Program-made: the position numbers and the translations under genes
DNA from: a virus
Taxonomy: Duplodnaviria > Heunggongvirae > Uroviricota > Caudoviricetes
Reading direction: 5' to 3' (one strand)
Length of the DNA: 64,000 nt
IMG/VR virus record: IMGVR_UViG_3300028591_000080
Location: 159,745 to 223,744 of that record
The notes under the pieces: model-generated
Databases searched by the model: none
Seen by the model: the letters and a program-made list of their open reading frames with translations, nothing else
What the model was told of the DNA's origin: nothing
In this document: positions 1 through 64,000 of the stretch, piece by piece
Layout: each line of letters starts with the position of its first letter
Numbering within the stretch: position 1 is the first letter of the stretch

Positions 1-178
1 AAATTATCTTTATAGGCAACTAAAAATAATTAGTTAAATATATCCTAGCATTCGTCTATCATATCTAGAATTGCGTTTTAAGTTTTCCATAAGTGTTTTA
101 TCAAGTCAAAAATAAAACGTTCCTAAAACGTAAAAAATAGAGGCTATCGCTAACCTCTATAATTTATTAATAATTTAT

Positions 179-664
179 TTAATTTCCAAATACTGTTTTA
201 CAGAAGTTAAGACATCTCATTCCATTTGGAGTCCACTTCTTAATTACGAACTCATTAGTTCCGTCGTGATGATAACCATACACTCTTAAGTTTCCAAATC
301 TATCTTCTGTAATTTTAACATAATCGATATCATTGTTTAGTATTTTACCTAAAGCTATTTCTAGATTATCACACTTAACATTATCAATTTTGTGTCTTCC
401 ATTCCAAAGTCCTAAAGTTCCTGTAATTACGACTGGAGTATTTTTCAAATCACTGTAATACCAATTTCCTTCAGGTCCAAAGTCATCTTCATAACAACTA
501 ATATTCCAATCATTTATTCTGTCTCTGATTTGGTCTTCTGTTAAACCTTCCATATCTTCTTCACAACCATCGAAATAATCTTTTATTAATTGTTTCTCTT
601 CTTCGATTGAAAATAAACCTAAGTCCTTATAAATTGTTTTCTCCTTTAAATTTACATGCTTCAT
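179..664 (-). CDS. hypothetical early protein (161 aa)
   Basis: Intact ORF with AGGAGG RBS just upstream and its own promoter at 694-725; no recognisable motif. Confidence 0.55.
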   Translation of the reverse strand: MKHVNLKEKTIYKDLGLFSIEEEKQLIKDYFDGCEEDMEGLTEDQIRDRINDWNISCYEDDFGPEGNWYYSDLKNTPVVITGTLGLWNGRHKIDNVKCDNLEIALGKILNNDIDYVKITEDRFGNLRVYGYHHDGTNEFVIKKWTPNGMRCLNFCKTVFGN

Positions 665-693
665 AATAATATTCCTCCTTTATTATTTACAAG

Positions 694-725
694 TATATTA
701 TACTACACTTTCAGTGATTTGTAAA
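694..725 (-). promoter_or_regulatory. sigma-A-type promoter for 179..664 (minus strand -35 TTTACA at 720-725, 17-bp spacer, -10 TATAAT at 697-702)
   Basis: Hexamers and spacing read directly from the sequence. Confidence 0.5.
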
Positions 726-736
726 TACTTTTTTAA

Positions 737-979
737 TTATTTTTTTAATTTCTTTTTTAATTCTTCTAATGAACCTCTGAAGATTGTTTCTTCTCCATAA
801 CAAGCAGAACCTTTACTAATCTTTAATGTAATGATTGGCTTATCATTTTCATCTAAGTCCATATAACTTACTAATGAACCATTCCAGCTTTGAATACTAG
901 CTCTCATACCAGAGTCTTTTGAACCACATCTTGTAGCTTCACCTCTACAACCTTGTAATGAACCATATAATTTACTCAT
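737..979 (-). CDS. hypothetical small protein (80 aa)
   Basis: ORF with GGAGG RBS; TAA stop. Confidence 0.5.
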   Translation of the reverse strand: MSKLYGSLQGCRGEATRCGSKDSGMRASIQSWNGSLVSYMDLDENDKPIITLKISKGSACYGEETIFRGSLEELKKKLKK

Positions 980-994
980 AATTTATTCCTCCTT

Positions 995-1234
995 TTAAAT
1001 CTGTTCTCCAGTTAAACTAGAAAAGTAAATAGTTTCCTTATCTTCATTCATATCATCAACACAATTGATAATTACATATTCATCATATTGATAAGGTTCT
1101 TGCTCCTTTGTGTTAACATATTCTACTAACCAGCTTCCACTCCACTTAGGCATTTCTTCAACTCTACTATTTAGTTCATCTAGAGTCTTTGATTGTGTTA
1201 AGTATTCCCAACAGTCATTAATATTATTAAACAT
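995..1234 (-). CDS. hypothetical small acidic protein (79 aa)
   Basis: ORF with GGAGG RBS. Confidence 0.5.
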   Translation of the reverse strand: MFNNINDCWEYLTQSKTLDELNSRVEEMPKWSGSWLVEYVNTKEQEPYQYDEYVIINCVDDMNEDKETIYFSSLTGEQI

Positions 1235-1252
1235 ATCTTTCTTCCTCCTTAA

Positions 1253-1456
1253 TTAAATATATCTGTAATAAATAAAACCGCTTCTATCTTTGTATTTTCC
1301 TACTTGCTTGAATGAATATCTATCGATAGAAAAACCGTTCCTATACGCTTCATTTTGGTCCTTCTTATTATCATTATCTAGAACTCTAATTAATTGAAGC
1401 TCTACTAGATTTCCATTTCTATCTGTATAAGATACATCAACTCTAAAATTACTCAT
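1253..1456 (-). CDS. hypothetical small protein (67 aa)
   Basis: ORF with GGAGG RBS at about 1466-1472. Confidence 0.45.
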   Translation of the reverse strand: MSNFRVDVSYTDRNGNLVELQLIRVLDNDNKKDQNEAYRNGFSIDRYSFKQVGKYKDRSGFIYYRYI

Positions 1457-1490
1457 AATTATATTCCTCCACTTATCTTTATCTACTATT

Positions 1491-1529
1491 ATTATATCAA
1501 AAAAAGGTATTTTTGTAAATACCTTTTTG
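1491..1529 (-). promoter_or_regulatory. promoter-in-terminator cassette (hairpin 1502-1529; minus-strand -35 TTTACA 1514-1519 in hairpin loop; 17-bp spacer; -10 TATAAT 1491-1496)
   Basis: Perfect palindrome aaaggtattt/aaataccttt followed by a T-run on the minus strand; hexamers read directly. Confidence 0.55.
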
Positions 1530-1537
1530 TAATTTTT

Positions 1538-1885
1538 TTAATCTAAATTAAATTGTTTTGCATACTTAAATGCATTCTCTATATTTTTACAGAATGTGTC
1601 TAGGTTAAATGCTTTATGCATACTGTCAATATTCTCTTCGCTCCAACCAATATATTCTCCGTCAGCGACTAAATCACTCCAGTCATATTCATAATCACAT
1701 TGTAATGAAGACTTATTGGTAGCCAACTTCGCACACAGTCCAAGTTCATCGCCAAGATTAGACATTACTAAATATATCGACTTACCTTCTCGATTAGTTC
1801 CTAGTTTTTTATAATAACAACCATCAAAATTAAAATTATAATTTTCTTTTAATACATTTTTAACAAATCTTCTAAAACACTCCAT
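1538..1885 (-). CDS. hypothetical protein (115 aa)
   Basis: ORF with TAA stop; start abuts the stop of the 1886..2122 gene. Confidence 0.5.
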   Translation of the reverse strand: MECFRRFVKNVLKENYNFNFDGCYYKKLGTNREGKSIYLVMSNLGDELGLCAKLATNKSSLQCDYEYDWSDLVADGEYIGWSEENIDSMHKAFNLDTFCKNIENAFKYAKQFNLD

Positions 1886-2122
1886 CTACTTGTCCTCCTT
1901 AACAAAATGTTCTGCAATGAATTTAGTACACATCCATACTCCACCATCTTCTCTAAGTTTACCAATAGCATATTCAATATCACCATCAGTTTCTACTCGT
2001 GTAGCATTGACTTTATACTTCTGTCCTTTACGACATACAACTCCCATGTTTGGATGAGTATAACCTTTAACACATACTAATCTTTCTCCAATATTCATAC
2101 CATAAAAATCTTCTTCATACAT
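1886..2122 (-). CDS. hypothetical protein (78 aa)
   Basis: ORF with GGAGG RBS. Confidence 0.5.
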   Translation of the reverse strand: MYEEDFYGMNIGERLVCVKGYTHPNMGVVCRKGQKYKVNATRVETDGDIEYAIGKLREDGGVWMCTKFIAEHFVKEDK

Positions 2123-2135
2123 AATTTTATTCCTC

Positions 2136-2345
2136 CTACTTAGATATAATAACTTCAGCGCCAGAACTTAATCTAAATATATTCTTACCAATATCTCCGG
2201 CTTCTTGGCGGTTTTCTCTAATTACACGCTTTGCGGTAGTTTTAGTTTCACCAGAGTCAATTGCTTCTTCAACCATATAATCTTCATATTCCTTTGAAGA
2301 GATTGGCATTGTCTTTCCTAATACTTGAATAAAATATTTAAACAT
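2136..2345 (-). CDS. hypothetical protein (69 aa)
   Basis: ORF with GGAGG RBS. Confidence 0.45.
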   Translation of the reverse strand: MFKYFIQVLGKTMPISSKEYEDYMVEEAIDSGETKTTAKRVIRENRQEAGDIGKNIFRLSSGAEVIISK

Positions 2346-2378
2346 AATTTAAGTCCTCCTCTATCTATCTTCACTATT

Positions 2379-2418
2379 ATTATATCACAAAAGAGGTATC
2401 TTGTAAATACCTCTTTGA
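2379..2418 (-). promoter_or_regulatory. promoter-in-terminator cassette (-10 at 2379-2384, -35 at 2402-2407, 17-bp spacer; hairpin aaagaggtatc/gatacctcttt)
   Basis: Read directly; same architecture as the other cassettes. Confidence 0.5.
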
Positions 2419-2427
2419 TAATTTTTT

Positions 2428-2754
2428 TTAAATCTCTATTTCGATTGTTTGTTCAGTTATAGTTAAATAAATATCAAGTTTCTGGTCTACATCTTCATTA
2501 TAATATTCAAAACTCTTTTCTAGTCCGTTATCACTTTCATAAGTATAACCATCAACAAAATCATGTTCGTCTTCTAAAAGATTTTCATTCTCTTCAATGA
2601 ATGCATCAAATCTTTCATCCATATATTTCTTTGCATCTTGAACAGTAGTAAATACCTTTGAACTAATATCTAAACAACCTTCATCAAGTCTTTCTTCACC
2701 GTCATAACTAACTTCATTAACTACATAAACTTTAATTTCATTCTTCATAAACAT
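2428..2754 (-). CDS. hypothetical acidic protein (108 aa)
   Basis: ORF with own cassette. Confidence 0.5.
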   Translation of the reverse strand: MFMKNEIKVYVVNEVSYDGEERLDEGCLDISSKVFTTVQDAKKYMDERFDAFIEENENLLEDEHDFVDGYTYESDNGLEKSFEYYNEDVDQKLDIYLTITEQTIEIEI

Positions 2755-2840
2755 TCTTCCTCTCTTTATCTTTATCTACATTAATTATACCACAAAAAAG
2801 GTATTTTGTAAATACCTTTTTAATAAATTTTTTATTTTTT

Positions 2841-3380
2841 TTATAAAGTTTTATATTTAACGACTATGTTATCAAAATATTCAGGGTCGTCTTCAGTTGG
2901 TGCAAACATTAATTCAACTCTTTCATTCTTATGAGTAGGCTTAGTTCTATTAAACTTCTTTAATGCTTCATCAAATGTTTGGAAAACTATTTCATTATAG
3001 TATTCTGTAGTTTCAGTATCATATTTTAACACATACCAATCTTTATCTTGATAACGATCCTCTACTGCGTGGTGAGCGGTTTCCTCTTCATAATTATCGA
3101 GACAATTAATCTCTAGACTTCTTTTAACCATCTTCTCATACTTCTTAAGTATAGTATTTACTAATTTTAGATCTGTCTTAAATTCATCTTCTGAATTATA
3201 TCTTGACTTAACTCCACGAACTTCATCTGTAAATACTGTAGTTATTCTTCCATCAGTTTCATCTTCAATTTCTTTAGTAAGGTTATCCCAACCTTCTTGT
3301 CCTAAAACATAAAACAAATGTTCTAATCTTATAATCTTATTATTATCAAATCTCTTGATACAATTATTCCAAGTTGACAT
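2841..3380 (-). CDS. hypothetical protein (179 aa)
   Basis: ORF with own cassette. Confidence 0.5.
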   Translation of the reverse strand: MSTWNNCIKRFDNNKIIRLEHLFYVLGQEGWDNLTKEIEDETDGRITTVFTDEVRGVKSRYNSEDEFKTDLKLVNTILKKYEKMVKRSLEINCLDNYEEETAHHAVEDRYQDKDWYVLKYDTETTEYYNEIVFQTFDEALKKFNRTKPTHKNERVELMFAPTEDDPEYFDNIVVKYKTL

Positions 3381-3384
3381 ATTA

Positions 3385-3717
3385 CTAATCCTCCAAATTC
3401 TCTTCTGTAATTTCTAATGTATATGAGTTCCAACCTTCAAGATGGCTCCACATATTTAAGTAGGCTTTAGTTGGTGTTAGATCTGTTTCTAGATAACCAT
3501 TATTTTCCTTATCATCTTCATAAGCTTTTAAATCATCTTCATCATCTAAATCATAACCAAGCTCTTCCATAATTTTTTCTTTATATAGGTCCTTAAGGCA
3601 TTCCTCGGCTTTTTCTTTTGAACCATAACAATAAACTTCAGTTCTTATTTCAGTGTCATCGATATGAGCACCTTCACAATTTGTTTCAACTTCTTTTACA
3701 ACGAATATTTTTTTCAT
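3385..3717 (-). CDS. hypothetical acidic protein (110 aa)
   Basis: ORF with GGAGG RBS. Confidence 0.5.
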   Translation of the reverse strand: MKKIFVVKEVETNCEGAHIDDTEIRTEVYCYGSKEKAEECLKDLYKEKIMEELGYDLDDEDDLKAYEDDKENNGYLETDLTPTKAYLNMWSHLEGWNSYTLEITEENLED

Positions 3718-3797
3718 AGATATATTCCTCCTTTATCTATCTTCATTATTATTATATCATAAAAAGGCTACTTTGTAAATAGCCTTTCGATATTTTT

Positions 3798-4388
3798 TTA
3801 AATTTTTTTAGAAATGCTGAAATGCTTTTTTTCTTCTTCTACAAATTCTGCACTGATTGTAGGGTAGCCATCTCCATCTTCATCCCACTCATCAGCAACT
3901 TTAACTAATCTATCTAGATCTTCTTCTTTTAGTTCACCTAATTCATATTCTGCATCCTCAAGATAAGCGTTCTTATAACAAATATTACCATCAACATTAA
4001 CTGAGTTCCACCAACAGTCAAGTAATTTACGTAAAGGCATTGTTTCACCAAGAGTCCAGGTTTTAGTATCTAAATCATAATAACAACCTTGATAATAATC
4101 ATCTCTTAAACCTTTTGTTTTAACCTTAGGCACCTCTTCAACTTCAACATCACCGAATTCTAAATTCTCTAGATATTCTGTAATATGTTGGTTATCATAA
4201 TTACCTACTAAAGTTATTGAAGTATCATTCATAGATCTATCATCAGGGTCGGAACCGTTAGTAAAATAAGCATTTTCTACTTCTTCTAATCCACAACTGA
4301 AAATTCTGATTTTTGTATTTCCACCGTATTCACTCTTAGCAATTTCTAGTCTTTTAATTAATTCATCTATAGTCATATTAGTTTCCAC
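3798..4388 (-). CDS. hypothetical protein (196 aa)
   Basis: ORF with own cassette. Confidence 0.5.
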   Translation of the reverse strand: METNMTIDELIKRLEIAKSEYGGNTKIRIFSCGLEEVENAYFTNGSDPDDRSMNDTSITLVGNYDNQHITEYLENLEFGDVEVEEVPKVKTKGLRDDYYQGCYYDLDTKTWTLGETMPLRKLLDCWWNSVNVDGNICYKNAYLEDAEYELGELKEEDLDRLVKVADEWDEDGDGYPTISAEFVEEEKKHFSISKKI

Positions 4389-4605
4389 CTCTCATTTGTC
4401 TTAACTTATATAATCTTCCTGGAATTACATAACGATGATCGCATTCATCGCAGCATCTAGCATCGATATTGAAAGTTGGTTCACAAACATTTCCATTTTC
4501 ATCTTTCCACATCGCACCAGCAGGGTTATTACCAAAGTAATTTGGACATCCTTCCTTTTTAATCTCATTACCACAAATACAACAGAATAATTTTTCTTTC
4601 TTCAT
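4378..4605 (-). CDS. small Cys-rich (zinc-binding-like) protein (75 aa)
   Basis: CCICGNE...CPNYFG...CCDECDH cysteine clusters; promoter with upstream phased A-tracts. Confidence 0.45.
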   Translation of the reverse strand: MKKEKLFCCICGNEIKKEGCPNYFGNNPAGAMWKDENGNVCEPTFNIDARCCDECDHRYVIPGRLYKLRQMRGGN

Positions 4606-4744
4606 AAAACATATCCTCCTTTGTTTTATCTACTATAATTATACCACAGTTTAATTAATATGTAAATACCTATTTTATATTTTTTTAAACTTTTTTAAGT
4701 TTTTAACTTTTTTAAACTTTTTAAATATCCCAACCAGGTTTATA

Positions 4745-4762
4745 GGTGACTAAAAATTTTTA
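4745..4762. repeat. perfect 18-bp palindrome gactaaaaatttttagtc, member of a 4-copy palindrome family
   Basis: Related copies at about 19-38, 15785-15804 and 16279-16300 (agtactaaaaacttttagtact). Confidence 0.5.
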
Positions 4763-4835
4763 GTCTTATTACTGAACCTAGAATCTCGGAGTCTATGCTT
4801 TAAAAAGTTAAAGTCAAATAAAATAAAAAAGCGAG

Positions 4836-5255
4836 TTATTCACTCGCTAATTCTCTATATGTATATCTATAAACTCCTGAGATTTCAAAGTATTCCTCTA
4901 ATGCACTATCTATCTCATCGTCAATAAGATCTCCAGATTTTAAATTTAGTTCAAATTCAAGAACTTGGTTTTCTACTTTACGTTGTAATTCCTCTTTTTC
5001 TGCTTCTGTATCATATTCGAAGAATGAAGGTTCTACGCTAATATTTCCAACTTGAACTTTAACTTTTCTTTCTTTAATCTCAGTAGTTATATCTGTCATG
5101 TCCATCTGTTTAATTATTGCACCTTCAGAAATTAGTTCTTCTAAAGTCATCTTATGTAATTTTTCTTTTGCCTCTTCTACCGAATTCGCCTCGATTTGAA
5201 GATTGCGAACCCACATTTCTAAATTAAAATCAAATTCTACTATCATAATTTCCAA
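4836..5255 (-). CDS. hypothetical acidic protein (139 aa)
   Basis: ORF; minus-strand terminator hairpin gcgagt/actcgc plus T-run at 4812-4834 immediately after it. Confidence 0.5.
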   Translation of the reverse strand: MEIMIVEFDFNLEMWVRNLQIEANSVEEAKEKLHKMTLEELISEGAIIKQMDMTDITTEIKERKVKVQVGNISVEPSFFEYDTEAEKEELQRKVENQVLEFELNLKSGDLIDDEIDSALEEYFEISGVYRYTYRELASE

Positions 5256-5261
5256 ATCTCC

Positions 5262-5471
5262 TTATTTCTCTTCATCATAACTAAATACACCACCACAATA
5301 CTCATATTGTTCTGTGTTAGTGTTAAATTCCAGTTTTTCAACCCAAGTTTTATCTCCTATATTTTCTTTTGCATATTTAATTGCTCTTTGCTTAGATCCA
5401 CGTCCTGTAAACTCACAACCTACGTTATTTTCGTCTACATCACTATGGACTGCATAAATAATTTGTTTCAT
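5262..5471 (-). CDS. hypothetical protein (69 aa)
   Basis: ORF. Confidence 0.45.
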   Translation of the reverse strand: MKQIIYAVHSDVDENNVGCEFTGRGSKQRAIKYAKENIGDKTWVEKLEFNTNTEQYEYCGGVFSYDEEK

Positions 5472-5484
5472 AACTAATTCTCTC

Positions 5485-5820
5485 CTATCTTTCTAAGAAT
5501 ATTCCTAGTCTGTTTGCAGTATCTTTAGTAATACTTTCAACTTGGTGTTCAACAGTATTTCCACCATATAGAATTACATAAGGGTAAGGGTATTCTTCTC
5601 CTTTTTGCCAGAAGTCTTCATCTCTGTTATCAAAAACTTGGTCTAGCATTGGATCGTTTGAAACATACCAAGGTTTATCTAAGTCCCATTTTGTTCCTTC
5701 CCATTCTCCTAATAAATTATCTACTAAAGCTTGCTTCTGTTCTTTTGTTAGTTCCTTAATTTCATAAGGTCCATTCTTTAATAAATCATTCATAATAAAT
5801 ACCTCCATATCTATCTTCAA
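5485..5820 (-). CDS. hypothetical protein (111 aa)
   Basis: ORF with own cassette. Confidence 0.5.
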   Translation of the reverse strand: MKIDMEVFIMNDLLKNGPYEIKELTKEQKQALVDNLLGEWEGTKWDLDKPWYVSNDPMLDQVFDNRDEDFWQKGEEYPYPYVILYGGNTVEHQVESITKDTANRLGIFLER

Positions 5821-5872
5821 TTATATTTTATCACAAAAAGGAGCTTTTGTAAACTCCTTTTTGCTATTTTTA

Positions 5873-6181
5873 TTATTTATTTTTTAATACACCTAAGTTA
5901 TCTCCACTAAGACGAGCATTCCATACGAATGTGATTATATCATTCTTAGTTCTTAATTTGTTTAGAGTCATTAAGAAACGTTTTGTTCCTGCAGATTTCT
6001 TATCTAAAGGCTTGTCATCCATTGCCATAACTAAATCATGAATGTATGCCTTGAACTGAATTGCATTTACTGCACGATTGTTATACATTTGCTCTATATT
6101 TGCGTTGTTTGCAACTAGCACATTAACAATTGTTCCTTCCTTTTCACTTAAATTAACTCCAAAACTCTTATTATCTAACAT
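5873..6181 (-). CDS. hypothetical protein (102 aa)
   Basis: ORF with own cassette. Confidence 0.5.
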   Translation of the reverse strand: MLDNKSFGVNLSEKEGTIVNVLVANNANIEQMYNNRAVNAIQFKAYIHDLVMAMDDKPLDKKSAGTKRFLMTLNKLRTKNDIITFVWNARLSGDNLGVLKNK

Positions 6182-6263
6182 ATTTAGATACCTCCTATAT
6201 CTTTATCTACTATCATTATACCACAAAAAAGGCATTTTGTAAATACCTTTTTTATATTTTTTA

Positions 6264-6998
6264 TTAAATTTTATAACCTTTTTCTCCAATGATTGGAAGT
6301 TCATATTCTCTAACTAGACTTAATACAAATGAAGTATCATTAATTATATATTTATCATTTAGTCTAGAATGATAACCATTTGGAATATGTTCTCTACCTT
6401 TCTTACTTATATGTAATGAAGCACCAATACTCCATTGTTTTTGGAAACCACCACTAGATAATATTGAAGTATCAACTACGTAAGGATGTGAGTCTGGAAA
6501 TAAACTCTTGAAATAATTTTCTAAGTAATCTGGAATTGCAACTCTTACTGAACAATATTCTCTTAAGAATTTTTCTTCTTCATCCATGTGTTCATAATCG
6601 AATTTATTTAAAGTAGCTTTTAGTTTATTAAAGTTTTCGATATCACGTTCAATTTGTTTTTGACGTTTTGCTTCCATCTTTTCCTTTAATTTTAATTGTT
6701 CAAGTTCTTTAGCTTTCTCTTCTGCAATTCTCTGTTTTTCGATTTTCTCATCTTTTAAAATCTGAGTATAATCATCAGAATATTGCTTTATTAACGTTTT
6801 TGTTTCTGAGTCTGATAATTTATCAAGAATAAGACCTAACGCCATATCTCGAGTATTTCCATTATCTTGAACCAATGTTGCCATCACATAATCAGAACCT
6901 AATCTAGTATTTGTGATAGTTAAACCACCTAAATTTGAATGTTCAACCTTTCTATTTATTAAGTTTCCTAAATTTTTAACTAATTCATCTCTATTCAT
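6264..6998 (-). CDS. hypothetical protein with central coiled coil (244 aa)
   Basis: Lys/Glu-rich heptad-like stretch (EKQRIAEEKAKELEQLKLKEKMEAKRQKQIERD). Confidence 0.5.
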   Translation of the reverse strand: MNRDELVKNLGNLINRKVEHSNLGGLTITNTRLGSDYVMATLVQDNGNTRDMALGLILDKLSDSETKTLIKQYSDDYTQILKDEKIEKQRIAEEKAKELEQLKLKEKMEAKRQKQIERDIENFNKLKATLNKFDYEHMDEEEKFLREYCSVRVAIPDYLENYFKSLFPDSHPYVVDTSILSSGGFQKQWSIGASLHISKKGREHIPNGYHSRLNDKYIINDTSFVLSLVREYELPIIGEKGYKI

Positions 6999-7080
6999 AA
7001 TTTAAATCTCCTTTTCTTTATCTACTATTATTATATAACATTTTTATCTAAAAGTAAATAGTTTTTTAAAAGAATTTTAT

Positions 7081-7344
7081 TTAATTTATTTCAGTTAACT
7101 CTATTCTATTAAAATCAAATGCAACAAGTCGTTCACTAACTGTTCCACCATACTCATTAACGATAATTCCTTCTTCTTTATCTAACCATTCTCCAAAAGT
7201 ATCATCGTCTTCCATATAGTTTTCTACTAAAGCTTTAACTTCAACATCAAAGTATTCTTTAGCTTCATCATAATTGTCAAATACTTCAGTTGTCACATCT
7301 TCAGTTGTATTACAATTAATACATGTTTTTACTAAATACTTCAT
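7081..7344 (-). CDS. hypothetical acidic protein (87 aa)
   Basis: ORF. Confidence 0.45.
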   Translation of the reverse strand: MKYLVKTCINCNTTEDVTTEVFDNYDEAKEYFDVEVKALVENYMEDDDTFGEWLDKEEGIIVNEYGGTVSERLVAFDFNRIELTEIN

Positions 7345-7357
7345 ATTGCTTCCTCCT

Positions 7358-7645
7358 TTATGCTTTATGAATTTTATATTTTAAGTAAGCAGTTCCACCA
7401 TTAGTAAGTTGAACCATAGTTTCACCATGATAAATCTCTTTATCAAAATATCCATATTTAAGAGTTTTATCTACATCATCTTTTAAGATTGCTTTTGCTT
7501 CATCTAAAGAGTCTGTAACTCCAAGAATATCGTCTTGAACATATTCTAATTTACCATCATAATAATTTTTAATCTCAATCTTTAATACTATCCACATAAT
7601 AGGTTCCTCCATATCTTTATCTACTATTATTATACCACAACTCAA
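7358..7645 (-). CDS. hypothetical protein (95 aa)
   Basis: ORF. Confidence 0.45.
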   Translation of the reverse strand: MSCGIIIVDKDMEEPIMWIVLKIEIKNYYDGKLEYVQDDILGVTDSLDEAKAILKDDVDKTLKYGYFDKEIYHGETMVQLTNGGTAYLKYKIHKA

Positions 7646-7671
7646 TCTATTTGTAAATACTTTTTTATAAT

Positions 7672-7712
7672 AAATGCAAAAAAAAAGAAGTCCTAACCGA
7701 ACTGGACTTCTT
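7672..7712 (-). terminator. intrinsic terminator (stem aagaagtcc/ggacttctt, then a 9-nt T-run on the minus strand)
   Basis: Hairpin followed by a T-run, read directly; ends the 7862..8641 transcription unit. Confidence 0.55.
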
Positions 7713-7861
7713 CTTATAGTTTTTACTAATAGTTAGAATGAGATTAGTCTGAATCGCATTTAATAGAAAGGAGGAATTATTGACACTATTAGTCGGGTAT
7801 TATTAAGGAATATTTTAATGAAATAAGTTAAAGTTAACTTACATTATATTATACAATATCT

Positions 7862-8641
7862 TTATACGTTTTTGAAGTTATCTAAGCACATTGGCACTAA
7901 ATTTCCTGTACTATTGCTCTCGATAGTTCCAATGATTTTACCATTAGACATCTTTTGCCATAAGAAGCCAAACTTAGCTTTATTATCAGTCATTGCTGCG
8001 GCTAAGTAGCCAGCATTAACGCATTTAAAGTAAGTTAAGTTATCACACATCCATGTAGCAACTTGTAATTGATAACCTTTTTCAATCTCGATAGCTTTAT
8101 CTGCAGCTCGATATACAGCATGAGGACATAAGTCGTTATCTTCTGAATTATCTGACTCTTGACTAAGTTCTTCTTGTTTAGCTTGAGATTGTGCTTCTTT
8201 CTTTGTTTCTGTATATTCATAGATAGTTTCAATCTCTTCTTCAACTTCACCGCCACGACCGTTCACAAGCTCTAGATCAAACTCCAGTAATTTAAATTTA
8301 GTCTTCTTAGGTATCTTAGGTAGATGTTCTATGTTTCCATCCCAAAACGAAATCGCCTTAATATCAGGTCGATAACTACAATACTCTTTAATAATCTTTG
8401 TTATCTTACCTAATTGCACTGCACTTAAGTTACCCATACCAATTAAATGATACAAGTCAACCATGAGAATATTAGTCTGTTTAACTTTCTCTGCTTTACA
8501 GAATTCTTTTGCTTCTAATGCTTGTTTAAGTGTAATATTTTCGATAGGATGGTCTTCATCTATCATTCCGATGTACTTATAACATAAATTTACACGTTCC
8601 ATTAAAGTATCTTCGATCTTTTGATAGGTTTCTTTATCCAT
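7862..8641 (-). CDS. hypothetical protein (259 aa)
   Basis: ORF; the nested antisense ORF 8035..8256 is ignored. Confidence 0.5.
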   Translation of the reverse strand: MDKETYQKIEDTLMERVNLCYKYIGMIDEDHPIENITLKQALEAKEFCKAEKVKQTNILMVDLYHLIGMGNLSAVQLGKITKIIKEYCSYRPDIKAISFWDGNIEHLPKIPKKTKFKLLEFDLELVNGRGGEVEEEIETIYEYTETKKEAQSQAKQEELSQESDNSEDNDLCPHAVYRAADKAIEIEKGYQLQVATWMCDNLTYFKCVNAGYLAAAMTDNKAKFGFLWQKMSNGKIIGTIESNSTGNLVPMCLDNFKNV

Positions 8642-8721
8642 AATTACTAATTCCTCCTTTCACTCATATTTTTATTACATTATCATTATAACATAAAAAG
8701 GATATTATGTAAATACCCTTT

Positions 8722-9546
8722 TTAAAAACTTATTTTATTATTTGAGTTTACATCAGCTTTAGGTTGAGGTATGGAAACCTGGTTTTGAGGAGATAAACCT
8801 TTGTTAACTCTATTATTATTGTTTTCAAAGTAGTTTCTAACATAACTAAAATCTCTATATCCAGTTTTTACAGCAATTTCTAGAAGTTCTCTTTGAATTT
8901 CTTCTTCTGTTGTGTAATAATTCATTTCATCGATAAACATTTTAATTACTACTTTTGTAAGGAATAAGCCACGAGCATAAACACTTTCAATCCAACCATA
9001 ATATAATTCTAATAAAGTTTCAGGAACGTTCATTTGCTCTCTAACTATTCTTTGAAAATTACTAATTATTACTTGATTCTTTGTTTGTCTTTGTTGAGCC
9101 TTAACCTCTCTTTGTTCTTCTCTCTTAACTGCTTTAACTTCGCGTTCAAGCTTCAATGCAACTTCACGATTTATTTTCTTTACTTCAGCATCTAATTTAA
9201 CTAATTCAGGAACCTTCTCTTTAAACTTTCCTTCTTCATCAATGATTATCTGGTTCATCATTGCAGGACTGATACGAATCAAATTCCTGTTGTTTGGATC
9301 GTACTCTAATACATTAATATTTTTTAGTACCGAATCACAATTATACTGTTGAACAAAAGATAAACCTACTTCGTCCTGAATATATTCTCTGTTTACTGGA
9401 AAATATCCATTCTCGTTGTAGGTTCGTTTGTCGTAAACTCGTTGAAGAATGAACATTAGCTCTGTCCAATACACTGCGTTTTCGGAACCTAATAGTCTTA
9501 CTAAAGCTTTATTGACTATTATATTATCATAAATATCTAAGTTCAT
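8722..9546 (-). CDS. hypothetical protein, possibly DnaD-like replisome organiser (274 aa)
   Basis: Weak resemblance in the C-terminal region (GYRDFSYVRNYF); coiled-coil centre. Confidence 0.3.
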   Translation of the reverse strand: MNLDIYDNIIVNKALVRLLGSENAVYWTELMFILQRVYDKRTYNENGYFPVNREYIQDEVGLSFVQQYNCDSVLKNINVLEYDPNNRNLIRISPAMMNQIIIDEEGKFKEKVPELVKLDAEVKKINREVALKLEREVKAVKREEQREVKAQQRQTKNQVIISNFQRIVREQMNVPETLLELYYGWIESVYARGLFLTKVVIKMFIDEMNYYTTEEEIQRELLEIAVKTGYRDFSYVRNYFENNNNRVNKGLSPQNQVSIPQPKADVNSNNKISF

Positions 9547-9568
9547 TCGAATTCACCTCGTTTTAGGT

Positions 9569-10450
9569 TTACTTATTAATATACATTTCTCTTGCCTCAT
9601 TTAAAGTGTTTTGAATGCAAGTATTTAATTGAGTAGAGTTATATTTAGATAAATTAGTCACAGTTTTGTTTAAAAGTTCGATTTCTGAGTCATCTAACTT
9701 AAACTTTTTGATAAATTCATCAACTCTTTCCTTAATTAAATATTTTATCTCTTTTCTTACTGCAAATAATGAGAATTCTGTCTTATTAGTCTTCTTATCA
9801 TACTTATAGCAATCAGCAGAACCAATTGCAGCGATGATAATACCCATATCAAACTTGTTTATTCTGAAAAAATCAGCAACAATGTCTGAAACAGAGCATC
9901 CTAATGGATTCTGTCTTGGATCTTCATCATCTGATAATGTATCTAATAATGTCATTTCATTATCGCCCTTAGTATTCGCAATAGTTTTATCTAATCTTGC
10001 TGTGCATAGGTTAGCTTTCTTCTTGTCAAACTTAGCAATACCACCAGTTAATTCATAGAAATGAGTATTGATAACCATATTAATACATTGCTGTGCATTT
10101 AAATATGTTCCATCTTCCTTAGGTTTTTGCCAAGCTCTATACTTACAAGCCTTATTTAATCTAAATAAGAAAATAGATGGAAGAGATTCATAATCAATAA
10201 CTGTAAAGTCTGATGCTGAATAAGTCTTCTTTACATTATTTAGTAAGTTAATCATAGACTTTCTAAATCTAATTGCTAATGCTGCAAAATAAATATTCTT
10301 ATTATATTCATCATTCATATCTAATGCTTCACAATACTTATTTGCTAACATATTAATTTCCTCTGTTGTAGCCTTCTTAGTAAAATCAATACCAAGTGGC
10401 TTTGCTACTTTTAAACATTCATCATAAAAATTCATAAAATATTCCTCCAA
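9569..10450 (-). CDS. hypothetical protein (293 aa)
   Basis: ORF. Confidence 0.5.
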   Translation of the reverse strand: MEEYFMNFYDECLKVAKPLGIDFTKKATTEEINMLANKYCEALDMNDEYNKNIYFAALAIRFRKSMINLLNNVKKTYSASDFTVIDYESLPSIFLFRLNKACKYRAWQKPKEDGTYLNAQQCINMVINTHFYELTGGIAKFDKKKANLCTARLDKTIANTKGDNEMTLLDTLSDDEDPRQNPLGCSVSDIVADFFRINKFDMGIIIAAIGSADCYKYDKKTNKTEFSLFAVRKEIKYLIKERVDEFIKKFKLDDSEIELLNKTVTNLSKYNSTQLNTCIQNTLNEAREMYINK

Positions 10451-10487
10451 TAATAATTTAAATTTTTTGTGTAAAAACTAGCCTACA

Positions 10488-10889
10488 CTAGTTAAAAGTG
10501 TAGGTAGTCTTTTGTGTTGCTTTCTTGTTGTGAGCACGCTTATCTGCAATCTTCTCAATGTCTAAAGTACCATTAGCTAACTTAGCCATATAAGATGCAT
10601 TAAGTCTTATTTGCTTAACAAACTTACCATCTGATGTAGGTCTTTCTAATAAATAGTAATAACCTCTATGATATGCATACTTTGCTCCTGCTCCTTGAAC
10701 AGTTGCAACTCCAATATGTGTTACTGTCCATCCTTCATAAGTATTACCTACATACTTTGAAGTTCTAGGCTTTCTAGCCATTAAATCTCTTGAACCAAAT
10801 TTTCTTGCCATTTTAATCATTCTCCTTTTTCTTTTATATAATACAATTTTTACAAGACTATTTAATATCAAATGCTTTTTGTATAACAT
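10488..10889 (-). CDS. hypothetical basic protein (133 aa)
   Basis: ORF; Lys/Arg-rich, possibly nucleic-acid binding. Confidence 0.4.
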   Translation of the reverse strand: MLYKKHLILNSLVKIVLYKRKRRMIKMARKFGSRDLMARKPRTSKYVGNTYEGWTVTHIGVATVQGAGAKYAYHRGYYYLLERPTSDGKFVKQIRLNASYMAKLANGTLDIEKIADKRAHNKKATQKTTYTFN

Positions 10890-11178
10890 CTAATCCACGT
10901 TTAGTTGTTTTATAATAGTATCTCTGACGTTTATCATCAGTATTAATATATCTGTCTAACAATCCTGCTCTACACATATCTCTTACTTGATGCATCAAAG
11001 GACACTTTGTATTAGGGTAAAGTGTACGTGAAGTTTGAAAATCAAGACACTTTACTAATATCTTAACAAACATCCTCTTTTTATTTATTCTAGTAAATGT
11101 TGCTTCTGTTTCAAACTTAACTCCATTCACCATTCGATAACCATAATAGTGGTCTTGAACTTGATTTAATACAAACAT
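10858..11178 (-). CDS. putative PadR-like winged-helix protein (106 aa)
   Basis: Wing-like motif R-YYYKTTKRG after a helix-turn-helix-like stretch. Confidence 0.35.
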   Translation of the reverse strand: MFVLNQVQDHYYGYRMVNGVKFETEATFTRINKKRMFVKILVKCLDFQTSRTLYPNTKCPLMHQVRDMCRAGLLDRYINTDDKRQRYYYKTTKRGLDVIQKAFDIK

Positions 11179-11247
11179 ATATTATTCCTCCTTTATCTAT
11201 CTTCATATATATTCTATCACATTATTATTGATTTGTAAATACCTATT

Positions 11248-11571
11248 TTAAATATTTTTTATAGAATATATATTATATTTATTAGAAGCAATAGCTTTTA
11301 AGAACCACTCAGTATCATTAGGATTTACTTGAGAGCTGTAAACCATCTTAGCAATTTCTTCAAAGATTGCTGCATTAGAGTTCCAATTGCAACATCTAGC
11401 TTGCTTAGCTCCACCAGTATAATTTACTACTACAAATTCCTCTGTATATCCTTGATCTTTATCCTCTAAAACTAAATATTCAAGACTTGCAATATTACTA
11501 ACTCGACCAGCTACCACCTTAGATAGATCATCGATAAATTTTATCTTTTCTTTTAATGTATCATTCAACAT
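11248..11571 (-). CDS. hypothetical protein (107 aa)
   Basis: ORF. Confidence 0.45.
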   Translation of the reverse strand: MLNDTLKEKIKFIDDLSKVVAGRVSNIASLEYLVLEDKDQGYTEEFVVVNYTGGAKQARCCNWNSNAAIFEEIAKMVYSSQVNPNDTEWFLKAIASNKYNIYSIKNI

Positions 11572-11662
11572 AATATATTCCTCCTGTTTTATTTACAGTT
11601 ATATTATATACCATTTTTATTAATTTGTAAATACTTATTTTATATTTTTTATAAAAAAGTTT

Positions 11663-12064
11663 TTAGTCATCTAATTTAAAATGTTCTAGTATTTTATTTA
11701 CAATATATTCTGCGGCTTCATAGTATTGATTATAGTGGAAAGACTTTGCATTATCATATGCTTCCTCACCATACTTATTATCGCCTGGCCAATCTTCTTG
11801 CATACACACTAAAATCTCATCTGAACCTCTAGCTTCACATACCCAAACATGTAAGAAACCTTTAACTCTATCTTCATTGTCCCAGTCTTCATTACTAATT
11901 GTTAAAGCTAAACCTGACTCACGACAATTATAGAATGGTTCAAGATAGCCTGATAACTTTTTACCATTATCAATATGCCAATCTAGTTTCTCTGTAGCAA
12001 TGCTCCAAACTCTTTCACTAACTTGTAAACTATGTACTTTATAAATACTTCTACCCATAAACAT
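11663..12064 (-). CDS. hypothetical protein (133 aa)
   Basis: ORF. Confidence 0.45.
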   Translation of the reverse strand: MFMGRSIYKVHSLQVSERVWSIATEKLDWHIDNGKKLSGYLEPFYNCRESGLALTISNEDWDNEDRVKGFLHVWVCEARGSDEILVCMQEDWPGDNKYGEEAYDNAKSFHYNQYYEAAEYIVNKILEHFKLDD

Positions 12065-12126
12065 GTCCTCCTATATCTATCTTCATATACATTATAACAC
12101 AAAAAAGGTATTTTGTAAATACCTTT

Positions 12127-12936
12127 TTACCATCTATCTTCATTTTCTTTTGGAATATATTTTCCTAATATATTTGCTCTAACCCATCTCTCAAGAGTTC
12201 CTTTGTTTACTCTCTTTGTCTTACACCATCTGAATTGACCATTATAAATGTTTCCTAGAGATAGATATTGATAATTCTCAGTTTCCTTTTCAAACATTAT
12301 ATAAGAGTAATCATCTGAGTTATTGCGCTTCCAATAATATGTATTATAATCACCTTGAGGAGTGTAGATTAATGTTTTATCAAAAGTTTTTAAAAACTCT
12401 TCCTTCGCAATTCTTTCTTCTTCATCCTTTACTTCACGTGCTGCTTTATCTTCTAGATTGCTAGCTTTATTATAATCATCATTTAATGGTTTGTATTTAT
12501 CTAAATCTTCGTTTAATACTTCTTCAATCATTTCGAAGTTTTCACATAAGATTCCCATCATTAAATACTTATTTCTTTCGCCAATATTAGTTTTATCAAA
12601 TGCACCACATGTTCCTACATTATAAGTTAATGTTCTCTTATTCTCTTCTTCCTTTTTAACTCTAGAGCTCCAAGGACGAGAGATGTGTAATGAAATGTCT
12701 GTACCAAATATTCTTTGCTCTTTTTCATCTAAAAGACCTACCTCAATATAAACATCATCGCCATAATTAAAATTAATTCTAGCGTCAATTTTTAAAGAGC
12801 AAGTGCTCAATGTCTTAAATAAAGTTGTCCACTTTTCTTTTAATTGATCCTGCATAGCTTTCACAGGTTCCCATTTCTTTTGAGCTAATGCTGTAGCTGC
12901 CTCAAGTTGTAATTTTAATTCATCTAATTTTGTCAT
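12127..12936 (-). CDS. hypothetical protein (269 aa)
   Basis: ORF. Confidence 0.5.
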   Translation of the reverse strand: MTKLDELKLQLEAATALAQKKWEPVKAMQDQLKEKWTTLFKTLSTCSLKIDARINFNYGDDVYIEVGLLDEKEQRIFGTDISLHISRPWSSRVKKEEENKRTLTYNVGTCGAFDKTNIGERNKYLMMGILCENFEMIEEVLNEDLDKYKPLNDDYNKASNLEDKAAREVKDEEERIAKEEFLKTFDKTLIYTPQGDYNTYYWKRNNSDDYSYIMFEKETENYQYLSLGNIYNGQFRWCKTKRVNKGTLERWVRANILGKYIPKENEDRW

Positions 12937-13016
12937 AATAAATATTCCTCCTATCTTTATTACAATTACATTATATCACAAAAAAAGAGGTTTGTAAATA
13001 CCTCTTTTAATATTTT

Positions 13017-13205
13017 TTAATAAATTATATCTTCAATTACTTCCCAATCTGAATTCCTATGAGTTACCCAGAAATCATGTTTGTCTGCATCATTCTTATG
13101 TTCTTCATAAAACTTTAATGCTGACTTACGAGTGTAGAAATCTCGAGACTCATAATCTCCATCTTCTTTATACCACAGTACTTCAAATCTAGGTTCTCTT
13201 GGCAT
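13017..13205 (-). CDS. hypothetical protein (62 aa)
   Basis: ORF. Confidence 0.4.
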   Translation of the reverse strand: MPREPRFEVLWYKEDGDYESRDFYTRKSALKFYEEHKNDADKHDFWVTHRNSDWEVIEDIIY

Positions 13206-13220
13206 GTACTAAGTTCCTCC

Positions 13221-13583
13221 TTAAATTACATATGATGTTTCAAAAATCTTTCCTTCATCGAATTCACCGAATGATTGTGTCACAATAATAGTTCTTACTT
13301 CTATTACTAACTCTTTTGTTCCGACAGGAGGTTTTCCAAGCACGTCATAAATATCTTTAATAGATATTGATAATGCATAAGCCTTAGCATCTTCGACGTG
13401 ACTAAAAGTTTTTAGTTCTTTTTCATATTCCAATGGCTCTCTTGTCACATCGCAACCGTACACATAGACACTATACTTAGTGTCATATGCAACGTCGATG
13501 CCTTCTGGAATTACTCTTTCATCCTCTTCATCATCAAAACTAATATCTAGATCTTCATCTTCAGTTATAATTGGTTCTACCAT
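13221..13583 (-). CDS. hypothetical acidic protein (120 aa)
   Basis: ORF. Confidence 0.45.
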   Translation of the reverse strand: MVEPIITEDEDLDISFDDEEDERVIPEGIDVAYDTKYSVYVYGCDVTREPLEYEKELKTFSHVEDAKAYALSISIKDIYDVLGKPPVGTKELVIEVRTIIVTQSFGEFDEGKIFETSYVI

Positions 13584-13585
13584 TT

Positions 13586-14140
13586 TTATTCTCCTGAGGC
13601 TAAAGTATATTTATGTTGATAAAGATAATTAATCATATCTGACACATCATATTTATCTGTATCACATAAGGTCTTTATTGCTGCATAAATACTCTTTGCT
13701 GTTTTTTCATAAGCGATGTTGTCTAAGCATTGTGACTTAATATAATCTACTGCTTCTTCGACAGCTTGCTCTAGAGAGATGTCAGCCTTATAACAAGTCT
13801 TTGCTGAATAAATATCTACATCAACACCTTTAACTGACCAGTCATAATAACCACCGCCAAAGTAACCACTGTGATATTTACCTTTAGCTTTAGATATACC
13901 TACTCTAGCAATGTAAGTCTTAACATTCTTACCACCGCTTCTTGTATAAATATACAAAGATGTATGTTGGTTCTCTTCGTCTGCACCTACTGTAAGTCCT
14001 TTAGGAAGTAACTTCTCAACCATCTCTTTTATATCACGAGCTGCTTCCCAAGAGCTAACTTGCTCACCACATCCATATCTACTAAAAGGCTTTCCAATAT
14101 ACTTCTCATCTAATAATTTCTTAATTTCTGCTGTGTTCAT
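13586..14140 (-). CDS. hypothetical protein (184 aa)
   Basis: ORF. Confidence 0.5.
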   Translation of the reverse strand: MNTAEIKKLLDEKYIGKPFSRYGCGEQVSSWEAARDIKEMVEKLLPKGLTVGADEENQHTSLYIYTRSGGKNVKTYIARVGISKAKGKYHSGYFGGGYYDWSVKGVDVDIYSAKTCYKADISLEQAVEEAVDYIKSQCLDNIAYEKTAKSIYAAIKTLCDTDKYDVSDMINYLYQHKYTLASGE

Positions 14141-14203
14141 AAATCATTCCTCCATTTATTCTACTATTATTATAACATATTTAAATTAAAATGTAAATAC
14201 TTT

Positions 14204-14746
14204 TTAAAAGAATTTTACAATCTTTTTTCCATGACTAGTGCAATGGAACTCTAGATCTTCGGCAGTCTTAGAGCCTTTCTTACAGAACCAAATAGGTCTA
14301 TCTTCACCTTCTCTAGTATAAGCTTGTAATATATCTTTATTAGCTTCCCATTCCTCTTTACTAAAATATCTACGCTTAGAGTGTGAGATATCTACTGTAA
14401 CTCTCTTTTTATTATTTAGTCTCTGAATGTGCTGTCCATATGCACGCTCAATTTGTCTTCCATACTTTTGCCATGTATAACCGTGATTATTACAACCAGG
14501 ACAAGTGTGTAGTAACTCATGGAAGATTGTATTTTCTATCTCTGAGTCTTCACTTAATAATCTACTAATAGAGATTACATGATCATCCTTACCTATATGC
14601 TGACAATAGCCATTACGTCTTTCTGCTGAGTCTGTCTTAAAAACTATATTCTTAGCTATTGGAATATTAATTGCTTCGCACTTGGCAATGCAATCTAACA
14701 CCATCTTTTCTATTTTATTATTTACATCTGATTTAAAAGCATACAT
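14204..14746 (-). CDS. SprT-like zinc metalloprotease-domain protein (180 aa)
   Basis: HExxH motif FHELLH followed by CPGC zinc-ribbon-like cysteines. Confidence 0.5.
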   Translation of the reverse strand: MYAFKSDVNNKIEKMVLDCIAKCEAINIPIAKNIVFKTDSAERRNGYCQHIGKDDHVISISRLLSEDSEIENTIFHELLHTCPGCNNHGYTWQKYGRQIERAYGQHIQRLNNKKRVTVDISHSKRRYFSKEEWEANKDILQAYTREGEDRPIWFCKKGSKTAEDLEFHCTSHGKKIVKFF

Positions 14747-14808
14747 AATTATATTCCTCCTATATTTTATATTTCTATTATATCATATTTAAATTAATTT
14801 GTAAATAC

Positions 14809-15609
14809 CTAGTGTGCAAAAACTGCAGTAATTTTTCCTGTCTTTTTATAACATCTCATGCATTGGTCGCAAGTCACTTTACTTCTAACTCCTGTTTTTA
14901 ATACTGCTGGACAATGAACTAACTTACTTAATCTCTCTACATCTTCATCTAAGAAGTTGTGATTACGTCTATTAGTGCCATCATACTCAAATACATTGAA
15001 TTGTCCAGGGTACTTAGCTAAAAACTCGTCAGCTTCATGGTTCCATTGACTAATATTTATTACGAAGTTGTCTGCAAGTGTTTTACCACTATTTAATAAT
15101 TCTTCTATCACTTCATAGTTCTTAGTATAAATACTGAATATGATTTCAGGATGTTTGATTGCTAGATCGTTCCATCCATTTAATTGTTCTATGTTTTCTA
15201 GCTCACCTGAAGTATTAATTCTAAACTTAGCTATTTTATCTTTCTTAGTTTGTTGAAGAGTAATTGCCTTATCTAATTCTTCGAATAACTTACCACTTCT
15301 TAAAAGTAAAGTATTCTCACTCCAAGCTTTAGCACATCTGTTATGATGCTGTACTAGAGAGTGGAATGCATAGCAAGCAGCAGAGTTAGCACATTGGCTA
15401 CAGTGCTTTGAGCATGTACCTACTACATTAGTAATATAAACCTCTTCACCAGTTAACTTCTTATAATCCTCAGAGTCATGAACTTTCATTGTAGGTCTGT
15501 GCTCTTCATTACCAGGTACGAAGTTGATATTCCATATTGTTCTTCCTAGCTTATCATTGCCGTGACTTAAGTGTAGTCCAGCTTCATTAAAATCATATAT
15601 TGTTCTCAT
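14809..15609 (-). CDS. putative radical SAM / 4Fe-4S protein (266 aa)
   Basis: CSKHCSQC (C-x3-C-x2-C) in the N-terminal third plus additional Cys pairs. Confidence 0.35.
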   Translation of the reverse strand: MRTIYDFNEAGLHLSHGNDKLGRTIWNINFVPGNEEHRPTMKVHDSEDYKKLTGEEVYITNVVGTCSKHCSQCANSAACYAFHSLVQHHNRCAKAWSENTLLLRSGKLFEELDKAITLQQTKKDKIAKFRINTSGELENIEQLNGWNDLAIKHPEIIFSIYTKNYEVIEELLNSGKTLADNFVINISQWNHEADEFLAKYPGQFNVFEYDGTNRRNHNFLDEDVERLSKLVHCPAVLKTGVRSKVTCDQCMRCYKKTGKITAVFAH

Positions 15610-15884
15610 ACCAATACATCTCCTCTGTTTTATTACATTATCATTATACTACAAAAAATAAAAAATGTAAATACTTTTTTGATAAAAATATAAAAAAATA
15701 TTGTATATTATTATATTATACAATTTTATTATATATTATACGCGCGTGTAAAGGGTCGGTATATTATACTAAGTATCTCCCTCGGCAACTAAAAATAATT
15801 AGTCTCTTAAATCACCTAGATTGAAACATGCACTCCGAGATTCAAGGTCCGGAAGTTGCTCGAAAAAATCTGTAAATACTTTGT

Positions 15885-15900
15885 ATAATATAGTGTAAGT
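15885..15900 (+). promoter_or_regulatory. plus-strand extended -10-like element (tttgTATAATat)
   Basis: Read directly; about 200 nt upstream of the plus-strand terminator at 16095-16131. Confidence 0.3.
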
Positions 15901-16094
15901 TCTAATGACTTAGAAAAATACTGAAAAGTAAATTTACTAAGCAGCCATTCCTCCTGGCTGATAGAACTTATAAAACGACTAAGAGCGAGTGATCCTAAAG
16001 ATATAGAATTTTTCTTTATCTATAACTAATAGGTGACTCGGTACTAGTGGTACACTCTTAGGAAGTTTTTCATTCATCTTTCCTCCTTTCTATA

Positions 16095-16131
16095 GAACTA
16101 GACAATTCCTCCTGTCTAGTTCTTTTTTTTT
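16095..16131 (+). terminator. intrinsic terminator on the plus strand (gaactagaca/tgtctagttc stem, 9-nt T-run)
   Basis: Perfect 10-bp stem followed by tttttttttt, read directly. Confidence 0.55.
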
Positions 16132-16354
16132 CGCCTAGAAAATATTTAAAACCCTACCCGTAGCTAACTAAATTATTTTAGTACATTAGCTAGCTCGGTG
16201 GTCCGTGTCTCTCCAGGAAAAACACCAGCCGAATCCACTGTGATTTGGTCCGCTCATCCTCGCGCCAAAATAAAAAAGTACTAAAAACTTTTAGTACTCT
16301 TACTCTCGCGCACGCGCCTGTACACGCACCCAAAACACTGTAAATTGGAAAACG

Positions 16355-16500
16355 CTGTAATGTCCAAATCCCGGCAATTTGGCTGAAAACCAGGTGGATT
16401 CCAAAACCCGGCGATTTCGACCAGGCTAAAATGCAGTAAATTCCAAAACCCGGTAAATTCGGCCTATAAAAACAAAAATCCAAATCCCGGTAAATTCAGG
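16355..16500. repeat. four direct iteron-like repeats (tccaaaWcccggYRaWttYRg) at 35-41 bp spacing
   Basis: Copies at about 16364, 16399, 16440 and 16477; the local GC content is well above the rest of the window. Confidence 0.55.
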
Positions 16501-16514
16501 ACTCGGATTTTTTC

Positions 16515-17351
16515 TTACTCGTAAAAGTGTATGAAACCGTTAAATAAACCTATAAGATCTTTTATAGAATTTATTCTATTATTATAATTACTCCAGTCAA
16601 GCGTGTCGTCAGTATCTTTTAAATGAACAATACATCTAATACCTAGAGAATTAAATGATCTACTAATTCCACTTATACCATTGTCCGCCCATTCACTACC
16701 TTTAACTAATCCACTGTATGGAGCTTTATTATCTTCGTCAAATTCTCTTATAGCATCAGGTCTATAATAAGAATCTAAAATAAATTCTATTCTAATTAAA
16801 TCCTCTTTCAACCCACCAGCATTCTTTACATTAATATTTACTGTAGTACACTCTTCGTCAGTAGACACGCTAGTAATAAAAGCATTTATGTCATACTTGC
16901 TGGTAATTCTATTCTTATTAACTAATAACCACTTATTAAATAATCCTACAAAAGTATAAAAAACTTTTAGATAACATACGACCCATGCTGTGATGTTAAC
17001 CTCATGTCCGAAGGTTATATACTCGTCAGGAGTAATTCGCTGAGCCTTCATCATGTCCTCAGTAACTCTAGTCGGAAGAAGTATGTTAGCATCTACGTCA
17101 TGATCTACGCTCGAGTTAGCCACTGACTGTCCGTTGTTATACCAAGCGTCATAATCGCAAGTCATTCCCGGCAAGTAGTAATCGTTCTTATCTAAGTATT
17201 CATCGAGCGCTGCTAGGACCACGTCGTCCCAGTAGTCGAACATGACCTTCGGCAAGATGCAATCCTGCACGGAGTTGCTGAATCGAGCTCGCAATTCCTT
17301 GTACGGCATCACGTTTCCGGCGAATAGCTTGATGTAATTGTTATTGTTCAT
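16515..17351 (-). CDS. hypothetical protein (278 aa) with a GC-rich 5' third
   Basis: ORF; the composition shifts sharply (5' third GC-rich) against the 30 % background. Confidence 0.5.
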   Translation of the reverse strand: MNNNNYIKLFAGNVMPYKELRARFSNSVQDCILPKVMFDYWDDVVLAALDEYLDKNDYYLPGMTCDYDAWYNNGQSVANSSVDHDVDANILLPTRVTEDMMKAQRITPDEYITFGHEVNITAWVVCYLKVFYTFVGLFNKWLLVNKNRITSKYDINAFITSVSTDEECTTVNINVKNAGGLKEDLIRIEFILDSYYRPDAIREFDEDNKAPYSGLVKGSEWADNGISGISRSFNSLGIRCIVHLKDTDDTLDWSNYNNRINSIKDLIGLFNGFIHFYE

Positions 17352-17489
17352 TGTACACTATCTCCAATCTGTCTCTCGCCTTCGTTAAATTTAGCTAATT
17401 ATTTCTCGGAGGGCGGAAAATTTGCCTATTTCTATATTTCTATATATTCTGATCTATATCTCTGATCTTTTACTCTTCTGTACTCTCTA

Positions 17490-18629
17490 TTACTTTATAT
17501 TCTGTATTATATAGTCTAAGTAAGGAGTTAGTAGTTCTTTATATTTATCTAGAGAGAATTTTGTTTGTAGTCTAGATATATCTACTGCTGTTTTTATTAA
17601 TAATTCTTTTTTTACTTCTAGTAGCTGTGCTTTAGTACTAAAACTAAAATATTTTCCGTAAGTATAGGTAGTTAGCCATAGCCAGTCTCCAGCCCACATT
17701 GTTATTGGTGTTTTTGCTGTTCTTCCTTCTTTAATACCTATACCAGGTTTACTTACTCAAGTATCTGTTATTTTACCTGTAATATCTTTTATTTCTACTA
17801 CGAAAGGTTGTTCGACATGTTTGTGGTGTATTGCTTCTATAAAATATATATTTATATCTACTTTTAATTTATTTATTGCTCCACCATTAACCGTCTTTAT
17901 TAACTGTAATACTGGTTTATAGAATATTAAAGAATTTTTTATTAGATTCTTTATAGCGAGTTTTACTGCTGTAAGTACTTGATCTCTCGGACTAACTCGA
18001 GTTAATACTATATCATTAAAACAGTTTATAAAGCGTTCTATCGTTTCCATCTTGTCGTCATTATCTATTCCGAAATAATATATTCTATCTTTTAATGGCC
18101 ATTTTTCCTGATTATGACGATAAGTTGCATGTTCTACTTCATCATTTCCAAGTTGAATATCTATATTATTTATTTCTATATTTGAGTCGGTAAAGAACTT
18201 ATTTAGCTCTGCATCATTTTTTAATAACTTACTTACTTTATCTCTAGTTTCGTACATCTCCATATAAGAATCATATAAAAGACCACTTACAATCCCATCA
18301 TATTCTTGTACTGTACGTTTTGATGACATTTCTACTTGATCAAGTAGTAAGCCATGTTGTTTTACATATGTATAAGAGTCTTTTTGAATAATTCTTACAT
18401 AGTTTAATATTTTTTGATTAACTTCTATTCCTAAGGTTATTTTTAATTCTACAGGGTGTCCTAAGAAATAAGTACTATATAAAAAGTATTGTGATATTAT
18501 TTCTAATTCTGTTAGGTTTCCTTCAGGAGATAGATCCATTTTTCCAGTTGTAAAAGCTGATTTTAGTTTTGATTGACTGAATACTTCTATCTTCATTTGT
18601 TTCTCCATGTGTCCTTCAGCGAAAGACAA
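17490..18629 (-). CDS. paralog-array member P1, about 379 aa, with one in-frame TGA read as Trp at 17757-17759
   Basis: Track ORFs 17757..18629 and 17490..17699 share a frame and are separated only by the TGA; the fused C-terminus (DKYKELLTPYLDYIIQNIK) matches the C-terminus of paralog P2 (NDYYDLLKPYVGQIINDL). Confidence 0.6.
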
Positions 18630-18632
18630 TTA

Positions 18633-19763
18633 CTATAGATCATTTATGATCTGTCCTACATAAGGTTTTAAAAGATCATAATAATCATTGAAGTTTTTAG
18701 GTTGGAATTTTGCTAATGCCATGATTGTTTTTTCAAATAAAACTGATTTATTATTTTGTATTTTTGTTTTAGTATTTAAAATTATTCGATCAAAAATATA
18801 TTCTGGATACATTCCAGGATTATTCCAAAGCTTTCCAATTGTTATTCCTATAATATCATTTGTTACTGGAGCATTTGTTAGTTCTTTTACATCAAAGATA
18901 AATGTTGCATATAAATTTGGAATAAGATGTTCAACTCTTCCATCTGTTATCTCTACTCCTATTGGAAGAGTTTTCTCAGTGAAGTCAGGTTGAAAATAAA
19001 TATTTATACTTATACTAGGTATTTGTGTTTGTATAGCATGCCACTTATTTACTTTACTAATTAACTGCATAGCTTGTGGAGTAAATAAGAGTAATACATT
19101 TATAGATTTTATTATTATCTCTTCTAATCTTTCTTCTAGTCTTTCATTAGGTTGGCGGTATTGTACTTGTTGAGAAAAATATAGTGGAAGTCTTTCGTCT
19201 AGATCATTTAAACTATCTACATAAGTTAGTCCACTTGAATTATCGGCTAATGGTTTTAAAAAATATCTATCTATAGCTATATCAAGATGTTGAACCGTAT
19301 TAAGTTCTATTCTCTCTTGATCCATGTAAGATTCGTATTTTAAATTTATTTCATATAAAGATAATCTATGATCTGATACACATTTAAGTATGTTGGGATT
19401 CTTAGCTAATTTAAGTCCAACTTTAGCATTTAGTTTTTGAAGATCTTTTTTTCTTACATCTAGATTTTTAGCATAGTCATAAACTTTCTGTACAGTAACA
19501 CAACCATTAATCTCTTCATCCTCATATCCAGTTTGCATTAACCAAGTATATGTTTCATCTATTATTGTTTTTAAATTAGTTAAGATTGCATTAGTTATAG
19601 GTAAATGTAATCTTTCTTTTATTTCATTTGTATAAGTTAAGAAAAATGCTGCATACACAAGTTGATGTATTGCATCATCTGCATGAATAATAGGATTTTT
19701 CCATTTTCCAGTTTTATATATTTGTTCTAACTTTTCTGGCGATAAATTTTTTATCCATATCAT
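18633..19763 (-). CDS. paralog-array member P2 (376 aa)
   Basis: Shares N-terminal (HQLVYAAFFLTY), central and C-terminal blocks with P1 and P3. Confidence 0.6.
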   Translation of the reverse strand: MIWIKNLSPEKLEQIYKTGKWKNPIIHADDAIHQLVYAAFFLTYTNEIKERLHLPITNAILTNLKTIIDETYTWLMQTGYEDEEINGCVTVQKVYDYAKNLDVRKKDLQKLNAKVGLKLAKNPNILKCVSDHRLSLYEINLKYESYMDQERIELNTVQHLDIAIDRYFLKPLADNSSGLTYVDSLNDLDERLPLYFSQQVQYRQPNERLEERLEEIIIKSINVLLLFTPQAMQLISKVNKWHAIQTQIPSISINIYFQPDFTEKTLPIGVEITDGRVEHLIPNLYATFIFDVKELTNAPVTNDIIGITIGKLWNNPGMYPEYIFDRIILNTKTKIQNNKSVLFEKTIMALAKFQPKNFNDYYDLLKPYVGQIINDL

Positions 19764-19773
19764 ATTTTATCTC

Positions 19774-20826
19774 CTAAAATTTCATTCGATCAACAAGTGC
19801 ATCAACTGCATTTGCCCAATGAATATTATCTTCATGTTGCATTAAACCTAAAGCTAATGTGAGATTACGGAAGATAGATTTAGCATTCGACTTCATACTA
19901 GCTTTATTACTACAATCATACCCAAAGATTGTTGTAACTGGTTCACCTATTCTAGTAATAGGTTTAGTTTTATCTGTTTGTGTTTTATATGTACAATCTA
20001 CACTTGCTCTTGAAATATATGGAATAGCATCAATGTGTGCATCTTCGAATTCAATTACTATTCTTAATTCATCTAAAAATTTATCTAGATCTAAATTAAC
20101 AACAACTTTAAGTTCTAGACTATTTAAATAAACCTTATGATTATTATGGTTCTTTAAAATTAAATATACTAATTGTGTAGCTTGCTTATTTAATAAGAAT
20201 ATTCTTTTAAGTCCATCTAAAACTAAATGTTTTATTTCTGTATGTAAATAACTATTCTGAGTTAAAAGTGTATATATATTTCCAAATCTTAATGAACGAT
20301 TTTTATCATTAACAAGTGCTAAGAATTCTTTATCTATTGCTATTGTTAATGGTAGATTTAGTGCCAAGTCGAATCTATTTAATTTAATATCTAAGTCTTC
20401 TAATTCAATACGTGATTCTTTAAGAAATTTTACTAAATCTGGACTTGTTGAAATAGTATCATATAAATCTTGTTCGTTATTTATTATGGCTTTATTATGT
20501 TCTAGTCTATGCTTTACAAATTCGTAAACATCTCTAAGTGTACATTGATCATTGACAACATTATCTAATAAATTTAAATCTTTTAATTCATAATAAGCTT
20601 CCATAAAGACACTATCAACATTAACTAAAACACTATATACCCAGCTTATTCCAAGTCTATTATATAATTCATCTTTATAATGTAAAAAGTAGGCACTATA
20701 TATAAAATAGTGCACTAACTCATTAATTTTTTCAGCCTCAGTTAAATTAGGATCAAATTGTCCGATTCTACCATTCGTGAACGCTACACTTAATGCATGT
20801 TTGCTGAATGCTTGTAATTTAAACAT
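19774..20826 (-). CDS. paralog-array member P3 (350 aa)
   Basis: ELVHYFIYSAYFLHY aligns with the P1 and P2 N-terminal blocks; the C-terminal KTKPITRIGEP block also matches. Confidence 0.6.
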   Translation of the reverse strand: MFKLQAFSKHALSVAFTNGRIGQFDPNLTEAEKINELVHYFIYSAYFLHYKDELYNRLGISWVYSVLVNVDSVFMEAYYELKDLNLLDNVVNDQCTLRDVYEFVKHRLEHNKAIINNEQDLYDTISTSPDLVKFLKESRIELEDLDIKLNRFDLALNLPLTIAIDKEFLALVNDKNRSLRFGNIYTLLTQNSYLHTEIKHLVLDGLKRIFLLNKQATQLVYLILKNHNNHKVYLNSLELKVVVNLDLDKFLDELRIVIEFEDAHIDAIPYISRASVDCTYKTQTDKTKPITRIGEPVTTIFGYDCSNKASMKSNAKSIFRNLTLALGLMQHEDNIHWANAVDALVDRMKF

Positions 20827-20836
20827 AAATCTCCTC

Positions 20837-21913
20837 CTAATTTATTTGACTAAGTATTGGTTGTAATTCATTATACCAGCTTATGGCAGTTGTAGAATTA
20901 TTACCAATTAAACCACAAATGTTTGATAATATTTGTTTCTTATTCTTTCCGAGTTCTGTTACTGATGTAAATTGTACTCCAAATACCCAAGAAGATTTAA
21001 TCGTAGTAATTATTCTACCTGTAGCATCGATTTCAAAATCTACTAAAGATATGAGTTTAGATGAACGATATTTATCTGATAAGAAATTAAAATAAACATG
21101 GTATTTATTTAATTGACCAGAATCTTTAGTAATATCTATAAATAATGATAAATTAAAATTAGAATCAGAAGAAGTTAAATTTTTATTAGTAATGATTTTG
21201 TCTACAATCTTTTTTGAAGCTGGCCATAATGCAAATAATAAAGTTGTAGCATTTATATATGCACTTGATAAAGCAGATTTGAATTGTGGTTGATTTAATA
21301 ATTCATCTTCTGGTAAATCAAATTTATAACCATTAGCTTTCCAAGCATTTACATCTTTAAATAGATTATTTAGTCCAGAATAAAGGCCTTGAGATTGATT
21401 TAGATTAAGTTGAATATCTGTAATTCCGATTTTATTATCTACAAAAAATTGTTTACTTCTAGCTGTATCTATTGTTATTTTTCTAATATCTAATGCTTTA
21501 GTATTAATTTCTGAAGCTTTAAAGTCAAAATACTTTTTAGTATATTGATATAAGTCAGAAACTGTAACTCTTTGAGAATCAAAACTTAATATTTCATTTA
21601 TACCATTTTGGACTGGATGCTTATTTTTAGAACTTGGATTATCTATCGCATTAAATGCTGCCTCTACTACTCTTAAAGCTCCTTTAGTATAAGCCTTATC
21701 ATATTTATGAGCTCCACTATGTTTATCTCCAAACTCCATTAATGCATTTTTATTTACTGTAAATAAGCATGCCCAAGCAAATAGATCTAATAATTTTTGA
21801 GGGTTCATATTATAATTTCTTGCTGCTCCATCAAAAATTTGTTTAGATAATTTGAATTGAAAGTCAGGACTTCCTTCATAACTATAAGCAATATTTGTTA
21901 TATAAGTACTCAT
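20837..21913 (-). CDS. hypothetical protein, possible distant member of the same array (358 aa)
   Basis: Same size, tightly packed in the same operon; similarity weak. Confidence 0.45.
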   Translation of the reverse strand: MSTYITNIAYSYEGSPDFQFKLSKQIFDGAARNYNMNPQKLLDLFAWACLFTVNKNALMEFGDKHSGAHKYDKAYTKGALRVVEAAFNAIDNPSSKNKHPVQNGINEILSFDSQRVTVSDLYQYTKKYFDFKASEINTKALDIRKITIDTARSKQFFVDNKIGITDIQLNLNQSQGLYSGLNNLFKDVNAWKANGYKFDLPEDELLNQPQFKSALSSAYINATTLLFALWPASKKIVDKIITNKNLTSSDSNFNLSLFIDITKDSGQLNKYHVYFNFLSDKYRSSKLISLVDFEIDATGRIITTIKSSWVFGVQFTSVTELGKNKKQILSNICGLIGNNSTTAISWYNELQPILSQIN

Positions 21914-22181
21914 TCTATATTTCTCCTTAAATTATTTTTATCTCAAATAATGGATTTATTATTTTTTCTATACTACTATTTCCTAAATATCTTATTGGAT
22001 AATCAATAGCTCTTTTAAGCATATAGTGAGAGATAGAAATCCTTGATAAATTATTATTAGCATCTATATTATTATACACATTTTTTGCTCTTGGATCTTC
22101 TTTTACAACGAAAATTATATCACAATCTGCAGTCTCTAATTTAGATGTATCTTGATCTAAGCTATTGATACGAAAACTAGA

Positions 22182-22922
22182 TTTAACTCTTAAATAATTT
22201 TCACCATTTTTAGAAGGTTCTATTGAATAATATCATTGAGTTGTAAAATATTCATAATCTAGTTTCTTTTTCTTTCCGTTCTTAGTTGTTATTATTTCTA
22301 GTCCATGTATAAAATTATTTATTAATACATTTGATTTATATGCTGCGATCATAAAAATATCGTTTGTCATATCTGCATTTATAGAACAAGAGGCTTCCGA
22401 AATAGAACTTAATTTTCCATCTAAAACATCAAAAAATAATTGACGAACATCTTTACTATCTGACCTATCATTCCAAAGTCTAACAGGATTTTTAAACTTT
22501 ATTATTTTTAATTTATCTAAATTTTTTATTGCAGTAATATATTTATTAGAGTTCTTATTCATAGTATAATTTTTCTCTATATTACTTGTAACACTTTTAT
22601 AAACATCATTTCCTAATTTTTCAAGATCTCAAATTCTTCATCTTGAGTTAGGGCTTTGAACATGGCAAATATAACTTGAAACAATTTCATTCATATCTCT
22701 AGCAGCTTGCATACATGGAAGATATACTTTTTCATAGTAGTCCATATTACAAGTATTATAAAAAGTAACTAAAGAATAAAAGATAATTCTTAAAACCATT
22801 TCACTACCTTTATTAGGAATTCTAGATAGTTTTTTATATCCATTTGCTCAGTTACTAAGGTCTGTTACTAATGATACACTACGGTTTCCATCATTTGGAA
22901 GTCTAATTTGTATAACAGCCAT
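22182..22922 (-). CDS. hypothetical protein, about 246 aa, with 4 in-frame TGA codons
   Basis: Extends track ORF 22233..22562 upstream to an ATG with AGGAG RBS and downstream through its TGA to a TAA; Trp-plausible contexts (LSNWANGY, NSRWRIWDLEK). Confidence 0.5.
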
Positions 22923-22999
22923 TTTTAACTCCTTTAAGATTTTTAAACTTTTTATATATTTTAAATACTTTACAAAGTTTAAATATTTTAAATACTTTT

Positions 23000-23480
23000 A
23001 TTTTTTTACTAATTTTCAACCTAAGTCTGTGTAGAACTTAATTTTATCTATAAAAACTTCTCTAGTTTTACCGTCACGTTCTAATAAGACTCAGTTGCTA
23101 GGATCATTTAATCTTTTCATTCTAGCTTTTTCTGGATCTTTATCATTTAAGTATTCTCTTAATTCTTTAGCTTCAAAGTCTCTTCTATAAGTTAATTTAG
23201 AATCGTTTTCTCTACCACCATAAGATTGATTATAACCAACTAAAGGATTACGTGAATCGAATTTTTTAATTCAATATTGTTCTCTTTCATCTAATTGTTC
23301 TTGAGATGAGCATCTTTCTATTAATTCTACTATGAAGTTTTCTCTTCCATACTTTAACATAGCAGCTTGAATTAATGTTCCAGAACCTTTATATTTTTTA
23401 GTAAACTTTGCTCTAGCATGTTGACCAATATAAATTTTCTTATTTATTAGGTTTGTAGTTTTATAAATATAACCTCACAT
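23000..23480 (-). CDS. GIY-YIG homing endonuclease, about 160 aa, with 4 in-frame TGA codons
   Basis: GYIYKTTNLINKKIYIGQ matches the GIY-YIG motif; the conserved Trp of the ExxxWI block (EQYWIKKF, compare I-TevI ENFWIKEL) is encoded by TGA; GGAGAG RBS. Confidence 0.6.
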
Positions 23481-23489
23481 AAAACTCTC

Positions 23490-23774
23490 CTAAGATTTTA
23501 TTCATGTTCTTTCATCATCAGCTTCTTCATAATCATAATCAGGATCGCGCCTAGGAGCGTTTTGTTCTTTAGGTGTATAAATTAATTCATTCTTTGTTTC
23601 GGACAAATAGGCGCCGTCTATATAAATAAGTTGATGAAATCTATTACGACTTAATCTTCATCTAATATTATTAAAAGCTTTTTGAGGAGAGTCTGCAGTC
23701 GTGCCAACGTTTACTCAAGCTATTTCTCTATCATCTTTATCAAAAACAGGTCCATTGTATGTATAAGCACTCAT
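23490..23774 (-). CDS. hypothetical protein, about 94 aa, with 3 in-frame TGA codons
   Basis: ATG with RBS; reading through TGA gives EIAWVNVG, NIRWRLS, ERTWIKS; ends at TAG. Confidence 0.45.
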
Positions 23775-23852
23775 ACTAAATCTCCATAATAATTAAATAA
23801 TCAATACAGATAATTTAGCAATTATAAAAAGAAAAGTAAGGATCAAATGTCC

Positions 23853-24893
23853 TTACTTTTTATCTCTTAATGTTTCAGCTAATTCCAATACAAGCTTTTC
23901 TGTCTTTTCCCAACCAAGACATGGATCTGTGATTGATTTACCATATACTCCACCGTCTGGCTTTTGACAACCATCTTCAATATAAGATTCAATCATTAGT
24001 CCTTTAACTAATTTCTTAATATCTGGATTGTGGTTCATACTATATAAAACTTGTTTAGCAATTCTGATTTGTTCTTCAAATTTCTTATTTGAATTAGCAT
24101 GATTACAATCTACGATACAAGCTGGATTTTTTAGTTCAGTTTGCTTATATAATTCATCTAATAATTCTAGATCTTCATAGTTGTAATTAGGTCTATTCTC
24201 ACCATGCTTGGTATTATAACCTCTTAAAATACTATGTGCATATTCATTACCTTTAGATTCGACTTCCCAATTTCTATAAATAAATGTATGAGGATGTTGA
24301 GCAGCTTTAATTCCATTAATCATTACTGATAGATTTCCGGATGTAGGATTTTTCATACCAACAGGAATATTTAAACCAGAAGCTACTAATCTATGTTCTT
24401 GGTTTTCAACTGATCTTGCACCGACAGCTACATAACTTAACAAATCATTTATATATCTATGGTTTGCTGGATATAATAATTCATCTGCAGTTGAGAAACC
24501 TGTTTCTTCTAAAACCTTCATATGTAATCGTCTTACAGCAATAATACCTTCAAGCATATCAGGTTTATCTGTAGGATTTGGTTGGTGTAATAGTCCTTTA
24601 TAACCATCACCTGTAGTTCTTGGTTTATTCGTATAAACTCTTGGAACTATAAATATTACATCTTTAACTTTTTCATAAAGCTTTCTTAATCTCTTACAAT
24701 AATCTAATACTGCGTCTTCTCTATCGGCAGAACAAGGACCTATAATTAATAATAATTTATTACTCTTACCACTAATAATATTTTTTACTTCGTTATCATT
24801 AGCTTCCTTTACTTTAACTAAATCTTCTCTTAATGGAAACATCTCTTTAATTTCCATTGGTATTGGAAGCTTACGTTTAAATTCCATATTCAT
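23853..24893 (-). CDS. 3-deoxy-7-phosphoheptulonate (DAHP) synthase, class I alpha (AroG-like)
   Basis: Collinear with E. coli AroG: LLLIIGPCS, KPRTT, GARSVENQEHR, CIVDCNHANS, GKSITDPCLGWE. Confidence 0.8.
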   Translation of the reverse strand: MNMEFKRKLPIPMEIKEMFPLREDLVKVKEANDNEVKNIISGKSNKLLLIIGPCSADREDAVLDYCKRLRKLYEKVKDVIFIVPRVYTNKPRTTGDGYKGLLHQPNPTDKPDMLEGIIAVRRLHMKVLEETGFSTADELLYPANHRYINDLLSYVAVGARSVENQEHRLVASGLNIPVGMKNPTSGNLSVMINGIKAAQHPHTFIYRNWEVESKGNEYAHSILRGYNTKHGENRPNYNYEDLELLDELYKQTELKNPACIVDCNHANSNKKFEEQIRIAKQVLYSMNHNPDIKKLVKGLMIESYIEDGCQKPDGGVYGKSITDPCLGWEKTEKLVLELAETLRDKK

Positions 24894-24896
24894 AAT

Positions 24897-25391
24897 CTAT
24901 TCAACCTCCAATATGTTATAAGTTCTAGCTTTATATTCTTCTAATTCTATTCCAGCATTAGTTAATAAAATTCTTGATGCTCTGAATGAATCTTGGTTCC
25001 AGTATTTATCCGATAAATAAACTACCTTCTTGATCTTAGCTTGAATTAATAGCTTAGCACATTCAGCACATGGAAATAATGTAACATAAATAGTTGCGTC
25101 TTTTAACTTAGAAAGATTTTCTGCATTTAATAATGCATTAGCTTCTGCATGTACTATATAGAAATATTTATTATTAATACCTTCACCCTTTTCCCAAGTA
25201 AAATCTAATCCACTTGGAAAACCATTATAACCCATAGAGACTAATTTATTATTATTGACAATAGCACATCCAACTTTAGTACTTGGATCCTGACTTCTTA
25301 ATGAAGCTAGCTTTGCTGTTGTCATAAAGTATTCATCCCAAGTAGGACGTTTATAATTTGATTGGTCCATCACTATACCTCCAATCTCCAT
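24897..25391 (-). CDS. dCMP deaminase (zinc-dependent CDA fold)
   Basis: HAEANAL ... PCAECAK zinc-binding motifs. Confidence 0.75.
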   Translation of the reverse strand: MEIGGIVMDQSNYKRPTWDEYFMTTAKLASLRSQDPSTKVGCAIVNNNKLVSMGYNGFPSGLDFTWEKGEGINNKYFYIVHAEANALLNAENLSKLKDATIYVTLFPCAECAKLLIQAKIKKVVYLSDKYWNQDSFRASRILLTNAGIELEEYKARTYNILEVE

Positions 25392-25797
25392 TCTTAATAA
25401 ATACTAATTCATAAGATTGAGTAAGTGGATTACACTTATTCCAAAGAATAACTACTGCATGGTCTTTGTTTGTTTTAGTTTCTAAAACTCCAATTAAATA
25501 TTCACAAGTTCCAGAACTTAATGTCTCATCAATTTTAAAACTATCTGAAACTTTATCTACTAATGGATAAACTTTAAAATCATCTGTTTCATAAATAGTT
25601 TTTGAGTCGTCATAAACTACTCGATCATTTACAAGGTTTCTAAACATCTTTAATCCATAATCTGTACCAAAATAAGTAGGCACCAAATCGTTAAATGAGA
25701 AGTATTGGTTTTCTCTAGTCTTATCACATAGCTTTATAATAAAACCAATTAGCTTTATATTTTTAAATTCATTCTTTGTAATATAATAAATACCCAT
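25351..25797 (-). CDS. hypothetical protein; likely start MGIYYITK (GIY-like N-terminus)
   Basis: ORF overlaps the preceding gene; AGAGGTGA RBS before the internal ATG; degenerate GIY...LIG pattern. Confidence 0.4.
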   Translation of the reverse strand: MGIYYITKNEFKNIKLIGFIIKLCDKTRENQYFSFNDLVPTYFGTDYGLKMFRNLVNDRVVYDDSKTIYETDDFKVYPLVDKVSDSFKIDETLSSGTCEYLIGVLETKTNKDHAVVILWNKCNPLTQSYELVFIKNGDWRYSDGPIKL

Positions 25798-25827
25798 GCT
25801 ATTCACCTCTTATATATTATAATACAA

Positions 25828-27159
25828 TTATTTGTCATCTCTCCAGTCAAGATATACTGGAAATCTTAAAGATTGTTTACCTTGCTTATTAGTAGTTATT
25901 TCAAAGTATTGAACTATGATAGTTCTTCCTAACCATTCTTCTTGATGATTCCATATTTCATCTTTTAATTCATCTGAAATACCAGAACCAACTTCAACTT
26001 CATTACCATTAAAATCTACAATTAATGCACCTAAAGTATTTTCATTCTTAGTATGTTCTGTTCCACGCTTAAATCCAATAACCTCTAAATCAATATCATT
26101 CATACGCTTTACTTTTAATAAACTATCAGTTCTATCAAATTGATATGTTGAATTAGCTAGGTTAATCATAACTCCTTCTTCACCATGAGAAGTTTCTGAA
26201 TTTAATAATTCAATAATTTTATTTGTATCAGTTCCATGATATAAAACTGGAACTTTAATAAAATATTTTAAATCTGGAGTACAATCGAATAATGTATCTA
26301 GTTCATATCTACGATGAGAATAATTATTAACACTTCTTTGATTATAGAATTCTTGTGCAGTCATTATATCAAATACTCTCATACATAAACCGTGCTTTGC
26401 TATATCTTTAGTTCTAGCTAGCTTTTGTGTTTCAGTAAATTGGTCCTTAGAATGTTTATTTTCACTATCTAGTATAATTAACTCTCCATCTAAACAAACG
26501 CCATCAGGGAGCTTCCTAGACATCTCATCCTCTAAATCTACAAGACCTACATATTCTTTACCACTTCTACTATAGAACTTTACATTACCATTATCTTTAA
26601 TTGCAATAATTCTATTACCATCTAATTTGGTTGTAATATAAAATTCTTGTCCATTAACTTTAGATGGATCATCAAAATATTTATTTGCTAATTGAACATG
26701 GAATGTAGGAACTAAATTAGGTATAATCTTATTTATTGTTTTAACATCCACACCAATAGTTAAAGATTTAATAATAATTTTTTCAAATAATAATTCTAAT
26801 TCTGAATTAGCTTTAATATTATAATCAGACATAAATGAAGCAATCTTTTCTAATGTTCCATCTGTTCCAGTATTATTCTTTAATAGATAATCTAGTAATT
26901 GACTTACAGATGTAAATTGATTTTGAGATAAAGAGTCTCCGAATAAACTTATTTTTTGTGTTTTAGAAATTAAGTCTTTTACTTTCTTAAACTTTAATAT
27001 AGATATTCCTGTTATCTTATATGGATTGAAAATAAATTCTAAATAGAACTTAATATTTTCATTATCTTTATATTTTTCAAGTATTGAAATCTTATAATTT
27101 CTACCATTCTCTAAATTAATTTCATCCACAAAGTTTTTAAATTCTAATAATGTTTGCAT
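25828..27159 (-). CDS. ATP-dependent DNA ligase
   Basis: Adenylation motif I TTKLDGNRI (KxDGxR) at the expected position; 443 aa. Confidence 0.7.
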   Translation of the reverse strand: MQTLLEFKNFVDEINLENGRNYKISILEKYKDNENIKFYLEFIFNPYKITGISILKFKKVKDLISKTQKISLFGDSLSQNQFTSVSQLLDYLLKNNTGTDGTLEKIASFMSDYNIKANSELELLFEKIIIKSLTIGVDVKTINKIIPNLVPTFHVQLANKYFDDPSKVNGQEFYITTKLDGNRIIAIKDNGNVKFYSRSGKEYVGLVDLEDEMSRKLPDGVCLDGELIILDSENKHSKDQFTETQKLARTKDIAKHGLCMRVFDIMTAQEFYNQRSVNNYSHRRYELDTLFDCTPDLKYFIKVPVLYHGTDTNKIIELLNSETSHGEEGVMINLANSTYQFDRTDSLLKVKRMNDIDLEVIGFKRGTEHTKNENTLGALIVDFNGNEVEVGSGISDELKDEIWNHQEEWLGRTIIVQYFEITTNKQGKQSLRFPVYLDWRDDK

Positions 27160-27233
27160 AATTATTCCTCCAATTATTTTATATATTTATTATACAACAA
27201 AAAAAGGTATATGTAAATACCTTTTTATAATTT

Positions 27234-27809
27234 TTATTGAACTATCATATCTTTATCTTGGTCTTCATCAAAGACAACGTTTTCATAAATATCTGCAATA
27301 ATCTTATCTAGCTCACGAGTTGCAGAAAATAATTTGTCATCGCTTATATCACTAGATTCAGAAATAAAACATGTTTTATTTTCATTATTTGTTAATACTA
27401 AAATTTTTGCTGAATTACATTCACACATCTTCATTAGCTTCTTAGCTTCATCTGACTCTAATGTTAATAAACTTTCACCAATACTATCTAATAACATCAT
27501 CTGATCTGTCAATGCTGCAGAAGAAACTTCATCTAAACCAGAAGAAGAGGCTTCTGTAATTTTTTTCTTTAATTCAAATTTTAGTACAGCTAAATAATAT
27601 TTTATTAAACCACTAAATATTATTTTTGTTGCTTCAGAACCAGTATATGCTGATTCATGGTAATTTATCTCATCATTATTATCTAACATTTGATTTAAGT
27701 CTGAAATTAAATCATAACCATTCAAATCAAAATCAAACTTAAATTCTTTAAAAGTTCTATGTGGATATAATTCTTTTACTTCATTAATTGTTAATTGAGT
27801 ATCTTTCAT
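27234..27809 (-). CDS. hypothetical acidic protein (191 aa)
   Basis: ORF. Confidence 0.45.
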   Translation of the reverse strand: MKDTQLTINEVKELYPHRTFKEFKFDFDLNGYDLISDLNQMLDNNDEINYHESAYTGSEATKIIFSGLIKYYLAVLKFELKKKITEASSSGLDEVSSAALTDQMMLLDSIGESLLTLESDEAKKLMKMCECNSAKILVLTNNENKTCFISESSDISDDKLFSATRELDKIIADIYENVVFDEDQDKDMIVQ

Positions 27810-28081
27810 TATTTATCACTCATTTCCTTTAAATAATTTATATAATAATTGAGATACCACACAGCTTTTTCTAAATCTTGGATCTTTTTACTTTCTAATG
27901 ACTGACTTGAAGAAAGCTTTTTACCGGATCTAGAAACATACTTAATAACATTACCTAAACAAAATCCTTCAATAAATCCTTTATCTTGAATATAAGTTAT
28001 AACCTCTATATTACCATCTGTATAATGACTTGGATGGCTTACTGGGTCATTTAATTTATCTTTTAATGTTTTCTCTTCCAT
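27809..28081 (-). CDS. DUF3310-like small phage protein (90 aa)
   Basis: PSHYTDGNIEVI motif typical of DUF3310. Confidence 0.4.
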   Translation of the reverse strand: MEEKTLKDKLNDPVSHPSHYTDGNIEVITYIQDKGFIEGFCLGNVIKYVSRSGKKLSSSQSLESKKIQDLEKAVWYLNYYINYLKEMSDK

Positions 28082-28117
28082 GAGTATATCTCCAATTACA
28101 TTATAATATACAACTTA

Positions 28118-28555
28118 TTATTTTCTATTTCTTTTATTTATATATAACTTTTTATCTGCATCTAAAAGAGCTTCATCAAAAGAATTATATATAGTTTTAA
28201 TTGAAGTTCCAAAACTGAAAGTAAAATTAGTTAATGTTTTAAATTCTCTTTGATATAGTTCAAAATTAATTTTTTCTTTATGTATAATAATGAATTCATC
28301 TCCACCATACCTACATAAATAATTAATCGCTGGGTCTTGTTTTAAAACATCAATAAATTGTTTTAAAGCTCGGTCTCCAGCGACATGTCCTAAATCATCA
28401 TTTATCTTTTTAAAATTATCAATATCAATAACTGAAATATATACTTGTTTATTTTCTAATTTATTTTTTAGTTTATTTTCAATAAAATTTCTGTTATAAC
28501 AATCACACAGTAAATCGTAATAGGCTAATTTTTTATATTTAAAATAATGGATCAT
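28118..28555 (-). CDS. minimal GGDEF-domain protein (putative diguanylate cyclase-like, 145 aa)
   Basis: DIDNFKKINDDLGHVAGDRAL and RYGGDEFII match the GGDEF signature blocks. Confidence 0.6.
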   Translation of the reverse strand: MIHYFKYKKLAYYDLLCDCYNRNFIENKLKNKLENKQVYISVIDIDNFKKINDDLGHVAGDRALKQFIDVLKQDPAINYLCRYGGDEFIIIHKEKINFELYQREFKTLTNFTFSFGTSIKTIYNSFDEALLDADKKLYINKRNRK

Positions 28556-28609
28556 GTTAAGTATTCTCCAATCTATTTAGGATACTTAATTTAGCTTATC
28601 GACTAAAAA

Positions 28610-28855
28610 CTACTCTTCAACGGTATATGATTCATAACCTAAGTCACCTAAAAAACTACCAATAGTGTCTTCTAAAATCTTAGTTAATGCGGATAACTTA
28701 TGGTCATATCTATATGTGACAAGTGGTACTTTCTTTAAAGTAATCCAAACTTGTAGTGTGTGATTTCCTTTTTCAATATGTTTTACAAAATAATAAGTTT
28801 TATCTGTTTTTGAAGGTTCTACGCAGAAAAATCCTAATTTTTCAAAACGTTCCAT
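28610..28855 (-). CDS. hypothetical protein (81 aa)
   Basis: ORF. Confidence 0.4.
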   Translation of the reverse strand: MERFEKLGFFCVEPSKTDKTYYFVKHIEKGNHTLQVWITLKKVPLVTYRYDHKLSALTKILEDTIGSFLGDLGYESYTVEE

Positions 28856-29035
28856 TAATTTTTCTCCTCTACATTTTTTTCTAAGTATTCAAATATCTCT
28901 TCAATCTTTTCTGTTGGAGATACTTTATATAAATCTTCTCTATTATATTTTTCAATAATTTTATTTAATCTATTATAATTATTATTGCTCAAACCAGCTC
29001 TAGACATAAAATAAACAATCTCTAAAATATCCATA

Positions 29036-29254
29036 TTACTTTCCTAACTCATTTAATTTATAATCTAAGAATGCTTCAATATCACAATGATCAGATGCGT
29101 TTAATACACCTTTATCATATAAATTTAAAGCTATAGTTTTTAATAATTCAATTAACTCAATCGAGCTTTCAGATCCTTCTAAAGCTTGATATAAAAACTT
29201 AGTTAATTTTTCATTAAACATTTTAGTCTCCCCAATTAGATTGATACTCAGCAA
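29036..29254 (-). CDS. hypothetical protein (72 aa)
   Basis: ORF. Confidence 0.4.
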   Translation of the reverse strand: MLSINLIGETKMFNEKLTKFLYQALEGSESSIELIELLKTIALNLYDKGVLNASDHCDIEAFLDYKLNELGK

Positions 29255-29966
29255 TTAAAGCGAAATATCTATTAATATCATCTTGTCTAGCTTTCCAAGC
29301 TTCTTCAAAACGTCTAGTGTACTCAGCGTGATTTTCTTCTTCAGATTTTCCATTGATCCATTCACCAGAATAAGCTACATGAACATCTTTTTCTGTTAAA
29401 TTATTAGCTTCTAACCATTCAGCTACGCTTCTAGTATCTTTATCTTTAATAAATTCTTTACGCATTTCAAAAGCTTCTTTTGACATAGGATCATCTAAGT
29501 ATAATTCAGCTGGAGATATAATATCTTCAAACATACCTCTATTATATAACTTTACTAATAACTCTGCATCTTTAATTGCTTTACCTTTATATATAAGAGT
29601 TATAGAACATTCATTTTCTCTTAACCACTTATGAGCTTCATCTTCATATTTATCTTCTAAGATTTTATATCCAAGATTAATAACTTCGCTCATTTCTCTA
29701 ACTTGCTTAGCAATTTCTTCTTCAGCAAGCCAGCCATAATGAATCATATAATCTCTCATCTCAATAATCTTAAATTGATTTAGTTCGATTATACCATACC
29801 AAGGATATTGTCGTTTAATAAAATATTTCCAACGACTCTTCCAGCTTTTATTAACTGTTTTATCATAACCAATTAATTTATCTGCTGCTTCCTTTAATGT
29901 TTGTTTGGTTTGAGGACTAGGCTTCCACCAATGATATTTATCTTTCTTTTTGTTTTTTCTAAACAT
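29223..29966 (-). CDS. hypothetical protein (247 aa)
   Basis: ORF. Confidence 0.5.
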   Translation of the reverse strand: MFRKNKKKDKYHWWKPSPQTKQTLKEAADKLIGYDKTVNKSWKSRWKYFIKRQYPWYGIIELNQFKIIEMRDYMIHYGWLAEEEIAKQVREMSEVINLGYKILEDKYEDEAHKWLRENECSITLIYKGKAIKDAELLVKLYNRGMFEDIISPAELYLDDPMSKEAFEMRKEFIKDKDTRSVAEWLEANNLTEKDVHVAYSGEWINGKSEEENHAEYTRRFEEAWKARQDDINRYFALIAEYQSNWGD

Positions 29967-30131
29967 ATTATCACCTCTTAGATAATAGCGATTAATGTAA
30001 TTACTAATAAGATAGTCATTCCGACTAGTGCAATTTTAGGCATAACTCTATTATGTCTATTATAAGCTAAGTCTTCATTATCTGTATTATAATTATCTCT
30101 CCATTCATCAAAGCATGCATCTTGTGCTTTT

Positions 30132-31148
30132 TTAATTTTCATTAGTTGGTTCATATGAATCTCCTTCTTTTTTAATAGTTACAGTTTGAACATCCATCCA
30201 CTTAGGACGCTTTGGTTCTTTTTCTACTAGTTTCTTTCCATTAGAATAACAAATACCATCTTCAATAACTAATACATTTACTTGCTTACTCCAAGCCGTT
30301 GTAGCATCTATGGCAATTAAATTTTTACCAAAGTAAATATCTGAGTTATCTGTAAAGTCATATAAATAATGTTCATTAAACTCAGAGCAACGATAGTGAC
30401 CACAAACTAATATTTTATCATTCTTAAGTTCTTGATTAAATAATCCTGCATCAAAGAACTTATATGGACAACCCCATGCTGCAACACTCCACTCTTTTGT
30501 AGTTGCATTACGCCAATCCGGTCTTTCTTTAAACATTTGGGTCCAAGCATAATATACACAATAATCCTCAGTTAAGCCACGTTCACTTTCCCAAGTTAAT
30601 GGAATGAACGAATGTACAAAGATATACTTACCTAATTCATAATAATTAATCCAACGATCTGATTTTAACCACTTAGTAACTTCAGAATTCTTTACAGCCT
30701 TTTTAATTTTATTCCATAAATCTTCTAGTGTCCAAACATCATCACTATAATGATGTCTAACAAAATGAAAATGCTTAGGATCATATTTTAAATCATAAGG
30801 AGCTTTATCTATTATATCCATATCATTTAATTCAGAACCTGCAATATGACAGAATGTTCTAACTGTTCCATTACTAAAATCATGGCTTTGTGGAAAATCT
30901 TTATTTAGTAAATCAAAATATAATTGTTCATGATTACCACGAATTAAAATACATCTATCTTCTGGTATTGACTTTAAAAAATTATAAACTTCAGCAGTTT
31001 CATCGCCTCTATCAAAAACGTCTCCACATACAATTAAGATATGTTCAGGATTTTCTTTATCATATCCATTATCTTTTAAAGCATTTTTCATAATAGAAGC
31101 AAAGCTATGAATATCGGAAATAACAAAATATTTCTTCATTGTAATCAC
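30132..31148 (-). CDS. PPP-family metallophosphoesterase (calcineurin-like; ApaH/PrpE or Pnkp-phosphatase-like)
   Basis: ISDIHS, CGDVFDRG and RGNHE signature motifs. Confidence 0.65.
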   Translation of the reverse strand: MITMKKYFVISDIHSFASIMKNALKDNGYDKENPEHILIVCGDVFDRGDETAEVYNFLKSIPEDRCILIRGNHEQLYFDLLNKDFPQSHDFSNGTVRTFCHIAGSELNDMDIIDKAPYDLKYDPKHFHFVRHHYSDDVWTLEDLWNKIKKAVKNSEVTKWLKSDRWINYYELGKYIFVHSFIPLTWESERGLTEDYCVYYAWTQMFKERPDWRNATTKEWSVAAWGCPYKFFDAGLFNQELKNDKILVCGHYRCSEFNEHYLYDFTDNSDIYFGKNLIAIDATTAWSKQVNVLVIEDGICYSNGKKLVEKEPKRPKWMDVQTVTIKKEGDSYEPTNEN

Positions 31149-31213
31149 ACTCCTATATATTATAATACAATATTATAAAACAAAAAAGAGGCACTAGGCC
31201 TCAATTTTATTTA

Positions 31214-32785
31214 TTAGTCCTTCTTAGTTGTAGAAGGCTTCTTTGTTGTAGGTGATTCCTTAACTTCGAAAGCATCATTCTTTACTGAGTTAGAAATTAG
31301 CTTTCCACCTAAAGTACCTACCAATAATGACTTAATATCTAAGCCAGTTGCTTGTTCAAGACCAGCGAAGATTTGAGTACCGTTCTTAGTAATTTCTTCA
31401 TTAAGCTTTGCAGTATTGCCTTCACCATACATTGTAATATTACCAATATGAGACATAGCTTCAGCCATAGGCTTAGAGTATGCTTCAACAACCTTAGGTA
31501 ATACATCAGATTCTAGAATCATCTTTAATGTAGCAGCTTCACCATATTGCTTCATCGCATCAGCTTTCTTTAAGATAGCTTCAGCTTCAGCCTTACCTTT
31601 AGCTTCAATACCTTCAGCTTCAGCAAGTGCAGCTTGCTTCTTAGCTTCAGCTTCTGCAACCATTGCTTCCTTCTTAGCATTAGCTTCGATAATTTGAGCT
31701 TCAGCAGCTTGTTGACGAGCAGCTTTTTCTGCAGCAGCCTTAACCTTAGCCATTTCAGCTTGACGTTGTGCTTCTGCTAATTCAGCTTCAGCAGCCTTAG
31801 TTCTCTTGTAAAGATCCGCATCAGCAGCCATTTGTGCAGCATACTTTTCAGCATCAGCTTTCTTATTAACTTCAGCTTGTAATCTCTTTTCAGTTAATTC
31901 AACTTCTTGAATTCCTAATTGAACTTCTCTTTGACGCTTAGAAATCTCAGCATTAATTGTTGCAGTATTAATAATTTCTTGTTGCTTTTGTTGTTGAATC
32001 TTATAAGCAGCATCTGCATCAGCTCTTGCTGTATCAGACTTTTGCTTTAATGAAGCAGCTCTTAATTCATATTCAGTATTTTGCTGAATGATTGTTGTAT
32101 CAGACTTAACCTTAGCTTCATTTGCATCTTGTCTAGCTTGTGCTTGAGCAATGTTTACATCTCTATCAGCATTTGCTTTAGCAATAGCAGCATCCTTAGA
32201 GATTTGAGCGATGTTATCGATACCTAAGTTTTCAATAACACTATTGTCATCAGTAAAGTTTTGAATATTAAAGTTTACTACTTCGATACCAATTGCAGCC
32301 ATATCTGGAGTAACATTTTCCTTAACCTTATCAGCAATACCTTTACGATCTTGAACCATATCTCTAATCTTAGATGCACCAACGATTTCACGAATATTAC
32401 CTTCAAGTACTTGGATAACTTGATCTTCAATATCTTTCTTAGACTTATTTAATAATGATTCTGCAGCTCGTTGTAACATTTCTGGAGTAGAACCAATTTT
32501 AATATTTGCAACGGCATCTACATTAACATTAATGAATTCATTTGTAGGAACTGAATTTCTAGTCTTAATATCAATAGACATTAAAGATAATGATAACTTA
32601 TCAACTCTCTCAAAGAAAGGAATTCTAAAACCTGCCTTACCAACAAGTACACGTTGTCTACGAGGACCTGTGATAATAACAGCCGTATCTGTTGGAGCCT
32701 TAGTATATCCTGCTGCTAAGAATATAATTAATAAGAATAAAAGCGCTCCGGCGATACTTAAACCAATTATTAAACCTAAATTCAT
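31214..32785 (-). CDS. flotillin-like SPFH/band-7 membrane protein with long Ala/Glu/Lys coiled coil
   Basis: N-terminal TM helix, SPFH core (VIITGPRRQRVLVGKAGFRIPFFERV), then a roughly 200-aa AEAK-rich coiled coil. Confidence 0.65.
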   Translation of the reverse strand: MNLGLIIGLSIAGALLFLLIIFLAAGYTKAPTDTAVIITGPRRQRVLVGKAGFRIPFFERVDKLSLSLMSIDIKTRNSVPTNEFINVNVDAVANIKIGSTPEMLQRAAESLLNKSKKDIEDQVIQVLEGNIREIVGASKIRDMVQDRKGIADKVKENVTPDMAAIGIEVVNFNIQNFTDDNSVIENLGIDNIAQISKDAAIAKANADRDVNIAQAQARQDANEAKVKSDTTIIQQNTEYELRAASLKQKSDTARADADAAYKIQQQKQQEIINTATINAEISKRQREVQLGIQEVELTEKRLQAEVNKKADAEKYAAQMAADADLYKRTKAAEAELAEAQRQAEMAKVKAAAEKAARQQAAEAQIIEANAKKEAMVAEAEAKKQAALAEAEGIEAKGKAEAEAILKKADAMKQYGEAATLKMILESDVLPKVVEAYSKPMAEAMSHIGNITMYGEGNTAKLNEEITKNGTQIFAGLEQATGLDIKSLLVGTLGGKLISNSVKNDAFEVKESPTTKKPSTTKKD

Positions 32786-32880
32786 TTAATCACCTCTTAT
32801 TTATTTTTATTAAGTTTACATATATATTATACAACAAAAAAGGTAGAGACTTAATAAATTCTCTACCTAAATATTAATTT

Positions 32881-34002
32881 TTAATTGAACTCTAGTTTAA
32901 TTGCATATAAGATTGTATTTGTTGTAGACTTTCGGATAATATGTTCACCAGCTTGGAAGTTTAGTATGGTTACAATTCCATTTTCATCAACTGTTTTCTT
33001 TACGTTATCAACAACAATTGCTTTTGCTGGAGTAACATGTAATGTCAATGTAGATTCAGCACCAGTTTCAAAAGTTACCATTGAGAATCTTGTATCAGAA
33101 CCTTCCATCTTTAAACCTGTTGTATAATTAGTTCCATCGATAGTTATTGGATTATTTTCATAAGAACCATGAGCGATAAATTTATTATCTGATGGAGCTT
33201 GATTGAATGTACAAATTGTATCAGTATCAATCTTTACGCTACGTTCAATTTCTATTTCATTCATCCTTTCAATACAATTTATTAGTTTATCATGATTTGA
33301 AATTCGTGCATGAACATATTCCCAAGCAGCAGTTGTAACTGCATCTAATTGATCAACATATTCATAAGTTAAATTATCTGGATCTGGTAATGCATTAATT
33401 AAATTATATACAGCTTGAGCTTCAGTGTCTTCACTTTGTTCTGGAGCATAGGTTCCAGTTACACCTAAAATACTTACACCTTCTTTAATATTTTCAGCTT
33501 TAATTGCTGAGTCAATAGCACTTGTTACAGCTTTAACCGTTACAGTTCCTAATCCATCATAATTCTTATCAAATGTTATTTCTTGGTTATTTAATGTAGG
33601 ATTAACAGTTTTATCTTGAAGAACAACTTCAGCAGGTACTGGCTGAACTCCTGAATCCTTTACAACCTCCCAACCATCTTCATCATAAATATAGGCTTTA
33701 CTTTTATCTATTTCAACAAATATAGAACCTAATCCAATATTATATTGATTACCTATCTTAGTTGGTTTTTCATCTGTACTTAATCCAAAGAAACAAAAAA
33801 CATCACGAGCGATAGGAGTATAGAAATCAAGAATTGGACCTGTGTACTTAATCCACTCACTTGTTTCTTCATTAAAAAAATATCTATCTTGAGTATCTGT
33901 TTCAAACACCATAGAACCAGTTTTAATATTTTTAGTTGGTTTAATGTCTTGTGATGTTAAATTATAACCATTAACACCTTCTTGAGGAACATATCTAATC
34001 AT
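32881..34002 (-). CDS. hypothetical protein (373 aa)
   Basis: ORF. Confidence 0.5.
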   Translation of the reverse strand: MIRYVPQEGVNGYNLTSQDIKPTKNIKTGSMVFETDTQDRYFFNEETSEWIKYTGPILDFYTPIARDVFCFFGLSTDEKPTKIGNQYNIGLGSIFVEIDKSKAYIYDEDGWEVVKDSGVQPVPAEVVLQDKTVNPTLNNQEITFDKNYDGLGTVTVKAVTSAIDSAIKAENIKEGVSILGVTGTYAPEQSEDTEAQAVYNLINALPDPDNLTYEYVDQLDAVTTAAWEYVHARISNHDKLINCIERMNEIEIERSVKIDTDTICTFNQAPSDNKFIAHGSYENNPITIDGTNYTTGLKMEGSDTRFSMVTFETGAESTLTLHVTPAKAIVVDNVKKTVDENGIVTILNFQAGEHIIRKSTTNTILYAIKLEFN

Positions 34003-34127
34003 GTATAGTTCTCCTTATAAAGTCTTCTACTAGTAAATTTAGCATTAAATTTTAATAAAAAAGCAGAGAAATTAATTTTCTCTGCTTAAGCCTCAGAATT
34101 TTATTTATTTTTTATTTATTTATTTTA

Positions 34128-34538
34128 TTAGTCCCAAATACTATTCCAGAAACGGTTAAATCTCTTATTTACCTCTTCCATTTCCTTGAAATAATCTTCT
34201 AATGTTTTTTGCTTTACTTCCTCTATTTGGAACTCAACATTATCACCGTCACGCTTATAAGTTAGATGATATCCTTGATGCTTTTCAGCAAAATCATCTA
34301 ATTCTTTTCTATATGTTTTATAAGCTTCTTGTTCAGCTTTTCTTAATTCTGCACGCTTTTGATTATTTTCTTTTACAAGTTTTAAATAATCATTTGCAGT
34401 AGTATTAATCTTAGCTAAATCAGCTTTCTTCTCAGCTAATGCAGTTTCCTTCTTAGCTTTTTCAACCTCTAATTTCTTTTCAGCTTCTTGAGCCTCTTCC
34501 ATTGTTGCGTACTTAACGCCATTTACTAAAAATTCCAT
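34128..34538 (-). CDS. coiled-coil protein (136 aa)
   Basis: Lys/Glu heptad-rich; hairpin plus T-run terminator downstream at about 34047-34075. Confidence 0.5.
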   Translation of the reverse strand: MEFLVNGVKYATMEEAQEAEKKLEVEKAKKETALAEKKADLAKINTTANDYLKLVKENNQKRAELRKAEQEAYKTYRKELDDFAEKHQGYHLTYKRDGDNVEFQIEEVKQKTLEDYFKEMEEVNKRFNRFWNSIWD

Positions 34539-34705
34539 TGTTAATCTCCTATTATTATTTTATATCAAATTTGCAAGTCCTATCTTGCATGCTTGATACC
34601 AATGAATTGTAACTGAGGTGCTTATTCCTCATTGATATTAAGTTCTGTAGTTATCTTAGCTACATATTAATTTAGCATATCTAACTACATATTATTATAC
34701 AATAT

Positions 34706-35077
34706 TTATTTAATTTTTTCTAAAGCATTTTTTAGTTCTGTTTTAGCACTAACAGCTTTAGGTGTTAAAATTCTAAATTTTTCTAATTCATCAAAAACTT
34801 CTAGACAATTAAACAAAGCTTTATTAATATTCTTAACTAATTCTTGATCTAAAGTCTTATCTGACTTCTTTGGTTCTTCAATTGGAGATTCATGAATTAA
34901 TGAAGATTGAGCACGATCTATAACTTTTAAGTTTTCACTTAAACCTATAATCTCATCATCATTAAATACATATCTACCATTAAATTGTTTAGTAGCTTTT
35001 ATTAAACCTTGATCAATATATTTATTTAAAGTAGGTCTCGAAATCTTTAATCGTACCAGTACTTCTTTAGTATTCAT
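34706..35077 (-). CDS. MerR/AlpA-type helix-turn-helix DNA-binding protein
   Basis: N-terminal VRLKISRPTLNKYIDQGLIKA helix-turn-helix. Confidence 0.5.
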   Translation of the reverse strand: MNTKEVLVRLKISRPTLNKYIDQGLIKATKQFNGRYVFNDDEIIGLSENLKVIDRAQSSLIHESPIEEPKKSDKTLDQELVKNINKALFNCLEVFDELEKFRILTPKAVSAKTELKNALEKIK

Positions 35078-35213
35078 AAATACCTCCTAATCAAAATTAA
35101 CTAATCCATATTTACTAGTATATAACAAATAAGAATTATATAATGACCAATTGCCAGTCCAAAGACCAACAATTAAATGTCCATACAATAATACAACATT
35201 CTTAAAATAATTT

Positions 35214-35660
35214 TTAATTTTCTTCATTTGCTTTTACCTCCACAAATATCTTAGAAATAACTTCCTTATGTAATTTGATATTTATATCATGCTTGCCGAA
35301 TGTTTTAATATTATCCATCATGATTTGCTTAGACTCAAGTCCTGGAACTATTTTAATTAATTCTGGCATTAAGTCTTTCTTAGTCACAGCTTTATTAGCT
35401 GAACCATCTGGCATTGGCTTTCTATAGAATGTAAAAACCTTACCTTTTAATTGATCATCTTGCTCCCAACACATTTGTAAGAAATCATTAGCTTCATCTT
35501 GTGCTCTATCAATATCTCTTTGTCTCTTAGCAAGATTTAATTCTGTAGCAGGTTCTGCTTTACCTTGAGTGATTAAGAAATTAGCATAGCCATTTGCAAA
35601 TTCCTTTATATCTAATGCTTTACCTTTACCTTTGACATCTTGTGTTAAAATTACTTTCAT
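35214..35660 (-). CDS. hypothetical protein (148 aa)
   Basis: ORF. Confidence 0.45.
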
Positions 35661-35691
35661 AAAATCACCTCATATATAATATTATACAATT

Positions 35692-36072
35692 TTATTCTAA
35701 TGCAGATCTAATATCTGAATAAACTTCTTGTAAATGTAATACAGTATTTTTTATTCTATTAGCCATAAACATTTCAAACTTTTCGATAATTTCATCATTA
35801 GTTAATGGCTTAAGAGAGTAAATGCTATATTCATCTGTGGTAAATTCACAACACTTTCCAAGGTCCTCACTATTAAAAGCATAGTCATAAAAATTATCAT
35901 CTTCTTTATAATATCTTATATAATAGTTTATTTCATCAGCAATTGGATGCTTGTCATCGCCATAGAAATAATGCTTAGATGAATATAATGTATAGTCTCT
36001 TTTGTGTTTCTTAAGATTATATTCATAAGATAATGTATAAGAATAAACTAATTTTTTAATCATAGGTATCAC
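35692..36072 (-). CDS. hypothetical protein (126 aa)
   Basis: ORF. Confidence 0.45.
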   Translation of the reverse strand: MIPMIKKLVYSYTLSYEYNLKKHKRDYTLYSSKHYFYGDDKHPIADEINYYIRYYKEDDNFYDYAFNSEDLGKCCEFTTDEYSIYSLKPLTNDEIIEKFEMFMANRIKNTVLHLQEVYSDIRSALE

Positions 36073-36078
36073 CTCAAA

Positions 36079-36678
36079 TTAATGTGGGTTATAACCGTAG
36101 TCTATAACAGTACAAACTGGCACATAAATTACAGTATAAATCTCAGTAGAGTTTGCATCTTTTCTTTCCTCTACTCTTGGACTTGTATCACTTTCTTTTA
36201 GATATACATTTGAATTAATTTTAACTTTTGTTAAAGAAAATAAATCTTTTGAATTCTTTATATAAAAGTAATAATAATTATCAGTGCTAACACTTCCATT
36301 ACCTAATAAGAAATGACCATTGACTTCTGAATTTAAATCTAATGAATAAATATGGTCATATTGCACTTCTACTATCTCAGATTTATACCATTCTGGATAA
36401 TGTTTGTTATTATCTATTGTAGCAATTAGTGCCCAAATTGGAAGTAATATAAGTCCACTAAGAGCAAGAGTACCAAATAAACAAGGTTTTAAATCATCGT
36501 CATCGTCAATTAAACCAAATATTCCAGCAGCTAATGTACCTAAGATACCTAAACCGATAAATACTATACATATAATCCATAGTGCTACAAAAGCAGTACT
36601 AGGTTCTTGGTAAGTTGGTATTGATAAAATTGTATTTAACATATTAATAATCTTCCTTTCTTTTATCTGCAGTTTCAA
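36079..36678 (-). CDS. integral membrane protein (at least 3 TM helices)
   Basis: Hydrophobic stretches VALWIICIVFIGLGILGTLAAGIFGLI and LALSGLILLPIWALIATI. Confidence 0.5.
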   Translation of the reverse strand: MKLQIKERKIINMLNTILSIPTYQEPSTAFVALWIICIVFIGLGILGTLAAGIFGLIDDDDDLKPCLFGTLALSGLILLPIWALIATIDNNKHYPEWYKSEIVEVQYDHIYSLDLNSEVNGHFLLGNGSVSTDNYYYFYIKNSKDLFSLTKVKINSNVYLKESDTSPRVEERKDANSTEIYTVIYVPVCTVIDYGYNPH

Positions 36679-36850
36679 TTACATCAACATAATACTTTTG
36701 ACCATCTGCAATTTGATCTTTCGATAGTTCTTTATTTAACTTATTTGCGGCTCTTTCAGCTCTTATTGGGTCTAAGTATATAGCCTCAATATAACCACTA
36801 ACAAAATCAAAATCCCAAACTAAATCACTTTTAACAGCATATAATTTCAT
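36644..36850 (-). CDS. hypothetical protein (68 aa)
   Basis: ORF. Confidence 0.4.
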   Translation of the reverse strand: MKLYAVKSDLVWDFDFVSGYIEAIYLDPIRAERAANKLNKELSKDQIADGQKYYVDVIETADKRKEDY

Positions 36851-36862
36851 ATGTTATTCCTC

Positions 36863-37234
36863 CTACTTTAAATAATTTCTTTTCTTAAACCATTTTCTTA
36901 ATGTATAGAAGTCTCCTTCAATTTCACCATTACTTCTATCGTATTTATTTCCGCTACGATATGTATAAGTTAATTTGTAAATATGGTCACCAGTTATTTC
37001 TAATTTGAATTTTCTATTCTTACTTTCAAATGTAACATAACTTAATTCTTCCATAACTACCTTCTTAAATTTTGTATCATCGCCAAGATAATTCCACCAG
37101 CCAACTACTTGATTTTCTCTATTAGATAAACCATTGCCAGTTAATCTTTCCATTTCTTCTTTATCATTAATTATCTCTTTCATATGATCAATGATATTTT
37201 CTAAACTTAAATCTAAATTAAATAAACCAAACAT
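36863..37234 (-). CDS. hypothetical protein (123 aa)
   Basis: ORF. Confidence 0.45.
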   Translation of the reverse strand: MFGLFNLDLSLENIIDHMKEIINDKEEMERLTGNGLSNRENQVVGWWNYLGDDTKFKKVVMEELSYVTFESKNRKFKLEITGDHIYKLTYTYRSGNKYDRSNGEIEGDFYTLRKWFKKRNYLK

Positions 37235-37237
37235 ATT

Positions 37238-37564
37238 TTAGTCCTCCTCTAAAGCATATAACTTATAACCATCATCAGTTTGCGCTATCTTGAATCTTCT
37301 ATTATACTCTGGTACATTATCAAATTCTAAATCACAATTAGTAGCAAAATCACAAGTTCGATTATATACATTTTCACAACAAATTAGTCTTGCGTCTTCT
37401 ATTGGACCGAGATTAGCTGAGGCTTTTCTAATAGGATTTTTATATTGTTTGCCTTTTTTACTTACAATATAATCTGTACTTCCTGTTTCAAACCAACACA
37501 CAAGTAATCTTCCACCACAAACTGGACATATAAAATCTAATTGTTTCATAATTAGTTCCTCCAA
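37238..37564 (-). CDS. zinc-ribbon protein (108 aa)
   Basis: CPVCGG ... CCENVYNRTCDFATNC cysteine pairs. Confidence 0.45.
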   Translation of the reverse strand: MEELIMKQLDFICPVCGGRLLVCWFETGSTDYIVSKKGKQYKNPIRKASANLGPIEDARLICCENVYNRTCDFATNCDLEFDNVPEYNRRFKIAQTDDGYKLYALEED

Positions 37565-37654
37565 TTATTAATAATCATATTGACTATCATCTTTACATTA
37601 TATTATACAACAAAAAAGAACGCTTTTGGCGTCCTTTAAGAGAAAATATGAAAA

Positions 37655-38218
37655 TTATTCAAAATATTTCTTAACAATAATTTGGCAGTCTCTCATAACT
37701 GTTAATGCGGCTTCATGAGCTTCAGGAGATAAACCTGCACATAAGTCATCATAAACATATACATCGATTTCTGGAAGTAAAGACTTAAGAATTAATGCAT
37801 TACTAATTACACAAATATCTGTACAAGTTCCTACAAGATTAATTCTCTTTACATCTGCAAGACCGTAATAGAAGTGTTCGTAGATAACTTCTTTCCAACG
37901 ATCCATGCTCATACCAAACGAAGGCTTAGTAACTAAGAAGCCATAACGAGAAGCTTCTAATAATTCCTTAACTACCTTATGTCCATCAGTTCCTTGAATA
38001 CAATGAGGAATAGGTAAGAACTTTCCTTCTCTTGAAGCCATATATCCTTGTTGGTGAGTATCTTGTGTAAATACTACAACTTCACCTCTTGCTTCAGATT
38101 CTTTAATAAATTGTACCATTGGTTTAACGATTGCTTGTGCAGCTGGATTAGCTAAGCTACCAGTTACAAAATCATTTTGCATATCAATGATAATTGTTAA
38201 TGTCTTATTATTTTCCAT
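37655..38218 (-). CDS. pncA: nicotinamidase (isochorismatase family, PncA)
   Basis: TLTIIIDMQNDF, catalytic Cys in VGTCTDICV; likely start MENNKT directly after the pncB stop (the track ORF has a spurious N-terminal extension). Confidence 0.7.
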   Translation of the reverse strand: MENNKTLTIIIDMQNDFVTGSLANPAAQAIVKPMVQFIKESEARGEVVVFTQDTHQQGYMASREGKFLPIPHCIQGTDGHKVVKELLEASRYGFLVTKPSFGMSMDRWKEVIYEHFYYGLADVKRINLVGTCTDICVISNALILKSLLPEIDVYVYDDLCAGLSPEAHEAALTVMRDCQIIVKKYFE

Positions 38219-38220
38219 AA

Positions 38221-39474
38221 TTAAGCCTCCTCGTTTTCTAATCTCCAGTTGATTGCATCCTTTAGATGAACTGTATATGCTGGATCTGGACATAATGTTT
38301 TACCCTTATCATCAGATACCTTTGCAACTGGCTTACCATTTACATATTGTAATTTCATAACAATATTTAATGGTCTGACAGTAGAGTCATTTGTAATGAA
38401 GGTACCAATACCCGCAGCAAATTTCATACGACCATCTACATAGTTATAGATTTCTAAACACTTATCAAAGTCATAAGAGTTAGATACTAAGAATGTTTTA
38501 GTCTTTGGATCAACACCTTCAGCTTCATAAGCCTTAACAAAGTTATCAATATGTTCGTGGTCATCGCCAGAGTCTGTTCTAACACCCATAAATTGTCTCA
38601 TGAATAATCTCTTGAATCCTCTTAAGAATAACTTAGTTGTTAATGTATCTGTTAATGCAATACCTAAGTCACCTTCAAATGTTTCTAGCCATTCTTGTAA
38701 TGCAGCTTCTACTGAATATGCTACTTGAATTCCTTTAACACCTTGGAATAGCATTGTATATTCATGAGCGAATGTTCCGATAGGAGTAACACCATATTTC
38801 ATAGCTAAATAGATATTTGAAGTACCACTAAAGATTCCAGATTCACAACCATTAGCTACGATAAAATCTTGAAGCTCTGGTAAGTTTCTACGTCTTGTAC
38901 CAAATTCTGCGATCTTACCTTTAAGTGGCTCATACTTTCCACCTTTTTCAAAACCAGCAGCCTTTGCAGCCCAACGCTTAATTCCTTCATTATAAATATT
39001 ATCATAAGTATCATTAAATAAATTCCATACATAAGATACAATTGATAAAGTATAGATTTCAAATTGAGATACAATATATACTGGACCTTCAGCTTCGATA
39101 TGTAAATCTCCATTTTCATCTAATTCAAATCTAGTTAAATATCTTAAATCTAATGTAAGGTGTCTTAATAATTCTAATGCACCTTTATGTTTTCTTAAGT
39201 GACGAATATTCTTTAAGTAATCAAGCTCAGCATCTGTCCAGTGTAATGTTGCTAAGTGTTCAAACTGTCTCTTTATTTCTCTGAACATTTCTGGAGTGAA
39301 CTTTGCATCCTTTGTTCTATTAACAAAGATATACTTTGTGATATCATTTGCATGATGTTCTAATTGAGGAATAAACATATATACTTTATAAGCATCCTCT
39401 TCAGATAAATAATGGATAGCATAACCATCTTTGTAATTAATAGGGCACTTTAACCCAGCTTCTGTAATTTTCAT
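38221..39474 (-). CDS. pncB: nicotinate phosphoribosyltransferase (PncB)
   Basis: Collinear with E. coli PncB: EFGTRRR, GTSN, TPIGTFAHEY, LGIALTD, RTDSGD, KPLNIVMKL, NGKPVAKVSDDKGKTLC. Confidence 0.85.
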   Translation of the reverse strand: MKITEAGLKCPINYKDGYAIHYLSEEDAYKVYMFIPQLEHHANDITKYIFVNRTKDAKFTPEMFREIKRQFEHLATLHWTDAELDYLKNIRHLRKHKGALELLRHLTLDLRYLTRFELDENGDLHIEAEGPVYIVSQFEIYTLSIVSYVWNLFNDTYDNIYNEGIKRWAAKAAGFEKGGKYEPLKGKIAEFGTRRRNLPELQDFIVANGCESGIFSGTSNIYLAMKYGVTPIGTFAHEYTMLFQGVKGIQVAYSVEAALQEWLETFEGDLGIALTDTLTTKLFLRGFKRLFMRQFMGVRTDSGDDHEHIDNFVKAYEAEGVDPKTKTFLVSNSYDFDKCLEIYNYVDGRMKFAAGIGTFITNDSTVRPLNIVMKLQYVNGKPVAKVSDDKGKTLCPDPAYTVHLKDAINWRLENEEA

Positions 39475-39564
39475 ATTTTAATTCTCCTTAATTATTTATT
39501 TAATATAGTCATCTTGACTATTATATTATACAATAAAATTTAGGAAATTTTATTCTTAATTTCC

Positions 39565-40080
39565 TTAAATCTTAATTAATTCTTGAACATTGCCTTTTAA
39601 ATTAAATATTATATAATTCTCATTGTCCCAGCAATTAGTAATATGGACAATCGAATCCCAGTCTGCTTCGCTTGGATTAGGAAATTCCATTCTATGCCAA
39701 TCTTTAATTAATTTATCTTCAGGCATTGTTCTATATCTATTTTTATTACCTTCTAAACATTTTTCGAGTGGAGCTGTGACCCAAAGTAAATGATGCTTGA
39801 AAGTTGGAAACCATTCAATTAATTGCCTACGTTGAGCAACAGTTAATGCATTAGTAGTTAATAATACATCATGGTCTTCCAATTCTACTTCATGTAGAAC
39901 TTTAAATAATAAATGCCAAACCTCAAAACTATTTTTATGGATTCGCTCATCACCATTTATTAATTTATAAAAATCATCAACGTCATAAAAAACTATATTA
40001 GGATTTTTACCGATTATTCTTTTACTTAATACAGTTTTTCCACCACCTGATATTCCACATACTAAATAGAAATTAGCCAT
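39565..40080 (-). CDS. P-loop nucleotide/nucleoside kinase-like protein
   Basis: Walker A GISGGGKT at the N-terminus; 171 aa; substrate unknown (nicotinamide-riboside or polynucleotide kinase are options). Confidence 0.45.
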   Translation of the reverse strand: MANFYLVCGISGGGKTVLSKRIIGKNPNIVFYDVDDFYKLINGDERIHKNSFEVWHLLFKVLHEVELEDHDVLLTTNALTVAQRRQLIEWFPTFKHHLLWVTAPLEKCLEGNKNRYRTMPEDKLIKDWHRMEFPNPSEADWDSIVHITNCWDNENYIIFNLKGNVQELIKI

Positions 40081-40505
40081 TATAACACCTCAAAATAGTT
40101 TAAAAACTTAGTTATATCTAAATAATATTCATGACCTTCTTTTATATCCTCATCAGAATATTTTAAAACTTTAATTGCATTATCAGAAAGTCTTGCATCA
40201 AAATTTTTATGAATCCAATCATATACATAGGTATTTGCATTATTCCAAATATAAACTAATTGCTTTGGAAGGCCATACTTTTTAAATAGTTCAGTCACTA
40301 AATATTTCATAGTCAATCTTCCATAACCTTGATGCTGATAATTCTTATTAGCATACCATTGAGAGATTGTCCACTTATTATTTGTGTCAACGCTTATTGT
40401 GCACTTACAAATATATTCATTTAAAAATTCTTCTGTAAGTAAACTTTCATAAACAAAAGTTAACTTAGAATTATTTATTAATTTGTAAGTTAACACAATA
40501 ACCAC
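40080..40505 (-). CDS. GNAT-family N-acetyltransferase
   Basis: QHQGYGRL acetyl-CoA-binding motif. Confidence 0.5.
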   Translation of the reverse strand: MVIVLTYKLINNSKLTFVYESLLTEEFLNEYICKCTISVDTNNKWTISQWYANKNYQHQGYGRLTMKYLVTELFKKYGLPKQLVYIWNNANTYVYDWIHKNFDARLSDNAIKVLKYSDEDIKEGHEYYLDITKFLNYFEVL

Positions 40506-41225
40506 CTACTTTAATCTATACACTTTACTAGGTCTCTTAGAAAATTCTGTACTTTCTAATCCATCAATAACTTCTAATCGATCACCATATCTTTTCAAGA
40601 TGTCTCTTCTAAAATTAGCTAAGCCGATTTTCTTATTTAAAATAGCTTCATATACTAATTTTAATTCATATAATGTAAATGATTTTTTTGATTTTAAAAA
40701 TTCAAAAGCAATATCTGTATAATCTAATTTTCCTTGTAATCTTTTTACTGTATCTTCAATGATTTGTTTATGATCAAAAGCCATAGAACAATTAAATGTA
40801 AATGGACATACCCATCCACTATTAGTTTCAGCTTTAGATTCTTCTGGTAAATAACACATAGCATTTACTGGTAGGATAGAATAATAAACTACTGATATAA
40901 CTCTTGTTCTTGGATCTCTATCTACTGCACCATAAGTATATAATTGTTCAATATGAATTTTATCTGGATCTAAATTTGGATAAGTTATTTTATCTTTTAA
41001 TTTAAATCTAACATTATCCTCTAAAGAAAGATTAGGCTGAACAAATCCTCCAGGAATTTGTAGCATGTCTTTAAATGGATAATCTTTTCTTTTAGTTACT
41101 AAAACTTCTAATTTATAAGAATTACCTAATTGATGCATACTTAAGATTACAACGTCTGTTGCAATAGATGGTCTATCCTTAAATTCATTAACATTATAAT
41201 CTTTTAAAAAGTCTTGTTCAGTCAT
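40506..41225 (-). CDS. Nudix-fold protein with C-terminal winged helix, NrtR-like (ADP-ribose-responsive regulator family)
   Basis: Nudix-like N-domain (GGFV), C-terminal blocks MAFDHKQII, FTLYELKLVYEAIL, NFRRDI that I recall as NrtR signatures. Confidence 0.45.
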   Translation of the reverse strand: MTEQDFLKDYNVNEFKDRPSIATDVVILSMHQLGNSYKLEVLVTKRKDYPFKDMLQIPGGFVQPNLSLEDNVRFKLKDKITYPNLDPDKIHIEQLYTYGAVDRDPRTRVISVVYYSILPVNAMCYLPEESKAETNSGWVCPFTFNCSMAFDHKQIIEDTVKRLQGKLDYTDIAFEFLKSKKSFTLYELKLVYEAILNKKIGLANFRRDILKRYGDRLEVIDGLESTEFSKRPSKVYRLK

Positions 41226-41235
41226 AACCTAACTC

Positions 41236-42375
41236 CTAACCTACTATACTTAAAATACTTAAATAACCTAACAATCCTGAAGCTGTTAAATAGATTTGAT
41301 TATTTTTAATTAAAGAATTTAGTTCGTCTAAAGAATAAACTTTAATCTTAATATCTTCTGTTGCTTCTAAATGTTGTTTACCGATTGAAGATAGTTTTAC
41401 AACAGCCATATAGTTTGCTTCATCACACATACCAGCACACATTGATAAAGGATAGTTTTGAAGTAATGTAATCTTTTCAACCTTACCACCAACTTCTTCA
41501 TAAACTTCTCTTTCAATAGCTTTATTAACATCTTCATTATTTTCAATTAATCCAGCAACGAATGAATTTACATATCTTCCTAAAGCACTACGGAATTCTT
41601 CAATCATAACAACTTTAATTTCCATAGTCTCTGGATCTACATAATAAGTAAATGCTTCAATAGCTGTTGGCTTAACCATATCATGATTGATTGCTAAATC
41701 CTTCATATTATTTCTTGATACAAAGAAATAATCTCTAGGCTGATTATTAGTCATATAGTGAGCCGTATAGAACTTTAAAAATTTCTTATCTAAATTTAAA
41801 TCTACAGATAATAATGTTTGATTTTCTGATTTAACAATAGGTTTAATTTTTAAAGTTTTTATCCAATTAAATGCTCTAATAATTGTATCAGCATGCTTTT
41901 CTGGATTTGAATTAGTTTCAACAAAGTCTTGACCTTTCATAGCTAACTTAGATTGAATAACTACATCTTGTTCTCTACTATAACCTTGTTCTACACTAAC
42001 AGTAATTCTATTCATATAATCATTTGGAAATCTTACTTCCATCTTTGCTAAATTTCTTCCTAATTCATACATACAGATAGGTTGAACGGATTTAGGACTA
42101 TTTGCAAAATACATTGAGAAAATATCCATTTGTTCTAACATATTAAATTCCCAAGTTATTTGTTCATTAGAAGCATTAGGATCATGAATAGGGAAGTTTT
42201 TACGTCTTGGATTGAATAATACTAATCCAGTTAAATCAACGTCAACGTTCTCTAAATAATTAATTACTTCATCTTGCCATTCACCACAATCTGTGATACC
42301 TCCAGCTAAGAAACAAGTAATTTCTCCTGGCTTCTTTTCATATTTTTCTACAGCTGTAATTACTTTTATATTCAT
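41236..42375 (-). CDS. Nudix hydrolase (ADP-ribose pyrophosphatase-like) fused to an N-terminal Rossmann-like (nucleoside deoxyribosyltransferase/LOG-like) domain
   Basis: Complete Nudix box AGLIENNEDVNKAIEREVYEEVGG; N-terminal FLAGGITDCGEW resembles YLAGP-type Rossmann folds. Confidence 0.55.
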   Translation of the reverse strand: MNIKVITAVEKYEKKPGEITCFLAGGITDCGEWQDEVINYLENVDVDLTGLVLFNPRRKNFPIHDPNASNEQITWEFNMLEQMDIFSMYFANSPKSVQPICMYELGRNLAKMEVRFPNDYMNRITVSVEQGYSREQDVVIQSKLAMKGQDFVETNSNPEKHADTIIRAFNWIKTLKIKPIVKSENQTLLSVDLNLDKKFLKFYTAHYMTNNQPRDYFFVSRNNMKDLAINHDMVKPTAIEAFTYYVDPETMEIKVVMIEEFRSALGRYVNSFVAGLIENNEDVNKAIEREVYEEVGGKVEKITLLQNYPLSMCAGMCDEANYMAVVKLSSIGKQHLEATEDIKIKVYSLDELNSLIKNNQIYLTASGLLGYLSILSIVG

Positions 42376-42376
42376 A

Positions 42377-43360
42377 TTAATTTTTACTCCTCTTTAATTC
42401 TGATATTTCTAAAGCTTGTTCAACAACTAAAGCTTTAAGTCTTTCAACTTCATGTTCTAATGCATGGTACTTTTCTGCTGGAACGTCTGCCTCTTTTACT
42501 GCACTTATCTTCATACAAAGACTACTATCATCAACTTTATCTGCAATGCGCTTAGAATCTCCAATTGATGTTAATGAATCACTACCAGCAATTTGAACAA
42601 GACTGCCATAAGGAAGACCTTCATCTAAAAGATAATTTAAACCTTTTTTAATTTCACAATCTGATTTATTAAATAGTTCTGGAACTATTCCATGCTTACT
42701 CATCCACTCTCTAGCAGCTTTAGGACCAGCTAAAATCTTTCGATCTAATTTAAATCTAGGTTCATAATCTGATGGTGGTAATGCTTCTCTCCAGCAAGTA
42801 TTTAAAATTCTAGCTATCTCAACACCACTTGAATTTGATTTAGATTCTACTAAAATAAAATCACGTTTATTTTTAAGTCTATCTTCTTCAAGATTTAATA
42901 ATTCAGCTTCTCTAGCTGGAACCATAATAAATCTCTTAGACCAATCATCATATTTCTTTTTATTTAAATATTCAAAGTATACACATAAATAATTCTTTTC
43001 AATAGGATCAATTACCTCAATACCAGTACGAGCTATATACTGATAGTTTTGTTTTTCAATATACCATAAACCACCTTGAGCTCTTGGATTTAACCACTTA
43101 CTTCCATCATCATTATAACAACAGAACTTACGAGTAATGTGGATTCTAATACTATTTGATACTTTATCATTAAATGTATATTTATAGCTTCCATTTAGTT
43201 CAGAAATACCATAAGTATCATCTTCGAATATCTCAGCTTCAAAAATAGTTGATGGATCTAAATTAGGAAAGTATGTTAAAAAACCTCTAATTCTTTTTGC
43301 TTTAATTAAAATTGGAAATCTAAATTTCATATTGTTCACCTCATATATAATAATATACAA
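42377..43360 (-). CDS. hypothetical protein (327 aa)
   Basis: ORF inside the NAD island; no motif recognised. Confidence 0.5.
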   Translation of the reverse strand: MYIIIYEVNNMKFRFPILIKAKRIRGFLTYFPNLDPSTIFEAEIFEDDTYGISELNGSYKYTFNDKVSNSIRIHITRKFCCYNDDGSKWLNPRAQGGLWYIEKQNYQYIARTGIEVIDPIEKNYLCVYFEYLNKKKYDDWSKRFIMVPAREAELLNLEEDRLKNKRDFILVESKSNSSGVEIARILNTCWREALPPSDYEPRFKLDRKILAGPKAAREWMSKHGIVPELFNKSDCEIKKGLNYLLDEGLPYGSLVQIAGSDSLTSIGDSKRIADKVDDSSLCMKISAVKEADVPAEKYHALEHEVERLKALVVEQALEISELKRSKN

Positions 43361-43368
43361 TATGACTA

Positions 43369-43851
43369 TTAATAAATCTCATTTGTTAATAAATAACTTA
43401 TTAAATAATCATAAGCCATTTGTGCTGCATACTCTCTAACTTTTTCTCTATCATCATTAAATATTTGATATTCAAATCCACCAGCTTGAGTCATATTATT
43501 ATATTTTTTAATTAATAAACTAACATAGAATTTTCCAGCTGGAGTTCCACGATTAGAACCAGGTCCAGCTACACCAGAAATTGCCACTGCGATATTAGCA
43601 CCAGTTAATTCTAAAAGACCATCACACATTTGACGTGTTGTTTGACTATTATAAGGTCCATATCTAACTAAGAAATCTGAATCAACATTTAATACTTTAG
43701 ATTTAATTTCATCTGTATAAGATGTGACAGAACCTAGATAAACAGAACTTATTCCAGGTTCTTCACAAATCTTTGCAGATAACTTTCCACCAGTTAAAGA
43801 TTCAGCTACAGCTAACTTAAGGTTATATTTTTCCAACAATTCTTTTAGCAT
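43369..43851 (-). CDS. CinA C-terminal domain protein (PncC-type NMN deamidase family)
   Basis: LAVAESLTGGKLSAKI matches the CinA_C signature. Confidence 0.6.
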   Translation of the reverse strand: MLKELLEKYNLKLAVAESLTGGKLSAKICEEPGISSVYLGSVTSYTDEIKSKVLNVDSDFLVRYGPYNSQTTRQMCDGLLELTGANIAVAISGVAGPGSNRGTPAGKFYVSLLIKKYNNMTQAGGFEYQIFNDDREKVREYAAQMAYDYLISYLLTNEIY

Positions 43852-44648
43852 TAAATCTTCACCTCTAAATCATCAGGTTCATACTTAGGCATTAGTACTA
43901 ACTTATGTAAATTAGCTCTGTGCATTCTATCAATCTTTTCTTTATGTTCTAGATTTTCAATAACACCAGTTCGAATATAAGTATCTAATTCATCATAAGT
44001 AAATCCTAACTTCTCTTCATCAGACTTACCACTCATTCCATCGCTAGGAACTTTTTCAATTAAATCCTTTGGTAAACCTAATTCATAACCTAATTCTTTA
44101 ACTTCATGAACAGTTAAATTTGCAAGTGGTGAAAAGTCTCCTGCACTATCTCCATACTTAGTTGAATAACCAACCCAGTCCTCAGATAAATTACAAGTAT
44201 TGGCTACTCTTGCATTACCAAGAATTGCTGCAACTCCGTATAAAGTTGTCATACGAATTCTTGCTGGAGTATTAGTTTCATATACATCATTAAACTTTGT
44301 TGCATAATTAGTTATATAACTTGAGCAAGTTCTATTTATTCTATGTCTAGACTTAAATCCTTCAAATATTGATTGTCTTAACATTAAAGTAGCATAACCA
44401 ATATTTATACAAGTATAATCAATACCTAAATGCTTAACTAATTCTAATGATTTATCAATATCCTTTTGTTCACCATCTGGCATTAATACGCCAAATACTT
44501 TATCCTTACCAAGTGCTTCCACACATAAAGCAGCACAAACTGAACTATCTTTGCCACCACTAATTCCAATAACAACTGTACAATCACCTACAGTCTTTCT
44601 AACCCATTCAACTAAATCTTCTTTACATTTCTTTGCATTAAATTCCAT
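43851..44648 (-). CDS. nadE: NH3-dependent NAD+ synthetase
   Basis: PP-loop GISGGKDSSV; 265 aa, NadE-sized. Confidence 0.8.
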   Translation of the reverse strand: MEFNAKKCKEDLVEWVRKTVGDCTVVIGISGGKDSSVCAALCVEALGKDKVFGVLMPDGEQKDIDKSLELVKHLGIDYTCINIGYATLMLRQSIFEGFKSRHRINRTCSSYITNYATKFNDVYETNTPARIRMTTLYGVAAILGNARVANTCNLSEDWVGYSTKYGDSAGDFSPLANLTVHEVKELGYELGLPKDLIEKVPSDGMSGKSDEEKLGFTYDELDTYIRTGVIENLEHKEKIDRMHRANLHKLVLMPKYEPDDLEVKI

Positions 44649-44678
44649 ATTGTTCTCCTTTAAACTCTTTTAATTTAT

Positions 44679-45227
44679 TTATACCTTTCTAAATATACTA
44701 TCGTCTGCTGGTTCAAAATCTGGTTGCCAACTTCTTTTAGTAACTGTCCATGAATAATTAGTTATAGTTGGAATAGTTTTTTCTTCAATTAAATTATCAA
44801 AAACATATAACCTATTATCTCTAGAACTAAATCTTGAGTAATCTTTCATTTTATAAAAAGCTTCTACATCTGCTTTAGTTTTAATCGATATATTATAACC
44901 ATCAATATCATTACTATAAGTTATATAATTTCTACGGCAAAAATCATATAATTCTAAAGCATTTGTATATACATAAACCTTTTTAATGTTAGGATATCTC
45001 TTTTTATAATAAGATGTAATTTTTTCAGGATTAGTAAACTCAAAAGGTTCACCACCAGTTAGGCAAAGCACTTCGCATTGTTTTAACTCTTCATCTGTAA
45101 CATAAGGAATATCATCTAAACTATATTGCTTATTACAACAATGAGGACAATTTCTTAAACACAAACTTGTTACCATTAAGTGGATAACTCTTTTAGTTTT
45201 ATTAGTATATTCATTTAACTTACTCAT
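44679..45227 (-). CDS. small radical SAM protein (QueE/NrdG-like activase)
   Basis: CLRNCPHC (C-x3-C-x2-C) near the N-terminus and GGEP motif. Confidence 0.5.
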   Translation of the reverse strand: MSKLNEYTNKTKRVIHLMVTSLCLRNCPHCCNKQYSLDDIPYVTDEELKQCEVLCLTGGEPFEFTNPEKITSYYKKRYPNIKKVYVYTNALELYDFCRRNYITYSNDIDGYNISIKTKADVEAFYKMKDYSRFSSRDNRLYVFDNLIEEKTIPTITNYSWTVTKRSWQPDFEPADDSIFRKV

Positions 45228-45318
45228 GATTTATTCTCCTTAGTCATTTATTTTAGCAAATTATAAATAGTCATTTTGACTATTATATTATACAATAAAA
45301 AATAGAATTTTTCGAATT

Positions 45319-45714
45319 CTATTTTTCTCCATATAATAATCGATGTTTTGCATCAGATAATATAATTTCTTTCTGAGGTCCAACAAACTTATCTCTACCA
45401 TCCAATAAGTATATCTTAATAACTCTTGAACGATGAGTTAATTGTAAGTCATCATAACCATTATTATCAAACCATCTAAGTTCTGCTCCATAAACACCTT
45501 GATCTTTTAATTCTGGAAATCTTGTTACAACATCTAATTTATTATCTATAATATGTTTCATATCATCAATATAATTAGAATTATAAGCTCCAAAACCAAT
45601 CTCTTCACCATCAAAGACTGTATAGATTTGCTGACCTGGATCATCAAAATAAAAGTCTACGTGATATCCTCTGTAATCTAATTCTTCATCTATTTTATCT
45701 TTCTTATTCATCAT
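45319..45714 (-). CDS. hypothetical protein (131 aa)
   Basis: ORF. Confidence 0.45.
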   Translation of the reverse strand: MMNKKDKIDEELDYRGYHVDFYFDDPGQQIYTVFDGEEIGFGAYNSNYIDDMKHIIDNKLDVVTRFPELKDQGVYGAELRWFDNNGYDDLQLTHRSRVIKIYLLDGRDKFVGPQKEIILSDAKHRLLYGEK

Positions 45715-45940
45715 CTTTACCTCCTAAAACTCGATGAGTACCTTGTAAGGCAGAACCAATCTTTTCACATCTAATAGAAACTACATCTTTATCATGACCT
45801 TCAATACCATCATCTAAAGAATATTCATTAAAGCGATCTGTAAAACAAATTTTGGTTTGATATCCAAAAGCTTTTCCTAACTTTAATGTTAAATTAAGTA
45901 AATCTTGTACTGTCACTATTTTCATATAAAATACCTCCAT
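45704..45940 (-). CDS. hypothetical protein (78 aa)
   Basis: ORF. Confidence 0.4.
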   Translation of the reverse strand: MEVFYMKIVTVQDLLNLTLKLGKAFGYQTKICFTDRFNEYSLDDGIEGHDKDVVSIRCEKIGSALQGTHRVLGGKDDE

Positions 45941-46065
45941 ATTTTGAGTTTTATTATTAAAATAATAAAATATCCATTGAATGATTAAAAACGTTCCTAA
46001 ACGTTAATTTCTAGTTAATTTCTAGTATATAATACAATAAAAAAGAACTATATTTCTATAGTTCC

Positions 46066-46614
46066 TTAAATTTTTTCAAATACATCCAATACATCATCGG
46101 TGCTAATAGCAATTAAAGCATATGGATTACCTTTAATATAATATAAGTCATAAACTTTACCGTCATAATCTTTAGTAGCTTTCCAAGTAAATTGAGTTCC
46201 TTTTGGGATTGTAATTACATCTGCATTATCAATTAAACCTAATTTGCTATAAGCACTTAAAATCTTTTCATCACTAATTCTAGTAATTTTATTTACAATT
46301 TCTTGTTTTGCTAAGAATTCATCTATTGAAGAATAAATTAAATCTTTCTTTAAAGTTTGTCTTTGGATTTCCTCGTTAATTACATTTAATGCTTCGAAAG
46401 TACTTGCAAAACTACCATTAGTAATATGATCTTTGGTTGGAATATCCACACCAAAATATTCAGCATATCTCTCTAAAACCTTTGGATCATTAAAATCTGG
46501 TAGTTTTATTTGAGCGGCTAACTCATGTAATTTTTCTGCATCTGATTTAGGTTTTAAATCATCGAAAGTCATTCCATCTGGTAATCTATCGATATCACGT
46601 ATAAATTCTTTCAT
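46066..46614 (-). CDS. hypothetical protein (182 aa)
   Basis: ORF with AAGAGG RBS. Confidence 0.5.
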   Translation of the reverse strand: MKEFIRDIDRLPDGMTFDDLKPKSDAEKLHELAAQIKLPDFNDPKVLERYAEYFGVDIPTKDHITNGSFASTFEALNVINEEIQRQTLKKDLIYSSIDEFLAKQEIVNKITRISDEKILSAYSKLGLIDNADVITIPKGTQFTWKATKDYDGKVYDLYYIKGNPYALIAISTDDVLDVFEKI

Positions 46615-46624
46615 AATATATCCT

Positions 46625-47435
46625 CTTAATTTCCAAGTTTACTTAGTAATGAATCTAAAACTATTTCTTTAATTAATGGCATTAGTTCCATCATATAGTC
46701 ATCTTCTATTTTATCATTAGCTCATTTAATTTCTAAGTGTCCACCACATTCTTTTGGACATGGTGCATCATGCATTATAATAGCTACAATTACTTTAACC
46801 ATTGTCATATCTTTAAATTTAAGAAATGAGCGTGGTGTTTTTTCATATAATTCTATTTCATCAATGTCGCCATTTGAACATCCGATAGTAAGAGCTACTT
46901 CATCTTTATTTCTTGCTGCATAGATAGCATTTTCTACAGCACCTGGATGAGCTTGAATTGGATAAGTTAATCCTAAAATTCGAGTAATTTCTGCTGCGTA
47001 TTTTAGTCAACATTCTCCATGACCATCATCAGCTCTATAATAATCTTCTATCTCTTTTGTTGGAAATACTTTTTCACCGTGTTCTTCATCTGCTCAAATG
47101 TTTAGACGTTTATCATTTAACATTTCAACATCTACTAAATAATGACAATATTCATGTGCAAAAGTATTTTCAAATAATTCTTCCAATCCGTTCTTTAATA
47201 CATATTGACTAACTTCTATTTGAATCATAGCCTCATGATGTAATACGTCTCTACCAAATAAAGTACTACCTAAAGTATTGGTTGAATCATATCCTTTAAG
47301 TGATACTCCTAATAAACTAGGATTTGGTTTTCAATCTGGATGAGCTTTAGATATTTTAAATAAAACTTGATTAGCAATAAACATTGCTAAATCTTCTTCC
47401 ATATAATCATTTTTATCTTCAAATAAATTAACCAT
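46625..47435 (-). CDS. HExxH zinc-metallopeptidase-like protein, about 269 aa, with 4 in-frame TGA codons
   Basis: ATG with AAGGAG RBS 9 nt upstream; FAHEYCHYLVD HExxH motif; all four Trp positions (HPDWKPN, LNIWADE, GECWLKY, EIKWAND) are TGA; ends at TAA; invisible to the standard-code ORF track. Confidence 0.55.
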
Positions 47436-47475
47436 AAGTAGAAACTCCTTACAGTATAATTTAGCAATCTAAATA

Positions 47476-48765
47476 TTAACTTGTATGTTCGACATTATAT
47501 CTTGTAGTTTGATCACTTGCAAATTTAATTAAATCTTCCTTATTATTTTTTAAGATTCCACTATAAACTTCAATTAATGTCATCTCTAATGCAGTTCTAA
47601 TTTGTTTTCCTTTATAACCTAAAGCAATCATATCATTACCATCAACTGCTAATTGATTTAAAGAATAACAACCGCTTTCAAATACTAAATTAATAACTTC
47701 TGTTGAATTAAAATAATATCTGTTAATAGCGTCAATAAATACAAAAGCATCTTGAATTTCAAGTAATTTTCTTACTAGCCATTCAGCATCTTTATTAGAA
47801 TAACCATATGTATCAACTAATCTATGACCTAAAGCTCCAACACTGTCTGAGTCATCAAGATTAACCTTTCTAACTTCTCTACTTAATACTTTAATTAATT
47901 TTGTATCTTTTGTTGAAAATTTTAAACGAGTTAAAATAGCTTCAGTTTGTTCAGGAGTTAAGTATGAACAAATTCCAATAAAGTTATCAACATAATGATC
48001 AGTCACAAGCTTAAATAATTGCTTATTTAAGTACTTAAATTCAGGAATAATATGATAAATAATAGCACCAGGCATAAATCCTTGCATTAAATCACCAACA
48101 GTCTCATAATCAAAGATTCTAATAATCTCATCATGGATTCTTTCTGCAGAAATACTATCTAATAAATCTTCTTGGAAAAACATTGCGTACATAGTTCCAT
48201 TCTCAATATGGAAATTATACTTGCATGCAAATCTAAGACCACGCAAGATTCTTAGAGCATCCTCTTTAAATCTTTCTTTAGGGTCTCCAACTGCACGAAC
48301 AATACCTTCTTTTAGGTCCTTTAATCCACCAAATGGGTCAATTACAGTATCACCGCTGTTATATGCCATCGCGTTGATAGTAAAGTCACGTCTAGCTAAA
48401 TCTTTTACAATATCTTTAGTAAATTCAACAGATTCAGGGTGTCTATTATCTTTATATTCGCCATCAATACGATATGTAGTGATTTCAATATTCTCTTCAT
48501 TGTATCTAACTGTTACAGTTCCGTGCTTTTCTCCATTGTTATTAATGATAGGATAATCTTTAAATACTTCTTTAATTTCATCAGGAGTCGCATTAGTAGT
48601 TAAGTCAATATCTTTAATTGAATGACCTAATAAAAGGTCCCTTACCGCTCCGCCGACAATATAAGCTTCATATCCAGCAGTTTCAAGTTTATTAAAAACA
48701 AATTGTACAATATCTTTTTGCTTAGCTGTAAGTAAATCAAATAAATTATTTGACACTTTAATCAC
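47476..48765 (-). CDS. cca: tRNA nucleotidyltransferase (CCA-adding enzyme)
   Basis: Pol-beta-type head YIVGGAVRDLLLG ... DIDL ... RDFTINAMAY; 429 aa. Confidence 0.75.
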   Translation of the reverse strand: MIKVSNNLFDLLTAKQKDIVQFVFNKLETAGYEAYIVGGAVRDLLLGHSIKDIDLTTNATPDEIKEVFKDYPIINNNGEKHGTVTVRYNEENIEITTYRIDGEYKDNRHPESVEFTKDIVKDLARRDFTINAMAYNSGDTVIDPFGGLKDLKEGIVRAVGDPKERFKEDALRILRGLRFACKYNFHIENGTMYAMFFQEDLLDSISAERIHDEIIRIFDYETVGDLMQGFMPGAIIYHIIPEFKYLNKQLFKLVTDHYVDNFIGICSYLTPEQTEAILTRLKFSTKDTKLIKVLSREVRKVNLDDSDSVGALGHRLVDTYGYSNKDAEWLVRKLLEIQDAFVFIDAINRYYFNSTEVINLVFESGCYSLNQLAVDGNDMIALGYKGKQIRTALEMTLIEVYSGILKNNKEDLIKFASDQTTRYNVEHTS

Positions 48766-49546
48766 CTTCTTTTAAATAATATTTTTTAAAGCGTAATAAA
48801 CTTTCATTTGTAAAAGTTATTTGTCCTGCTTTATATAACTCAACTATAAAAGGACGAGTTAACTGTTTAAAATCTTTGTTTGAAAATAAAACATATTCTA
48901 GATTATTATTTGAACAGTAGGTTTCAGCCGCTTGCTTTTTTAATAAAACAACCTCTGAACTTAACTCTCTAAAATCTTTAATCTCATATAAATATTTATT
49001 ATCGACCAAAAAGTCTGGTCTATATTGATGGATAGTTCCACTGGTATCACTATAATAAATGGTCATAGTTTCTGCTGATTTAATTGTATGATTTTCATTT
49101 AACATTTTATAGATAAATGATAATTCAACAAGAGACCTAAATAGATATCCAGAATACCAACCAGCATAACCACGACCATTAACTGGGTTATCTTCAGTAA
49201 ATTTATGTGGATTATTTATTCCTTTTGCAAAATAATGATGATTAGCTTTTCAATCATCACTCTTAAAACGTTCTGTCAAAGACTTACCTAATTGTTTCTT
49301 ATTATATTCTGCCCAAGTATAAGTACGTATACCTTTTTGATAATCTTCATGTTGACGACAGCCTCTACATAGGTCTCTATCATCTCTTTTTTTAAAATTT
49401 AATTGTTGTGAATGATAATTTATCTTATAAATTTTACCGCATACATCACATCTAACTTCGATAATATCACCAGTACTAAATCCTACCCTTCCTTTTTTAA
49501 ATCCATGTGCACCTGCTTGTAATATTCTTGGTTTACTAAGTATCAT
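48758..49546 (-). CDS. zinc-finger plus PD-(D/E)xK nuclease-domain protein (homing-endonuclease-like), about 262 aa, with one in-frame TGA
   Basis: Track ORFs 49250..49546 and 48758..49105 share a frame, separated only by TGA; N-terminal CDVCGK...CRGCRQ, C-terminal YRPDFLVDNKYLYEIKDF (PD...EIK). Confidence 0.55.
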
Positions 49547-49706
49547 AAATAATCTCCTTATTTTTTATTCATTTAATTTAGCAAACAAAACGCAGCCACC
49601 AACAAAATAGGTTACTCTATATAAATAATACAATAATTCCTAATATAAGTGTAACACTTGTTATAACTAATTTAACAATATCATTAATTAATTTTAATTT
49701 CATAAG

Positions 49707-49907
49707 CTAATCCTCCAGACCTTCTTTTGCACCTAAGCAGCATAGACCAATAAATAAGATAGAAAGCACATGTATACTATATAAAAATAACCAATACCAA
49801 CTTCCTAATACAATACTTAAAACAATAGGAAGACCAGCAAAACTAATACTAATTGCAAATACTAAAAACATTATTAATAGCGCACATATTTTTTTAAGTG
49901 TTTTCAT
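49707..49907 (-). CDS. small two-TM membrane protein (66 aa)
   Basis: Two hydrophobic helices. Confidence 0.45.
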   Translation of the reverse strand: MKTLKKICALLIMFLVFAISISFAGLPIVLSIVLGSWYWLFLYSIHVLSILFIGLCCLGAKEGLED

Positions 49908-49919
49908 TACTTAATCTCC

Positions 49920-50213
49920 TTATAATTTAAAAATTTGTTCTTCGTCTATGCTCATACTTTTTTCTGTCTTAGTATAAACATCATATAAATCCGAACCAGC
50001 GTCTTCATCGTAATATTCAACTCTAATAGAATGATATTCTTTGCTTAATTTATATTTTGAAGTTCCTATTGATTTAACTTTTGAACTCTTTTTTGCATCT
50101 TCAAGTATCTTGTTAAATTCTGCATCACGTTTTTCAACTGAAGTAAAATAATAAGTATGTGTATAATCTGGATAACTATAATAGACTTCAATAATTGGAA
50201 CGATTTTAGTCAT
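49920..50213 (-). CDS. hypothetical protein (97 aa)
   Basis: ORF. Confidence 0.45.
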   Translation of the reverse strand: MTKIVPIIEVYYSYPDYTHTYYFTSVEKRDAEFNKILEDAKKSSKVKSIGTSKYKLSKEYHSIRVEYYDEDAGSDLYDVYTKTEKSMSIDEEQIFKL

Positions 50214-50589
50214 CGTTATTCTCCCATTTTTTCCAATAGATCTTCTCTAGTTCACCGAGTCTTGAATAAACTTGATAAAGATTATCCATATCATCATATA
50301 ATTCTGGATCATCATTATCTTTTAATATATCTAAATTGAAGTCTTCAGTTAATCTTTTTTTACTTAAAATCTTTTCATATTGACTTAAGGTAATTAAAGC
50401 TTCCTTAAGTTTACTTAGATTCCAATTACGTCCAACAGTTGTTAAATGTGTAAAAGCACCTTTACCGTTATCATTTGGATTCATATAAACGGTACTTCTA
50501 TCTCTAACGACTATTTCTTGTTCAGATAAATAGTCAATAAATTCAATTAATGTCATTTCTCTTTCTGGCATATTAATTATTCTCCTCAA
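50206..50589 (-). CDS. hypothetical protein (127 aa)
   Basis: ORF. Confidence 0.45.
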   Translation of the reverse strand: MRRIINMPEREMTLIEFIDYLSEQEIVVRDRSTVYMNPNDNGKGAFTHLTTVGRNWNLSKLKEALITLSQYEKILSKKRLTEDFNLDILKDNDDPELYDDMDNLYQVYSRLGELEKIYWKKWENNDD

Positions 50590-50755
50590 TCTTTGTGTTT
50601 AAAGTATTAGATACTTCTTGTTTAATATTTAAATAACCATTCTCATCAATATCTTTTTCTGTAAGAATTTTATAATCTCCACAGCCTGTTGGAATCATAT
50701 CTCCAGGATGTAAGTCTGACCAAAATACTTGGCCATATCTATACTCTAATTTCAC
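50573..50755 (-). CDS. hypothetical protein (60 aa)
   Basis: ORF. Confidence 0.35.
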   Translation of the reverse strand: MKLEYRYGQVFWSDLHPGDMIPTGCGDYKILTEKDIDENGYLNIKQEVSNTLNTKIEENN

Positions 50756-51152
50756 CTGATTTAACTCTCCTAATTATTTCATTCATTAATTCAGTAGATG
50801 AGAAAGCAGATAAAATGTTTGTATCGTACTTTCTGCAAACATAAACATTAGCTTTACTTACCATAGCATCTGAAGTATGAACCCAGCAAGAAAATGATAT
50901 AAAGTAACTTTCAATTACTCTTTGCTTAGTTTGTTTATCTGTGTAACTAATTATCATTTTATCTTCATCTAATATAAAATCTCTTTCAGCTAGATCTGGA
51001 CCATATTCACCTTCATACAAGCATTCATAGTTTCTAGAAATACATGGACCTGTAATAAAGAAGTTAAAATCTTTTAATGGATATTTATCTTTAAATGTTG
51101 TACCAGTATCATCTATTTGTTTTTCAAAAATCTCATCTAAAAAATACCCCAT
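50739..51152 (-). CDS. hypothetical protein (137 aa)
   Basis: ORF. Confidence 0.45.
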   Translation of the reverse strand: MGYFLDEIFEKQIDDTGTTFKDKYPLKDFNFFITGPCISRNYECLYEGEYGPDLAERDFILDEDKMIISYTDKQTKQRVIESYFISFSCWVHTSDAMVSKANVYVCRKYDTNILSAFSSTELMNEIIRRVKSGEIRV

Positions 51153-51154
51153 AG

Positions 51155-51544
51155 TTATTCACCACTTTCTTTATATCTAATAGAATTAAATAATATTTTT
51201 AAAGCATCTTCTGTTGTTTTAAGTGTTTTTGGACACCAGTAAGCAATTTCATCTAATTCTGTAATACCTCCAATGTTTCCACCATTATCTCTATATTCTC
51301 TGTATGTTTCTTGTAAAGGATAATATTCTCTTGTCTTTAATGTTTTATCTACTAAATATGCTACATGTGAAGCTTTATCAACACAACAACTACGTCCTTC
51401 TACTTTTTGAAAATACTCTTCAAGAATATGTTTAAATATAGAACGTCTATCTTCAAAAATATCTTGGTACATATCCAGATCTTCATATTTAGTATTATCG
51501 ATAATTGCTTTTATTACTTCAGCTAGTCCATCTTTTATATCCAT
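51155..51544 (-). CDS. hypothetical protein (129 aa)
   Basis: ORF. Confidence 0.45.
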   Translation of the reverse strand: MDIKDGLAEVIKAIIDNTKYEDLDMYQDIFEDRRSIFKHILEEYFQKVEGRSCCVDKASHVAYLVDKTLKTREYYPLQETYREYRDNGGNIGGITELDEIAYWCPKTLKTTEDALKILFNSIRYKESGE

Positions 51545-51546
51545 AA

Positions 51547-51753
51547 TTAGTTACCTCTATATTCTTTTTTATCTGGATTATCTATAATAATACCACAATT
51601 AGGACATTTAATATATGGAGCATCACCATCATACATAGGATATGGAGATGTTTTTATATCTTCATTTTGATAAGTAAAAACACAATTACAGTGTGCACAC
51701 TCAGTTATATATGTTTTTGTATTTTTTGATTTAACTTCTAAAATTTTATACAC
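51547..51753 (-). CDS. zinc-ribbon small protein (68 aa)
   Basis: CAHCNC ... CPNCG. Confidence 0.4.
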   Translation of the reverse strand: MYKILEVKSKNTKTYITECAHCNCVFTYQNEDIKTSPYPMYDGDAPYIKCPNCGIIIDNPDKKEYRGN

Positions 51754-51755
51754 AA

Positions 51756-52034
51756 TTATTTACCTCCATCAAGTGATATTTCTCCTGTATCAATATCTAT
51801 TGCTAAGTTTGGATAATCTTCTAAATTCCAAAGTAATGATAAATTTTCTTTAAAAATATTTTCACGCTTTGTATTATACTTTTTCTTGCTTTCAAATAAT
51901 TTTTTCTTTGGTAAATTTCTAAAGAATACAAGACAAGTCAAAGCCATTCCAGAATCCCAATTACCATCACATGCTCTTAGATTACCATATTGATCATAGT
52001 CATTTATTGTCCAATCTTTTACTAATTTAAACAT
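51756..52034 (-). CDS. hypothetical protein (92 aa)
   Basis: ORF. Confidence 0.4.
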   Translation of the reverse strand: MFKLVKDWTINDYDQYGNLRACDGNWDSGMALTCLVFFRNLPKKKLFESKKKYNTKRENIFKENLSLLWNLEDYPNLAIDIDTGEISLDGGK

Positions 52035-52036
52035 AA

Positions 52037-52435
52037 CTACTCACTCTTATCCTCTTTTAGCCACCAAGTTTTCTTATAGTCCTTTAAATATAAAACATAG
52101 GTTGCTACATCATAAACACCATAGTGTTGTTTAATTTCAAAATTACCATCTATAAATACTGGTTTTGCAAAATATAATTGATGCCAATCATCCATAATAT
52201 ATATTCCATCAAATGCTTTGAAAAACACATTTAATGGACAACCTAGTTTATCTTGTAAATCGACAACCTCTTTAATAGTTTCTAATGCATCAACCATCTC
52301 ATATGCATCTTTGCAAAAGTCTTCATCATGAGTATCTTTATAAGCATCAAAAAAATTAGAATTACCACTACTATTTAAGCAGCATAAGTTATCTATTTTA
52401 TTATAAGCTAATTTTAAATCCATTCTATTCACCAT
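52037..52435 (-). CDS. hypothetical protein (132 aa)
   Basis: ORF. Confidence 0.45.
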   Translation of the reverse strand: MVNRMDLKLAYNKIDNLCCLNSSGNSNFFDAYKDTHDEDFCKDAYEMVDALETIKEVVDLQDKLGCPLNVFFKAFDGIYIMDDWHQLYFAKPVFIDGNFEIKQHYGVYDVATYVLYLKDYKKTWWLKEDKSE

Positions 52436-53024
52436 CTTCTTTTTTCATATAAGGCTCAATATTTCTAACTAATGATTCAATCCATAAATCAAACATTCTT
52501 AATTGACTTGCATACTCATAGTAAGTATGTTGTGCGTATTTAATTAATGGATAAACAAAATCTTCAGTTTCTTTTAAATATTTTGCTTTCTTTACTTCTG
52601 AGAAATTAAATAATGTTGAAAGATTATGTGTTCTATCTGCAAGTTTAACTAATGTTGCTATTTCATTATTTTGAATTCCTTCATAATATAATACATTATT
52701 ATATCCTTTAGGTTTAGATAAAGCTAGAACGGCACTTACAATCTTTGAGCTAAAAGTAGCAATAAGCTTTGCTTTAAGTTGTTCATCCTCACTATCCTCT
52801 AATACATCATGTAATAAGGCCACAGCTAATATATCATCATCTCTAATTCCTAACTCAAATAATAATGATGCAACCTTAACTGGATGCTCTATATATGGAG
52901 TTACATTATCTTTTCTAAAAACACCTTCATGAGCTTTCTCAGCTAATGCAAATGCTTTAAGAGCTGTATATTTTTCAGCTCCCATTAATTTTCCTCTAAA
53001 TAATTCAAATGATGTTTTGCTCAT
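52425..53024 (-). CDS. HD-domain phosphohydrolase, RelA/SpoT-type small alarmone hydrolase-like
   Basis: TPYIEHPVKVA ... AVALLHDVLEDS matches the (p)ppGpp hydrolase HD motif arrangement. Confidence 0.55.
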   Translation of the reverse strand: MSKTSFELFRGKLMGAEKYTALKAFALAEKAHEGVFRKDNVTPYIEHPVKVASLLFELGIRDDDILAVALLHDVLEDSEDEQLKAKLIATFSSKIVSAVLALSKPKGYNNVLYYEGIQNNEIATLVKLADRTHNLSTLFNFSEVKKAKYLKETEDFVYPLIKYAQHTYYEYASQLRMFDLWIESLVRNIEPYMKKEDGE

Positions 53025-53100
53025 AATATCACCTCTTATATCTTATATATATTATTATACAACAAAAAAGAAGGTATGTAAACACCTTCTTTAATCTTTT

Positions 53101-53652
53101 TTATTCACCAGCTTCTAACCAAAGTTCAAAACTATCAAAATAATCATAGATAGCTTTATTCTCAGTTTTAAGTGATTCCACTTTATATAATACATCTTGT
53201 ATATCTTCTAAGATGGATTTTGCTCTTGAATAATCTTCATTATCTAACCAATTCTTTACATTGTCGATAGCTTCATTAAACTTTTGATAATCGTCAAATG
53301 ATTTACAGTTCTTTTTAGCTTCTTTTAGGCTTTCTAACTCTTCATAAGCTTTGTCTATTTCTTCCATATCTTTATCTGAATATTCACAAAGTCTTTCCAT
53401 GATCTCTTTTACTAAATTCATATCATGTTCTTGTTTTAATTCAAAAGGAATAGAAAAATATTCAGCTCTTTCAAAATCATTAAATTTATCAATTTGCTCT
53501 TCAGTATATCCACCATGAGCTTTCCACGTATGATTATATAAGCTTAAGATGTACTCAGTTGCATAATCACGACCACAAGTATATCCATCAAAAAATTCTA
53601 TCTTATCTTTGCCTTTAATCGCAACACCTTTAATTGTAATTTCTCTTCCCAT
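53101..53652 (-). CDS. hypothetical protein (183 aa)
   Basis: ORF. Confidence 0.45.
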   Translation of the reverse strand: MGREITIKGVAIKGKDKIEFFDGYTCGRDYATEYILSLYNHTWKAHGGYTEEQIDKFNDFERAEYFSIPFELKQEHDMNLVKEIMERLCEYSDKDMEEIDKAYEELESLKEAKKNCKSFDDYQKFNEAIDNVKNWLDNEDYSRAKSILEDIQDVLYKVESLKTENKAIYDYFDSFELWLEAGE

Positions 53653-53658
53653 AATTAA

Positions 53659-53856
53659 TTACTCCATTAAATCATCAAGTCTATACAAACTTTCAATAAG
53701 TGTCTCTATCTTATCTTTATCTTCTTTACGAATCATAAAAATAATACCACTAAAAAGGAAGTTACAACATTGAGACTCTTCATTAAGATTAGCTAGATAA
53801 TAATAGTTGTACTTATATAATACATCTGTAATTAATTCTTTAGTTTCTTTAGTCAT
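53659..53856 (-). CDS. hypothetical protein (65 aa)
   Basis: ORF. Confidence 0.35.
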   Translation of the reverse strand: MTKETKELITDVLYKYNYYYLANLNEESQCCNFLFSGIIFMIRKEDKDKIETLIESLYRLDDLME

Positions 53857-53879
53857 TGAAATCTTCCTTTTCAGCTATT

Positions 53880-54908
53880 TTACTTATTTTTCTCATTTTT
53901 CTTTTTTCTTTCTAAGCATTCATCAATAAAGTCTTCTTTATTTAATACTCTTACACACTTGCCATATTGATAAGTTCCAGGTAATGGTAATCCCGGGATT
54001 TGAGAATCATTTAAGATACATTCAAACTTAACAACACCTTTTTCATCAACATAAGGCTCTTCACCTTCTGCTACCTTAGCATTATAGAATGCTTGGAATT
54101 CTTTACATACATCATGAGGATTCATCTTATTCTTACAAGATTTTACTAAGATATGATATCCACCAGATGTCTCAACTACAACATAATTTCCTTTACCATA
54201 AAACTTATTAAAAGTCTCAGTTAAGAATGAGAAATATTTTTCTTTAAACCATGCTGGAACATCTAAGTCAAAGTCCATCCAATAGTTTGATCCTTTGCAA
54301 TTAGCCTTTAAATGTTTTACTGCACTTTCGATATTACCATAAGTTTGATATGATTGTAAGTTATCTTCTAATGATTTACCATTTAACATAGCCTTGATGA
54401 TTGCATCACCAGTATCATCTAATTTATGAATTAATTGTCTTGCAACCTTGATATCGTCACAAGGGTTTACATAGAAAATTGTTACTAATGCCTTATCTGG
54501 TAATGGTTGGCCTTCAGTAGTTAAATAAGCTTCCTTATTAACTTCAAATCTTCTAACATGTTGTAAGAACTTGAAGAAAGTCCAGTTAGTTGCATTATCA
54601 ATTACACTTGCACTATGAAACTTAGCTAATCTTAATGTTTGTGTTGCTAAGAACTCAGTTTCATTGCTTGCCATACCTAATGTTGCTTGTTCTTCTTTTG
54701 TTAATTTTTTATGTCTACAAACGAAAACCATTGAATAAGATTCATTAACCTTTGGCTTTTGAATTACATGGTCGAAAAACCATTTTAATTCCTTCTCATC
54801 TGCTACTACATTATAAACTTCTTTTGTCATAATATCACCTGCTTTATCTTTCTCCACCACTGTATGTAAAGTCATACAGAACTTATTTACATTTATATTA
54901 TAACACAA
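53880..54908 (-). CDS. archaeo-eukaryotic primase (AEP)/PrimPol-like protein
   Basis: DxD motif (WMDFDLDV) followed by the sGxGxH motif (VVVETSGGYHILV); the true start is probably the internal Met MTKEVYNVV. Confidence 0.45.
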   Translation of the reverse strand: MCYNINVNKFCMTLHTVVEKDKAGDIMTKEVYNVVADEKELKWFFDHVIQKPKVNESYSMVFVCRHKKLTKEEQATLGMASNETEFLATQTLRLAKFHSASVIDNATNWTFFKFLQHVRRFEVNKEAYLTTEGQPLPDKALVTIFYVNPCDDIKVARQLIHKLDDTGDAIIKAMLNGKSLEDNLQSYQTYGNIESAVKHLKANCKGSNYWMDFDLDVPAWFKEKYFSFLTETFNKFYGKGNYVVVETSGGYHILVKSCKNKMNPHDVCKEFQAFYNAKVAEGEEPYVDEKGVVKFECILNDSQIPGLPLPGTYQYGKCVRVLNKEDFIDECLERKKKNEKNK

Positions 54909-54932
54909 TAATTTAATTATGTAAATATCTTT

Positions 54933-55205
54933 TTAATTAAATTTAATTTTTATTCCGTTACTTGTTAATATTGTTAAAATTTTTGGCAAAATATCATTTA
55001 ATAAATCATTCTCATCTTCAAACTGATCTAAATATTCATCAGTTAAAAATGGTTCAAATAAGGCTCTAATATCATTATCACTCATATCGCCTGGAACGAT
55101 ACAAGTATTTCTTACTCCTAAGATCATTTGATCAATAGCAGCCTTTTTTGCCTCAGCTTCGTCAGCATCTAATCCTTCTAATAACTTGTCTAGATTCATA
55201 GCCAT
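54933..55205 (-). CDS. hypothetical acidic protein (90 aa)
   Basis: ORF. Confidence 0.4.
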   Translation of the reverse strand: MAMNLDKLLEGLDADEAEAKKAAIDQMILGVRNTCIVPGDMSDNDIRALFEPFLTDEYLDQFEDENDLLNDILPKILTILTSNGIKIKFN

Positions 55206-55261
55206 TCACCTCTCATTAGTTATATTATAATATACAATAAAATAGTTTGTTTGTAAATATT

Positions 55262-55882
55262 TTAATGATATTTCTTATAAGTTAATGAAAATTCTTCTCG
55301 TCCAATTCGATAATATCCATTATCAGAAACAACTATTGCATCACCATATTCAAGTTTACAATCTTCTGCTTCACACCATTCATTGCAAATCGTCCAACCT
55401 AAAGCTTTACCTATAGTTGTATCTACAATAATAACTTTTCTTACTTCAGCTGGTGTTGGACAAACTAAGAAATCTCTAGTTGAATTTGCCATCATATCTG
55501 CAAATTCTTCTCTTTCTTTTATGTCTCTTATTGTAGATAAAAATTTACTAAGATTTAATAAACTTTTACCATCATGAACTCCAATAGGATATGCATTTCC
55601 TATATTATCATGAACTCTTTTACTACTCCAAGTATAAGCATCTAATAAATTATTAATTAATAATTTTCCATCTAAAATTCTTAAAACTGTTCTATACTCA
55701 AGTTCATCATAAATTTGTCCATTTGGATTTTCTTTAGTTTTAATCGCTTGAGTATAAATCTTTCCTATCAAACCTAATTGATTCCAGCTTGGTAATAATA
55801 TATTATCAATAGGTAATTTTATATAAGGCTTAGCCATATATCTAAATTCGCTTAAAATTTTATTTGTTTCTTCTTTTTTCAT
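55262..55882 (-). CDS. hypothetical protein (206 aa)
   Basis: ORF. Confidence 0.45.
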   Translation of the reverse strand: MKKEETNKILSEFRYMAKPYIKLPIDNILLPSWNQLGLIGKIYTQAIKTKENPNGQIYDELEYRTVLRILDGKLLINNLLDAYTWSSKRVHDNIGNAYPIGVHDGKSLLNLSKFLSTIRDIKEREEFADMMANSTRDFLVCPTPAEVRKVIIVDTTIGKALGWTICNEWCEAEDCKLEYGDAIVVSDNGYYRIGREEFSLTYKKYH

Positions 55883-55888
55883 AAATGT

Positions 55889-56353
55889 TTACCTTTTCTT
55901 AAATAATTCTTCAATATCTTTTTTAATTAATTCATCATTCTTTTTTCTAAGCTCTTCATCAATTCCGTCTGATGTTGCTTCATATAATATTTCATCAAGC
56001 TCTTCCTCTGAATAACCAGGATATTTAATTTTACAATCTTTTATACAGTCTTGTATACCTAGATAATCTTTTAAATAGCTACAATATTGAAGCAATTTAT
56101 TTCCAGCTGGTATATCATAGTATACTACTGTTTCTCCTGTCTTTGGATTGTTAAATACTTTCTTAAACTTGTCTAATCTAGGTCCAGTCTGCTTCCTCCA
56201 TTGTAAAAATGGGCATTCTGTACCTCCAACAGAACTACATTCAGCTCCATCACCGGTACAGAAATAACCTTCTGGAATAACTTCTTCTGCTTTATCTATA
56301 ATAGATTTAATTGGTGGTTTTCTATATTGATGTATTACTTTATATTTACTCAT
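55889..56353 (-). CDS. hypothetical Cys-rich protein (154 aa)
   Basis: ORF. Confidence 0.45.
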   Translation of the reverse strand: MSKYKVIHQYRKPPIKSIIDKAEEVIPEGYFCTGDGAECSSVGGTECPFLQWRKQTGPRLDKFKKVFNNPKTGETVVYYDIPAGNKLLQYCSYLKDYLGIQDCIKDCKIKYPGYSEEELDEILYEATSDGIDEELRKKNDELIKKDIEELFKKR

Positions 56354-56936
56354 GATGCTTTACCTCAAATGCGGCTTTCTTTGTCTTATTAAATACTCCA
56401 GAGTGTCCATATTGAGAAAGGTATACATACTTATCTTTCATCTCATCTAATTTTTTCTTAGTATTAAAACGATTCATCCATCCACCATTAATGAATTCTA
56501 GAGTACAACGTCTAATATATAAATGCCAAGTAAAAACTTTCTCTACAGCATCTTTGAATTCTTTGTCATATTGAGTTTCTAATTGATCTACATCGTCATA
56601 GCCATAAAGCATATAATGATGTTTATCTGGTGCTATTACTTCTAATCGATTTCCAGTTAAACTTCCATCATAAAGATTGACTAAAAATGAAGATCGTAAT
56701 ATAAAACCAGATAATACTTCAAAACAAGGACAGTCTTTTGGACTTAAATCTTTTTGAAAAATCTCAAATTGTTGTGTCACACTTTCGCCTTGATAACAGT
56801 TAGAGTAATATCTTAATTGTTCTTTAAAATAATGTCTGATCACTTGTCCGCTTGGAGCTAAGTTTACTTTTGGACTGTAAAGATCTATTTTTATTCCTCG
56901 TGTTCTAGTTAATTTATCCATAATAAAAACCTCCAA
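56346..56936 (-). CDS. hypothetical protein (196 aa)
   Basis: ORF. Confidence 0.45.
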   Translation of the reverse strand: MEVFIMDKLTRTRGIKIDLYSPKVNLAPSGQVIRHYFKEQLRYYSNCYQGESVTQQFEIFQKDLSPKDCPCFEVLSGFILRSSFLVNLYDGSLTGNRLEVIAPDKHHYMLYGYDDVDQLETQYDKEFKDAVEKVFTWHLYIRRCTLEFINGGWMNRFNTKKKLDEMKDKYVYLSQYGHSGVFNKTKKAAFEVKHHE

Positions 56937-56984
56937 TAGTTAATATATAATACAATAATTGGTGGACTTAAATCCACCAATTAT

Positions 56985-57263
56985 CTAAATATTTAACTTT
57001 TCAATTAAATCATCTATAGCATCTTCCACTTCATCGACACCATCAAGCTCACCATCATCAGGATCTGCAGAGATATCGTCAACTAGTGAATAAATATTAT
57101 TTAAATCACTAACTATATCTGCATGACTTACAGTCTCATAATCATCAATAGCAATTTCAGAATGACTCTTATTAATCACTATATTAAAATTATAAGGACA
57201 ATTTTCTTCAATAAACTTTTTAAGTTTATCTTCAAAATCAAATGTTAATTGTAAAGCTGACAT
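56985..57263 (-). CDS. hypothetical highly acidic protein (92 aa)
   Basis: ORF; Asp/Glu-rich C-terminus. Confidence 0.4.
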   Translation of the reverse strand: MSALQLTFDFEDKLKKFIEENCPYNFNIVINKSHSEIAIDDYETVSHADIVSDLNNIYSLVDDISADPDDGELDGVDEVEDAIDDLIEKLNI

Positions 57264-57272
57264 TAATTACAC

Positions 57273-58538
57273 CTACTTCCAAGTTGCTTGAACTTTTGCA
57301 ATTTCTTTTAAGCCTTTTTCAGCATAAGCTAAGTTCTTAACTTTGAATGAGAAACCAGTTCCTCTTTCTTTGTTATAGTTATCTGACTTGACCACAATAC
57401 CCTCATGTTGAGCGTATTGCTTCCATAACTTTTCATTTGCTGTTGGAATATGAATAATAGCCTCTTTGTTCCAATATACATTTTCAGCATATTTTACTAA
57501 AGAATCAACAGTATCAAATTTGCTACCCATATCTTCAACGGTCTCAACTAATGGTACACAATTTAATCCTAACTTATCTGCAACTTCATGCATTTTAGGA
57601 TATGGATATTCTACCCATTGTCCATTTTCAAAACCTTTCATTCTGAATACAAACCATTGAACTTGCTTATATCCATAAATATTTTCTTGAATACCAGGGC
57701 CAACTTGCTCACCTTGAATCATTAATCTAATTCCAGTTTTCTTTAAATAAGCCTTTAACTTATTTGCAATATCATATCTTTCAGCTGTTGCCCAGAATAC
57801 TTTTGAAGTATCATCAACTCTATCAAATCTGTTGTTTCTTGAACATACATAGAAAGCATCTTTCTTCTTTGCATCTAATGAGCATGTGAATGATTGACCT
57901 TCCATCTTAGCTGTAATATAAGCTTTAGTTCCTGGGAACATAGAAATAACACTCTTATAATTTTGAATAGTTGTTTCATCAGACTTAGAAATAATTTCAG
58001 TTGGGAAGTTACCTTTAGAGAACTTTCTCTTTCGGTTCTCCATGTAGATATTTCCGATCCATCTAGTTAACTTATGCTTTAAGAAGAACTTGATAATTCT
58101 AGGAATCTTTGGCATCTTCTTAGGTGATGCGTCTTCGGCTGGCTCATACTTTCTAATATTTAACTTATCAGTTACATCTGTTCCAGCTTTTAAGTTTTCA
58201 GGTAATCCTGCTTCAGCTAATGTTACACATAAACCCCAAGACTTAACTCTTTCACCAGAATCTGTTCCATCTTCATTTGCTTTCTTACCCATAGTCATGC
58301 ACTTAATTAAGAAACCTTGTAAGTCTTCTCTATAGCATCTCTTTCTTAAGAATTCCCATTTTTCTTCTATAGGTAAAATACTGTCAGCTTCAATGAATAC
58401 CATTTTATCACCAACATTTACAGTATTAGGAACAATACATTCATAAGCATTTTCTTCAAAGGATACATAACAAATTCTATCCTTTTCAAACATCTTTCCT
58501 TTACTAGCTACGGTAACAATTTTAGCCATATCTCGCAT
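57273..58538 (-). CDS. ATP-dependent polynucleotide ligase of the RNA-ligase (Rnl) family
   Basis: Motif I ITAKMEGQS (KxxG), motif IV QHEGIVVKS, motif V FSFKVKN; a separate DNA ligase exists at 25828..27159. Confidence 0.5.
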   Translation of the reverse strand: MRDMAKIVTVASKGKMFEKDRICYVSFEENAYECIVPNTVNVGDKMVFIEADSILPIEEKWEFLRKRCYREDLQGFLIKCMTMGKKANEDGTDSGERVKSWGLCVTLAEAGLPENLKAGTDVTDKLNIRKYEPAEDASPKKMPKIPRIIKFFLKHKLTRWIGNIYMENRKRKFSKGNFPTEIISKSDETTIQNYKSVISMFPGTKAYITAKMEGQSFTCSLDAKKKDAFYVCSRNNRFDRVDDTSKVFWATAERYDIANKLKAYLKKTGIRLMIQGEQVGPGIQENIYGYKQVQWFVFRMKGFENGQWVEYPYPKMHEVADKLGLNCVPLVETVEDMGSKFDTVDSLVKYAENVYWNKEAIIHIPTANEKLWKQYAQHEGIVVKSDNYNKERGTGFSFKVKNLAYAEKGLKEIAKVQATWK

Positions 58539-58567
58539 AATATCACGTCCTTTTTAATTACAATTTA

Positions 58568-59509
58568 TTATACAATAAAATCTTCTTTTTTATAGCCATT
58601 TTTATAAAACCAATCTAAATATTTCTGATAGTCTGACTCAGTTAAAATTTTAACATTATTATTTATTGCACACCAGTATTTCGCTTCTACTAGACCAGAA
58701 TTTTCTGCATCGAATGGATTATACCAAACTCCATGCTCATTAATAAAACATTTGCCTTTTATCTCAACCAACTGGCCTTTAATACTAAAGTCTGGGTAAT
58801 ATTCATGAGTGACTCCATCATAATAATAAATCAATTTTATAGGTTCACGTATAATTTCTATATTATTTTTTATACAATATAAATATAAACATAACTCAGG
58901 AAAAGAATCAAATGATATATTTTTATAATTAAATTTATTTGATAGTCCGTGTCGTACACCATAGCGTAATTCCATAGTATCAAAAGCTTTAGTTTTAAAA
59001 ATATCTAATTCAAATGGATGAGATACGCCATATTTAGTTTGCATGCCACCCTCCCTAAATTCAGCCAACTTAAGTGGATTATCAACACCATATTTTTTAA
59101 TACAAGTATTTTTATATGATTCTTTATAAGTATCCGTTTTAGAATAATGTGTTACACCAAAATGTTCTAAATAAGTTTTTTCTTTTGTAAGTTTGACTAT
59201 CTCTGCTTTTGATGGGTTATCTACACCATACTTTTTAATATTTGATTCTTTTATTTTTTGTTTTATAGTATCAGCTGCAAAAGCGTTAGTTACTCCATAT
59301 TTTTTTAAACAAGTCTGTATATAAGCTTGCTTATACAATATTTTATTTTCTTCATTAGTATGTCTTGAAATATTATACTTTTGTAAAACTCTTAAGATTC
59401 TTGGGATGAAATGACAATTAAAATGAGTACCAGTATTGCTATCAGTATGAGTTTTATAATATTCGATTATTTCTAATTCTTCTTGCTCAGTAAATTCTTT
59501 TCTAGCCAT
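58568..59509 (-). CDS. tandem-repeat (KKYGVxNP x6) protein with C-terminal PD-(D/E)xK nuclease-like domain (homing-endonuclease-like)
   Basis: Six roughly 30-aa modules (CLKKYGVTNAF, NIKKYGVDNPS, LEHFGVTHYS, CIKKYGVDNPL, QTKYGVSHPF, ELRYGVRHGL); C-terminal HEYYPDF...LVEIKG resembles the nuclease domain of 48758..49546. Confidence 0.5.
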   Translation of the reverse strand: MARKEFTEQEELEIIEYYKTHTDSNTGTHFNCHFIPRILRVLQKYNISRHTNEENKILYKQAYIQTCLKKYGVTNAFAADTIKQKIKESNIKKYGVDNPSKAEIVKLTKEKTYLEHFGVTHYSKTDTYKESYKNTCIKKYGVDNPLKLAEFREGGMQTKYGVSHPFELDIFKTKAFDTMELRYGVRHGLSNKFNYKNISFDSFPELCLYLYCIKNNIEIIREPIKLIYYYDGVTHEYYPDFSIKGQLVEIKGKCFINEHGVWYNPFDAENSGLVEAKYWCAINNNVKILTESDYQKYLDWFYKNGYKKEDFIV

Positions 59510-59566
59510 GTCGTGTTCTCCTTAAAAATAAAAGGTTAGATGAGAACACGACTAATCATCTAACCT
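59510..59566 (-). promoter_or_regulatory. 5' leader hairpin/terminator with loop complementarity to the downstream SD region (pseudoknot or attenuator) for 58568..59509
   Basis: Stem aggttagatga/tcatctaacct plus U-run; loop gtcgtgttc(tc) is the exact reverse complement of gagaacacgac, which overlaps the AAGGAG RBS. Confidence 0.5.
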
Positions 59567-59689
59567 TGTATATAAAAATATCCGAAGATATAATTACTTA
59601 ATATTATACAATTTATTTTTGCCGTGTTCTATATAGTCTTTCAACTACATATAATTTAGCAGATCATTTTTTAATATTTTTTTAATTTT

Positions 59690-60268
59690 TTAATGTTTTT
59701 TCTTACCATCAAGTAGAGCATACACAGAAGAATTATTATATTTATATTGTCCATTTAACTCTTGATCTACTTTAATTAGCCCTTTTTTAACATAAGCACA
59801 TAAGGTAGGTCTAGTAATATGTAATATTTCCATTACTTCCTCTGCTTTTAAACTTCTATTATAGTAATATTTTATTGCATTATTCATATTTATCCTATCA
59901 CAAGAATTTACTGTGTTACTTGATGCTAGATCAACTTCATGCATGAATTGATTTAGTTGATTTTCAAATTCAATTTTATTTTCTATTGTCTCTGGTTGAT
60001 ATAATGCATACCAAAAATTTACTGTAAAATAACCAGCATATACATTATTACATCTACCACATCCGCTAGGAACATTTATATAATCTTCATCCGCAATTAT
60101 TTCACCTTTGTCTTGTCTTTCTTTTATTTTTAAACAGTATTCATAAATACCATTATAGCCAGACTCTGATGCAGGTCTACGTCCGAATCTAGCATAATAG
60201 TCATTCATGACTTTTTCTAATGCAACCGTTTTGGGGTAATTTAAATTTAATTTTTCTGATAAATTCAT
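59690..60268 (-). CDS. DNA-binding protein with C-terminal MerR/AlpA-type helix-turn-helix
   Basis: VMEILHITRPTLCAYVKKGLIKV helix-turn-helix, similar to 34706..35077. Confidence 0.45.
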   Translation of the reverse strand: MNLSEKLNLNYPKTVALEKVMNDYYARFGRRPASESGYNGIYEYCLKIKERQDKGEIIADEDYINVPSGCGRCNNVYAGYFTVNFWYALYQPETIENKIEFENQLNQFMHEVDLASSNTVNSCDRINMNNAIKYYYNRSLKAEEVMEILHITRPTLCAYVKKGLIKVDQELNGQYKYNNSSVYALLDGKKKH

Positions 60269-60287
60269 ATCTTAAAAATCCTTTCTT

Positions 60288-62966
60288 TTATAAATTTATT
60301 TGAACTGACTTATTACTTACACAGTCATATACTATGACTCTTTTTATATTTAAGTCACTTCTTTTTGTAGATAAATAATGGTAAGCTAGGACTTGCTTTA
60401 ACATTTTTAAGTTAATTTCATTTGTAGTTTTAACATCTAAAATAGTATCTTCTGTGATATAATCTGCTAATCCGGAAATATGCTTTATTGACAAATTTGG
60501 ATCAATATTATCTATAGCTTCACTATTTTTATATAAATTTTCTTTGATGAAATCGGCAGTTTTTGTGCCTAATTCAACTACAGTGTTTACAAAAGTATCA
60601 TACTCAGTTTGAATTAACTGAGAAACGCTTATAGTTTTAATAATTTTACTTAATGTCTGCCCATATGAATTACACATCATTTGTCTATATTTAAGCATGC
60701 AAGCTCTAATAATTAATCTATCATTTGTAAAAGAAGCATCTTTTATTTTAGCTTCTTTTCTAGCTAAGTCTAAGAAATGTTCTAAATAGGAATTACCATA
60801 AACTAAATATTTAGAATAATACTCTACACAGTATCCCAAGCAGCTATTACATTTTGTATCAAAATTAAATTTATTTTTTCCTGTAAACAAATACTGTTTT
60901 GCATTCTCAATCTCATTATTATATTTTTTAGATAAGAATGTTCCGAATTTAGAATATTGACTAATTTTGCTACTGACAGCCTTATCTTCGATCCAAATAA
61001 CTTTATTATTATCATCTTTCACTGCCTTCATTCTATCAACACCAACAATAGCACTTTCTCTATCATTAATTACTTTTTTATAATTTTTATAAGAGGTCTG
61101 AGTTAAATCATTCACATCCACATAATGAGCAAACTTTCCTTGCAATACGAGTTTATTATTTTTATTTCTATCAATAGAAAATAGTTTTATTTTTCTGTCA
61201 ACCTTAGCTTTAAAATTGTCTATATAAATATTTTCTATCAACTTATGTTCAATTTTCTGCTCAAATATATTATTTCGTATGAAATCGTGACTATTTAAAT
61301 CCAAGTAAAGAAATTTAATATATTCATCTAATTGTTCTTTAGCTGACTCCTCAGTTTTATAGTATCTGGTAGTGATACTAAAATAATGTTTAAAGAAATC
61401 CTCTGAAGAAAATTTAGTAGCCTGAAAATCTTGTTCGAAAGTAAGACCAGCACAAGTTAATGTTTTTATTCCATATCTTCCTTTTTTAGTTTTTTGTACA
61501 GCTGAATTTCTTATGTCTTCTATTGTGTTATCGATTAATTTATAAACATCATTAACATATTTTTTCGTTCTTTTTACTATGATAGAAGTTGTTTCATAAA
61601 GGTCTAATAGTGTAACTTCTTCTACATGATTACCTCTTACCCAATCAAATTTTTCAACCTGGTATTTTTTTGGTGTTAATTTTTGTAAGTCAGTTAGTCG
61701 ATAAATACGAGGAAAACTTTTATCAAGATTTCCATCCAATAATTGAATTAGTAATTCATTGCCTGCAGTACATTTACTATAGAAGTTTCCCTCTGGCTTG
61801 ATAACGTTGAAACCAGTTTTTTCATCAACTAAAACTTCATAATAACCTGTTTCGTTCTCAAGTTCTATTATCTTTAGTCCATTATCCATTATTCCCTTAT
61901 TAACATAAATTTTACTGTTAGGTTTTAATTTTTCTACTGAAATAATATCACAAAATTCTGTCTGTAATTCTCCATTTTCGTCAGTATCTACTTTCATATT
62001 CTCGACATTATAATAAACATAACATTGTCTAGTACTTGCTAATAGTTTTTTATTTGAGCTATCAAAAATATTAATGTCATTTCTATATAGCAAAGCATTT
62101 CTTCTTGATCGACCTATAACTTGAATTGTTGTAGCACTATTTGATGGCTGATTGTCCATATATATCACATGGCATCTTCTTAAATCAATACCTTCAGTAA
62201 TTTTAAATTTATTAATTATAACATCATATTCGTTATCATCTTTACATAACTCGGACATATCATAATTTTCATCAATAATATTTTTATATCTTAAATTATA
62301 TTTATCACATAAAGCAATTAAGTCATTTACAAAAGTTTTTTTATCAATTAGTCTGAATAATGCACAAGGATTATAGTTCGCTACATTCTTATGCGCTTTT
62401 TTTACTTCTAATAGCTTCAAAATTGCATCTTCAATCGTTCCAGTTTCTTGGTGCACAGTTCTTAACATCATGGTATTTGTAAAATTACAGCTAATATTTG
62501 CTTGTCGCAAAGTCGCACTTATATTTATTGTTTTATAGCATTTGCTAATTAATAATTCTTCAAATTTATTAGTATTAATATGACCATCATCTCTTAGCCA
62601 GATACATTTGCTATTCTTAGGGATTCGACCTAGGATATCTGCAGCCTTTAACTTTGAATTTATTTTATAATCGCAAGAACCGTAAACATAAAAATTATCT
62701 TTAATAATATCTTTATTAAGACCTTGTATAATTTGATTATTTAATTGTCCTTTAGATAGTGTAGTTATAATAAAATAATAATTTTCATTTGATGAAGAAT
62801 TTAGTTTATTGATAAATTTACTGATCATTTTTGTTTTACCAGTGCCGGTAGGTGATTGAAAGTTAATATACTTATTAACGGTATCATTGTTCATATATTT
62901 AATTAACTCATCTACATAAAAATCTTGTGTGTCATTTATTTCTTTAAAAGCTTCCTCTTTAGTCAT
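60288..62966 (-). CDS. SF2 helicase (N-terminal half) with large C-terminal extension ending in a PD-(D/E)xK-like motif
   Basis: Walker A FQSPTGTGKT, DEAH-like WLRDDGH, motif VI QVIGRSRRN; C-terminal ILDVKTT. Confidence 0.6.
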   Translation of the reverse strand: MTKEEAFKEINDTQDFYVDELIKYMNNDTVNKYINFQSPTGTGKTKMISKFINKLNSSSNENYYFIITTLSKGQLNNQIIQGLNKDIIKDNFYVYGSCDYKINSKLKAADILGRIPKNSKCIWLRDDGHINTNKFEELLISKCYKTINISATLRQANISCNFTNTMMLRTVHQETGTIEDAILKLLEVKKAHKNVANYNPCALFRLIDKKTFVNDLIALCDKYNLRYKNIIDENYDMSELCKDDNEYDVIINKFKITEGIDLRRCHVIYMDNQPSNSATTIQVIGRSRRNALLYRNDINIFDSSNKKLLASTRQCYVYYNVENMKVDTDENGELQTEFCDIISVEKLKPNSKIYVNKGIMDNGLKIIELENETGYYEVLVDEKTGFNVIKPEGNFYSKCTAGNELLIQLLDGNLDKSFPRIYRLTDLQKLTPKKYQVEKFDWVRGNHVEEVTLLDLYETTSIIVKRTKKYVNDVYKLIDNTIEDIRNSAVQKTKKGRYGIKTLTCAGLTFEQDFQATKFSSEDFFKHYFSITTRYYKTEESAKEQLDEYIKFLYLDLNSHDFIRNNIFEQKIEHKLIENIYIDNFKAKVDRKIKLFSIDRNKNNKLVLQGKFAHYVDVNDLTQTSYKNYKKVINDRESAIVGVDRMKAVKDDNNKVIWIEDKAVSSKISQYSKFGTFLSKKYNNEIENAKQYLFTGKNKFNFDTKCNSCLGYCVEYYSKYLVYGNSYLEHFLDLARKEAKIKDASFTNDRLIIRACMLKYRQMMCNSYGQTLSKIIKTISVSQLIQTEYDTFVNTVVELGTKTADFIKENLYKNSEAIDNIDPNLSIKHISGLADYITEDTILDVKTTNEINLKMLKQVLAYHYLSTKRSDLNIKRVIVYDCVSNKSVQINL

Positions 62967-63126
62967 ATAAAAAAATCACTCCTTAATTGTACCATGTTTA
63001 TTTTACATTATATTATACAATTAAAAGTGATTATTTTTTAATATTTTTTTAATTTTTTAATATTTTATTTTCGGCCACCATCTAGTTTATAGTTCTAGAA
63101 AACTTTACTTTATATTATACAATATA

Positions 63127-64000
63127 TTATTCAATAAACTTTGTGTTTTCACCAACTTGATCATTAGACTCTATCTTAATAGTTTCTTTACCAGTTAACT
63201 TAAGTTTTAAATAACCTTTTCTAACATCAAATGGCATAAATACACCAGAGTACTCTTCACATTCAAGAGTCTCTTGATCAATCAGTGTGAACTTATTACC
63301 ATGGTTGTCTTTAATAACAGTTCCAACAGGAAGAGTATTAATATAAGCTTTTCTTCCTACATAGTTAATCTTATAATCAAAATTAGGATATAATTTAAAA
63401 AACTTATTTGCTAATTCTGGCAAGTGCTTTCTAAGACACTCAGCTAAATATGGAAGGGTTTCAGTTTGATAACTTCTTATTGGCTTACGATCAAAGATTG
63501 TTAATGGTGTTTCAACAAATAATCTATATAATAAACCATCTTTACTTAAATCTTCTAAGTCAGTCTTTAAAATAAAACTTGGATCACAGCCACCAAAAGG
63601 AACATGAAGTGCAACTTCTAAACCAGAAGGTAATTTGAAGAAATTGAAATCCCAATTTCTATCGTCAGGTCTGCGTTCTCTTATCTCTATAGTATGAAGA
63701 TTTATATAAACATAATCACCCATAACACCAAGTAAATTATGAGATGCAGGTCTCTCTAATTTATCATAAGCTGGATCTTCTTTATATTTCCACTTAAAGT
63801 CAGAATATTTACTAGCATACTTAGTAAAACCTTTTACTTTGCTCAAATGTCCATAAATACATTTTGTACTTGCAAAACCACTTGTTACTTTAAGACAGGT
63901 ATTATTCTTATAAAAAGAACATGAATCACAGTGGTCACAAGAGATTATTTCAGCTCTTAATGGACAACCACGATCTCCGCTTCCATAAAGTGAAACATTA
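63127..64000 (-). CDS. hypothetical Cys-rich protein, N-terminus beyond the window edge (partial)
   Basis: The frame stays open upstream of the track's Met to position 64000 (…CPLRAEIISCDHCDSC…IYGHLSKVKGFTKYAS…). Confidence 0.45.
   Translation of the reverse strand, partial: NVSLYGSGDRGCPLRAEIISCDHCDSCSFYKNNTCLKVTSGFASTKCIYGHLSKVKGFTKYASKYSDFKWKYKEDPAYDKLERPASHNLLGVMGDYVYINLHTIEIRERRPDDRNWDFNFFKLPSGLEVALHVPFGGCDPSFILKTDLEDLSKDGLLYRLFVETPLTIFDRKPIRSYQTETLPYLAECLRKHLPELANKFFKLYPNFDYKINYVGRKAYINTLPVGTVIKDNHGNKFTLIDQETLECEEYSGVFMPFDVRKGYLKLKLTGKETIKIESNDQVGENTKFIE

What the first reader, a model, noticed from the sequence alone, without database searches (positions are those of the whole stretch)
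22182..23774. Operon of three TGA-containing genes, including a GIY-YIG homing endonuclease whose conserved Trp is TGA
The ORF track shows a 1.6-kb apparent coding desert. Reading the minus strand with TGA as a sense codon yields three contiguous genes with good RBSs (GGAGAG and AAAGGAG). The middle one starts MWGYIYKTTNLINKKIYIGQ, which is the GIY-YIG signature, and has EQYWIKKFDS matching the ExxxFWIKEL block of I-TevI. That W is a TGA, and all four Trp codons in this gene are TGA. This is the strongest single piece of evidence that TGA means Trp rather than Gly or stop. The third gene extends track ORF 22233..22562 in both directions.
Basis: seen in the sequence. Interest (0 to 1): 0.85.

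Follow-up and report, generated by a model that had tools for sequence, protein, structure and literature searches.

The report
TGA-coded homing endonuclease cassette, recoded phage
A large uncultured phage that reads the stop codon TGA as tryptophan carries a three-gene block, centred on a mobile GIY-YIG DNA-cutting enzyme, that spells nearly every tryptophan as TGA while about 95 neighbouring genes avoid TGA; the case is real and clean, but the pattern has already been described for stop-codon-recoded gut phages.

Summary
On the minus strand, with TGA read as sense, there are three adjacent genes: gA 23490-23774 (94 aa), gB 22998-23480 (160 aa) and gC 21927-22922 (331 aa). gB is a GIY-YIG endonuclease: it passes the Pfam and TIGR01453 cut-offs and models with an I-TevI fold. 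TGA means Trp: a 73%-identical orthologue has TGG at all four TGA positions, and more distant homologues have W, Y or F there, never Gly. All three genes are under purifying selection in the table-4 frame (dN/dS 0.09, 0.013, 0.29). No group I intron is present, so the enzyme is free-standing. It sits in different contexts in at least three related phages. gA and gC are orphans. The window is the early/auxiliary arm of a large low-GC phage in which TGA is never a stop yet is avoided: 6 TGA to 219 TGG outside the cassette, against 11 to 1 inside (p=6e-14). The likeliest reading is a phage that switches the code during infection, so these genes are translated only after the switch. Borges et al. 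reported the same TGA preference for an endonuclease family in code-4 Agate phages. This is a new member of a known kind, of moderate interest.

The parts
23832..23860 (-). Intrinsic terminator after the DAHP synthase gene. It marks the upstream boundary of the cassette's transcription unit.
   Evidence: 11-bp stem, 7-nt loop and a T-run. The 78-nt spacer to gA is 98.7% identical in the diverged copy L014.
23490..23774 (-). gA, a 94-aa orphan protein with an acidic C-terminus. TGA at codons 20, 39 and 91. Its TAG stop overlaps the Shine-Dalgarno sequence of gB.
   Evidence: Table-4 ORF; GGAG ribosome-binding site; dN/dS 0.09 against L014. Only a 95% copy exists among 5.8 billion proteins. No Pfam, PHROG, NCBIfam or PADLOC hit.
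22998..23480 (-). gB, a 160-aa free-standing GIY-YIG homing endonuclease. The catalytic domain spans roughly residues 1-95, followed by a small C-terminal domain of two helices, a beta-hairpin and a helix. All four Trp codons are TGA, at codons 2, 70, 130 and 155.
   Evidence: PF01541, TIGR01453 and PHROG 314 hits; I-TevI sequence alignment; model and fold matches; TGG at orthologous codons; dN/dS 0.013.
22956..22995 (-). Local direct repeat, 2 x GTATTTAAAATAT spaced 27 nt apart, in the 75-nt gB-gC spacer. Role unknown; it may be a promoter or operator for gC.
   Evidence: Two exact copies here and only two 1-mismatch matches elsewhere in the window, which is not enriched over chance. The spacer is 96% identical in L014.
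21927..22922 (-). gC, a 331-aa orphan protein. TGA at codons 25, 95, 98 and 230, and one TGG at codon 150. Its stop lies 13 nt from the start of the next gene.
   Evidence: Table-4 ORF; AAAGGAG ribosome-binding site; dN/dS 0.29. No homologue beyond 99% and 86% copies in 5.8 billion clusters and 1.84 billion representatives. The structure model is unusable, pLDDT 48.
46626..47435 (-). gD, the only other TGA-rich gene in the window: a 269-aa SprT-like metalloprotease homologue with an HEYCH motif, 4 TGA and 0 TGG. It belongs to the same TGA-dependent gene class but is not part of the cassette.
   Evidence: PF10263 30 bits against a cut-off of 25.6.
16474..16512 (-). Next strong intrinsic terminator downstream on the coding strand, and the probable end of the transcription unit that starts at gA.
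   Evidence: 16-bp stem plus a T-run. The genes between it and gC (358, 350, 376, 379 and 278 aa) are closely spaced, mostly 3-13 nt apart.

Best explanation
The window is the early/auxiliary-gene arm of a large, low-GC (28%), probably T4-like, uncultured phage that decodes TGA as tryptophan (genetic code 4). gB is a free-standing GIY-YIG homing endonuclease of the I-TevI/Seg type. It moves between related phages by cutting endonuclease-free alleles and being copied in during repair. gA and gC are lineage-specific orphan genes that travel with it or flank its insertion site. The three genes can only be translated when TGA is read as Trp. Under the standard code, translation would stop at codon 20 of gA, codon 2 of gB (an ATG-TGA start-stop) and codon 25 of gC. 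The other ~95 genes in the window strongly avoid TGA as a sense codon and also never use it as a stop. The most likely setting is therefore a phage that infects a standard-code host (Firmicutes-like, using Shine-Dalgarno sites) and switches the cell to code 4 during infection. Early genes stay readable in both codes, while the endonuclease cassette, and the SprT-like gD, stay silent until the switch. The TGA richness arises because A/T mutation pressure on the third base of Trp codons goes unopposed in genes that are not needed before the switch, and selection to keep a nuclease silent or scarce early may reinforce it. What is shown: the three ORFs, GIY-YIG membership, TGA = Trp, purifying selection, the free-standing state, different genomic contexts in different phages, and the codon-use dichotomy. 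What is inferred: the homing activity and its target, the standard-code host and mid-infection switch, the timing of expression, and any selective value of the TGAs.
For: ORFs and ribosome-binding sites. GIY-YIG. I-TevI E75, W78 and N90 align to E67, W70 (TGA) and N84, and E67 and N84 are invariant across 24-25 homologues. TGA = Trp: TGG at all four positions in P0002 and a mix in P0005 and others. Purifying selection against the diverged copy L014: dN/dS 0.09, 0.013 and 0.29, with all 11 TGAs conserved. Free-standing: no Rfam family in the region or window, and spacers of only 9 and 75 nt. Mobility: the enzyme is 67-73% identical in phages whose shared core proteins are 28-70% identical, and it sits in three different contexts (DAHP synthase/gA | HE | gC; ligase/321-aa gene | HE; homologue of w_46066 | HE), while gA and gC are absent from the other phages. 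Further copies lie in structural-gene contexts, and L042 holds a decayed copy. Genome-wide code: 67 TAA and 22 TAG stops; every table-11 ORF of at least 40 aa that ends in TGA runs on in frame for 88-236 codons. Dichotomy: cassette 11 TGA to 1 TGG against 6 to 219 elsewhere, Fisher p = 5.5e-14. The cassette's 92% TGA matches the A-ending share of its Lys, Glu, Gln, Leu and Arg codon pairs (82-100%), whereas 3-5% in the rest falls far below the 74% expected (p around 1e-112 to 1e-118). The cassette's other synonymous codon choices are typical of this phage, z = -0.74 to +0.81. A Shine-Dalgarno-like motif precedes 72 of 101 genes against 10% background. The ligase's nearest GenBank relatives are Bacillota phages. 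Precedent: Borges et al. (bioRxiv 10.1101/2021.08.26.457843) describe code-4 phages of standard-code hosts in animal guts, with TGA depleted in early and replication genes, and found a 'group I intron endonuclease' family to be one of three families in Agate phages that prefer TGA over TGG. The TGA bias recurs in this endonuclease family in independent phages: TGA/TGG counts of 5/0, 3/1, 2/0 and 2/2 against mostly TGA-free neighbours.
Against: No endonuclease-free 'empty site' was found: all 8 contigs inspected that carry the identical DAHP synthase, and the diverged L014, have the cassette. The cassette apparently shares a transcription unit with downstream TGA-free genes, so any gating would act on translation only. 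In the related phage L018 the portal, protease and major capsid genes have no TGA, so TGA richness is not a general mark of late genes in this group. That fits 'TGA is tolerated only in low-expression or dispensable genes' at least as well as a timer. The canonical catalytic Arg (I-TevI R27) cannot be placed with confidence in this subfamily.
Confidence: 0.7

Rival explanations
1. The host uses code 4 natively (a Mollicutes-like or other UGA-Trp bacterium). TGA is Trp throughout infection and there is no switch. On this view the cassette is TGA-rich simply because it was recently imported from a gene pool that prefers TGA.
For: TGA is never a stop in the window, and no code-change genes or suppressor tRNA were found. 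Synonymous divergence from L014 is lower in the cassette (dS 0.20-0.30) than in the adjacent DAHP synthase 3' end (0.60; p = 9e-4), consistent with more recent exchange of the block. One family hit lies in an Acholeplasmatales-binned rumen MAG.
Against: In a native code-4 setting TGA should be close to neutral, yet about 95 genes hold it at 3-5% of Trp codons against 74% expected from comparable A/G-ending pairs. Borges et al. report that about 90% of genes carry in-frame TGA in phages of natively recoded hosts; here it is 6 of 101. The cassette's other codon choices and GC3 cannot be told apart from the rest of the phage, so there is no sign of foreign origin apart from the Trp codon. Shine-Dalgarno use is strong.
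Confidence: 0.2
2. The setting is the same recoded phage, but the TGAs have no regulatory role. TGA is decoded inefficiently by a suppressor tRNA, so it survives only in genes that are dispensable, selfish or needed in small amounts (the endonuclease and orphans). On this view the TGAs are a by-product of A/T drift and not a timer.
For: The cassette's TGA share (92%) equals the neutral expectation. gC evolves fast (dN/dS 0.29) and both flanking genes are orphans. In L018 the highly expressed late structural genes avoid TGA while the endonuclease does not.
Against: gB is under very strong purifying selection (dN/dS 0.013), so it is not a decaying passenger. A TGA at codon 2 is conserved in four of the five copies that have Trp there. 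Drift cannot be separated from selection with these data.
Confidence: 0.35
3. gB is an intron-encoded endonuclease inside a group I intron that splits one gene into gA and gC, as the family label TIGR01453 suggests and as Borges et al. assumed for their family.
For: gB passes the TIGR01453 'group I intron endonuclease' cut-off. gA and gC flank it on the same strand, and both are orphans.
Against: No group I intron or any other Rfam family is found, even at E <= 1, in 21500-24300. Only 9 nt and 75 nt of non-coding sequence flank gB. gA ends in its own stop and gC has its own ribosome-binding site and ATG. Other copies of the enzyme sit between unrelated complete genes.
Confidence: 0.03
4. The region is a non-coding desert or a set of dead pseudogenes, with TGA acting as a stop; or TGA encodes Gly (code 25) or selenocysteine.
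For: Standard-code gene callers leave the region fragmented.
Against: The open frames are improbable by chance, dN/dS is well below 1 in all three genes, and all TGAs are conserved. TGG occupies the orthologous positions and none has Gly. With eleven TGAs at Trp or aromatic columns and no Rfam hit for a SECIS-type element, selenocysteine is implausible.
Confidence: 0.01

Closest known systems
The 'group I intron endonuclease' gene family of TGA-recoded Agate phages (Borges et al., bioRxiv 10.1101/2021.08.26.457843; published in Nature Microbiology 2022)
   Same: A GIY-YIG/TIGR01453-type endonuclease sits among early genes of a code-4 gut or rumen phage and prefers TGA over TGG for Trp, while neighbouring early genes avoid TGA. 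Those authors proposed that the in-frame TGAs delay production of the endonuclease until the code switch.
   Different: No intron is present here, so the enzyme is free-standing. Membership of this phage in the Agate, Jade or Sapphire clades was not tested, because no terminase sequence was available. Here the two flanking orphan genes share the TGA richness, and the first TGA is at codon 2.
I-TevI (phage T4 td intron endonuclease; PDB 1LN0, 1MK0)
   Same: It has the same GIY-YIG catalytic domain. HMMER aligns residues 4-84 to I-TevI 4-90, with E67 matching E75, W70 matching W78 and N84 matching N90. The model superposes at rmsd 2.7 A with TM-score 0.68, normalised to the target. From general knowledge (not tested here), I-TevI translation is also held back until late in infection, in that case by mRNA structure.
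   Different: I-TevI is intron-encoded, 245 aa long, and has a long linker, a zinc finger and a C-terminal helix-turn-helix DNA-binding domain. gB is 160 aa, free-standing, and has a different small C-terminal domain with no PDB match. The position equivalent to R27 is unclear.
T4-type Seg (SegA-G) free-standing GIY-YIG homing endonucleases
   Same: They are free-standing genes placed between genes of large lytic phages, they vary in location among relatives, and they have an N-terminal GIY-YIG domain. There is a weak PF19835 SegE_GIY-YIG hit, and Seg-like proteins appear among the fold matches.
   Different: The PF19835 score is below its cut-off (18 against 25 bits). The best-fitting family is TIGR01453/PHROG 314. 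Seg proteins are written in the standard code.
Block-wise dual coding in crAss-like, Lak, Jade and Sapphire phages (the problem addressed by Mgcod; Borges et al.)
   Same: Within one genome, some gene blocks are readable in the standard code and others need the reassigned stop codon.
   Different: Most described cases reassign TAG to Gln and involve structural or lysis modules. Here the TGA-dependent unit is a small selfish-element cassette inside the early arm.

Membership tests
GIY-YIG nuclease superfamily (Pfam PF01541) | Profile match above the curated gathering score | tested here: met
   24.3 bits against a cut-off of 22.6, residues 3-76. PHROG 314 'homing endonuclease' at 1.2e-31.
GIY-YIG nuclease superfamily (Pfam PF01541) | GIY and YIG motifs on the first two beta-strands | tested here: met
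   G3-Y4-I5-Y6 and Y17-I18-G19. G3, Y4, Y6, Y17 and G19 are invariant in 25 homologues. The model has strands at 4-10 and 16-21.
GIY-YIG nuclease superfamily (Pfam PF01541) | Catalytic Glu (I-TevI E75) and structural Asn (N90) | tested here: met
   E67 and N84 align to E75 and N90 and are invariant in the family alignments.
GIY-YIG nuclease superfamily (Pfam PF01541) | Catalytic Arg (I-TevI R27) after the YIG motif | tested here: inconclusive
   The aligner places a gap opposite R27. R23 and K25 are not conserved, and the subfamily's invariant block there is Y30-x-G32-S33-G34.
GIY-YIG nuclease superfamily (Pfam PF01541) | The alpha/beta GIY-YIG fold | tested here: met
   Model pLDDT 91.6. The only PDB matches with E < 0.01 are I-TevI 1MK0 and 1LN0 (TM-score 0.63-0.69 normalised to the target, rmsd 2.7-4.0 A). 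There are 210 viral GIY-YIG matches.
Homing endonuclease (functional class) | Patchy distribution and different genomic positions among related genomes, with the endonuclease more conserved than its flanks | tested here: met
   Three different contexts at 67-73% identity, against 28-70% for shared core proteins. gA and gC are absent from the other phages. More contexts appear, and a decayed copy in L042.
Homing endonuclease (functional class) | Presence/absence polymorphism at the insertion site (an endonuclease-free allele that carries the target) | tested here: inconclusive
   All 8 inspected contigs with the identical flank, and the diverged L014, carry the cassette. Scans of IMG/VR and JGI contigs found no relatives of the flanking genes.
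Homing endonuclease (functional class) | Site-specific double-strand cleavage of the cognate endonuclease-free allele | not testable with these tools
   Needs purified protein and substrate DNA.
Group I intron-encoded endonuclease (NCBIfam TIGR01453 label) | Profile match above the curated cut-off | tested here: met
   61.5 bits against 56.05.
Group I intron-encoded endonuclease (NCBIfam TIGR01453 label) | The ORF lies inside a group I intron that interrupts a host gene | tested here: not met
   No Intron_gpI or other Rfam match at gathering score in the window, or at E <= 1 in 21500-24300. Spacers are only 9 and 75 nt. gB is therefore filed as free-standing, not intron-encoded.
Stop-codon-recoded (code 4, TGA to Trp) phage | In-frame TGA at positions that are Trp in homologues | tested here: met
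   Four of four positions in gB; TGG in orthologue P0002.
Stop-codon-recoded (code 4, TGA to Trp) phage | TGA is not used as a terminator | tested here: met
   67 TAA, 22 TAG and no genuine TGA stops in the window. Every table-11 ORF of at least 40 aa that ends in TGA continues for 88-236 codons. One possible exception lies outside the window: a TGA followed three codons later by TAG in L015.
Stop-codon-recoded (code 4, TGA to Trp) phage | Uneven, module-wise use of the recoded codon, with early genes compatible with the standard code | tested here: met
   17 sense TGAs in 6 of 101 genes, 15 of them in four genes.
Stop-codon-recoded (code 4, TGA to Trp) phage | A phage-encoded TGA suppressor tRNA and/or RF1 or TrpRS | tested here: inconclusive
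   There is no tRNA in the window or in the roughly 10 kb (L015) and 6 kb (L020) beyond its ends. The related phage L009 encodes a class-Ib (Trp/Tyr type) aminoacyl-tRNA synthetase, PF00579. Borges et al. detected suppressors in only 35% of code-4 phages.

The most novel reading that the evidence does not exclude
The in-frame TGAs are a selected translational lock on a selfish nuclease, not drift. When this endonuclease family enters a code-switching phage, its Trp codons are repeatedly converted from TGG to TGA, including an ATG-TGA 'start-stop' at codon 2. The nuclease and its hitch-hiking neighbours then cannot be made until the phage has reprogrammed decoding. On this reading the genetic-code switch doubles as a containment or timing system for mobile elements, playing the same role that mRNA-structure control plays for I-TevI in T4. 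The phage-encoded tmRNA found nearby could belong to the same reprogramming toolkit.
Probability: 0.3. Interest if true: 0.6.

Novelty: new member of a known kind. Interest (0 to 1): 0.35.

Why it matters
For annotation, standard-code gene callers turn this 1.85-kb block into a 'coding desert'. The whole phage needs table 4, and the tidy standard-code look of about 95% of its genes hides that. For biology, the locus is an unusually clean internal control for code-switching models. Within one genome and one strand, Trp is 92% TGA in four genes and under 1% in the rest, while all other codon choices are the same. The same endonuclease also exists as an all-TGG orthologue in a relative. That pair gives a ready-made experiment on whether recoded stop codons time or throttle the expression of selfish nucleases. 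It does not reveal a new principle, because TGA-to-Trp recoding in gut and rumen phages and the TGA preference of an endonuclease family have both been published.

Tried and rejected
1. Group I intron: Rfam at gathering score on the whole window, and at E <= 1 on 21500-24300, found nothing relevant.
2. Close relatives in GenBank phages: megablast found none. By protein, the ligase's best hits are Bacillota phages at under 40% identity.
3. Empty-site search: IMG/VR scans with both flanking proteins and a JGI metagenome scan found no relatives.
4. Suppressor tRNA: ARAGORN found none in the window or in any of the 11 fetched loci scanned.
5. Function of gA and gC: Pfam, PHROGs, NCBIfam and PADLOC gave nothing. 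Two protein-database searches returned only near-identical copies. The AlphaFold model of gC was unusable at pLDDT 48, so no fold search was run on it. gA and gC have no counterpart beside the endonuclease copy in L009/L011 and none among the L009 and L013 ORFs that match window genes.
6. T4-type late promoter TATAAATA: not enriched (24 found against 26 expected), and none lies upstream of the cassette genes on the coding strand. No sigma-70-like site was called in the DAHP-gA spacer.
7. The GTATTTAAAATAT repeat as a genome-wide regulatory motif: not enriched.
8. Foreign origin judged by codon usage: rejected, because the cassette is typical of the phage apart from the Trp codon.
9. Higher identity of gB to L014 as a sign of recent homing: rejected as such. 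gB's dS (0.20) is in the same range as gA's and gC's (0.30, 0.27), so the difference comes from purifying selection. The whole cassette does, however, have lower dS than the DAHP synthase flank.
10. Environment of origin: accession searches in the literature gave no usable label. A sheep-rumen origin is my recollection of the 'SHIW'/SRR8736xx series and is unverified.
Full report
OBSERVATION

Under the standard table the 1.9 kb between the DAHP synthase gene (23853-24893) and a 358-aa gene (20837-21913) holds only ORFs of 34-109 aa. With TGA as sense it holds three genes:
- gA, 23490-23774, 94 aa, 3 TGA and 0 TGG.
- gB, 22998-23480, 160 aa, 4 TGA and 0 TGG.
- gC, 21927-22922, 331 aa, 4 TGA and 1 TGG.

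Each has a Shine-Dalgarno sequence (GGAG, GGAGAG, AAAGGAG). The gA TAG stop overlaps the gB ribosome-binding site. The one error is the lower coordinate: gC does not end near 22182 but continues in frame to 21927. Frames this long stay open by chance with p = 6e-4, 3e-6 and 3e-12.

IDENTITY OF gB

The table-4 protein passes Pfam GIY-YIG (24.3 against 22.6 bits) and NCBIfam TIGR01453 (61.5 against 56.05), and it matches PHROG homing-endonuclease families down to 1e-31. HMMER aligns residues 4-84 to the I-TevI catalytic domain, with E67 matching E75, W70 matching W78 and N84 matching N90. An AlphaFold model built on 25 homologues has pLDDT 91.6. Its only significant PDB matches are I-TevI 1MK0 and 1LN0, and 210 viral GIY-YIG proteins match it. 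The C-terminal 60 residues form a small helix and beta-hairpin domain with no solved relative. The I-TevI R27 equivalent could not be placed.

MEANING OF TGA

In a 24-sequence alignment, the four TGA columns hold W in close homologues and W, Y or F in distant ones, never G. Codon-level comparison settles it. The orthologue P0002 (73% identical, locus L013) has TGG at all four positions. P0005 (67%, L009) has TGA, TGA, TGA, TGG. Further copies mix TGA, TGG and aromatic codons. A copy of the whole cassette that is 3.5-10% diverged across the three genes (L014) keeps all 11 TGAs and gives Nei-Gojobori dN/dS of 0.09 (gA), 0.013 (gB) and 0.29 (gC) under table 4. So all three are real, translated genes, and TGA is Trp, not Gly or stop.

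FREE-STANDING AND MOBILE

Rfam finds no group I intron or any other family here, and only 9 and 75 nt of spacer flank gB. The endonuclease occurs in related phages that share core proteins at 28-70% identity, but in different places: after DNA ligase and a 321-aa gene in L009, and after a homologue of window gene 46066-46614 in L013. In L018 a copy lies between a T4-type prohead protease and the gp23-type capsid gene. gA and gC are absent from those phages. A decayed copy lies in a rumen MAG contig. This is how a free-standing homing endonuclease behaves. No endonuclease-free allele of this locus was found, however, and cleavage cannot be tested here. gA and gC are true orphans with no family or defence-system match, and no usable model could be made for gC.

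CONTEXT

The window is about 28% GC and almost wholly minus-strand coding. It encodes ATP-dependent DNA ligase, RNA ligase, CCA-adding enzyme, NAPRTase, NUDIX, dCMP deaminase, DAHP synthase, an SPFH protein and a GGDEF protein. That is the early/auxiliary arm of a large phage; contigs in the 0.2-1 Mb class exist. Nothing close is in GenBank or IMG/VR, and the ligase's nearest relatives are Bacillota phages at under 40% identity.

TGA is never a terminator. There are 67 TAA and 22 TAG stops, and every 'TGA-ending' ORF continues for 88-236 codons. Yet TGA is strongly avoided as a sense codon. I discounted four 5'-proximal TGAs that lie just upstream of an in-frame ATG start, three of which have a clear ribosome-binding site. 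That leaves 17 sense TGAs in 6 of 101 genes, 15 of them in gA, gB, gC and the SprT-like gD (46626-47435). The cassette has 11 TGA to 1 TGG against 6 to 219 elsewhere (p = 5.5e-14). The cassette's 92% matches the A-ending share of its Lys, Glu, Gln, Leu and Arg pairs (82-100%), which is the neutral expectation. The 3-5% in the rest lies far below the 74% expected there (p around 1e-112 to 1e-118). Other synonymous choices in the cassette are typical of the phage, so apart from the Trp codon there is no sign of foreign origin. A Shine-Dalgarno-like motif precedes 72 of 101 genes.

MECHANISM

The simplest reading is the published model of Borges et al.. The phage infects a standard-code host, keeps its early genes readable in both codes, and later imposes TGA = Trp. 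Genes that carry TGA, here with first TGAs at codons 20, 2 and 25, are silent until then. Those authors reported that a 'group I intron endonuclease' family is one of only three families in code-4 Agate phages that prefer TGA to TGG. The same bias recurs in this family in independent phages examined here, for example 5 TGA and 0 TGG in L019, where six of the seven neighbouring genes have no TGA.

Several points remain unproven for this genome. No suppressor tRNA, RF1 or TrpRS was seen in the roughly 80 kb available. The host is unknown. The cassette seems to share a transcript with downstream TGA-free genes: there is a terminator at 23860-23832 upstream, and the next strong one is at 16512-16474. 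In L018 the capsid-module genes lack TGA, so a reading in which TGA is tolerated only in low-expression or selfish genes is a serious variant. A natively code-4 host is less likely, given how strongly TGA is avoided.

COMPARISON AND VERDICT

gB is a member of the GIY-YIG superfamily and of the TIGR01453 sequence family, but it is not intron-encoded. Functionally it resembles the T4 Seg enzymes. The coding pattern matches the precedent in Agate phages. The finding is therefore real and correctly interpreted, apart from one boundary and the operon's extent, and it is a new member of a known kind. Its value lies in being a clean illustration and a practical test case, because TGA and TGG orthologues of one endonuclease are both available. 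It is not a new principle.

Noticed in passing
window 46626-47435 (-): A fourth TGA-rich gene lies far from the cassette. It encodes a 269-aa SprT-like metalloprotease homologue (HEYCH motif; PF10263 30 bits) with 4 TGA and 0 TGG. It sits between the CCA-adding enzyme gene and gene 46066-46614, whose homologue lies directly upstream of the endonuclease in L013. A second, TGA-free gene with a weak SprT-like hit is at 14204-14746.
   Followed up: partly
L020:983-1357 (+), contig ena:ERZ27256846:k141_4022077, about 5 kb beyond the window's high end: The phage encodes a full-length tmRNA (Rfam RF00023, 86 bits against a gathering score of 47; ARAGORN tag peptide AKSIFNKIANFFRGFGAQRVAALA). It is on a contig that carries the exact 892-aa helicase of window 60288-62966. 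Ribosome rescue could matter if the code switch makes host mRNAs read through their TGA stops.
   Followed up: partly
window 16190-17351 (-), flanked by terminators at 16512-16474 (-) and 16094-16123 (+): Two genes (97 and 278 aa) have codon usage far from the rest of the phage (leave-one-out z = -7.0 and -3.3; GC3 0.45 and 0.37 against a mean of 0.18). They look like a recent foreign insertion.
   Followed up: no
window 17490-18629 (-) codon 291; window 48758-49546 (-) codon 99: These are the only other genuine sense TGAs in the window, one in each of two genes that otherwise use TGG. Standard-code callers split both genes; for example, L001-aa and 69-aa pieces.
   Followed up: partly
window 23490-23504 (gA codons 91-95); L015:13240-13455: gA's last TGA is followed three codons later by its TAG stop. 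A small early gene just outside the window has the same layout, with TGA at codon 68 and TAG at codon 72. This may be a tandem 'TGA then back-up TAG' ending that gives nearly the same protein in both codes.
   Followed up: no
L015:15928-17423 and L016:16471-17986 (beyond the window's low end): A stretch of about 1.5 kb has no gene called under either code and no tRNA or Rfam hit. Only short ORFs dense in TGA are present.
   Followed up: no
L009 (related code-4 phage): 1-4898: There is a cluster of tRNA-related genes next to the ligase and endonuclease: a class-Ib (Trp/Tyr type) aminoacyl-tRNA synthetase (PF00579), Thg1, Tpt1 (PTS_2-RNA), KTI12 and AAA_28. The synthetase could be the TrpRS of a code-change module like the one described for Jade phages. 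From the endonuclease's upstream neighbour onward, TGA becomes common.
   Followed up: no
L018:10811-10987: A related T4-like code-4 phage encodes an ArfA (alternative ribosome-rescue factor A, PF03889) homologue near its capsid module. Its portal, prohead protease and gp23-type capsid genes contain no TGA, while the endonuclease between them has two.
   Followed up: no
window 32881-34002 (-) compared with L001:142-2000: Strains differ upstream of the SPFH gene. The window and L002-L004 carry a 373-aa CBM77-domain gene, whereas L001 carries a ribosomal protein L9 homologue (148 aa) plus small ORFs at that position.
   Followed up: no
window 28118-28555 (-): The phage encodes a 145-aa GGDEF-domain protein (PF00990, from precomputed annotation of the identical gene in L001-L007). 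It may interfere with host c-di-GMP signalling.
   Followed up: no
L042:3001-3540 (sheep-rumen 'Bacilli' MAG contig JAFXWB010000002.1): A decayed copy of the endonuclease is 73% identical over the first 30 residues and then broken by many TAA and TAG stops. This is the expected end state of a homing-endonuclease life cycle.
   Followed up: partly

Follow-up and report, generated by a model that had tools for sequence, protein, structure and literature searches.

A stand-alone GGDEF protein of 145 amino acids from an uncultivated phage, a predicted diguanylate cyclase lacking both sensor domain and I-site

The gene described here lies in a 64,000-nucleotide stretch of a phage genome (positions 159,745 to 223,744 of IMG/VR record IMGVR_UViG_3300028591_000080; hereafter the window) and encodes a protein of 145 amino acids in which GGDEF is the sole domain detected (Table 1). 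The open reading frame matches the Pfam GGDEF family PF00990 with E=7.3e-22 (78.3 bits against a cutoff of 23.8), covering profile positions 1-157 of 161, and TIGR00254 with E=1.1e-23 (83.8 bits against a cutoff of 37.4), scores that are far beyond chance. The two blocks from which a minimal phage GGDEF domain was originally predicted, DIDNFKKINDDLGHVAGD and RYGGDEFII, are indeed present, at residues 44-61 and 82-90, respectively, and the absence of a sensory domain is borne out as well, since only about 10 residues precede the single domain. The start codon is also kept in the sister strain L067. A degenerate GGDEF domain of the GdpP/YybT type (an ATPase, fused to DHH/DHHA1) was considered and rejected, there being no match to PF24898 at E<=1, an intact motif and a single domain. 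The surroundings of the gene confirm its phage origin: all open reading frames of at least 120 amino acids in the window lie on one strand, the GC content is about 28%, and neighbouring genes with PHROG matches encode an ATP-dependent DNA ligase, a dCMP deaminase, a DUF3310 protein, a NinI-like phosphoesterase and a DAHP synthase. The GGDEF gene is directly adjoined by the DUF3310 gene and by small unknown open reading frames. The window also encodes the NAD+ salvage functions NAPRTase, NAD synthase, CinA and NrtR/NUDIX, together with an HD_4 hydrolase, an RNA ligase and a CCA-adding enzyme.

The gene had been thought to be transcribed from a promoter of its own, a view that our analysis does not support. 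In the 54-nt spacer upstream of the start codon, which is 97% conserved with L067/L068, a sigma-70 scan finds no site and the phage's recurrent intergenic promoter motif, TTGTATAATATAAT, has no copy. This motif has 33 matches against 8.6 expected, a number reached by 0 of 100 shuffles, and one copy sits just past the GGDEF stop codon, ahead of the DUF3310 gene, where it would mark the 3' boundary of the unit to which the GGDEF gene belongs. The nearest upstream terminator and promoter module is probably the start of a seven-gene unit in the order Metallophos (30132-31148), 58 aa, 247 aa, 72 aa, 59 aa, 81 aa and GGDEF. Because the promoter motif is missing directly upstream and the nearest such module is this distant one, the GGDEF gene most likely closes a longer unit, headed by the phosphoesterase gene, whose cistrons would be co-transcribed. 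An 8-bp inverted repeat around the Shine-Dalgarno sequence was dropped as a regulatory element because it is no stabler than shuffled sequences (z = -1.06).

Table 1. Positions, within the window, of the GGDEF gene, its functional segments and the flanking transcription signals
Feature	Position	Strand	Basis or remark
Stand-alone GGDEF open reading frame, predicted diguanylate cyclase	28118..28555	-	145 aa, stop codon included, ATG start
Residues 2-12, short N-terminal helix	28520..28552	-	Model; mean pLDDT only 56 over the first block of 10 residues
Residues 44-61, DIDNFKKINDDLGHVAGD, substrate/metal block	28373..28426	-	Sequence; PleD-like spacing; 31-member alignment
Residues 75-78, P-A-I-N, at the position of the RxxD I-site	28322..28333	-	Offset -9 to -6 relative to the first GGDEF Gly
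Residues 82-88, RYGGDEF active-site hairpin	28292..28312	-	Direct sequence reading
Residues 141-145, KRNRK, protein C-terminus	28121..28135	-	Alignment and residue spacing
Upstream spacer, 54 nt, Shine-Dalgarno GGAG at 28566-28569	28556..28609	-	Sequence
Copy of promoter motif TTGTATAATATAAT, 1 mismatch	28100..28113	-	Motif search; sigma-70 scan match 28127->28100
Terminator-like hairpin and T-run, then TATAAT-rich promoter-like sequence	31149..31213	-	Intergenic listing; nearest upstream module

The gene is under purifying selection, with a dN/dS of 0.15 against L067 (0.04-0.20 for its neighbours), and it is kept at about 50% identity and in the same syntenic slot in the related large phages L001 and L003. 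The order Band_7, Metallophos, ~58-aa protein, ~247-aa protein and GGDEF is conserved in L001, L003 and L067. Beyond these phages close relatives are scarce. Megablast of the 10 kb around the gene against INPHARED gave no match, nor did tblastn of the GGDEF protein and of its 892-aa neighbour at E<=1e-5, and it was at relaxed E-values that tblastn recovered distant phage GGDEFs; likewise, a scan of IMG/VR with the single GGDEF protein gave no confirmed relative, whereas an alignment-based scan did. A scan of the GTDB genomes returned generic multidomain bacterial GGDEFs only, with no prophage copy and no clue to the host. The bacterial matches are at most 44% identical, save for short partial ones (48-52% over about 50 residues), and every one lies in a protein of 213-899 aa. 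The phage makes heavy use of Shine-Dalgarno sequences and carries a CBM77 module, and its nearest named cellular relatives are Clostridia; these are only hints, and the host is perhaps of a Bacillota-like type.

The AlphaFold model of the protein has a mean pLDDT of 90.9. Foldseek places WspR, PleD and SadC at the top (E about 1e-11), and the best 50 PDB matches are GGDEF-domain structures, mostly of diguanylate cyclases (TMq 0.66-0.85). As modelled, the protein adopts a palm-type beta-alpha-alpha-beta-beta-alpha-beta-alpha fold from which one canonical hairpin is missing, some 17-24 residues of the canonical domain being deleted, mainly between helix alpha-3 and the next strand. Diguanylate cyclases need to dimerise in order to work, and a GGDEF domain on its own generally has weak activity (work on WspR and PleD; 3i5b, 3i5c). 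The short helix predicted at the N-terminus directly precedes the D-x-L-x-x-x-x-N-R turn of the domain, a longer equivalent, 'IEKLYL..NLAYYD', recurs in most members of the minimal class defined below, and the stalk-containing constructs 3i5c and 6ttr are among the best Foldseek matches. This helix is a candidate remnant of a dimerisation stalk.

The block DIDNFKKINDDLGHVAGD is spaced exactly as in PleD, and the ranges aligned with PleD chains agree. In PleD, D327 binds metal, K332 phosphate, and N335 and D344 guanine (PMC7288161); the equivalents in the phage protein are D44, K49, N52 and D61. Across an alignment of 31 members of the minimal class D44, N52, G56, H57 and G60 are invariant, and K49, D53 and D61 are at least 90% conserved. 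In the active-site hairpin D86 corresponds to the metal/phosphate ligand E370 of PleD and E87 to E371; here R82, G84, G85, E87 and F88 are invariant, D86 is conserved to at least 90%, and the GG[DE]EF motif is intact in 31 of 31 members. K442 and R446 of PleD form a C-terminal phosphate-binding pair (PMC7288161). The former is matched by K141, which is invariant in the same alignment, while the position of the latter falls, by an equivalence drawn from spacing alone, on the last residue, K145, with R144 adjacent. By alignment, then, all residues for diguanylate cyclase chemistry appear to be present, the guanine-specific Asp included. The catalytic acidic residues D44, D86 and E87, whose loss the original prediction regarded as the mark of a degenerate domain, are retained, and in the family each of them is either invariant or conserved to 90% or more.

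Compared with PleD, WspR, SadC, DgcZ and DgcR, the window protein has the same fold (query-normalised TM-score 0.75-0.85, E about 1e-11), and it appears to share with canonical diguanylate cyclases the catalytic and the metal-, guanine- and phosphate-binding residues. Unlike them, it has no receiver, PAS, GAF, CZB, HAMP or transmembrane input domain, no long coiled-coil stalk and no RxxD, is about 17-24 residues shorter and is encoded by a phage. RxxD constitutes the I-site, the allosteric site of product inhibition located five residues upstream of GG[DE]EF (PMC7288161), and in its place the window protein carries P75-A-I-N78. PleD and WspR, in which an I-site is present, are inhibited by c-di-GMP at low micromolar levels. 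The motif is present in 2 of 31 minimal-class proteins, in 1 of 12 short viral GGDEFs and in 45 of 68 long ones, and since so many of the latter keep it, most long viral GGDEFs would remain feedback-regulated, unlike the protein studied here. Since GGDEF domains are not known to bind c-di-GMP at any site other than RxxD, the replacement of this motif also speaks against the suggestion that the protein might serve as a nucleotide sponge.

Proteins of this kind form what we define operationally as a minimal class: phage-encoded proteins of no more than about 175 aa that consist of a single GGDEF domain, keep an intact active site, have a shortened alpha-3/beta-4 region and lack the I-site. Its members measure 136-175 aa, and the window protein, being phage-borne, 145 aa long, shortened between alpha-3 and beta-4 and without I-site, belongs to it. 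It scores 155.5 bits against a profile of the class that was built without its own subclade, as compared to 109.0 bits when the profile is made from long viral GGDEF domains. Members of the class turn up in gut and rumen metagenomes, where they are spread over several phage lineages unrelated to one another, and cultured Clostridium perfringens phages carry them too. Small GGDEF genes are in fact already annotated in cultured phages, so that the minimal nature of the gene stands while its unusualness was overstated at first: it is a further case of the known, uncharacterised small phage GGDEFs, for none of which we found a biochemical test in the literature. Cultured examples are gp61 of the C. 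perfringens phage Clo-PEP-1 (146 aa; also in CPD4, P21, CP3 and others), Churro_042 of a Pseudomonas Yuavirus (156 aa), the proteins of the Bordetella Vojvodinavirus phages CN1/LK3 (about 152 aa) and that of the Bacillus phage SP-15 (183 aa), those of the Yuavirus and the Vojvodinavirus being annotated as diguanylate cyclases. Like the window protein they are single-domain proteins, of about 145-185 aa, encoded by tailed phages among early, replication or host-interaction genes. In an alignment Clo-PEP-1 gp61 and Churro_042 show an intact D-x-D-x-[FL]-K-x-x-N-D-x-x-G-H-x-x-G-D block and a shortened C-terminal half.

These cultured-phage proteins nevertheless share only about 30% identity with the window protein, with tblastn E-values weaker than 1e-5, and they come from siphoviruses of about 50-60 kb that infect other hosts, whereas the window phage is much larger and uncultivated. 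Clo-PEP-1 gp61 scores higher against the minimal-class profile (94.3 bits) than against the generic one (80.5 bits). Churro_042 shows no such preference (74.0 versus 73.0 bits) and carries SGDEF instead of GGDEF, and for these reasons it may represent an independent reduction. Longer viral proteins are also known, such as gp350 of Bacillus phage G ('probable diguanylate cyclase DgcQ'), which has 254 aa and an extra N-terminal region; this protein and the diguanylate cyclase of a Mu-like Cariaco Basin phage have been read as products of auxiliary or host-manipulation genes. Lysogens of the Bordetella phage LK3, with its GGDEF gene of about 150 aa, are hyper-biofilm formers, a correlative observation in which the phenotype is not assigned to the gene.

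Taken together, we consider it reasonably probable that the gene encodes a minimal, constitutive and feedback-free c-di-GMP synthase which reprograms the infected cell. Enzymatic activity, product, homodimerisation and physiological benefit are what we infer in this proposal. The protein would bind GTP through the canonical GGDEF residues, and two copies of it, perhaps homodimerising via the short N-terminal helix, would condense two GTP molecules to 3',3'-c-di-GMP. Infection would in this way switch on a constitutive source of c-di-GMP, the output of which would be set only by the amount of phage protein because the sensor domain and the RxxD product-inhibition site are both absent. Among the 24 Pfam families matched at E<=1e-5 by the 97 open reading frames of the window there is no EAL, HD-GYP or PilZ, searches with EAL-motif regular expressions yielded nothing convincing, and the whole window has no Rfam match at gathering thresholds and therefore no c-di-GMP riboswitch. 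Since the window thus encodes no c-di-GMP receptor, riboswitch or phosphodiesterase, the product would act via the host's own c-di-GMP effectors and shift the cell to a high-c-di-GMP state in which motility and pili would be reduced and adhesion or matrix increased. Plausible if speculative pay-offs would be that superinfecting phages dependent on flagella or pili are kept out, or that the infected cell stays attached to a surface. The need of diguanylate cyclases to dimerise, the short and low-confidence N-terminal helix, the deletion of about 17-24 residues and the Lys in place of Arg at the position of PleD R446 count against this reading.

But could so small a protein work as a cyclase by itself? 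It might instead depend on or interfere with a partner, be it as a heterodimer with a host cyclase or a poison of it, or as an enzyme in need of an activator, from phage or host, in the manner of SiaC and SiaD. The protein has neither a dimerisation nor a sensor domain, its N-terminal helix comprises only about 11 residues and is modelled with low confidence, the SiaD-SiaC complex 7e6g is among the Foldseek matches, and a protein of about 247 aa is conserved upstream in three related phages. Yet no partner gene is common to the minimal-GGDEF loci of the three phage lineages examined, and the catalytic and substrate-binding residues are fully conserved across the class. The latter speaks for chemistry carried out by the protein itself, since a pure poison subunit would not need N52, D61 or K141, and we therefore regard such dependence on a partner as unlikely.

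Decidedly less likely, in our view, is interference with host immunity, in which the product of the enzyme would jam, pre-empt or decoy CBASS, STING-type or Panoptes-like signalling. The window is rich in functions of the counter-defence type (NAD+ salvage, RNA ligase, CCA-adding enzyme and HD_4 hydrolase), and minimal palm-domain cyclases do act in the conflict between phage and host. The small, sensor-less palm cyclase mCpol of the Panoptes (mCpol/OptS) system constitutively produces cyclic dinucleotides and is superimposable on the GGDEF domain of PleD. It resembles the window protein in being a very small stand-alone palm-domain cyclase, in our case a predicted one, without sensor. mCpol, however, is a bacterial defence component encoded beside a 2TM effector, nearly lacks the GGDEF motif, and converts ATP to 2',3'-c-di-AMP and related products. 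The GGDEF motif of the window protein is intact and it has no match to PF22335 (Cas10-Cmr2_palm2) at E<=1; no mCpol or Cas10 palm is found among its best 50 PDB matches, nor an effector gene adjacent to it, and an mCpol/Cas10 identity was rejected on these grounds. The gene has no match in PADLOC and hence cannot be filed as a known defence component, and neither an effector nor a sponge gene was found linked to it. The protein is a canonical GGDEF with a guanine-type specificity residue, while the Panoptes signals are 2',3'-linked dinucleotides containing adenine and lie outside GGDEF chemistry. Moreover, in hosts with c-di-GMP-responsive STING effectors the synthesis of c-di-GMP would be harmful to the phage.

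The original prediction had left open whether c-di-GMP or another cyclic dinucleotide is made, and of the two c-di-GMP is the better supported. In the Hypr GGDEFs, which make cGAMP, Ser replaces the guanine-binding Asp that is D344 in PleD (PMC7288161). This Ser occurs in two minimal-class members, P0117 and L089, which could also be cited in favour of a role in immunity, whereas the specificity position is a guanine-type Asp in 29 of 31 members, the window protein (D61) among them, and N52 is invariant. Although enzymes of altered specificity exist (PMC7288161) and the shortened domain might change the substrate pocket, a Hypr-type or promiscuous cyclase making 3',3'-cGAMP or c-di-AMP is thus very improbable. 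It is just as hard to credit that the protein is a non-enzymatic receptor or sponge for c-di-GMP or GTP, or the product of a decaying passenger gene of host origin, for even though many bacterial GGDEFs are degenerate receptors (PMC7288161) and the domain falls short of the full Pfam model, its motif and catalytic residues are intact, the c-di-GMP-binding RxxD is missing, the gene is under purifying selection and kept among phages in which its protein has diverged by about 50%, and no close cellular homologue is found among the bacterial matches.

The preferred reading, a constitutive c-di-GMP synthase, is for the window gene itself chiefly a well-supported annotation that holds little surprise. 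A far-reaching extension of it, which we consider doubtful, is that the minimal I-site-less GGDEFs are a dedicated and largely phage-restricted family of 'runaway' synthases used as a weapon, flooding the cell with c-di-GMP, or with cGAMP in the Ser variants, upon infection and thereby either shutting down pili and flagella, so that competing phages are excluded, or jamming or pre-empting the cyclic-dinucleotide immune signalling of the host. If so, the window GGDEF would work alongside the SpoT-type HD_4 hydrolase and the NAD+ salvage genes of counter-defence, and the minimal GGDEFs would not be stray captured signalling genes. The class lends itself to study, as its proteins are small and look soluble, there is a clear assay, and phages can be had in culture together with their hosts, and it may be a source of compact constitutive cyclases for use as tools. 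In most bacteria c-di-GMP governs motility, adhesion, pili and matrix, and such surface structures are phage receptors. A cyclase that is subject neither to sensor input nor to product inhibition would be a simple viral route to force a lifestyle state upon the host.

The GGDEF gene is a 145-codon reading frame with an ATG start and a GGAG Shine-Dalgarno sequence ten bases 5' of it, and contains both sequence blocks quoted in the original prediction. Its product matches the Pfam GGDEF family PF00990 (E=7.3e-22, 78.3 bits, cutoff 23.8) over profile positions 1-157 of 161 as well as TIGR00254 (E=1.1e-23). No second domain was detected in the protein and the GGDEF domain begins ~10 residues past the initiator methionine, in keeping with the earlier claim that a sensory domain is missing. 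An AlphaFold model built with 12 homologues (mean pLDDT 90.9, pTM 0.84) gave GGDEF-domain structures, for the most part diguanylate cyclases, as its best 50 Foldseek matches in the PDB (E ~1e-11 to 1e-9; query-normalised TM-score 0.66-0.85), including WspR (3bre, 3i5c), PleD (9g85, 2v0n, 1w25), SadC (4wxo), GcbC, DgcB and DgcR.

The functional residues of PleD, whose roles are documented (review PMC7288161), align with residues of the window protein at the same spacing, and the aligned ranges against the PleD chains agree with this register. They comprise D44 (D327 in PleD) for metal, K49 (K332) and K141 (K442) for phosphate, N52 (N335) and D61 (D344) for guanine, and the active-site motif G84-G85-D86-E87-F88 (G368-F372), in which D86 corresponds to E370, the ligand of metal and alpha-phosphate; K145, adjoined by R144, is equated with the phosphate-binding R446 from spacing only. 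None of these positions is less than 90% conserved among relatives, and some are invariant. Loss of catalytic acidic residues, named at the outset as the mark of a degenerate domain, is not seen, as D44, D86 and E87 are all present. Thus, of the sites proposed for alignment, the metal-binding residues are intact and the I-site is absent: P75-A-I-N78 occupies the position of the allosteric RxxD, which in PleD (R359/D362) lies five residues upstream of GGDEF (PMC7288161). The domain is, moreover, ~17-24 residues shorter than usual, the chief deletion (12-16 residues) lying between helix alpha-3 and the strand bearing the conserved S-x-G and smaller ones in two loops. The sole element outside the domain is a helix predicted with low confidence at residues 2-12 (mean pLDDT 56 in the first ten-residue block).

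A protein of 94% identity is encoded in identical gene order in the sister strain (L067-L071), and proteins of 50-53% identity occur on contigs of two more distant related phages (L001, 86 kb, and L003, 29 kb), where their genes likewise follow a conserved Band_7 - Metallophos - ~58-aa - ~247-aa block. Against the sister strain the gene has a dN/dS of 0.15 (12 synonymous and 9 non-synonymous differences), inside the range of its neighbours (0.04-0.20); against the distant relatives the value is 0.27-0.45, with synonymous sites near saturation. Together, dN/dS and retained synteny therefore indicate that the gene is maintained by selection rather than being a passenger in decay. Within the block, the ~247-aa protein is kept just upstream of GGDEF in L001, L003 and L067 (244-250 aa), its gene directly abutting the GGDEF gene in L001, and may be functionally linked to GGDEF. 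The genes of the SPFH/Band_7-flotillin-like protein and of the 58-aa protein of the neighbouring unit are kept alongside Metallophos in the same three sequences.

Is the short domain peculiar to this phage? A HMMER search across all 1.84 billion cluster representatives returned 209,812 GGDEF relatives, only two of them at E<=1e-30, and many of the best matches were stand-alone proteins of 136-170 aa aligning end-to-end with the query. In an alignment of 31 such proteins the catalytic residues are intact, the C-terminal half is shortened as in the window protein, an N-terminal helix 'IEKLYL....NLAYYD' is conserved in most members, and RxxD occurs in 2. Against a profile of this minimal class, with the window's own subclade left out, the window protein reaches 155.5 bits, as compared to 109.0 bits against one made from long viral GGDEF domains; the protein therefore belongs to the minimal class, and a private truncation was rejected on the same comparison. 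The IMG/VR scan yielded 184 viral contigs with GGDEF relatives, the best 80 of which include 11 with complete ORFs of minimal type (<=175 aa), and RxxD was found in 1 of 12 short as opposed to 45 of 68 long viral GGDEF proteins. Neighbour clustering assigned minimal GGDEFs to at least three unrelated phage lineages and revealed no universal partner gene across them. An unrelated phage contig with a minimal GGDEF (L158) also encodes an intein-interrupted DNA polymerase III alpha subunit. A profile search of a 5.8-billion-protein collection gave ~45 top matches at E<=1e-31, nearly all of 143-185 aa and metagenomic, and four long-contig matches among them have clearly phage-like surroundings (holin and LysM endolysin; GIY-YIG endonuclease, T4_Y16D and cREC domain; DnaG and intein-bearing PolIII-alpha; a 149-kb contig with ORFs mostly of unknown kind). 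All 62 relatives retrieved from GTDB lie within proteins of 213-899 aa, which is no more than suggestive of an enrichment of short GGDEFs in phages, since the two scans differed in search pattern. Among named cellular organisms, the closest relatives come from Clostridia (Caloramator, Clostridium akagii and Haloimpatiens).

The window (GC ~28%, no tRNAs) carries all its ORFs of at least 120 aa on the minus strand. The GGDEF gene is surrounded by genes for an ATP-dependent DNA ligase, dCMP deaminase, a DUF3310 protein, a NinI-like metallophosphoesterase, SPFH/Band_7 and DAHP synthase, most of which have PHROG matches, and an RNA ligase and a tRNA nucleotidyltransferase lie farther away. INPHARED holds no DNA-level relative of the region and no protein-level relative of its largest ORF, and the phage is therefore an uncultivated one; the absence of structural genes within 64 kb suggests a large genome. 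Heavy Shine-Dalgarno use (72 of 103 genes, ~10% background), sigma-A-like promoters, a CBM77 carbohydrate-binding module in one ORF (E=1.2e-12 in the Pfam sweep) and the Clostridia relatives are hints that point to a host among the Bacillota, a phylum with extensive c-di-GMP signalling. CBM77 is known from cellulosomal proteins of Ruminococcus flavefaciens, and the module could point to a Bacillota host living in the rumen, or to a virion that binds plant fibre. Some contigs bear names, such as SHIW14 and WOLF17, that may denote rumen metagenomes. Several other genes deserve mention. DAHP synthase, the first shikimate-pathway enzyme, adjoins dCMP deaminase and shows very strong purifying selection (dN/dS 0.04 versus L067). 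Ribosomal_L9_N and Ribosomal_L9_C matches reveal a phage-encoded ribosomal protein L9. An HD_4 protein, a member of the SpoT/Mesh1-type (p)ppGpp hydrolase family, could be a second window gene acting on a nucleotide second messenger, by alarmone hydrolysis. A set for NAD+ salvage and synthesis (NAPRTase, CinA/PncC-type deamidase, NAD synthase, NrtR-NUDIX regulator) resembles the pathways by which phages rebuild NAD+ against defence systems that deplete it; L001 and L003 additionally carry PARG and NADAR genes.

Positions of features in the window and, where a contig is named, on other phage contigs
Feature	Position	Strand	Remarks
DAHP synthase	23853-24893	-	PF00793 E=5e-50; PHROG 5045 'auxiliary metabolic gene'
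TTGTATAATATAAT copy, one mismatch	28100-28113		directly after GGDEF stop, ahead of DUF3310 gene
GGDEF protein	28118-28555	-	145 aa
GGDEF upstream spacer	28556-28609		54 nt
TTGTATAATATAAT match, two mismatches, weak	28942-28955		within 59-aa ORF
247-aa protein	29223-29966	-	no Pfam or PHROG match
58-aa protein	29978-30154	-	hydrophobic C-terminal end resembles membrane helix (by eye)
Terminator-plus-promoter module	31149-31213		precedes Metallophos gene
SPFH/Band_7-flotillin-like protein	31214-32785	-	523 aa
Ribosomal protein L9	35214-35660	-	placed by size and L067 synteny (148-aa L9 gene)
NAPRTase, probable	38221-39474		size and synteny with L067
CinA	43369-43851
NAD synthase	43851-44648
HD_4 protein	52425-53024	-	199 aa, stand-alone; PF13328 E=1.2e-14
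Promoter-like intergenic examples	12065-12126, 8642-8721, 27160-27233, 32786-32880, 39475-39564	coding strand
DNA polymerase III alpha subunit	L158:2953-7194		1413 aa
Minimal GGDEF of L089	L089:8001-8381		149-aa ORF

Two distinct, highly regular promoter-like architectures were drawn from the intergenic regions of 1-16200 and 27160-63130. At 1-16 kb these regions contain GTATTTACA-N17-TATAAT, in many cases inside a terminator-like hairpin; at 27-63 kb they contain TTTTTTGTTGTATAATATAAT, in many cases right behind a hairpin and T-run. The two architectures may mark two temporal gene classes. The core TTGTATAATATAAT occurs in 33 copies at no more than two mismatches (8.6 expected; none of 100 shuffles reached 33), mostly on the coding strand. 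The spacer 5' of the GGDEF start contains neither a copy of this motif nor, in a generic scan, a sigma-70 site, and sigma-70-like sites around the gene are fewer than in shuffles (15 versus 25), so that the promoter of its own originally ascribed to the gene is not borne out. The closest upstream terminator-plus-promoter module precedes the Metallophos gene. Most simply, and in line with the conserved gene order, seven genes (Metallophos, 58 aa, 247 aa, 72 aa, 59 aa, 81 aa, GGDEF) would form one unit that GGDEF closes as its last cistron; within it, the weak match in the 59-aa ORF may be an internal promoter. The stability of an inverted repeat around the Shine-Dalgarno does not exceed that of shuffled sequence.

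From its residue pattern we predict that the window protein is a GTP-specific diguanylate cyclase. This favours the earlier idea of host manipulation through c-di-GMP. The other cyclic dinucleotides then considered are at odds with the Asp found at the specificity position. With sensor and I-site both absent, activity is expected to be limited only by concentration and the ability to dimerise. The complete list of 24 Pfam families found at E<=1e-5 among 97 window ORFs contains no EAL, HD-GYP or PilZ, and no Rfam-recognisable riboswitch was found in the window; the product would therefore act via host effectors. The best-supported mechanism is that infection would set off a constitutive, feedback-free c-di-GMP pulse, which would shift the cell to a state of low motility and high adhesion. 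What might the phage gain? Informed by established c-di-GMP biology, we speculate that competitors dependent on pili or flagella could be excluded, or the infected cell kept in a biofilm. The one experimental pointer of relevance, a hint, comes from Bordetella phage LK3, which encodes a ~150-aa GGDEF protein and whose lysogens form 2-4 times more biofilm, a phenotype that the study did not assign to the GGDEF gene.

Dimerisation is the main weak point of the constitutive-cyclase reading. Cyclases act as pairs of domains, and a GGDEF domain on its own is usually a poor enzyme. Since the window protein has no evident dimerisation module, it might depend on a partner or interfere with a host cyclase; we consider this unlikely, as no partner gene is conserved across lineages and the fully conserved substrate-binding residues argue for intrinsic catalysis. 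Interference with immune signalling would suit the counter-defence flavour of the window genes, and is made attractive by the minimal palm cyclases lately discovered in Panoptes, yet it is less probable again, given that the protein is a canonical guanine-specific GGDEF rather than an mCpol, has no PADLOC match and no linked effector. In two class members, P0117 (158 aa) and the L089 protein, the base-specificity position has Ser in place of Asp (GH..GS). This exchange is the defining mark of Hypr GGDEFs, which make cGAMP, and the two proteins are candidate phage-encoded minimal cGAMP synthases; for the window protein, with its Asp, cGAMP synthesis is very improbable. Equally hard to credit is a sponge, as once envisaged for nucleotides, a receptor or a pseudogene, in view of the missing RxxD, the intact active site and the purifying selection.

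GGDEF genes have been annotated before in phage G (gp350), a Mu-like Cariaco Basin phage, Pacific viromes, Bacillus phage SP-15, Bordetella phage CN1, Yuavirus and Vojvodinavirus, and C. perfringens phages carry them too; PHROGs places them all under 'unknown function', and our searches of the open-access literature yielded no biochemical study of a phage GGDEF. With at most ~30% identity to cultured-phage GGDEFs, the window gene is a divergent addition to these known, uncharacterised genes. At the level of the class, minimal phage GGDEFs systematically keep the active site and lack both sensor input and I-site, a pattern of which we found no prior statement in the open-access literature, and the minimal GGDEF pattern recurs across unrelated phage lineages. 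That the class is a dedicated phage weapon seems to us rather doubtful.

Follow-up and report, generated by a model that had tools for sequence, protein, structure and literature searches.

A predicted NrtR-controlled NAD+ salvage gene cluster in a gut jumbo phage

Three phage pathways of NAD+ resynthesis, NARP1 (Adps and Namat), NARP2 (NadV/Nampt and NMNAT) and NARP3 (PnuC and a NadR-like protein), overcome NAD+-depleting defence experimentally, according to the portions of the literature available to us. The deamidated route, which the preliminary description of the present locus had contrasted with the mainly amidated routes of published phage pathways, has precedents. Annotated examples of such clusters exist in other giant phages, among them Bacillus phage G (NC_023719), where gp273–gp283 comprise an NrtR-like protein (gp273), an isochorismatase (gp275), a NAPRTase (gp277), a NaMN adenylyltransferase (gp281) and an NAD synthetase (gp283). 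Gut jumbo phages with clustered pncB, nadD and nadE, termed NAD-jumbo phages, carry Preiss-Handler clusters, and the accessible part of the same paper ties phage NAD+ metabolism to counter-defence via encoded NAD+-consuming enzymes (Li et al., 2024, Microbiome, PMC11662467). For bacterial NrtR regulons, an operator core of GT-N7-AC has been published (Rodionov et al., 2008; PMC2330246), and ADP-ribose releases NrtR proteins from DNA in vitro (PMC2330246; PMC6800001).

The DNA analysed here (the window, 64 kb) harbours a genuine gene cluster for regenerating NAD+ from nicotinamide via the nicotinate route, in a gut phage of about 240 kb. Nine ORFs, all on the minus strand like every feature located below, occupy 37655–44648. 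These coordinates, given in the preliminary description as the limits of the island, hold for the ORFs, but the regulated unit is wider and runs from 37,571 to 45,295. Upstream it takes in a radical-SAM-like gene (44679–45227) with promoter and operator 1 (45267–45295), and downstream it extends to operator 3 (37571–37587). The core of NadE, PncC, an orphan, NrtR, a kinase and PncB is conserved across two relatives, L002 and L003. Of all the features found here, the NrtR repressor with its operators is the most telling.

HMM annotation assigned families to all ORFs except the orphan, and for the four salvage enzymes the Pfam and NCBIfam models and the signature motifs agree with the earlier assignments. 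NadE (43851–44648, 265 aa) is an NH3-dependent NAD+ synthetase without a glutaminase domain (Pfam NAD_synthase, 170 bits; TIGR00552, 166 against a cut-off of 63.65). It carries GISGGKDSS, and the catalytic motif SGGxDS is conserved on alignment to 2e18. PncB (38221–39474; NAPRTase_N and NAPRTase) is an E. coli-type nicotinate phosphoribosyltransferase. Its collinearity with E. coli PncB, noted previously, is borne out over residues 19–414 by TIGR01514 (296.9; cut-off 269.55), and the catalytic motifs FGTRRR, GTFAHEY (the phospho-His position), DSGD and GIGT are present on alignment to P. aeruginosa PncB (1yir). PncA (Pfam isochorismatase) is a nicotinamidase of 187 aa starting with MENNK; gene callers place its start at 38218 within an ORF of 37655–38293, so that the gene spans 37655–38218. 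Alignment to the pyrazinamidase/nicotinamidase 1ilw shows the motifs IIIDMQNDF, QDTH, PHCIQGT, the conserved Lys and TDIC. The fourth protein (43369–43851, 160 aa) is a stand-alone PncC/CinA C-terminal domain (PF02464, E = 2e-36; TIGR00199, 110.7 against a cut-off of 68.9) and a candidate NMN deamidase.

The enzyme assignments uphold the chemistry proposed earlier, from nicotinamide to nicotinate, NaMN, NaAD and NAD+. The reported absence of a NaMN adenylyltransferase from the window is also confirmed: its six frames contain no (H/T)xGH nucleotidyltransferase motif, and Pfam scans of about 60 window ORFs gave no match to CTP_transf_like. Neither the window nor ∼17 kb of flanks yielded a NadD or an NMNAT, which leaves the pathway as encoded incomplete. 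Adenylylation of NaMN must be supplied by the host NadD or by a gene elsewhere in the phage genome. A PRPP synthetase is not encoded in the window, and both a host enzyme and the host's own PRPP supply would limit flux through the island.

Two Nudix proteins had been listed. Both have Nudix domains, but one is a regulator and the other an enzyme fusion. The regulator (40506–41225) is an NrtR-family repressor with a Nudix-like sensor domain and a winged-helix DNA-binding domain (PF21906, E = 6e-11; NF050029, E = 1e-29, under its cut-off), and it matches Shewanella NrtR (3gz5) over its full length (E = 2e-20). Its Nudix box is degenerate, with RFKLKD replacing REuxEE; the alignment shows the box degenerate also in phage-lineage relatives and intact in the closest bacterial homologues. 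As a counterpoint on the effector, the family member AraR (5bs6) senses arabinose. The fusion (41236–42375) joins a nucleoside 2-deoxyribosyltransferase-like N-terminal part (Nuc_deoxyri_tr2) to a C-terminal NUDIX domain of the ADP-ribose-pyrophosphatase type. The earlier assignment of this activity is consistent with an intact Nudix box (GLIENNEDVNKAIEREVYEEVGG) and with best PDB matches to Nudix proteins and ADP-ribose pyrophosphatases. Its position is a variable slot, filled in L002 and L003 by a DUF5662 gene.

A palindrome, ATAGTCA-N3-TGACTAT, agrees with the published NrtR core. Because it follows a generic phage promoter at three places, the sequence divides the island into three regulated, co-oriented transcription units. 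Promoter P1 (TTGTATAATATAAT, 45282–45295), preceded by an AT-rich hairpin that resembles a terminator and belongs to the gene upstream, overlaps box O1, an exact palindrome (ATAGTCAAAATGACTAT in minus-strand letters, 45267–45283). It heads unit 1, made up of the radical-SAM-like gene, NadE, PncC, the orphan, the fusion, NrtR, a GNAT and the kinase. P2 (39520–39533) lies after a hairpin, overlaps the exact palindrome O2 (39505–39521) and heads unit 2, PncB and PncA. A terminator hairpin (37615–37637) sits ahead of P3 (37597–37610), which with box O3 (37571–37587, one mismatch) heads a unit of small unknown genes (37238–37564 and onward). Boxes with at most one mismatch number three in 64 kb against 0.02 expected, all at island promoters, and some 20 further copies of the generic promoter in the window are without a box. 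O1 and O2 are kept at the same positions in L002 and L003, and at the position of O3 L002 has an exact box. Across diverged relatives the positions are conserved and the arms invariant, with a variable spacer; the box was not found in the other loci examined (L004–L014). Ahead of the orphan gene, at 43347–43369, a box half-site, ATAGTCA, adjoins a degenerate version of the promoter motif. The sequence there is identical in L002 and L003 and is possibly a weak internal promoter. The same box stands upstream of bacterial nrtR-pncA-pncB(-nadD-nadE) operons. Of 80 bacterial NrtR loci, 12 carry it, all from Lachnospiraceae, with 13 sites where 0.05 would be expected, and its position upstream of nrtR-pncA-pncB in these genomes points to that clade as the probable host.

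Conservation within the island is highest for the gene of an AAA_33 P-loop kinase (39565–40080), which is 93%–99% identical at the amino acid level to its counterparts in L002 and L003. Many of its 120 homologues lie on contigs of 0.2–0.5 Mb. One, in L011/L012, adjoins PnuC and two NadR-type NMNATs, and in one lineage a homologue stands outside an NAD context. The protein is a candidate nicotinamide-riboside kinase, with polynucleotide 5′-kinase as the alternative. The best folds for its AF2 model (pLDDT 95) are C. thermocellum polynucleotide kinase, gluconate kinase and PSTK (TM ∼0.63); the nearest solved folds are polynucleotide kinases, not nicotinamide riboside kinase. The orphan, Unk317 (42377–43330, 317 aa; start placed by gene callers within an ORF of 42377–43360), had no match in Pfam, NCBIfam, PHROG or PDB. 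Nine homologues were identified, and a search of 1.84 billion representatives gave six clusters; the N-terminal part is β-rich and fast-evolving, and a C-terminal coiled coil of ∼40 aa is almost invariant. Comparison with NMNATs shows no relation. A small GNAT-like acetyltransferase (40080–40505) matches Acetyltransf_1 weakly (24 bits; cut-off 20.7), and its gene is absent from L002 and L003. The first gene of unit 1 encodes 182 aa with a CxxxCxxC motif and matches Pfam Radical_SAM under the cut-off (E = 9e-4); fuller radical SAM/Fer4_12 genes occupy this position in relatives and in a separate lineage, L017. The model proposed here assigns no role to three island genes, namely the radical-SAM-like gene, the orphan and the GNAT.

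The reading that we favour, with a probability of about 0.6, is that a jumbo phage of ∼230–300 kb carries an NrtR-controlled NAD+ salvage regulon in which resynthesis is switched on by NAD+ breakdown. By analogy with the NrtR family, the repressor made from unit 1 would bind the boxes and hold the island down, and ADP-ribose from NAD+ cleavage would free it; because the box is identical, the host NrtR may likewise repress the island. With activities predicted from the enzyme identities established above, PncA would convert nicotinamide to nicotinate, PncB would combine nicotinate with PRPP to give NaMN, PncC would convert NMN to NaMN and the kinase may turn nicotinamide riboside into NMN, so that all pyridine fragments would be funnelled to NaMN. 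This is the substrate preferred by bacterial NadD. Once NaMN had been adenylylated to NaAD by the host NadD or a phage gene outside the window, NadE would amidate the product to NAD+. The intact Nudix domain would split ADP-ribose into AMP and ribose-5-phosphate, recycling carbon, removing the inducer and resetting the switch. The net effect would be NAD+ resynthesis turned on in the infected cell during NAD+ breakdown. The suggestion that NAD+ is rebuilt from the exact breakdown products of NADase defences fits nicotinamide only; ADP-ribose would not be re-ligated as in NARP1. Most probably, the phage would gain an ability to withstand the loss of NAD+, be it from NADase immunity or from the infection itself. 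Counter-defence against NAD+-destroying immunity, the role proposed earlier, is plausible. Ordinary NAD+ homeostasis or boosting accounts for the same genes, and since this regulon also serves bacteria in everyday homeostasis, the design alone is no sign of counter-defence.

General metabolic augmentation, in which NAD+ is raised or stabilised for replication and for NAD+-consuming enzymes and NrtR provides bacterial-style homeostatic feedback, can be entertained tentatively. The architecture, operator included, mirrors the bacterial operons; the accessible text of Li et al. (2024; PMC11662467) reports 174 jumbo phages with NAD synthesis genes and many NAD+-consuming enzymes, and a KptA/Tpt1 NAD+-consuming RNA 2′-phosphotransferase accompanies the cluster in phage G and L017. 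However, the window yielded no recognisable NAD+-dependent enzyme, and its DNA ligase belongs to the ATP type. NADase effectors generate the inducer that would be predicted from the NrtR family, and phage NAD+ synthesis overcomes NADase systems in the published accounts of NARP1, NARP2 and NARP3, as far as available. The augmentation and defence-linked readings are not mutually exclusive. That the phage NrtR acts mainly on host promoters and so reprograms the NAD metabolism of the host or, conversely, that the host NrtR silences the island until ADP-ribose rises, is unlikely. The 17-bp box common to phage and Lachnospiraceae regulons, and a Nudix box degenerate in the phage lineage and intact in bacteria, would suit such a hijack; yet identity between phage and bacterial NrtRs is only 32%–42%, so that cross-recognition is not assured, and the three island boxes already account for the need of the phage for NrtR.

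The lack of an adenylyltransferase in the window and the two conserved genes without an assigned role invite comparison with NARP1. Its Namat is presumably a phosphoribosyltransferase homologue. In the available portion of the NARP1 literature it is a nicotinamide ADP-ribose transferase using ADPR-PP, and by analogy the kinase or orphan might activate ADP-ribose for a PncB-like addition of nicotinate, giving NaAD for NadE without NadD. This is very improbable: PncB scores above the canonical NAPRTase equivalog cut-off, retains the phospho-His motif and shares 38% identity with Lachnospiraceae PncB, no PRPS-like Adps was found, the island encodes an enzyme that destroys ADP-ribose, NaMN from PncC would serve nothing, and related islands do encode an adenylyltransferase. 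The least probable reading is an ordinary cellular NAD salvage operon on a bacterial chromosome or plasmid fragment. It could draw on the absence of capsid, portal and terminase genes from the 64-kb window, on the lack of a match among 50,697 phage records by DNA or by the large helicase protein, and on the failure to find a close PncB relative in IMG/VR. With no capsid or terminase gene in the window, the phage assignment rests on context. A single recurrent promoter motif serves the densely packed, co-oriented genes of the 64 kb, most of which are orphans. Phage-typical genes are present (Gp88 family, DUF7487, a PHA02142-type RNA ligase, DNA ligase, dCMP deaminase and a CCA-adding enzyme), with Lar restriction-alleviation genes in relatives. 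Proteins identical to those of the window occur on contigs that cluster at 230–299 kb across many samples, and the GC content is 29% against 43%–61% in the box-bearing Lachnospiraceae loci.

The favoured reading, a phage-borne NrtR regulon, can be set beside the known systems. Like the window, Bacillus phage G is a jumbo phage with a co-oriented NAD cluster, and its gp273, annotated only as a MutT/NUDIX hydrolase, is a Nudix/winged-helix protein with 30% identity to the NrtR of the window. In contrast, phage G encodes a NaMN adenylyltransferase and a KptA-like phosphotransferase, lacks PncC, the AAA_33 kinase and the orphan in the stretch examined, and showed no recurrent palindromic operator in its cluster. 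In the accessible text of Li et al. (2024; PMC11662467), a complete pathway is required of NAD-jumbo phages, whereas the window is without nadD, and NrtR, its operators and PncC are not described there. Bacterial NrtR regulons (Rodionov et al., 2008; Huang et al., 2009), especially Lachnospiraceae nrtR-pncA-pncB, use the same regulator family and share the 17-bp box with GT-N7-AC, the target genes and autoregulation. The island differs in being phage-borne, with the box grafted onto a phage promoter type at three units, a degenerate Nudix signature, extra phage-specific genes and no nadD. Adps, Namat, NadV, NMNAT and PnuC were not found in the window, and an NrtR switch is not reported for NARP1–3 in the literature searched, as far as it was available. 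The island also differs from these pathways in its deamidated route through NaMN and NaAD, for which NadE is needed, and from NARP1 in that ADP-ribose would be degraded. Phage-encoded NAD+ resynthesis is common to all of them, and because homologues of the island kinase adjoin PnuC and NadR-type NMNATs, this kinase may be the counterpart of NARP3's riboside-kinase half.

The window has a GC content of 29%, and all of its substantial ORFs lie on the minus strand. Nine of them fall between 37,655 and 44,648, and for these nine the Pfam and NCBIfam profile matches agree with the gene list drawn up earlier from the sequence alone. NadE is of the single-domain, NH3-dependent type (TIGR00552, 166 bits; cut-off 63.65) and keeps the SGGxDS ATP-pyrophosphatase loop on alignment. 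The PncC/CinA C-terminal domain stands alone (TIGR00199, 110.7; cut-off 68.9). PncB, which is collinear over residues 19–414, exceeds its equivalog cut-off (TIGR01514, 296.9; cut-off 269.55), and alignment with Pseudomonas aeruginosa PncB (1yir) shows that FGTRRR, GTFAHEY (the phosphohistidine position), DSGD and GIGT are all kept. Nicotinamidases of the PncA type have an Asp-Lys-Cys catalytic triad, metal-binding Asp and His residues and an HC(V/I)xGT signature. In the PncA of the island, a member of the isochorismatase family (gene-caller start 38218), the nicotinamidase Asp, DxH, PHC(I)QGT, Lys and TDxC positions are kept on alignment with pyrazinamidase/nicotinamidase 1ilw. Its score against the equivalog NF008623 is only 32 bits (cut-off 174), so its substrate specificity is putative. 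The remaining ORFs encode a 317-aa orphan protein assigned to no family (gene-caller start 43330), a fusion of an NDT-like (nucleoside-2-deoxyribosyltransferase-like) domain with a Nudix domain (41236–42375), a Nudix protein with an NrtR winged helix (40506–41225), a weakly matching GNAT and an AAA_33 P-loop kinase (39565–40080). The catalytic residues of PncB and NadE were checked by alignment and are present. The deamidated route proposed in the preliminary description is thus upheld at the gene level by the identification of PncA, PncB, the PncC domain and NadE with their signature motifs. Judged by their sequences, these four genes and that of the ADP-ribose pyrophosphatase are intact. In L002, a related phage contig with the same type of island, pncA (14029–14546) is apparently split by a frameshift, with residues 1–141 and 161–187 matching in different frames; this is either gene decay or an assembly error.

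The preliminary description had also listed two Nudix proteins. Both indeed carry Nudix domains, but they are not of the same kind: the state of the Nudix box, degenerate in one and intact in the other, and the different relatives of the two indicate one sensor-regulator and one enzyme. ORF 40506–41225 combines an N-terminal Nudix-like domain (PF00293) with a C-terminal winged helix (PF21906) and aligns over its full length with Shewanella NrtR (3gz5, E 2e-20), a repressor of NAD genes that responds to ADP-ribose. With 103 bits against NF050029 (E 1e-29; cut-off 400), it belongs to the NrtR family but is not an NF050029 equivalog. Its Nudix box is degenerate, with RFKLKD in place of REuxEE, and so are those of its phage-lineage relatives; the closest bacterial homologues have an intact box. 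Since AraR, of the same family, has another ligand, ADP-ribose should not be assumed to be the ligand of the phage protein. In Mycobacterium smegmatis NrtR one lysine is acetylated (PMC6800001). This residue (K166) is conserved in the alignment with the phage NrtR, and it may be speculated that the GNAT encoded next to nrtR modifies the repressor. ORF 41236–42375 has a textbook Nudix box, GX5EX7REVYEEVGG, and the solved structures that it matches best are those of Nudix proteins and of ADP-ribose pyrophosphatases. The NDT-like domain might, speculatively, have a nucleotide N-glycosidic bond as its target. What lies between the orphan gene and nrtR varies from contig to contig; the cassette there is this NDT-like/ADP-ribose-pyrophosphatase fusion in the window and a DUF5662 protein without a solved relative in L002 and L003, a second related contig (10897–11457).

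The three gaps between genes of the island are laid out alike, and in each a hairpin is followed by a T-run, TTGTATAATATAAT and the palindrome ATAGTCA-N3-TGACTAT. With up to two mismatches, TTGTATAATATAAT matches 33 times in the window against 8.6 expected, nearly always directly upstream of a gene, and it is probably the general promoter of the phage. About 25 minus-strand sites were noted (for example, 7843–7856, 15710–15723 and 63007–63020), usually with a T-run or hairpin before them and GTAA after them, and the motif appears to divide the whole window into short transcription units. A generic sigma-70 scan of the window returned 55 sites against 64 expected and is uninformative in such AT-rich DNA.

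The palindrome, in contrast to this general promoter, is specific to the island. It is perfect at 45267–45283, before the nadE operon, whose first gene is the radical-SAM-like one, and at 39505–39521, before pncB, and has one mismatch at 37571–37587, after pncA and before the next unit; a half-site lies before the orphan gene. Three sites with at most one mismatch compare with 0.02 expected from dinucleotide shuffles of the window. A near-match at 30012–30028 lies within a small ORF, has no promoter and was dismissed as chance. For most NrtR groups the operator consensus is a palindrome of ∼21 bp (PMC2330246, Rodionov et al.), placed before genes of NAD metabolism and before the operon of the regulator itself; the phage palindrome contains the core GT-N7-AC and, with its flanks, shows the 21-bp symmetry of that consensus. 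L002 and L003, whose proteins are 39%–99% identical to those of the window depending on the gene, carry it at the same three positions with invariant arms and different spacers (four and three sites, against 0.24 and 0.13 expected). It is absent from all other loci examined before the bacterial search, the flanks of the same phage included. On a bacterial contig with an nrtR-pncA-pncB-nadD-nadE operon, TATAGTCATTATGACTATA lies 53 nt upstream of nrtR, and a box with at most one mismatch is present in 12 of the 80 bacterial loci that encode the closest NrtR homologues, with 13 sites in all where 0.05 would be expected. These 12 loci are all from Lachnospiraceae, several with a GC content of 50%–61%, and in three of them the box lies 70–120 nt upstream of nrtR-pncA-pncB. 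The conserved positions in the relatives, together with the same box in bacterial NrtR operons, make the assignment of the palindrome as a predicted NrtR operator well supported. By its sequence the island consists of three transcription units with promoter-proximal NrtR boxes, and nrtR itself is inside the first. A recurrent operator was also looked for in the NAD cluster of phage G, where only terminator-like hairpins were found, and no NrtR box was seen in L017, an NAD island of a separate lineage.

A radical-SAM protein is encoded at or inside the phage NAD islands (window 44679–45227; L002 7646–8617; L003 7153–8010; L017 3082–3939), and in the window its gene is the first behind the upstream NrtR box. 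These proteins vary in length and show weak viperin/NrdG-like or RlmN-like similarity; we know of no role for them in NAD metabolism. Inside the L017 island, too, at 4285–6109 and 6231–6488, an IS605-type element (a resolvase-family gene and OrfB/TnpB) adjoins an 85-aa fragment of a KptA/Tpt1 RNA 2′-phosphotransferase.

The shared operator box points to a host among the Lachnospiraceae. Some of the metagenome-assembled genomes with NrtR homologues come from run series SRR8736xx, as does one phage relative, and the record labels point to ruminant gut samples. A jumbo phage is defined by a genome above 200 kb together with phage hallmark genes. Identical island proteins occur in several collections on contigs of 230,252, 243,901, 244,932 and 298,554 bp. 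The surrounding genes are dense, co-oriented and mostly orphan, with one promoter type; they include an ATP-dependent DNA ligase, a PHA02142-type RNA ligase, a CCA-adding enzyme, a dCMP deaminase, a Gp88 family member, a DUF7487 protein, a helicase and a homologue of ribosomal protein L9, and Lar restriction-alleviation genes are present in relatives. Capsid, portal and terminase genes were found neither in the window nor in the readable flanks, and a walk outward in search of nadD or capsid genes met only small orphan ORFs. As the parts read lack capsid and terminase genes, the assignment to a phage is strongly supported but falls short of proof. Neither the island nor the large helicase has a close relative in INPHARED at the DNA or protein level, and no close relative of PncB was found in IMG/VR; a scan of IMG/VR for the promoter-operator pattern gave two matches, neither similar to the window.

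Several other genes of the window deserve mention. The L9 homologue (35214–35660) is full length, with Ribosomal_L9_N and Ribosomal_L9_C domains, and is 77% identical in L002. A stand-alone GGDEF diguanylate-cyclase domain protein (28118–28555) and an HD_4 protein resembling RelA/SpoT-type hydrolases (52425–53024) suggest interference with host nucleotide second messengers. An SPFH/flotillin-like protein of 523 aa (31214–32785), a protein with a CBM77 carbohydrate-binding module (32881–34002), a DAHP-synthase-family protein of the DAHP/KDO8P type (23853–24893) and the dCMP deaminase (24897–25391) are also encoded. A small ORF with a Tn7 TnsA-like endonuclease N-terminal domain (48758–49105) lies directly upstream of the CCA-adding enzyme gene.

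The Preiss-Handler set is incomplete in the window: PncB and NadE are present, and NaMN adenylyltransferase was not found. The (H/T)xGH nucleotidyltransferase motif is absent from all six frames of the 64 kb, and neither CTP_transf_like nor PnuC or PRPP-synthetase matches were obtained by Pfam among about 60 ORFs and the annotated flanks. The motif scan and the Pfam search thus agree with the initial impression that no such enzyme is obvious here. The islands of phage G, which encodes an adenylyltransferase (gp281), and L017, with an NMNAT of the NadM type, differ in this respect. Since neither the window nor its annotated flanks encode the enzyme, adenylylation would fall to the host NadD or to a gene elsewhere in the genome of roughly 240 kb. 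The orphan protein (42377–43330) was considered as a hidden adenylyltransferase, and this was rejected as unsupported, though it is not disproved. The protein has no family, PDB, PADLOC or fold match, and hhalign against NMNAT gives a probability of 0.1%. It is β-rich with a C-terminal coiled coil and belongs to a tiny family, with only six clusters in a whole-library profile search; the ORF at the equivalent position in L017 is unrelated to it. Its last ∼40 residues (KEADVPAEKYHALEHEVERLKALVVEQALEISELKRSKN) are nearly identical in all homologues, whereas the remainder is 39% identical. The corresponding DNA (42377–42499) is 85%–90% identical, the differences being apparently synonymous on inspection by eye. 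A closely similar KEADVPAEKYHALEHEVERLKALVVEQALEISELKRSKN-type tail ends an otherwise unrelated protein of 115 aa, and the tail looks like a portable coiled-coil module.

The kinase gene is conserved better than any other in the island, with 93%–99% identity to relatives whose NrtR is only 53% identical, and the evidence on its role is divided. Among its 120 homologues, many on contigs of 0.2–0.5 Mb, those of another jumbo-phage lineage are flanked by PnuC and by NadR-type NMN adenylyltransferases, with PncA adjacent and PncB close by, an arrangement that amounts to a split NadR/PnuC riboside-salvage module resembling NARP3; in a third lineage the kinase has no NAD neighbors. Gene context thus points to a riboside kinase. 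The sequence match to NRK1 is weak (E 0.11), and the fold search with the predicted model (pLDDT 95) leads instead to polynucleotide and gluconate kinases, the closest being Clostridium thermocellum polynucleotide kinase, gluconate kinase and PSTK (TM about 0.63). An RNA-repair 5′-kinase is possible, because an RNA ligase, a metallophosphoesterase and a CCA-adding enzyme are encoded in the window. On balance, a nicotinamide-riboside kinase feeding NMN to PncC is somewhat favored. The RNA ligase (57273–58538), the CCA-adding enzyme (47476–48765), the calcineurin-like phosphoesterase (30132–31148) and the ATP-dependent DNA ligase (25828–27159) are a possible RNA/DNA repair set, and, joined by the AAA_33 kinase, they might make up a Pnkp-like RNA repair pathway in split form.

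In the NrtR family, ADP-ribose relieves DNA binding (PMC2330246, PMC6800001). By analogy, the phage NrtR would repress the three units and ADP-ribose would lift the repression. Nicotinamide would then be deamidated and phosphoribosylated to NaMN, and NMN, perhaps also that derived from the riboside, would be deamidated to the same product; the host NadD would form NaAD and NadE would complete NAD+. The Nudix enzyme would split ADP-ribose into AMP and ribose-5-phosphate, so that the switch is reset. Convergence of all routes on NaMN might, speculatively, allow reliance on a host NadD that prefers this substrate. The island may be a counter-defense that senses an immune product: the phage NrtR would detect ADP-ribose released by TIR, SIR2 or other NADase effectors and act on an operator taken over from the host NAD regulon, NAD+ resynthesis and ADP-ribose clearance would be induced only under attack on NAD+, and the adenylyltransferase would be deliberately omitted, with pyridine fragments passed as NaMN to the essential host NadD. 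This joint reading is tentative, with a probability of roughly one in four. Counter-defense as such is a plausible role, given that NADase effectors produce what is expected to be the inducer, but ordinary NAD+ homeostasis or boosting also accounts for these genes. The observation in the preliminary description is confirmed and its interpretation partly supported.

Were the deamidated route shown to restore NAD+ in infection, it would mean that one step of a phage pathway can be left to an essential enzyme of the host. The regulatory result is the more useful one, as it offers a repressor with its three predicted operators and a small molecule that is a candidate for the inducer; because that molecule is the product of NADase immunity, the distinction between constitutive and immune-sensing phage countermeasures becomes directly testable. 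From the shared box a host clade, the Lachnospiraceae, can also be predicted for this lineage of uncultured jumbo phages of ruminant guts.

How phages rebuild NAD+ is a topic of present interest in the conflict between phages and bacteria. Three pathways have been shown experimentally, NARP1 and NARP2 (Osterman et al., 2024) and NARP3 (Sci Adv 2026), and all of them use amidated intermediates. The earlier statement that phage pathways are mainly amidated holds for these three, but deamidated clusters have already been annotated. In Bacillus phage G the annotated cluster comprises an NrtR-like protein, isochorismatase, NAPRTase, NaMN adenylyltransferase and NAD synthetase, and Li et al. (2024; PMC11662467) describe "NAD-jumbo phages," pncB-nadD-nadE clusters included, and link the counter-defense idea to phage-encoded NAD+-consuming enzymes. 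PncB and NadE matches also lie ∼850 bp apart in the huge phage LR756501 and 13 bp apart in MT835946. PncB is rare among catalogued phages (14 of 50,697 records). The island corresponds to none of the three demonstrated pathways. NARP1 combines a PRPS-like Adps with the ADP-ribose transferase Namat; no PRPS-like protein was found in the scanned ORFs, where the only phosphoribosyltransferase scores as a canonical NAPRTase. Neither NadV/Nampt nor an NMN adenylyltransferase, as in NARP2, was found in the window. NARP3 consists of a PnuC-like transporter and a bifunctional NadR-like kinase/adenylyltransferase; the window has only a stand-alone AAA_33 kinase, with no NMN_transporter or NMNAT, and homologues of this kinase adjoin PnuC in another lineage. 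Neither the NARP1/NARP2 preprint nor the NARP3 paper mentions PncB or NadE, nor does the latter report a phage pathway under NrtR; the literature searched contained no account of a phage NAD island regulated by NrtR. A deamidated, NadE-dependent route would be a fourth chemistry if shown to restore NAD+ in infection. Phage NAD islands of this kind are already known; the regulatory angle is new and testable. Specific to the present island are its NadD-less, PncC-containing make-up, the well-defined operators that the presumed host clade also has and its unexplained conserved genes.
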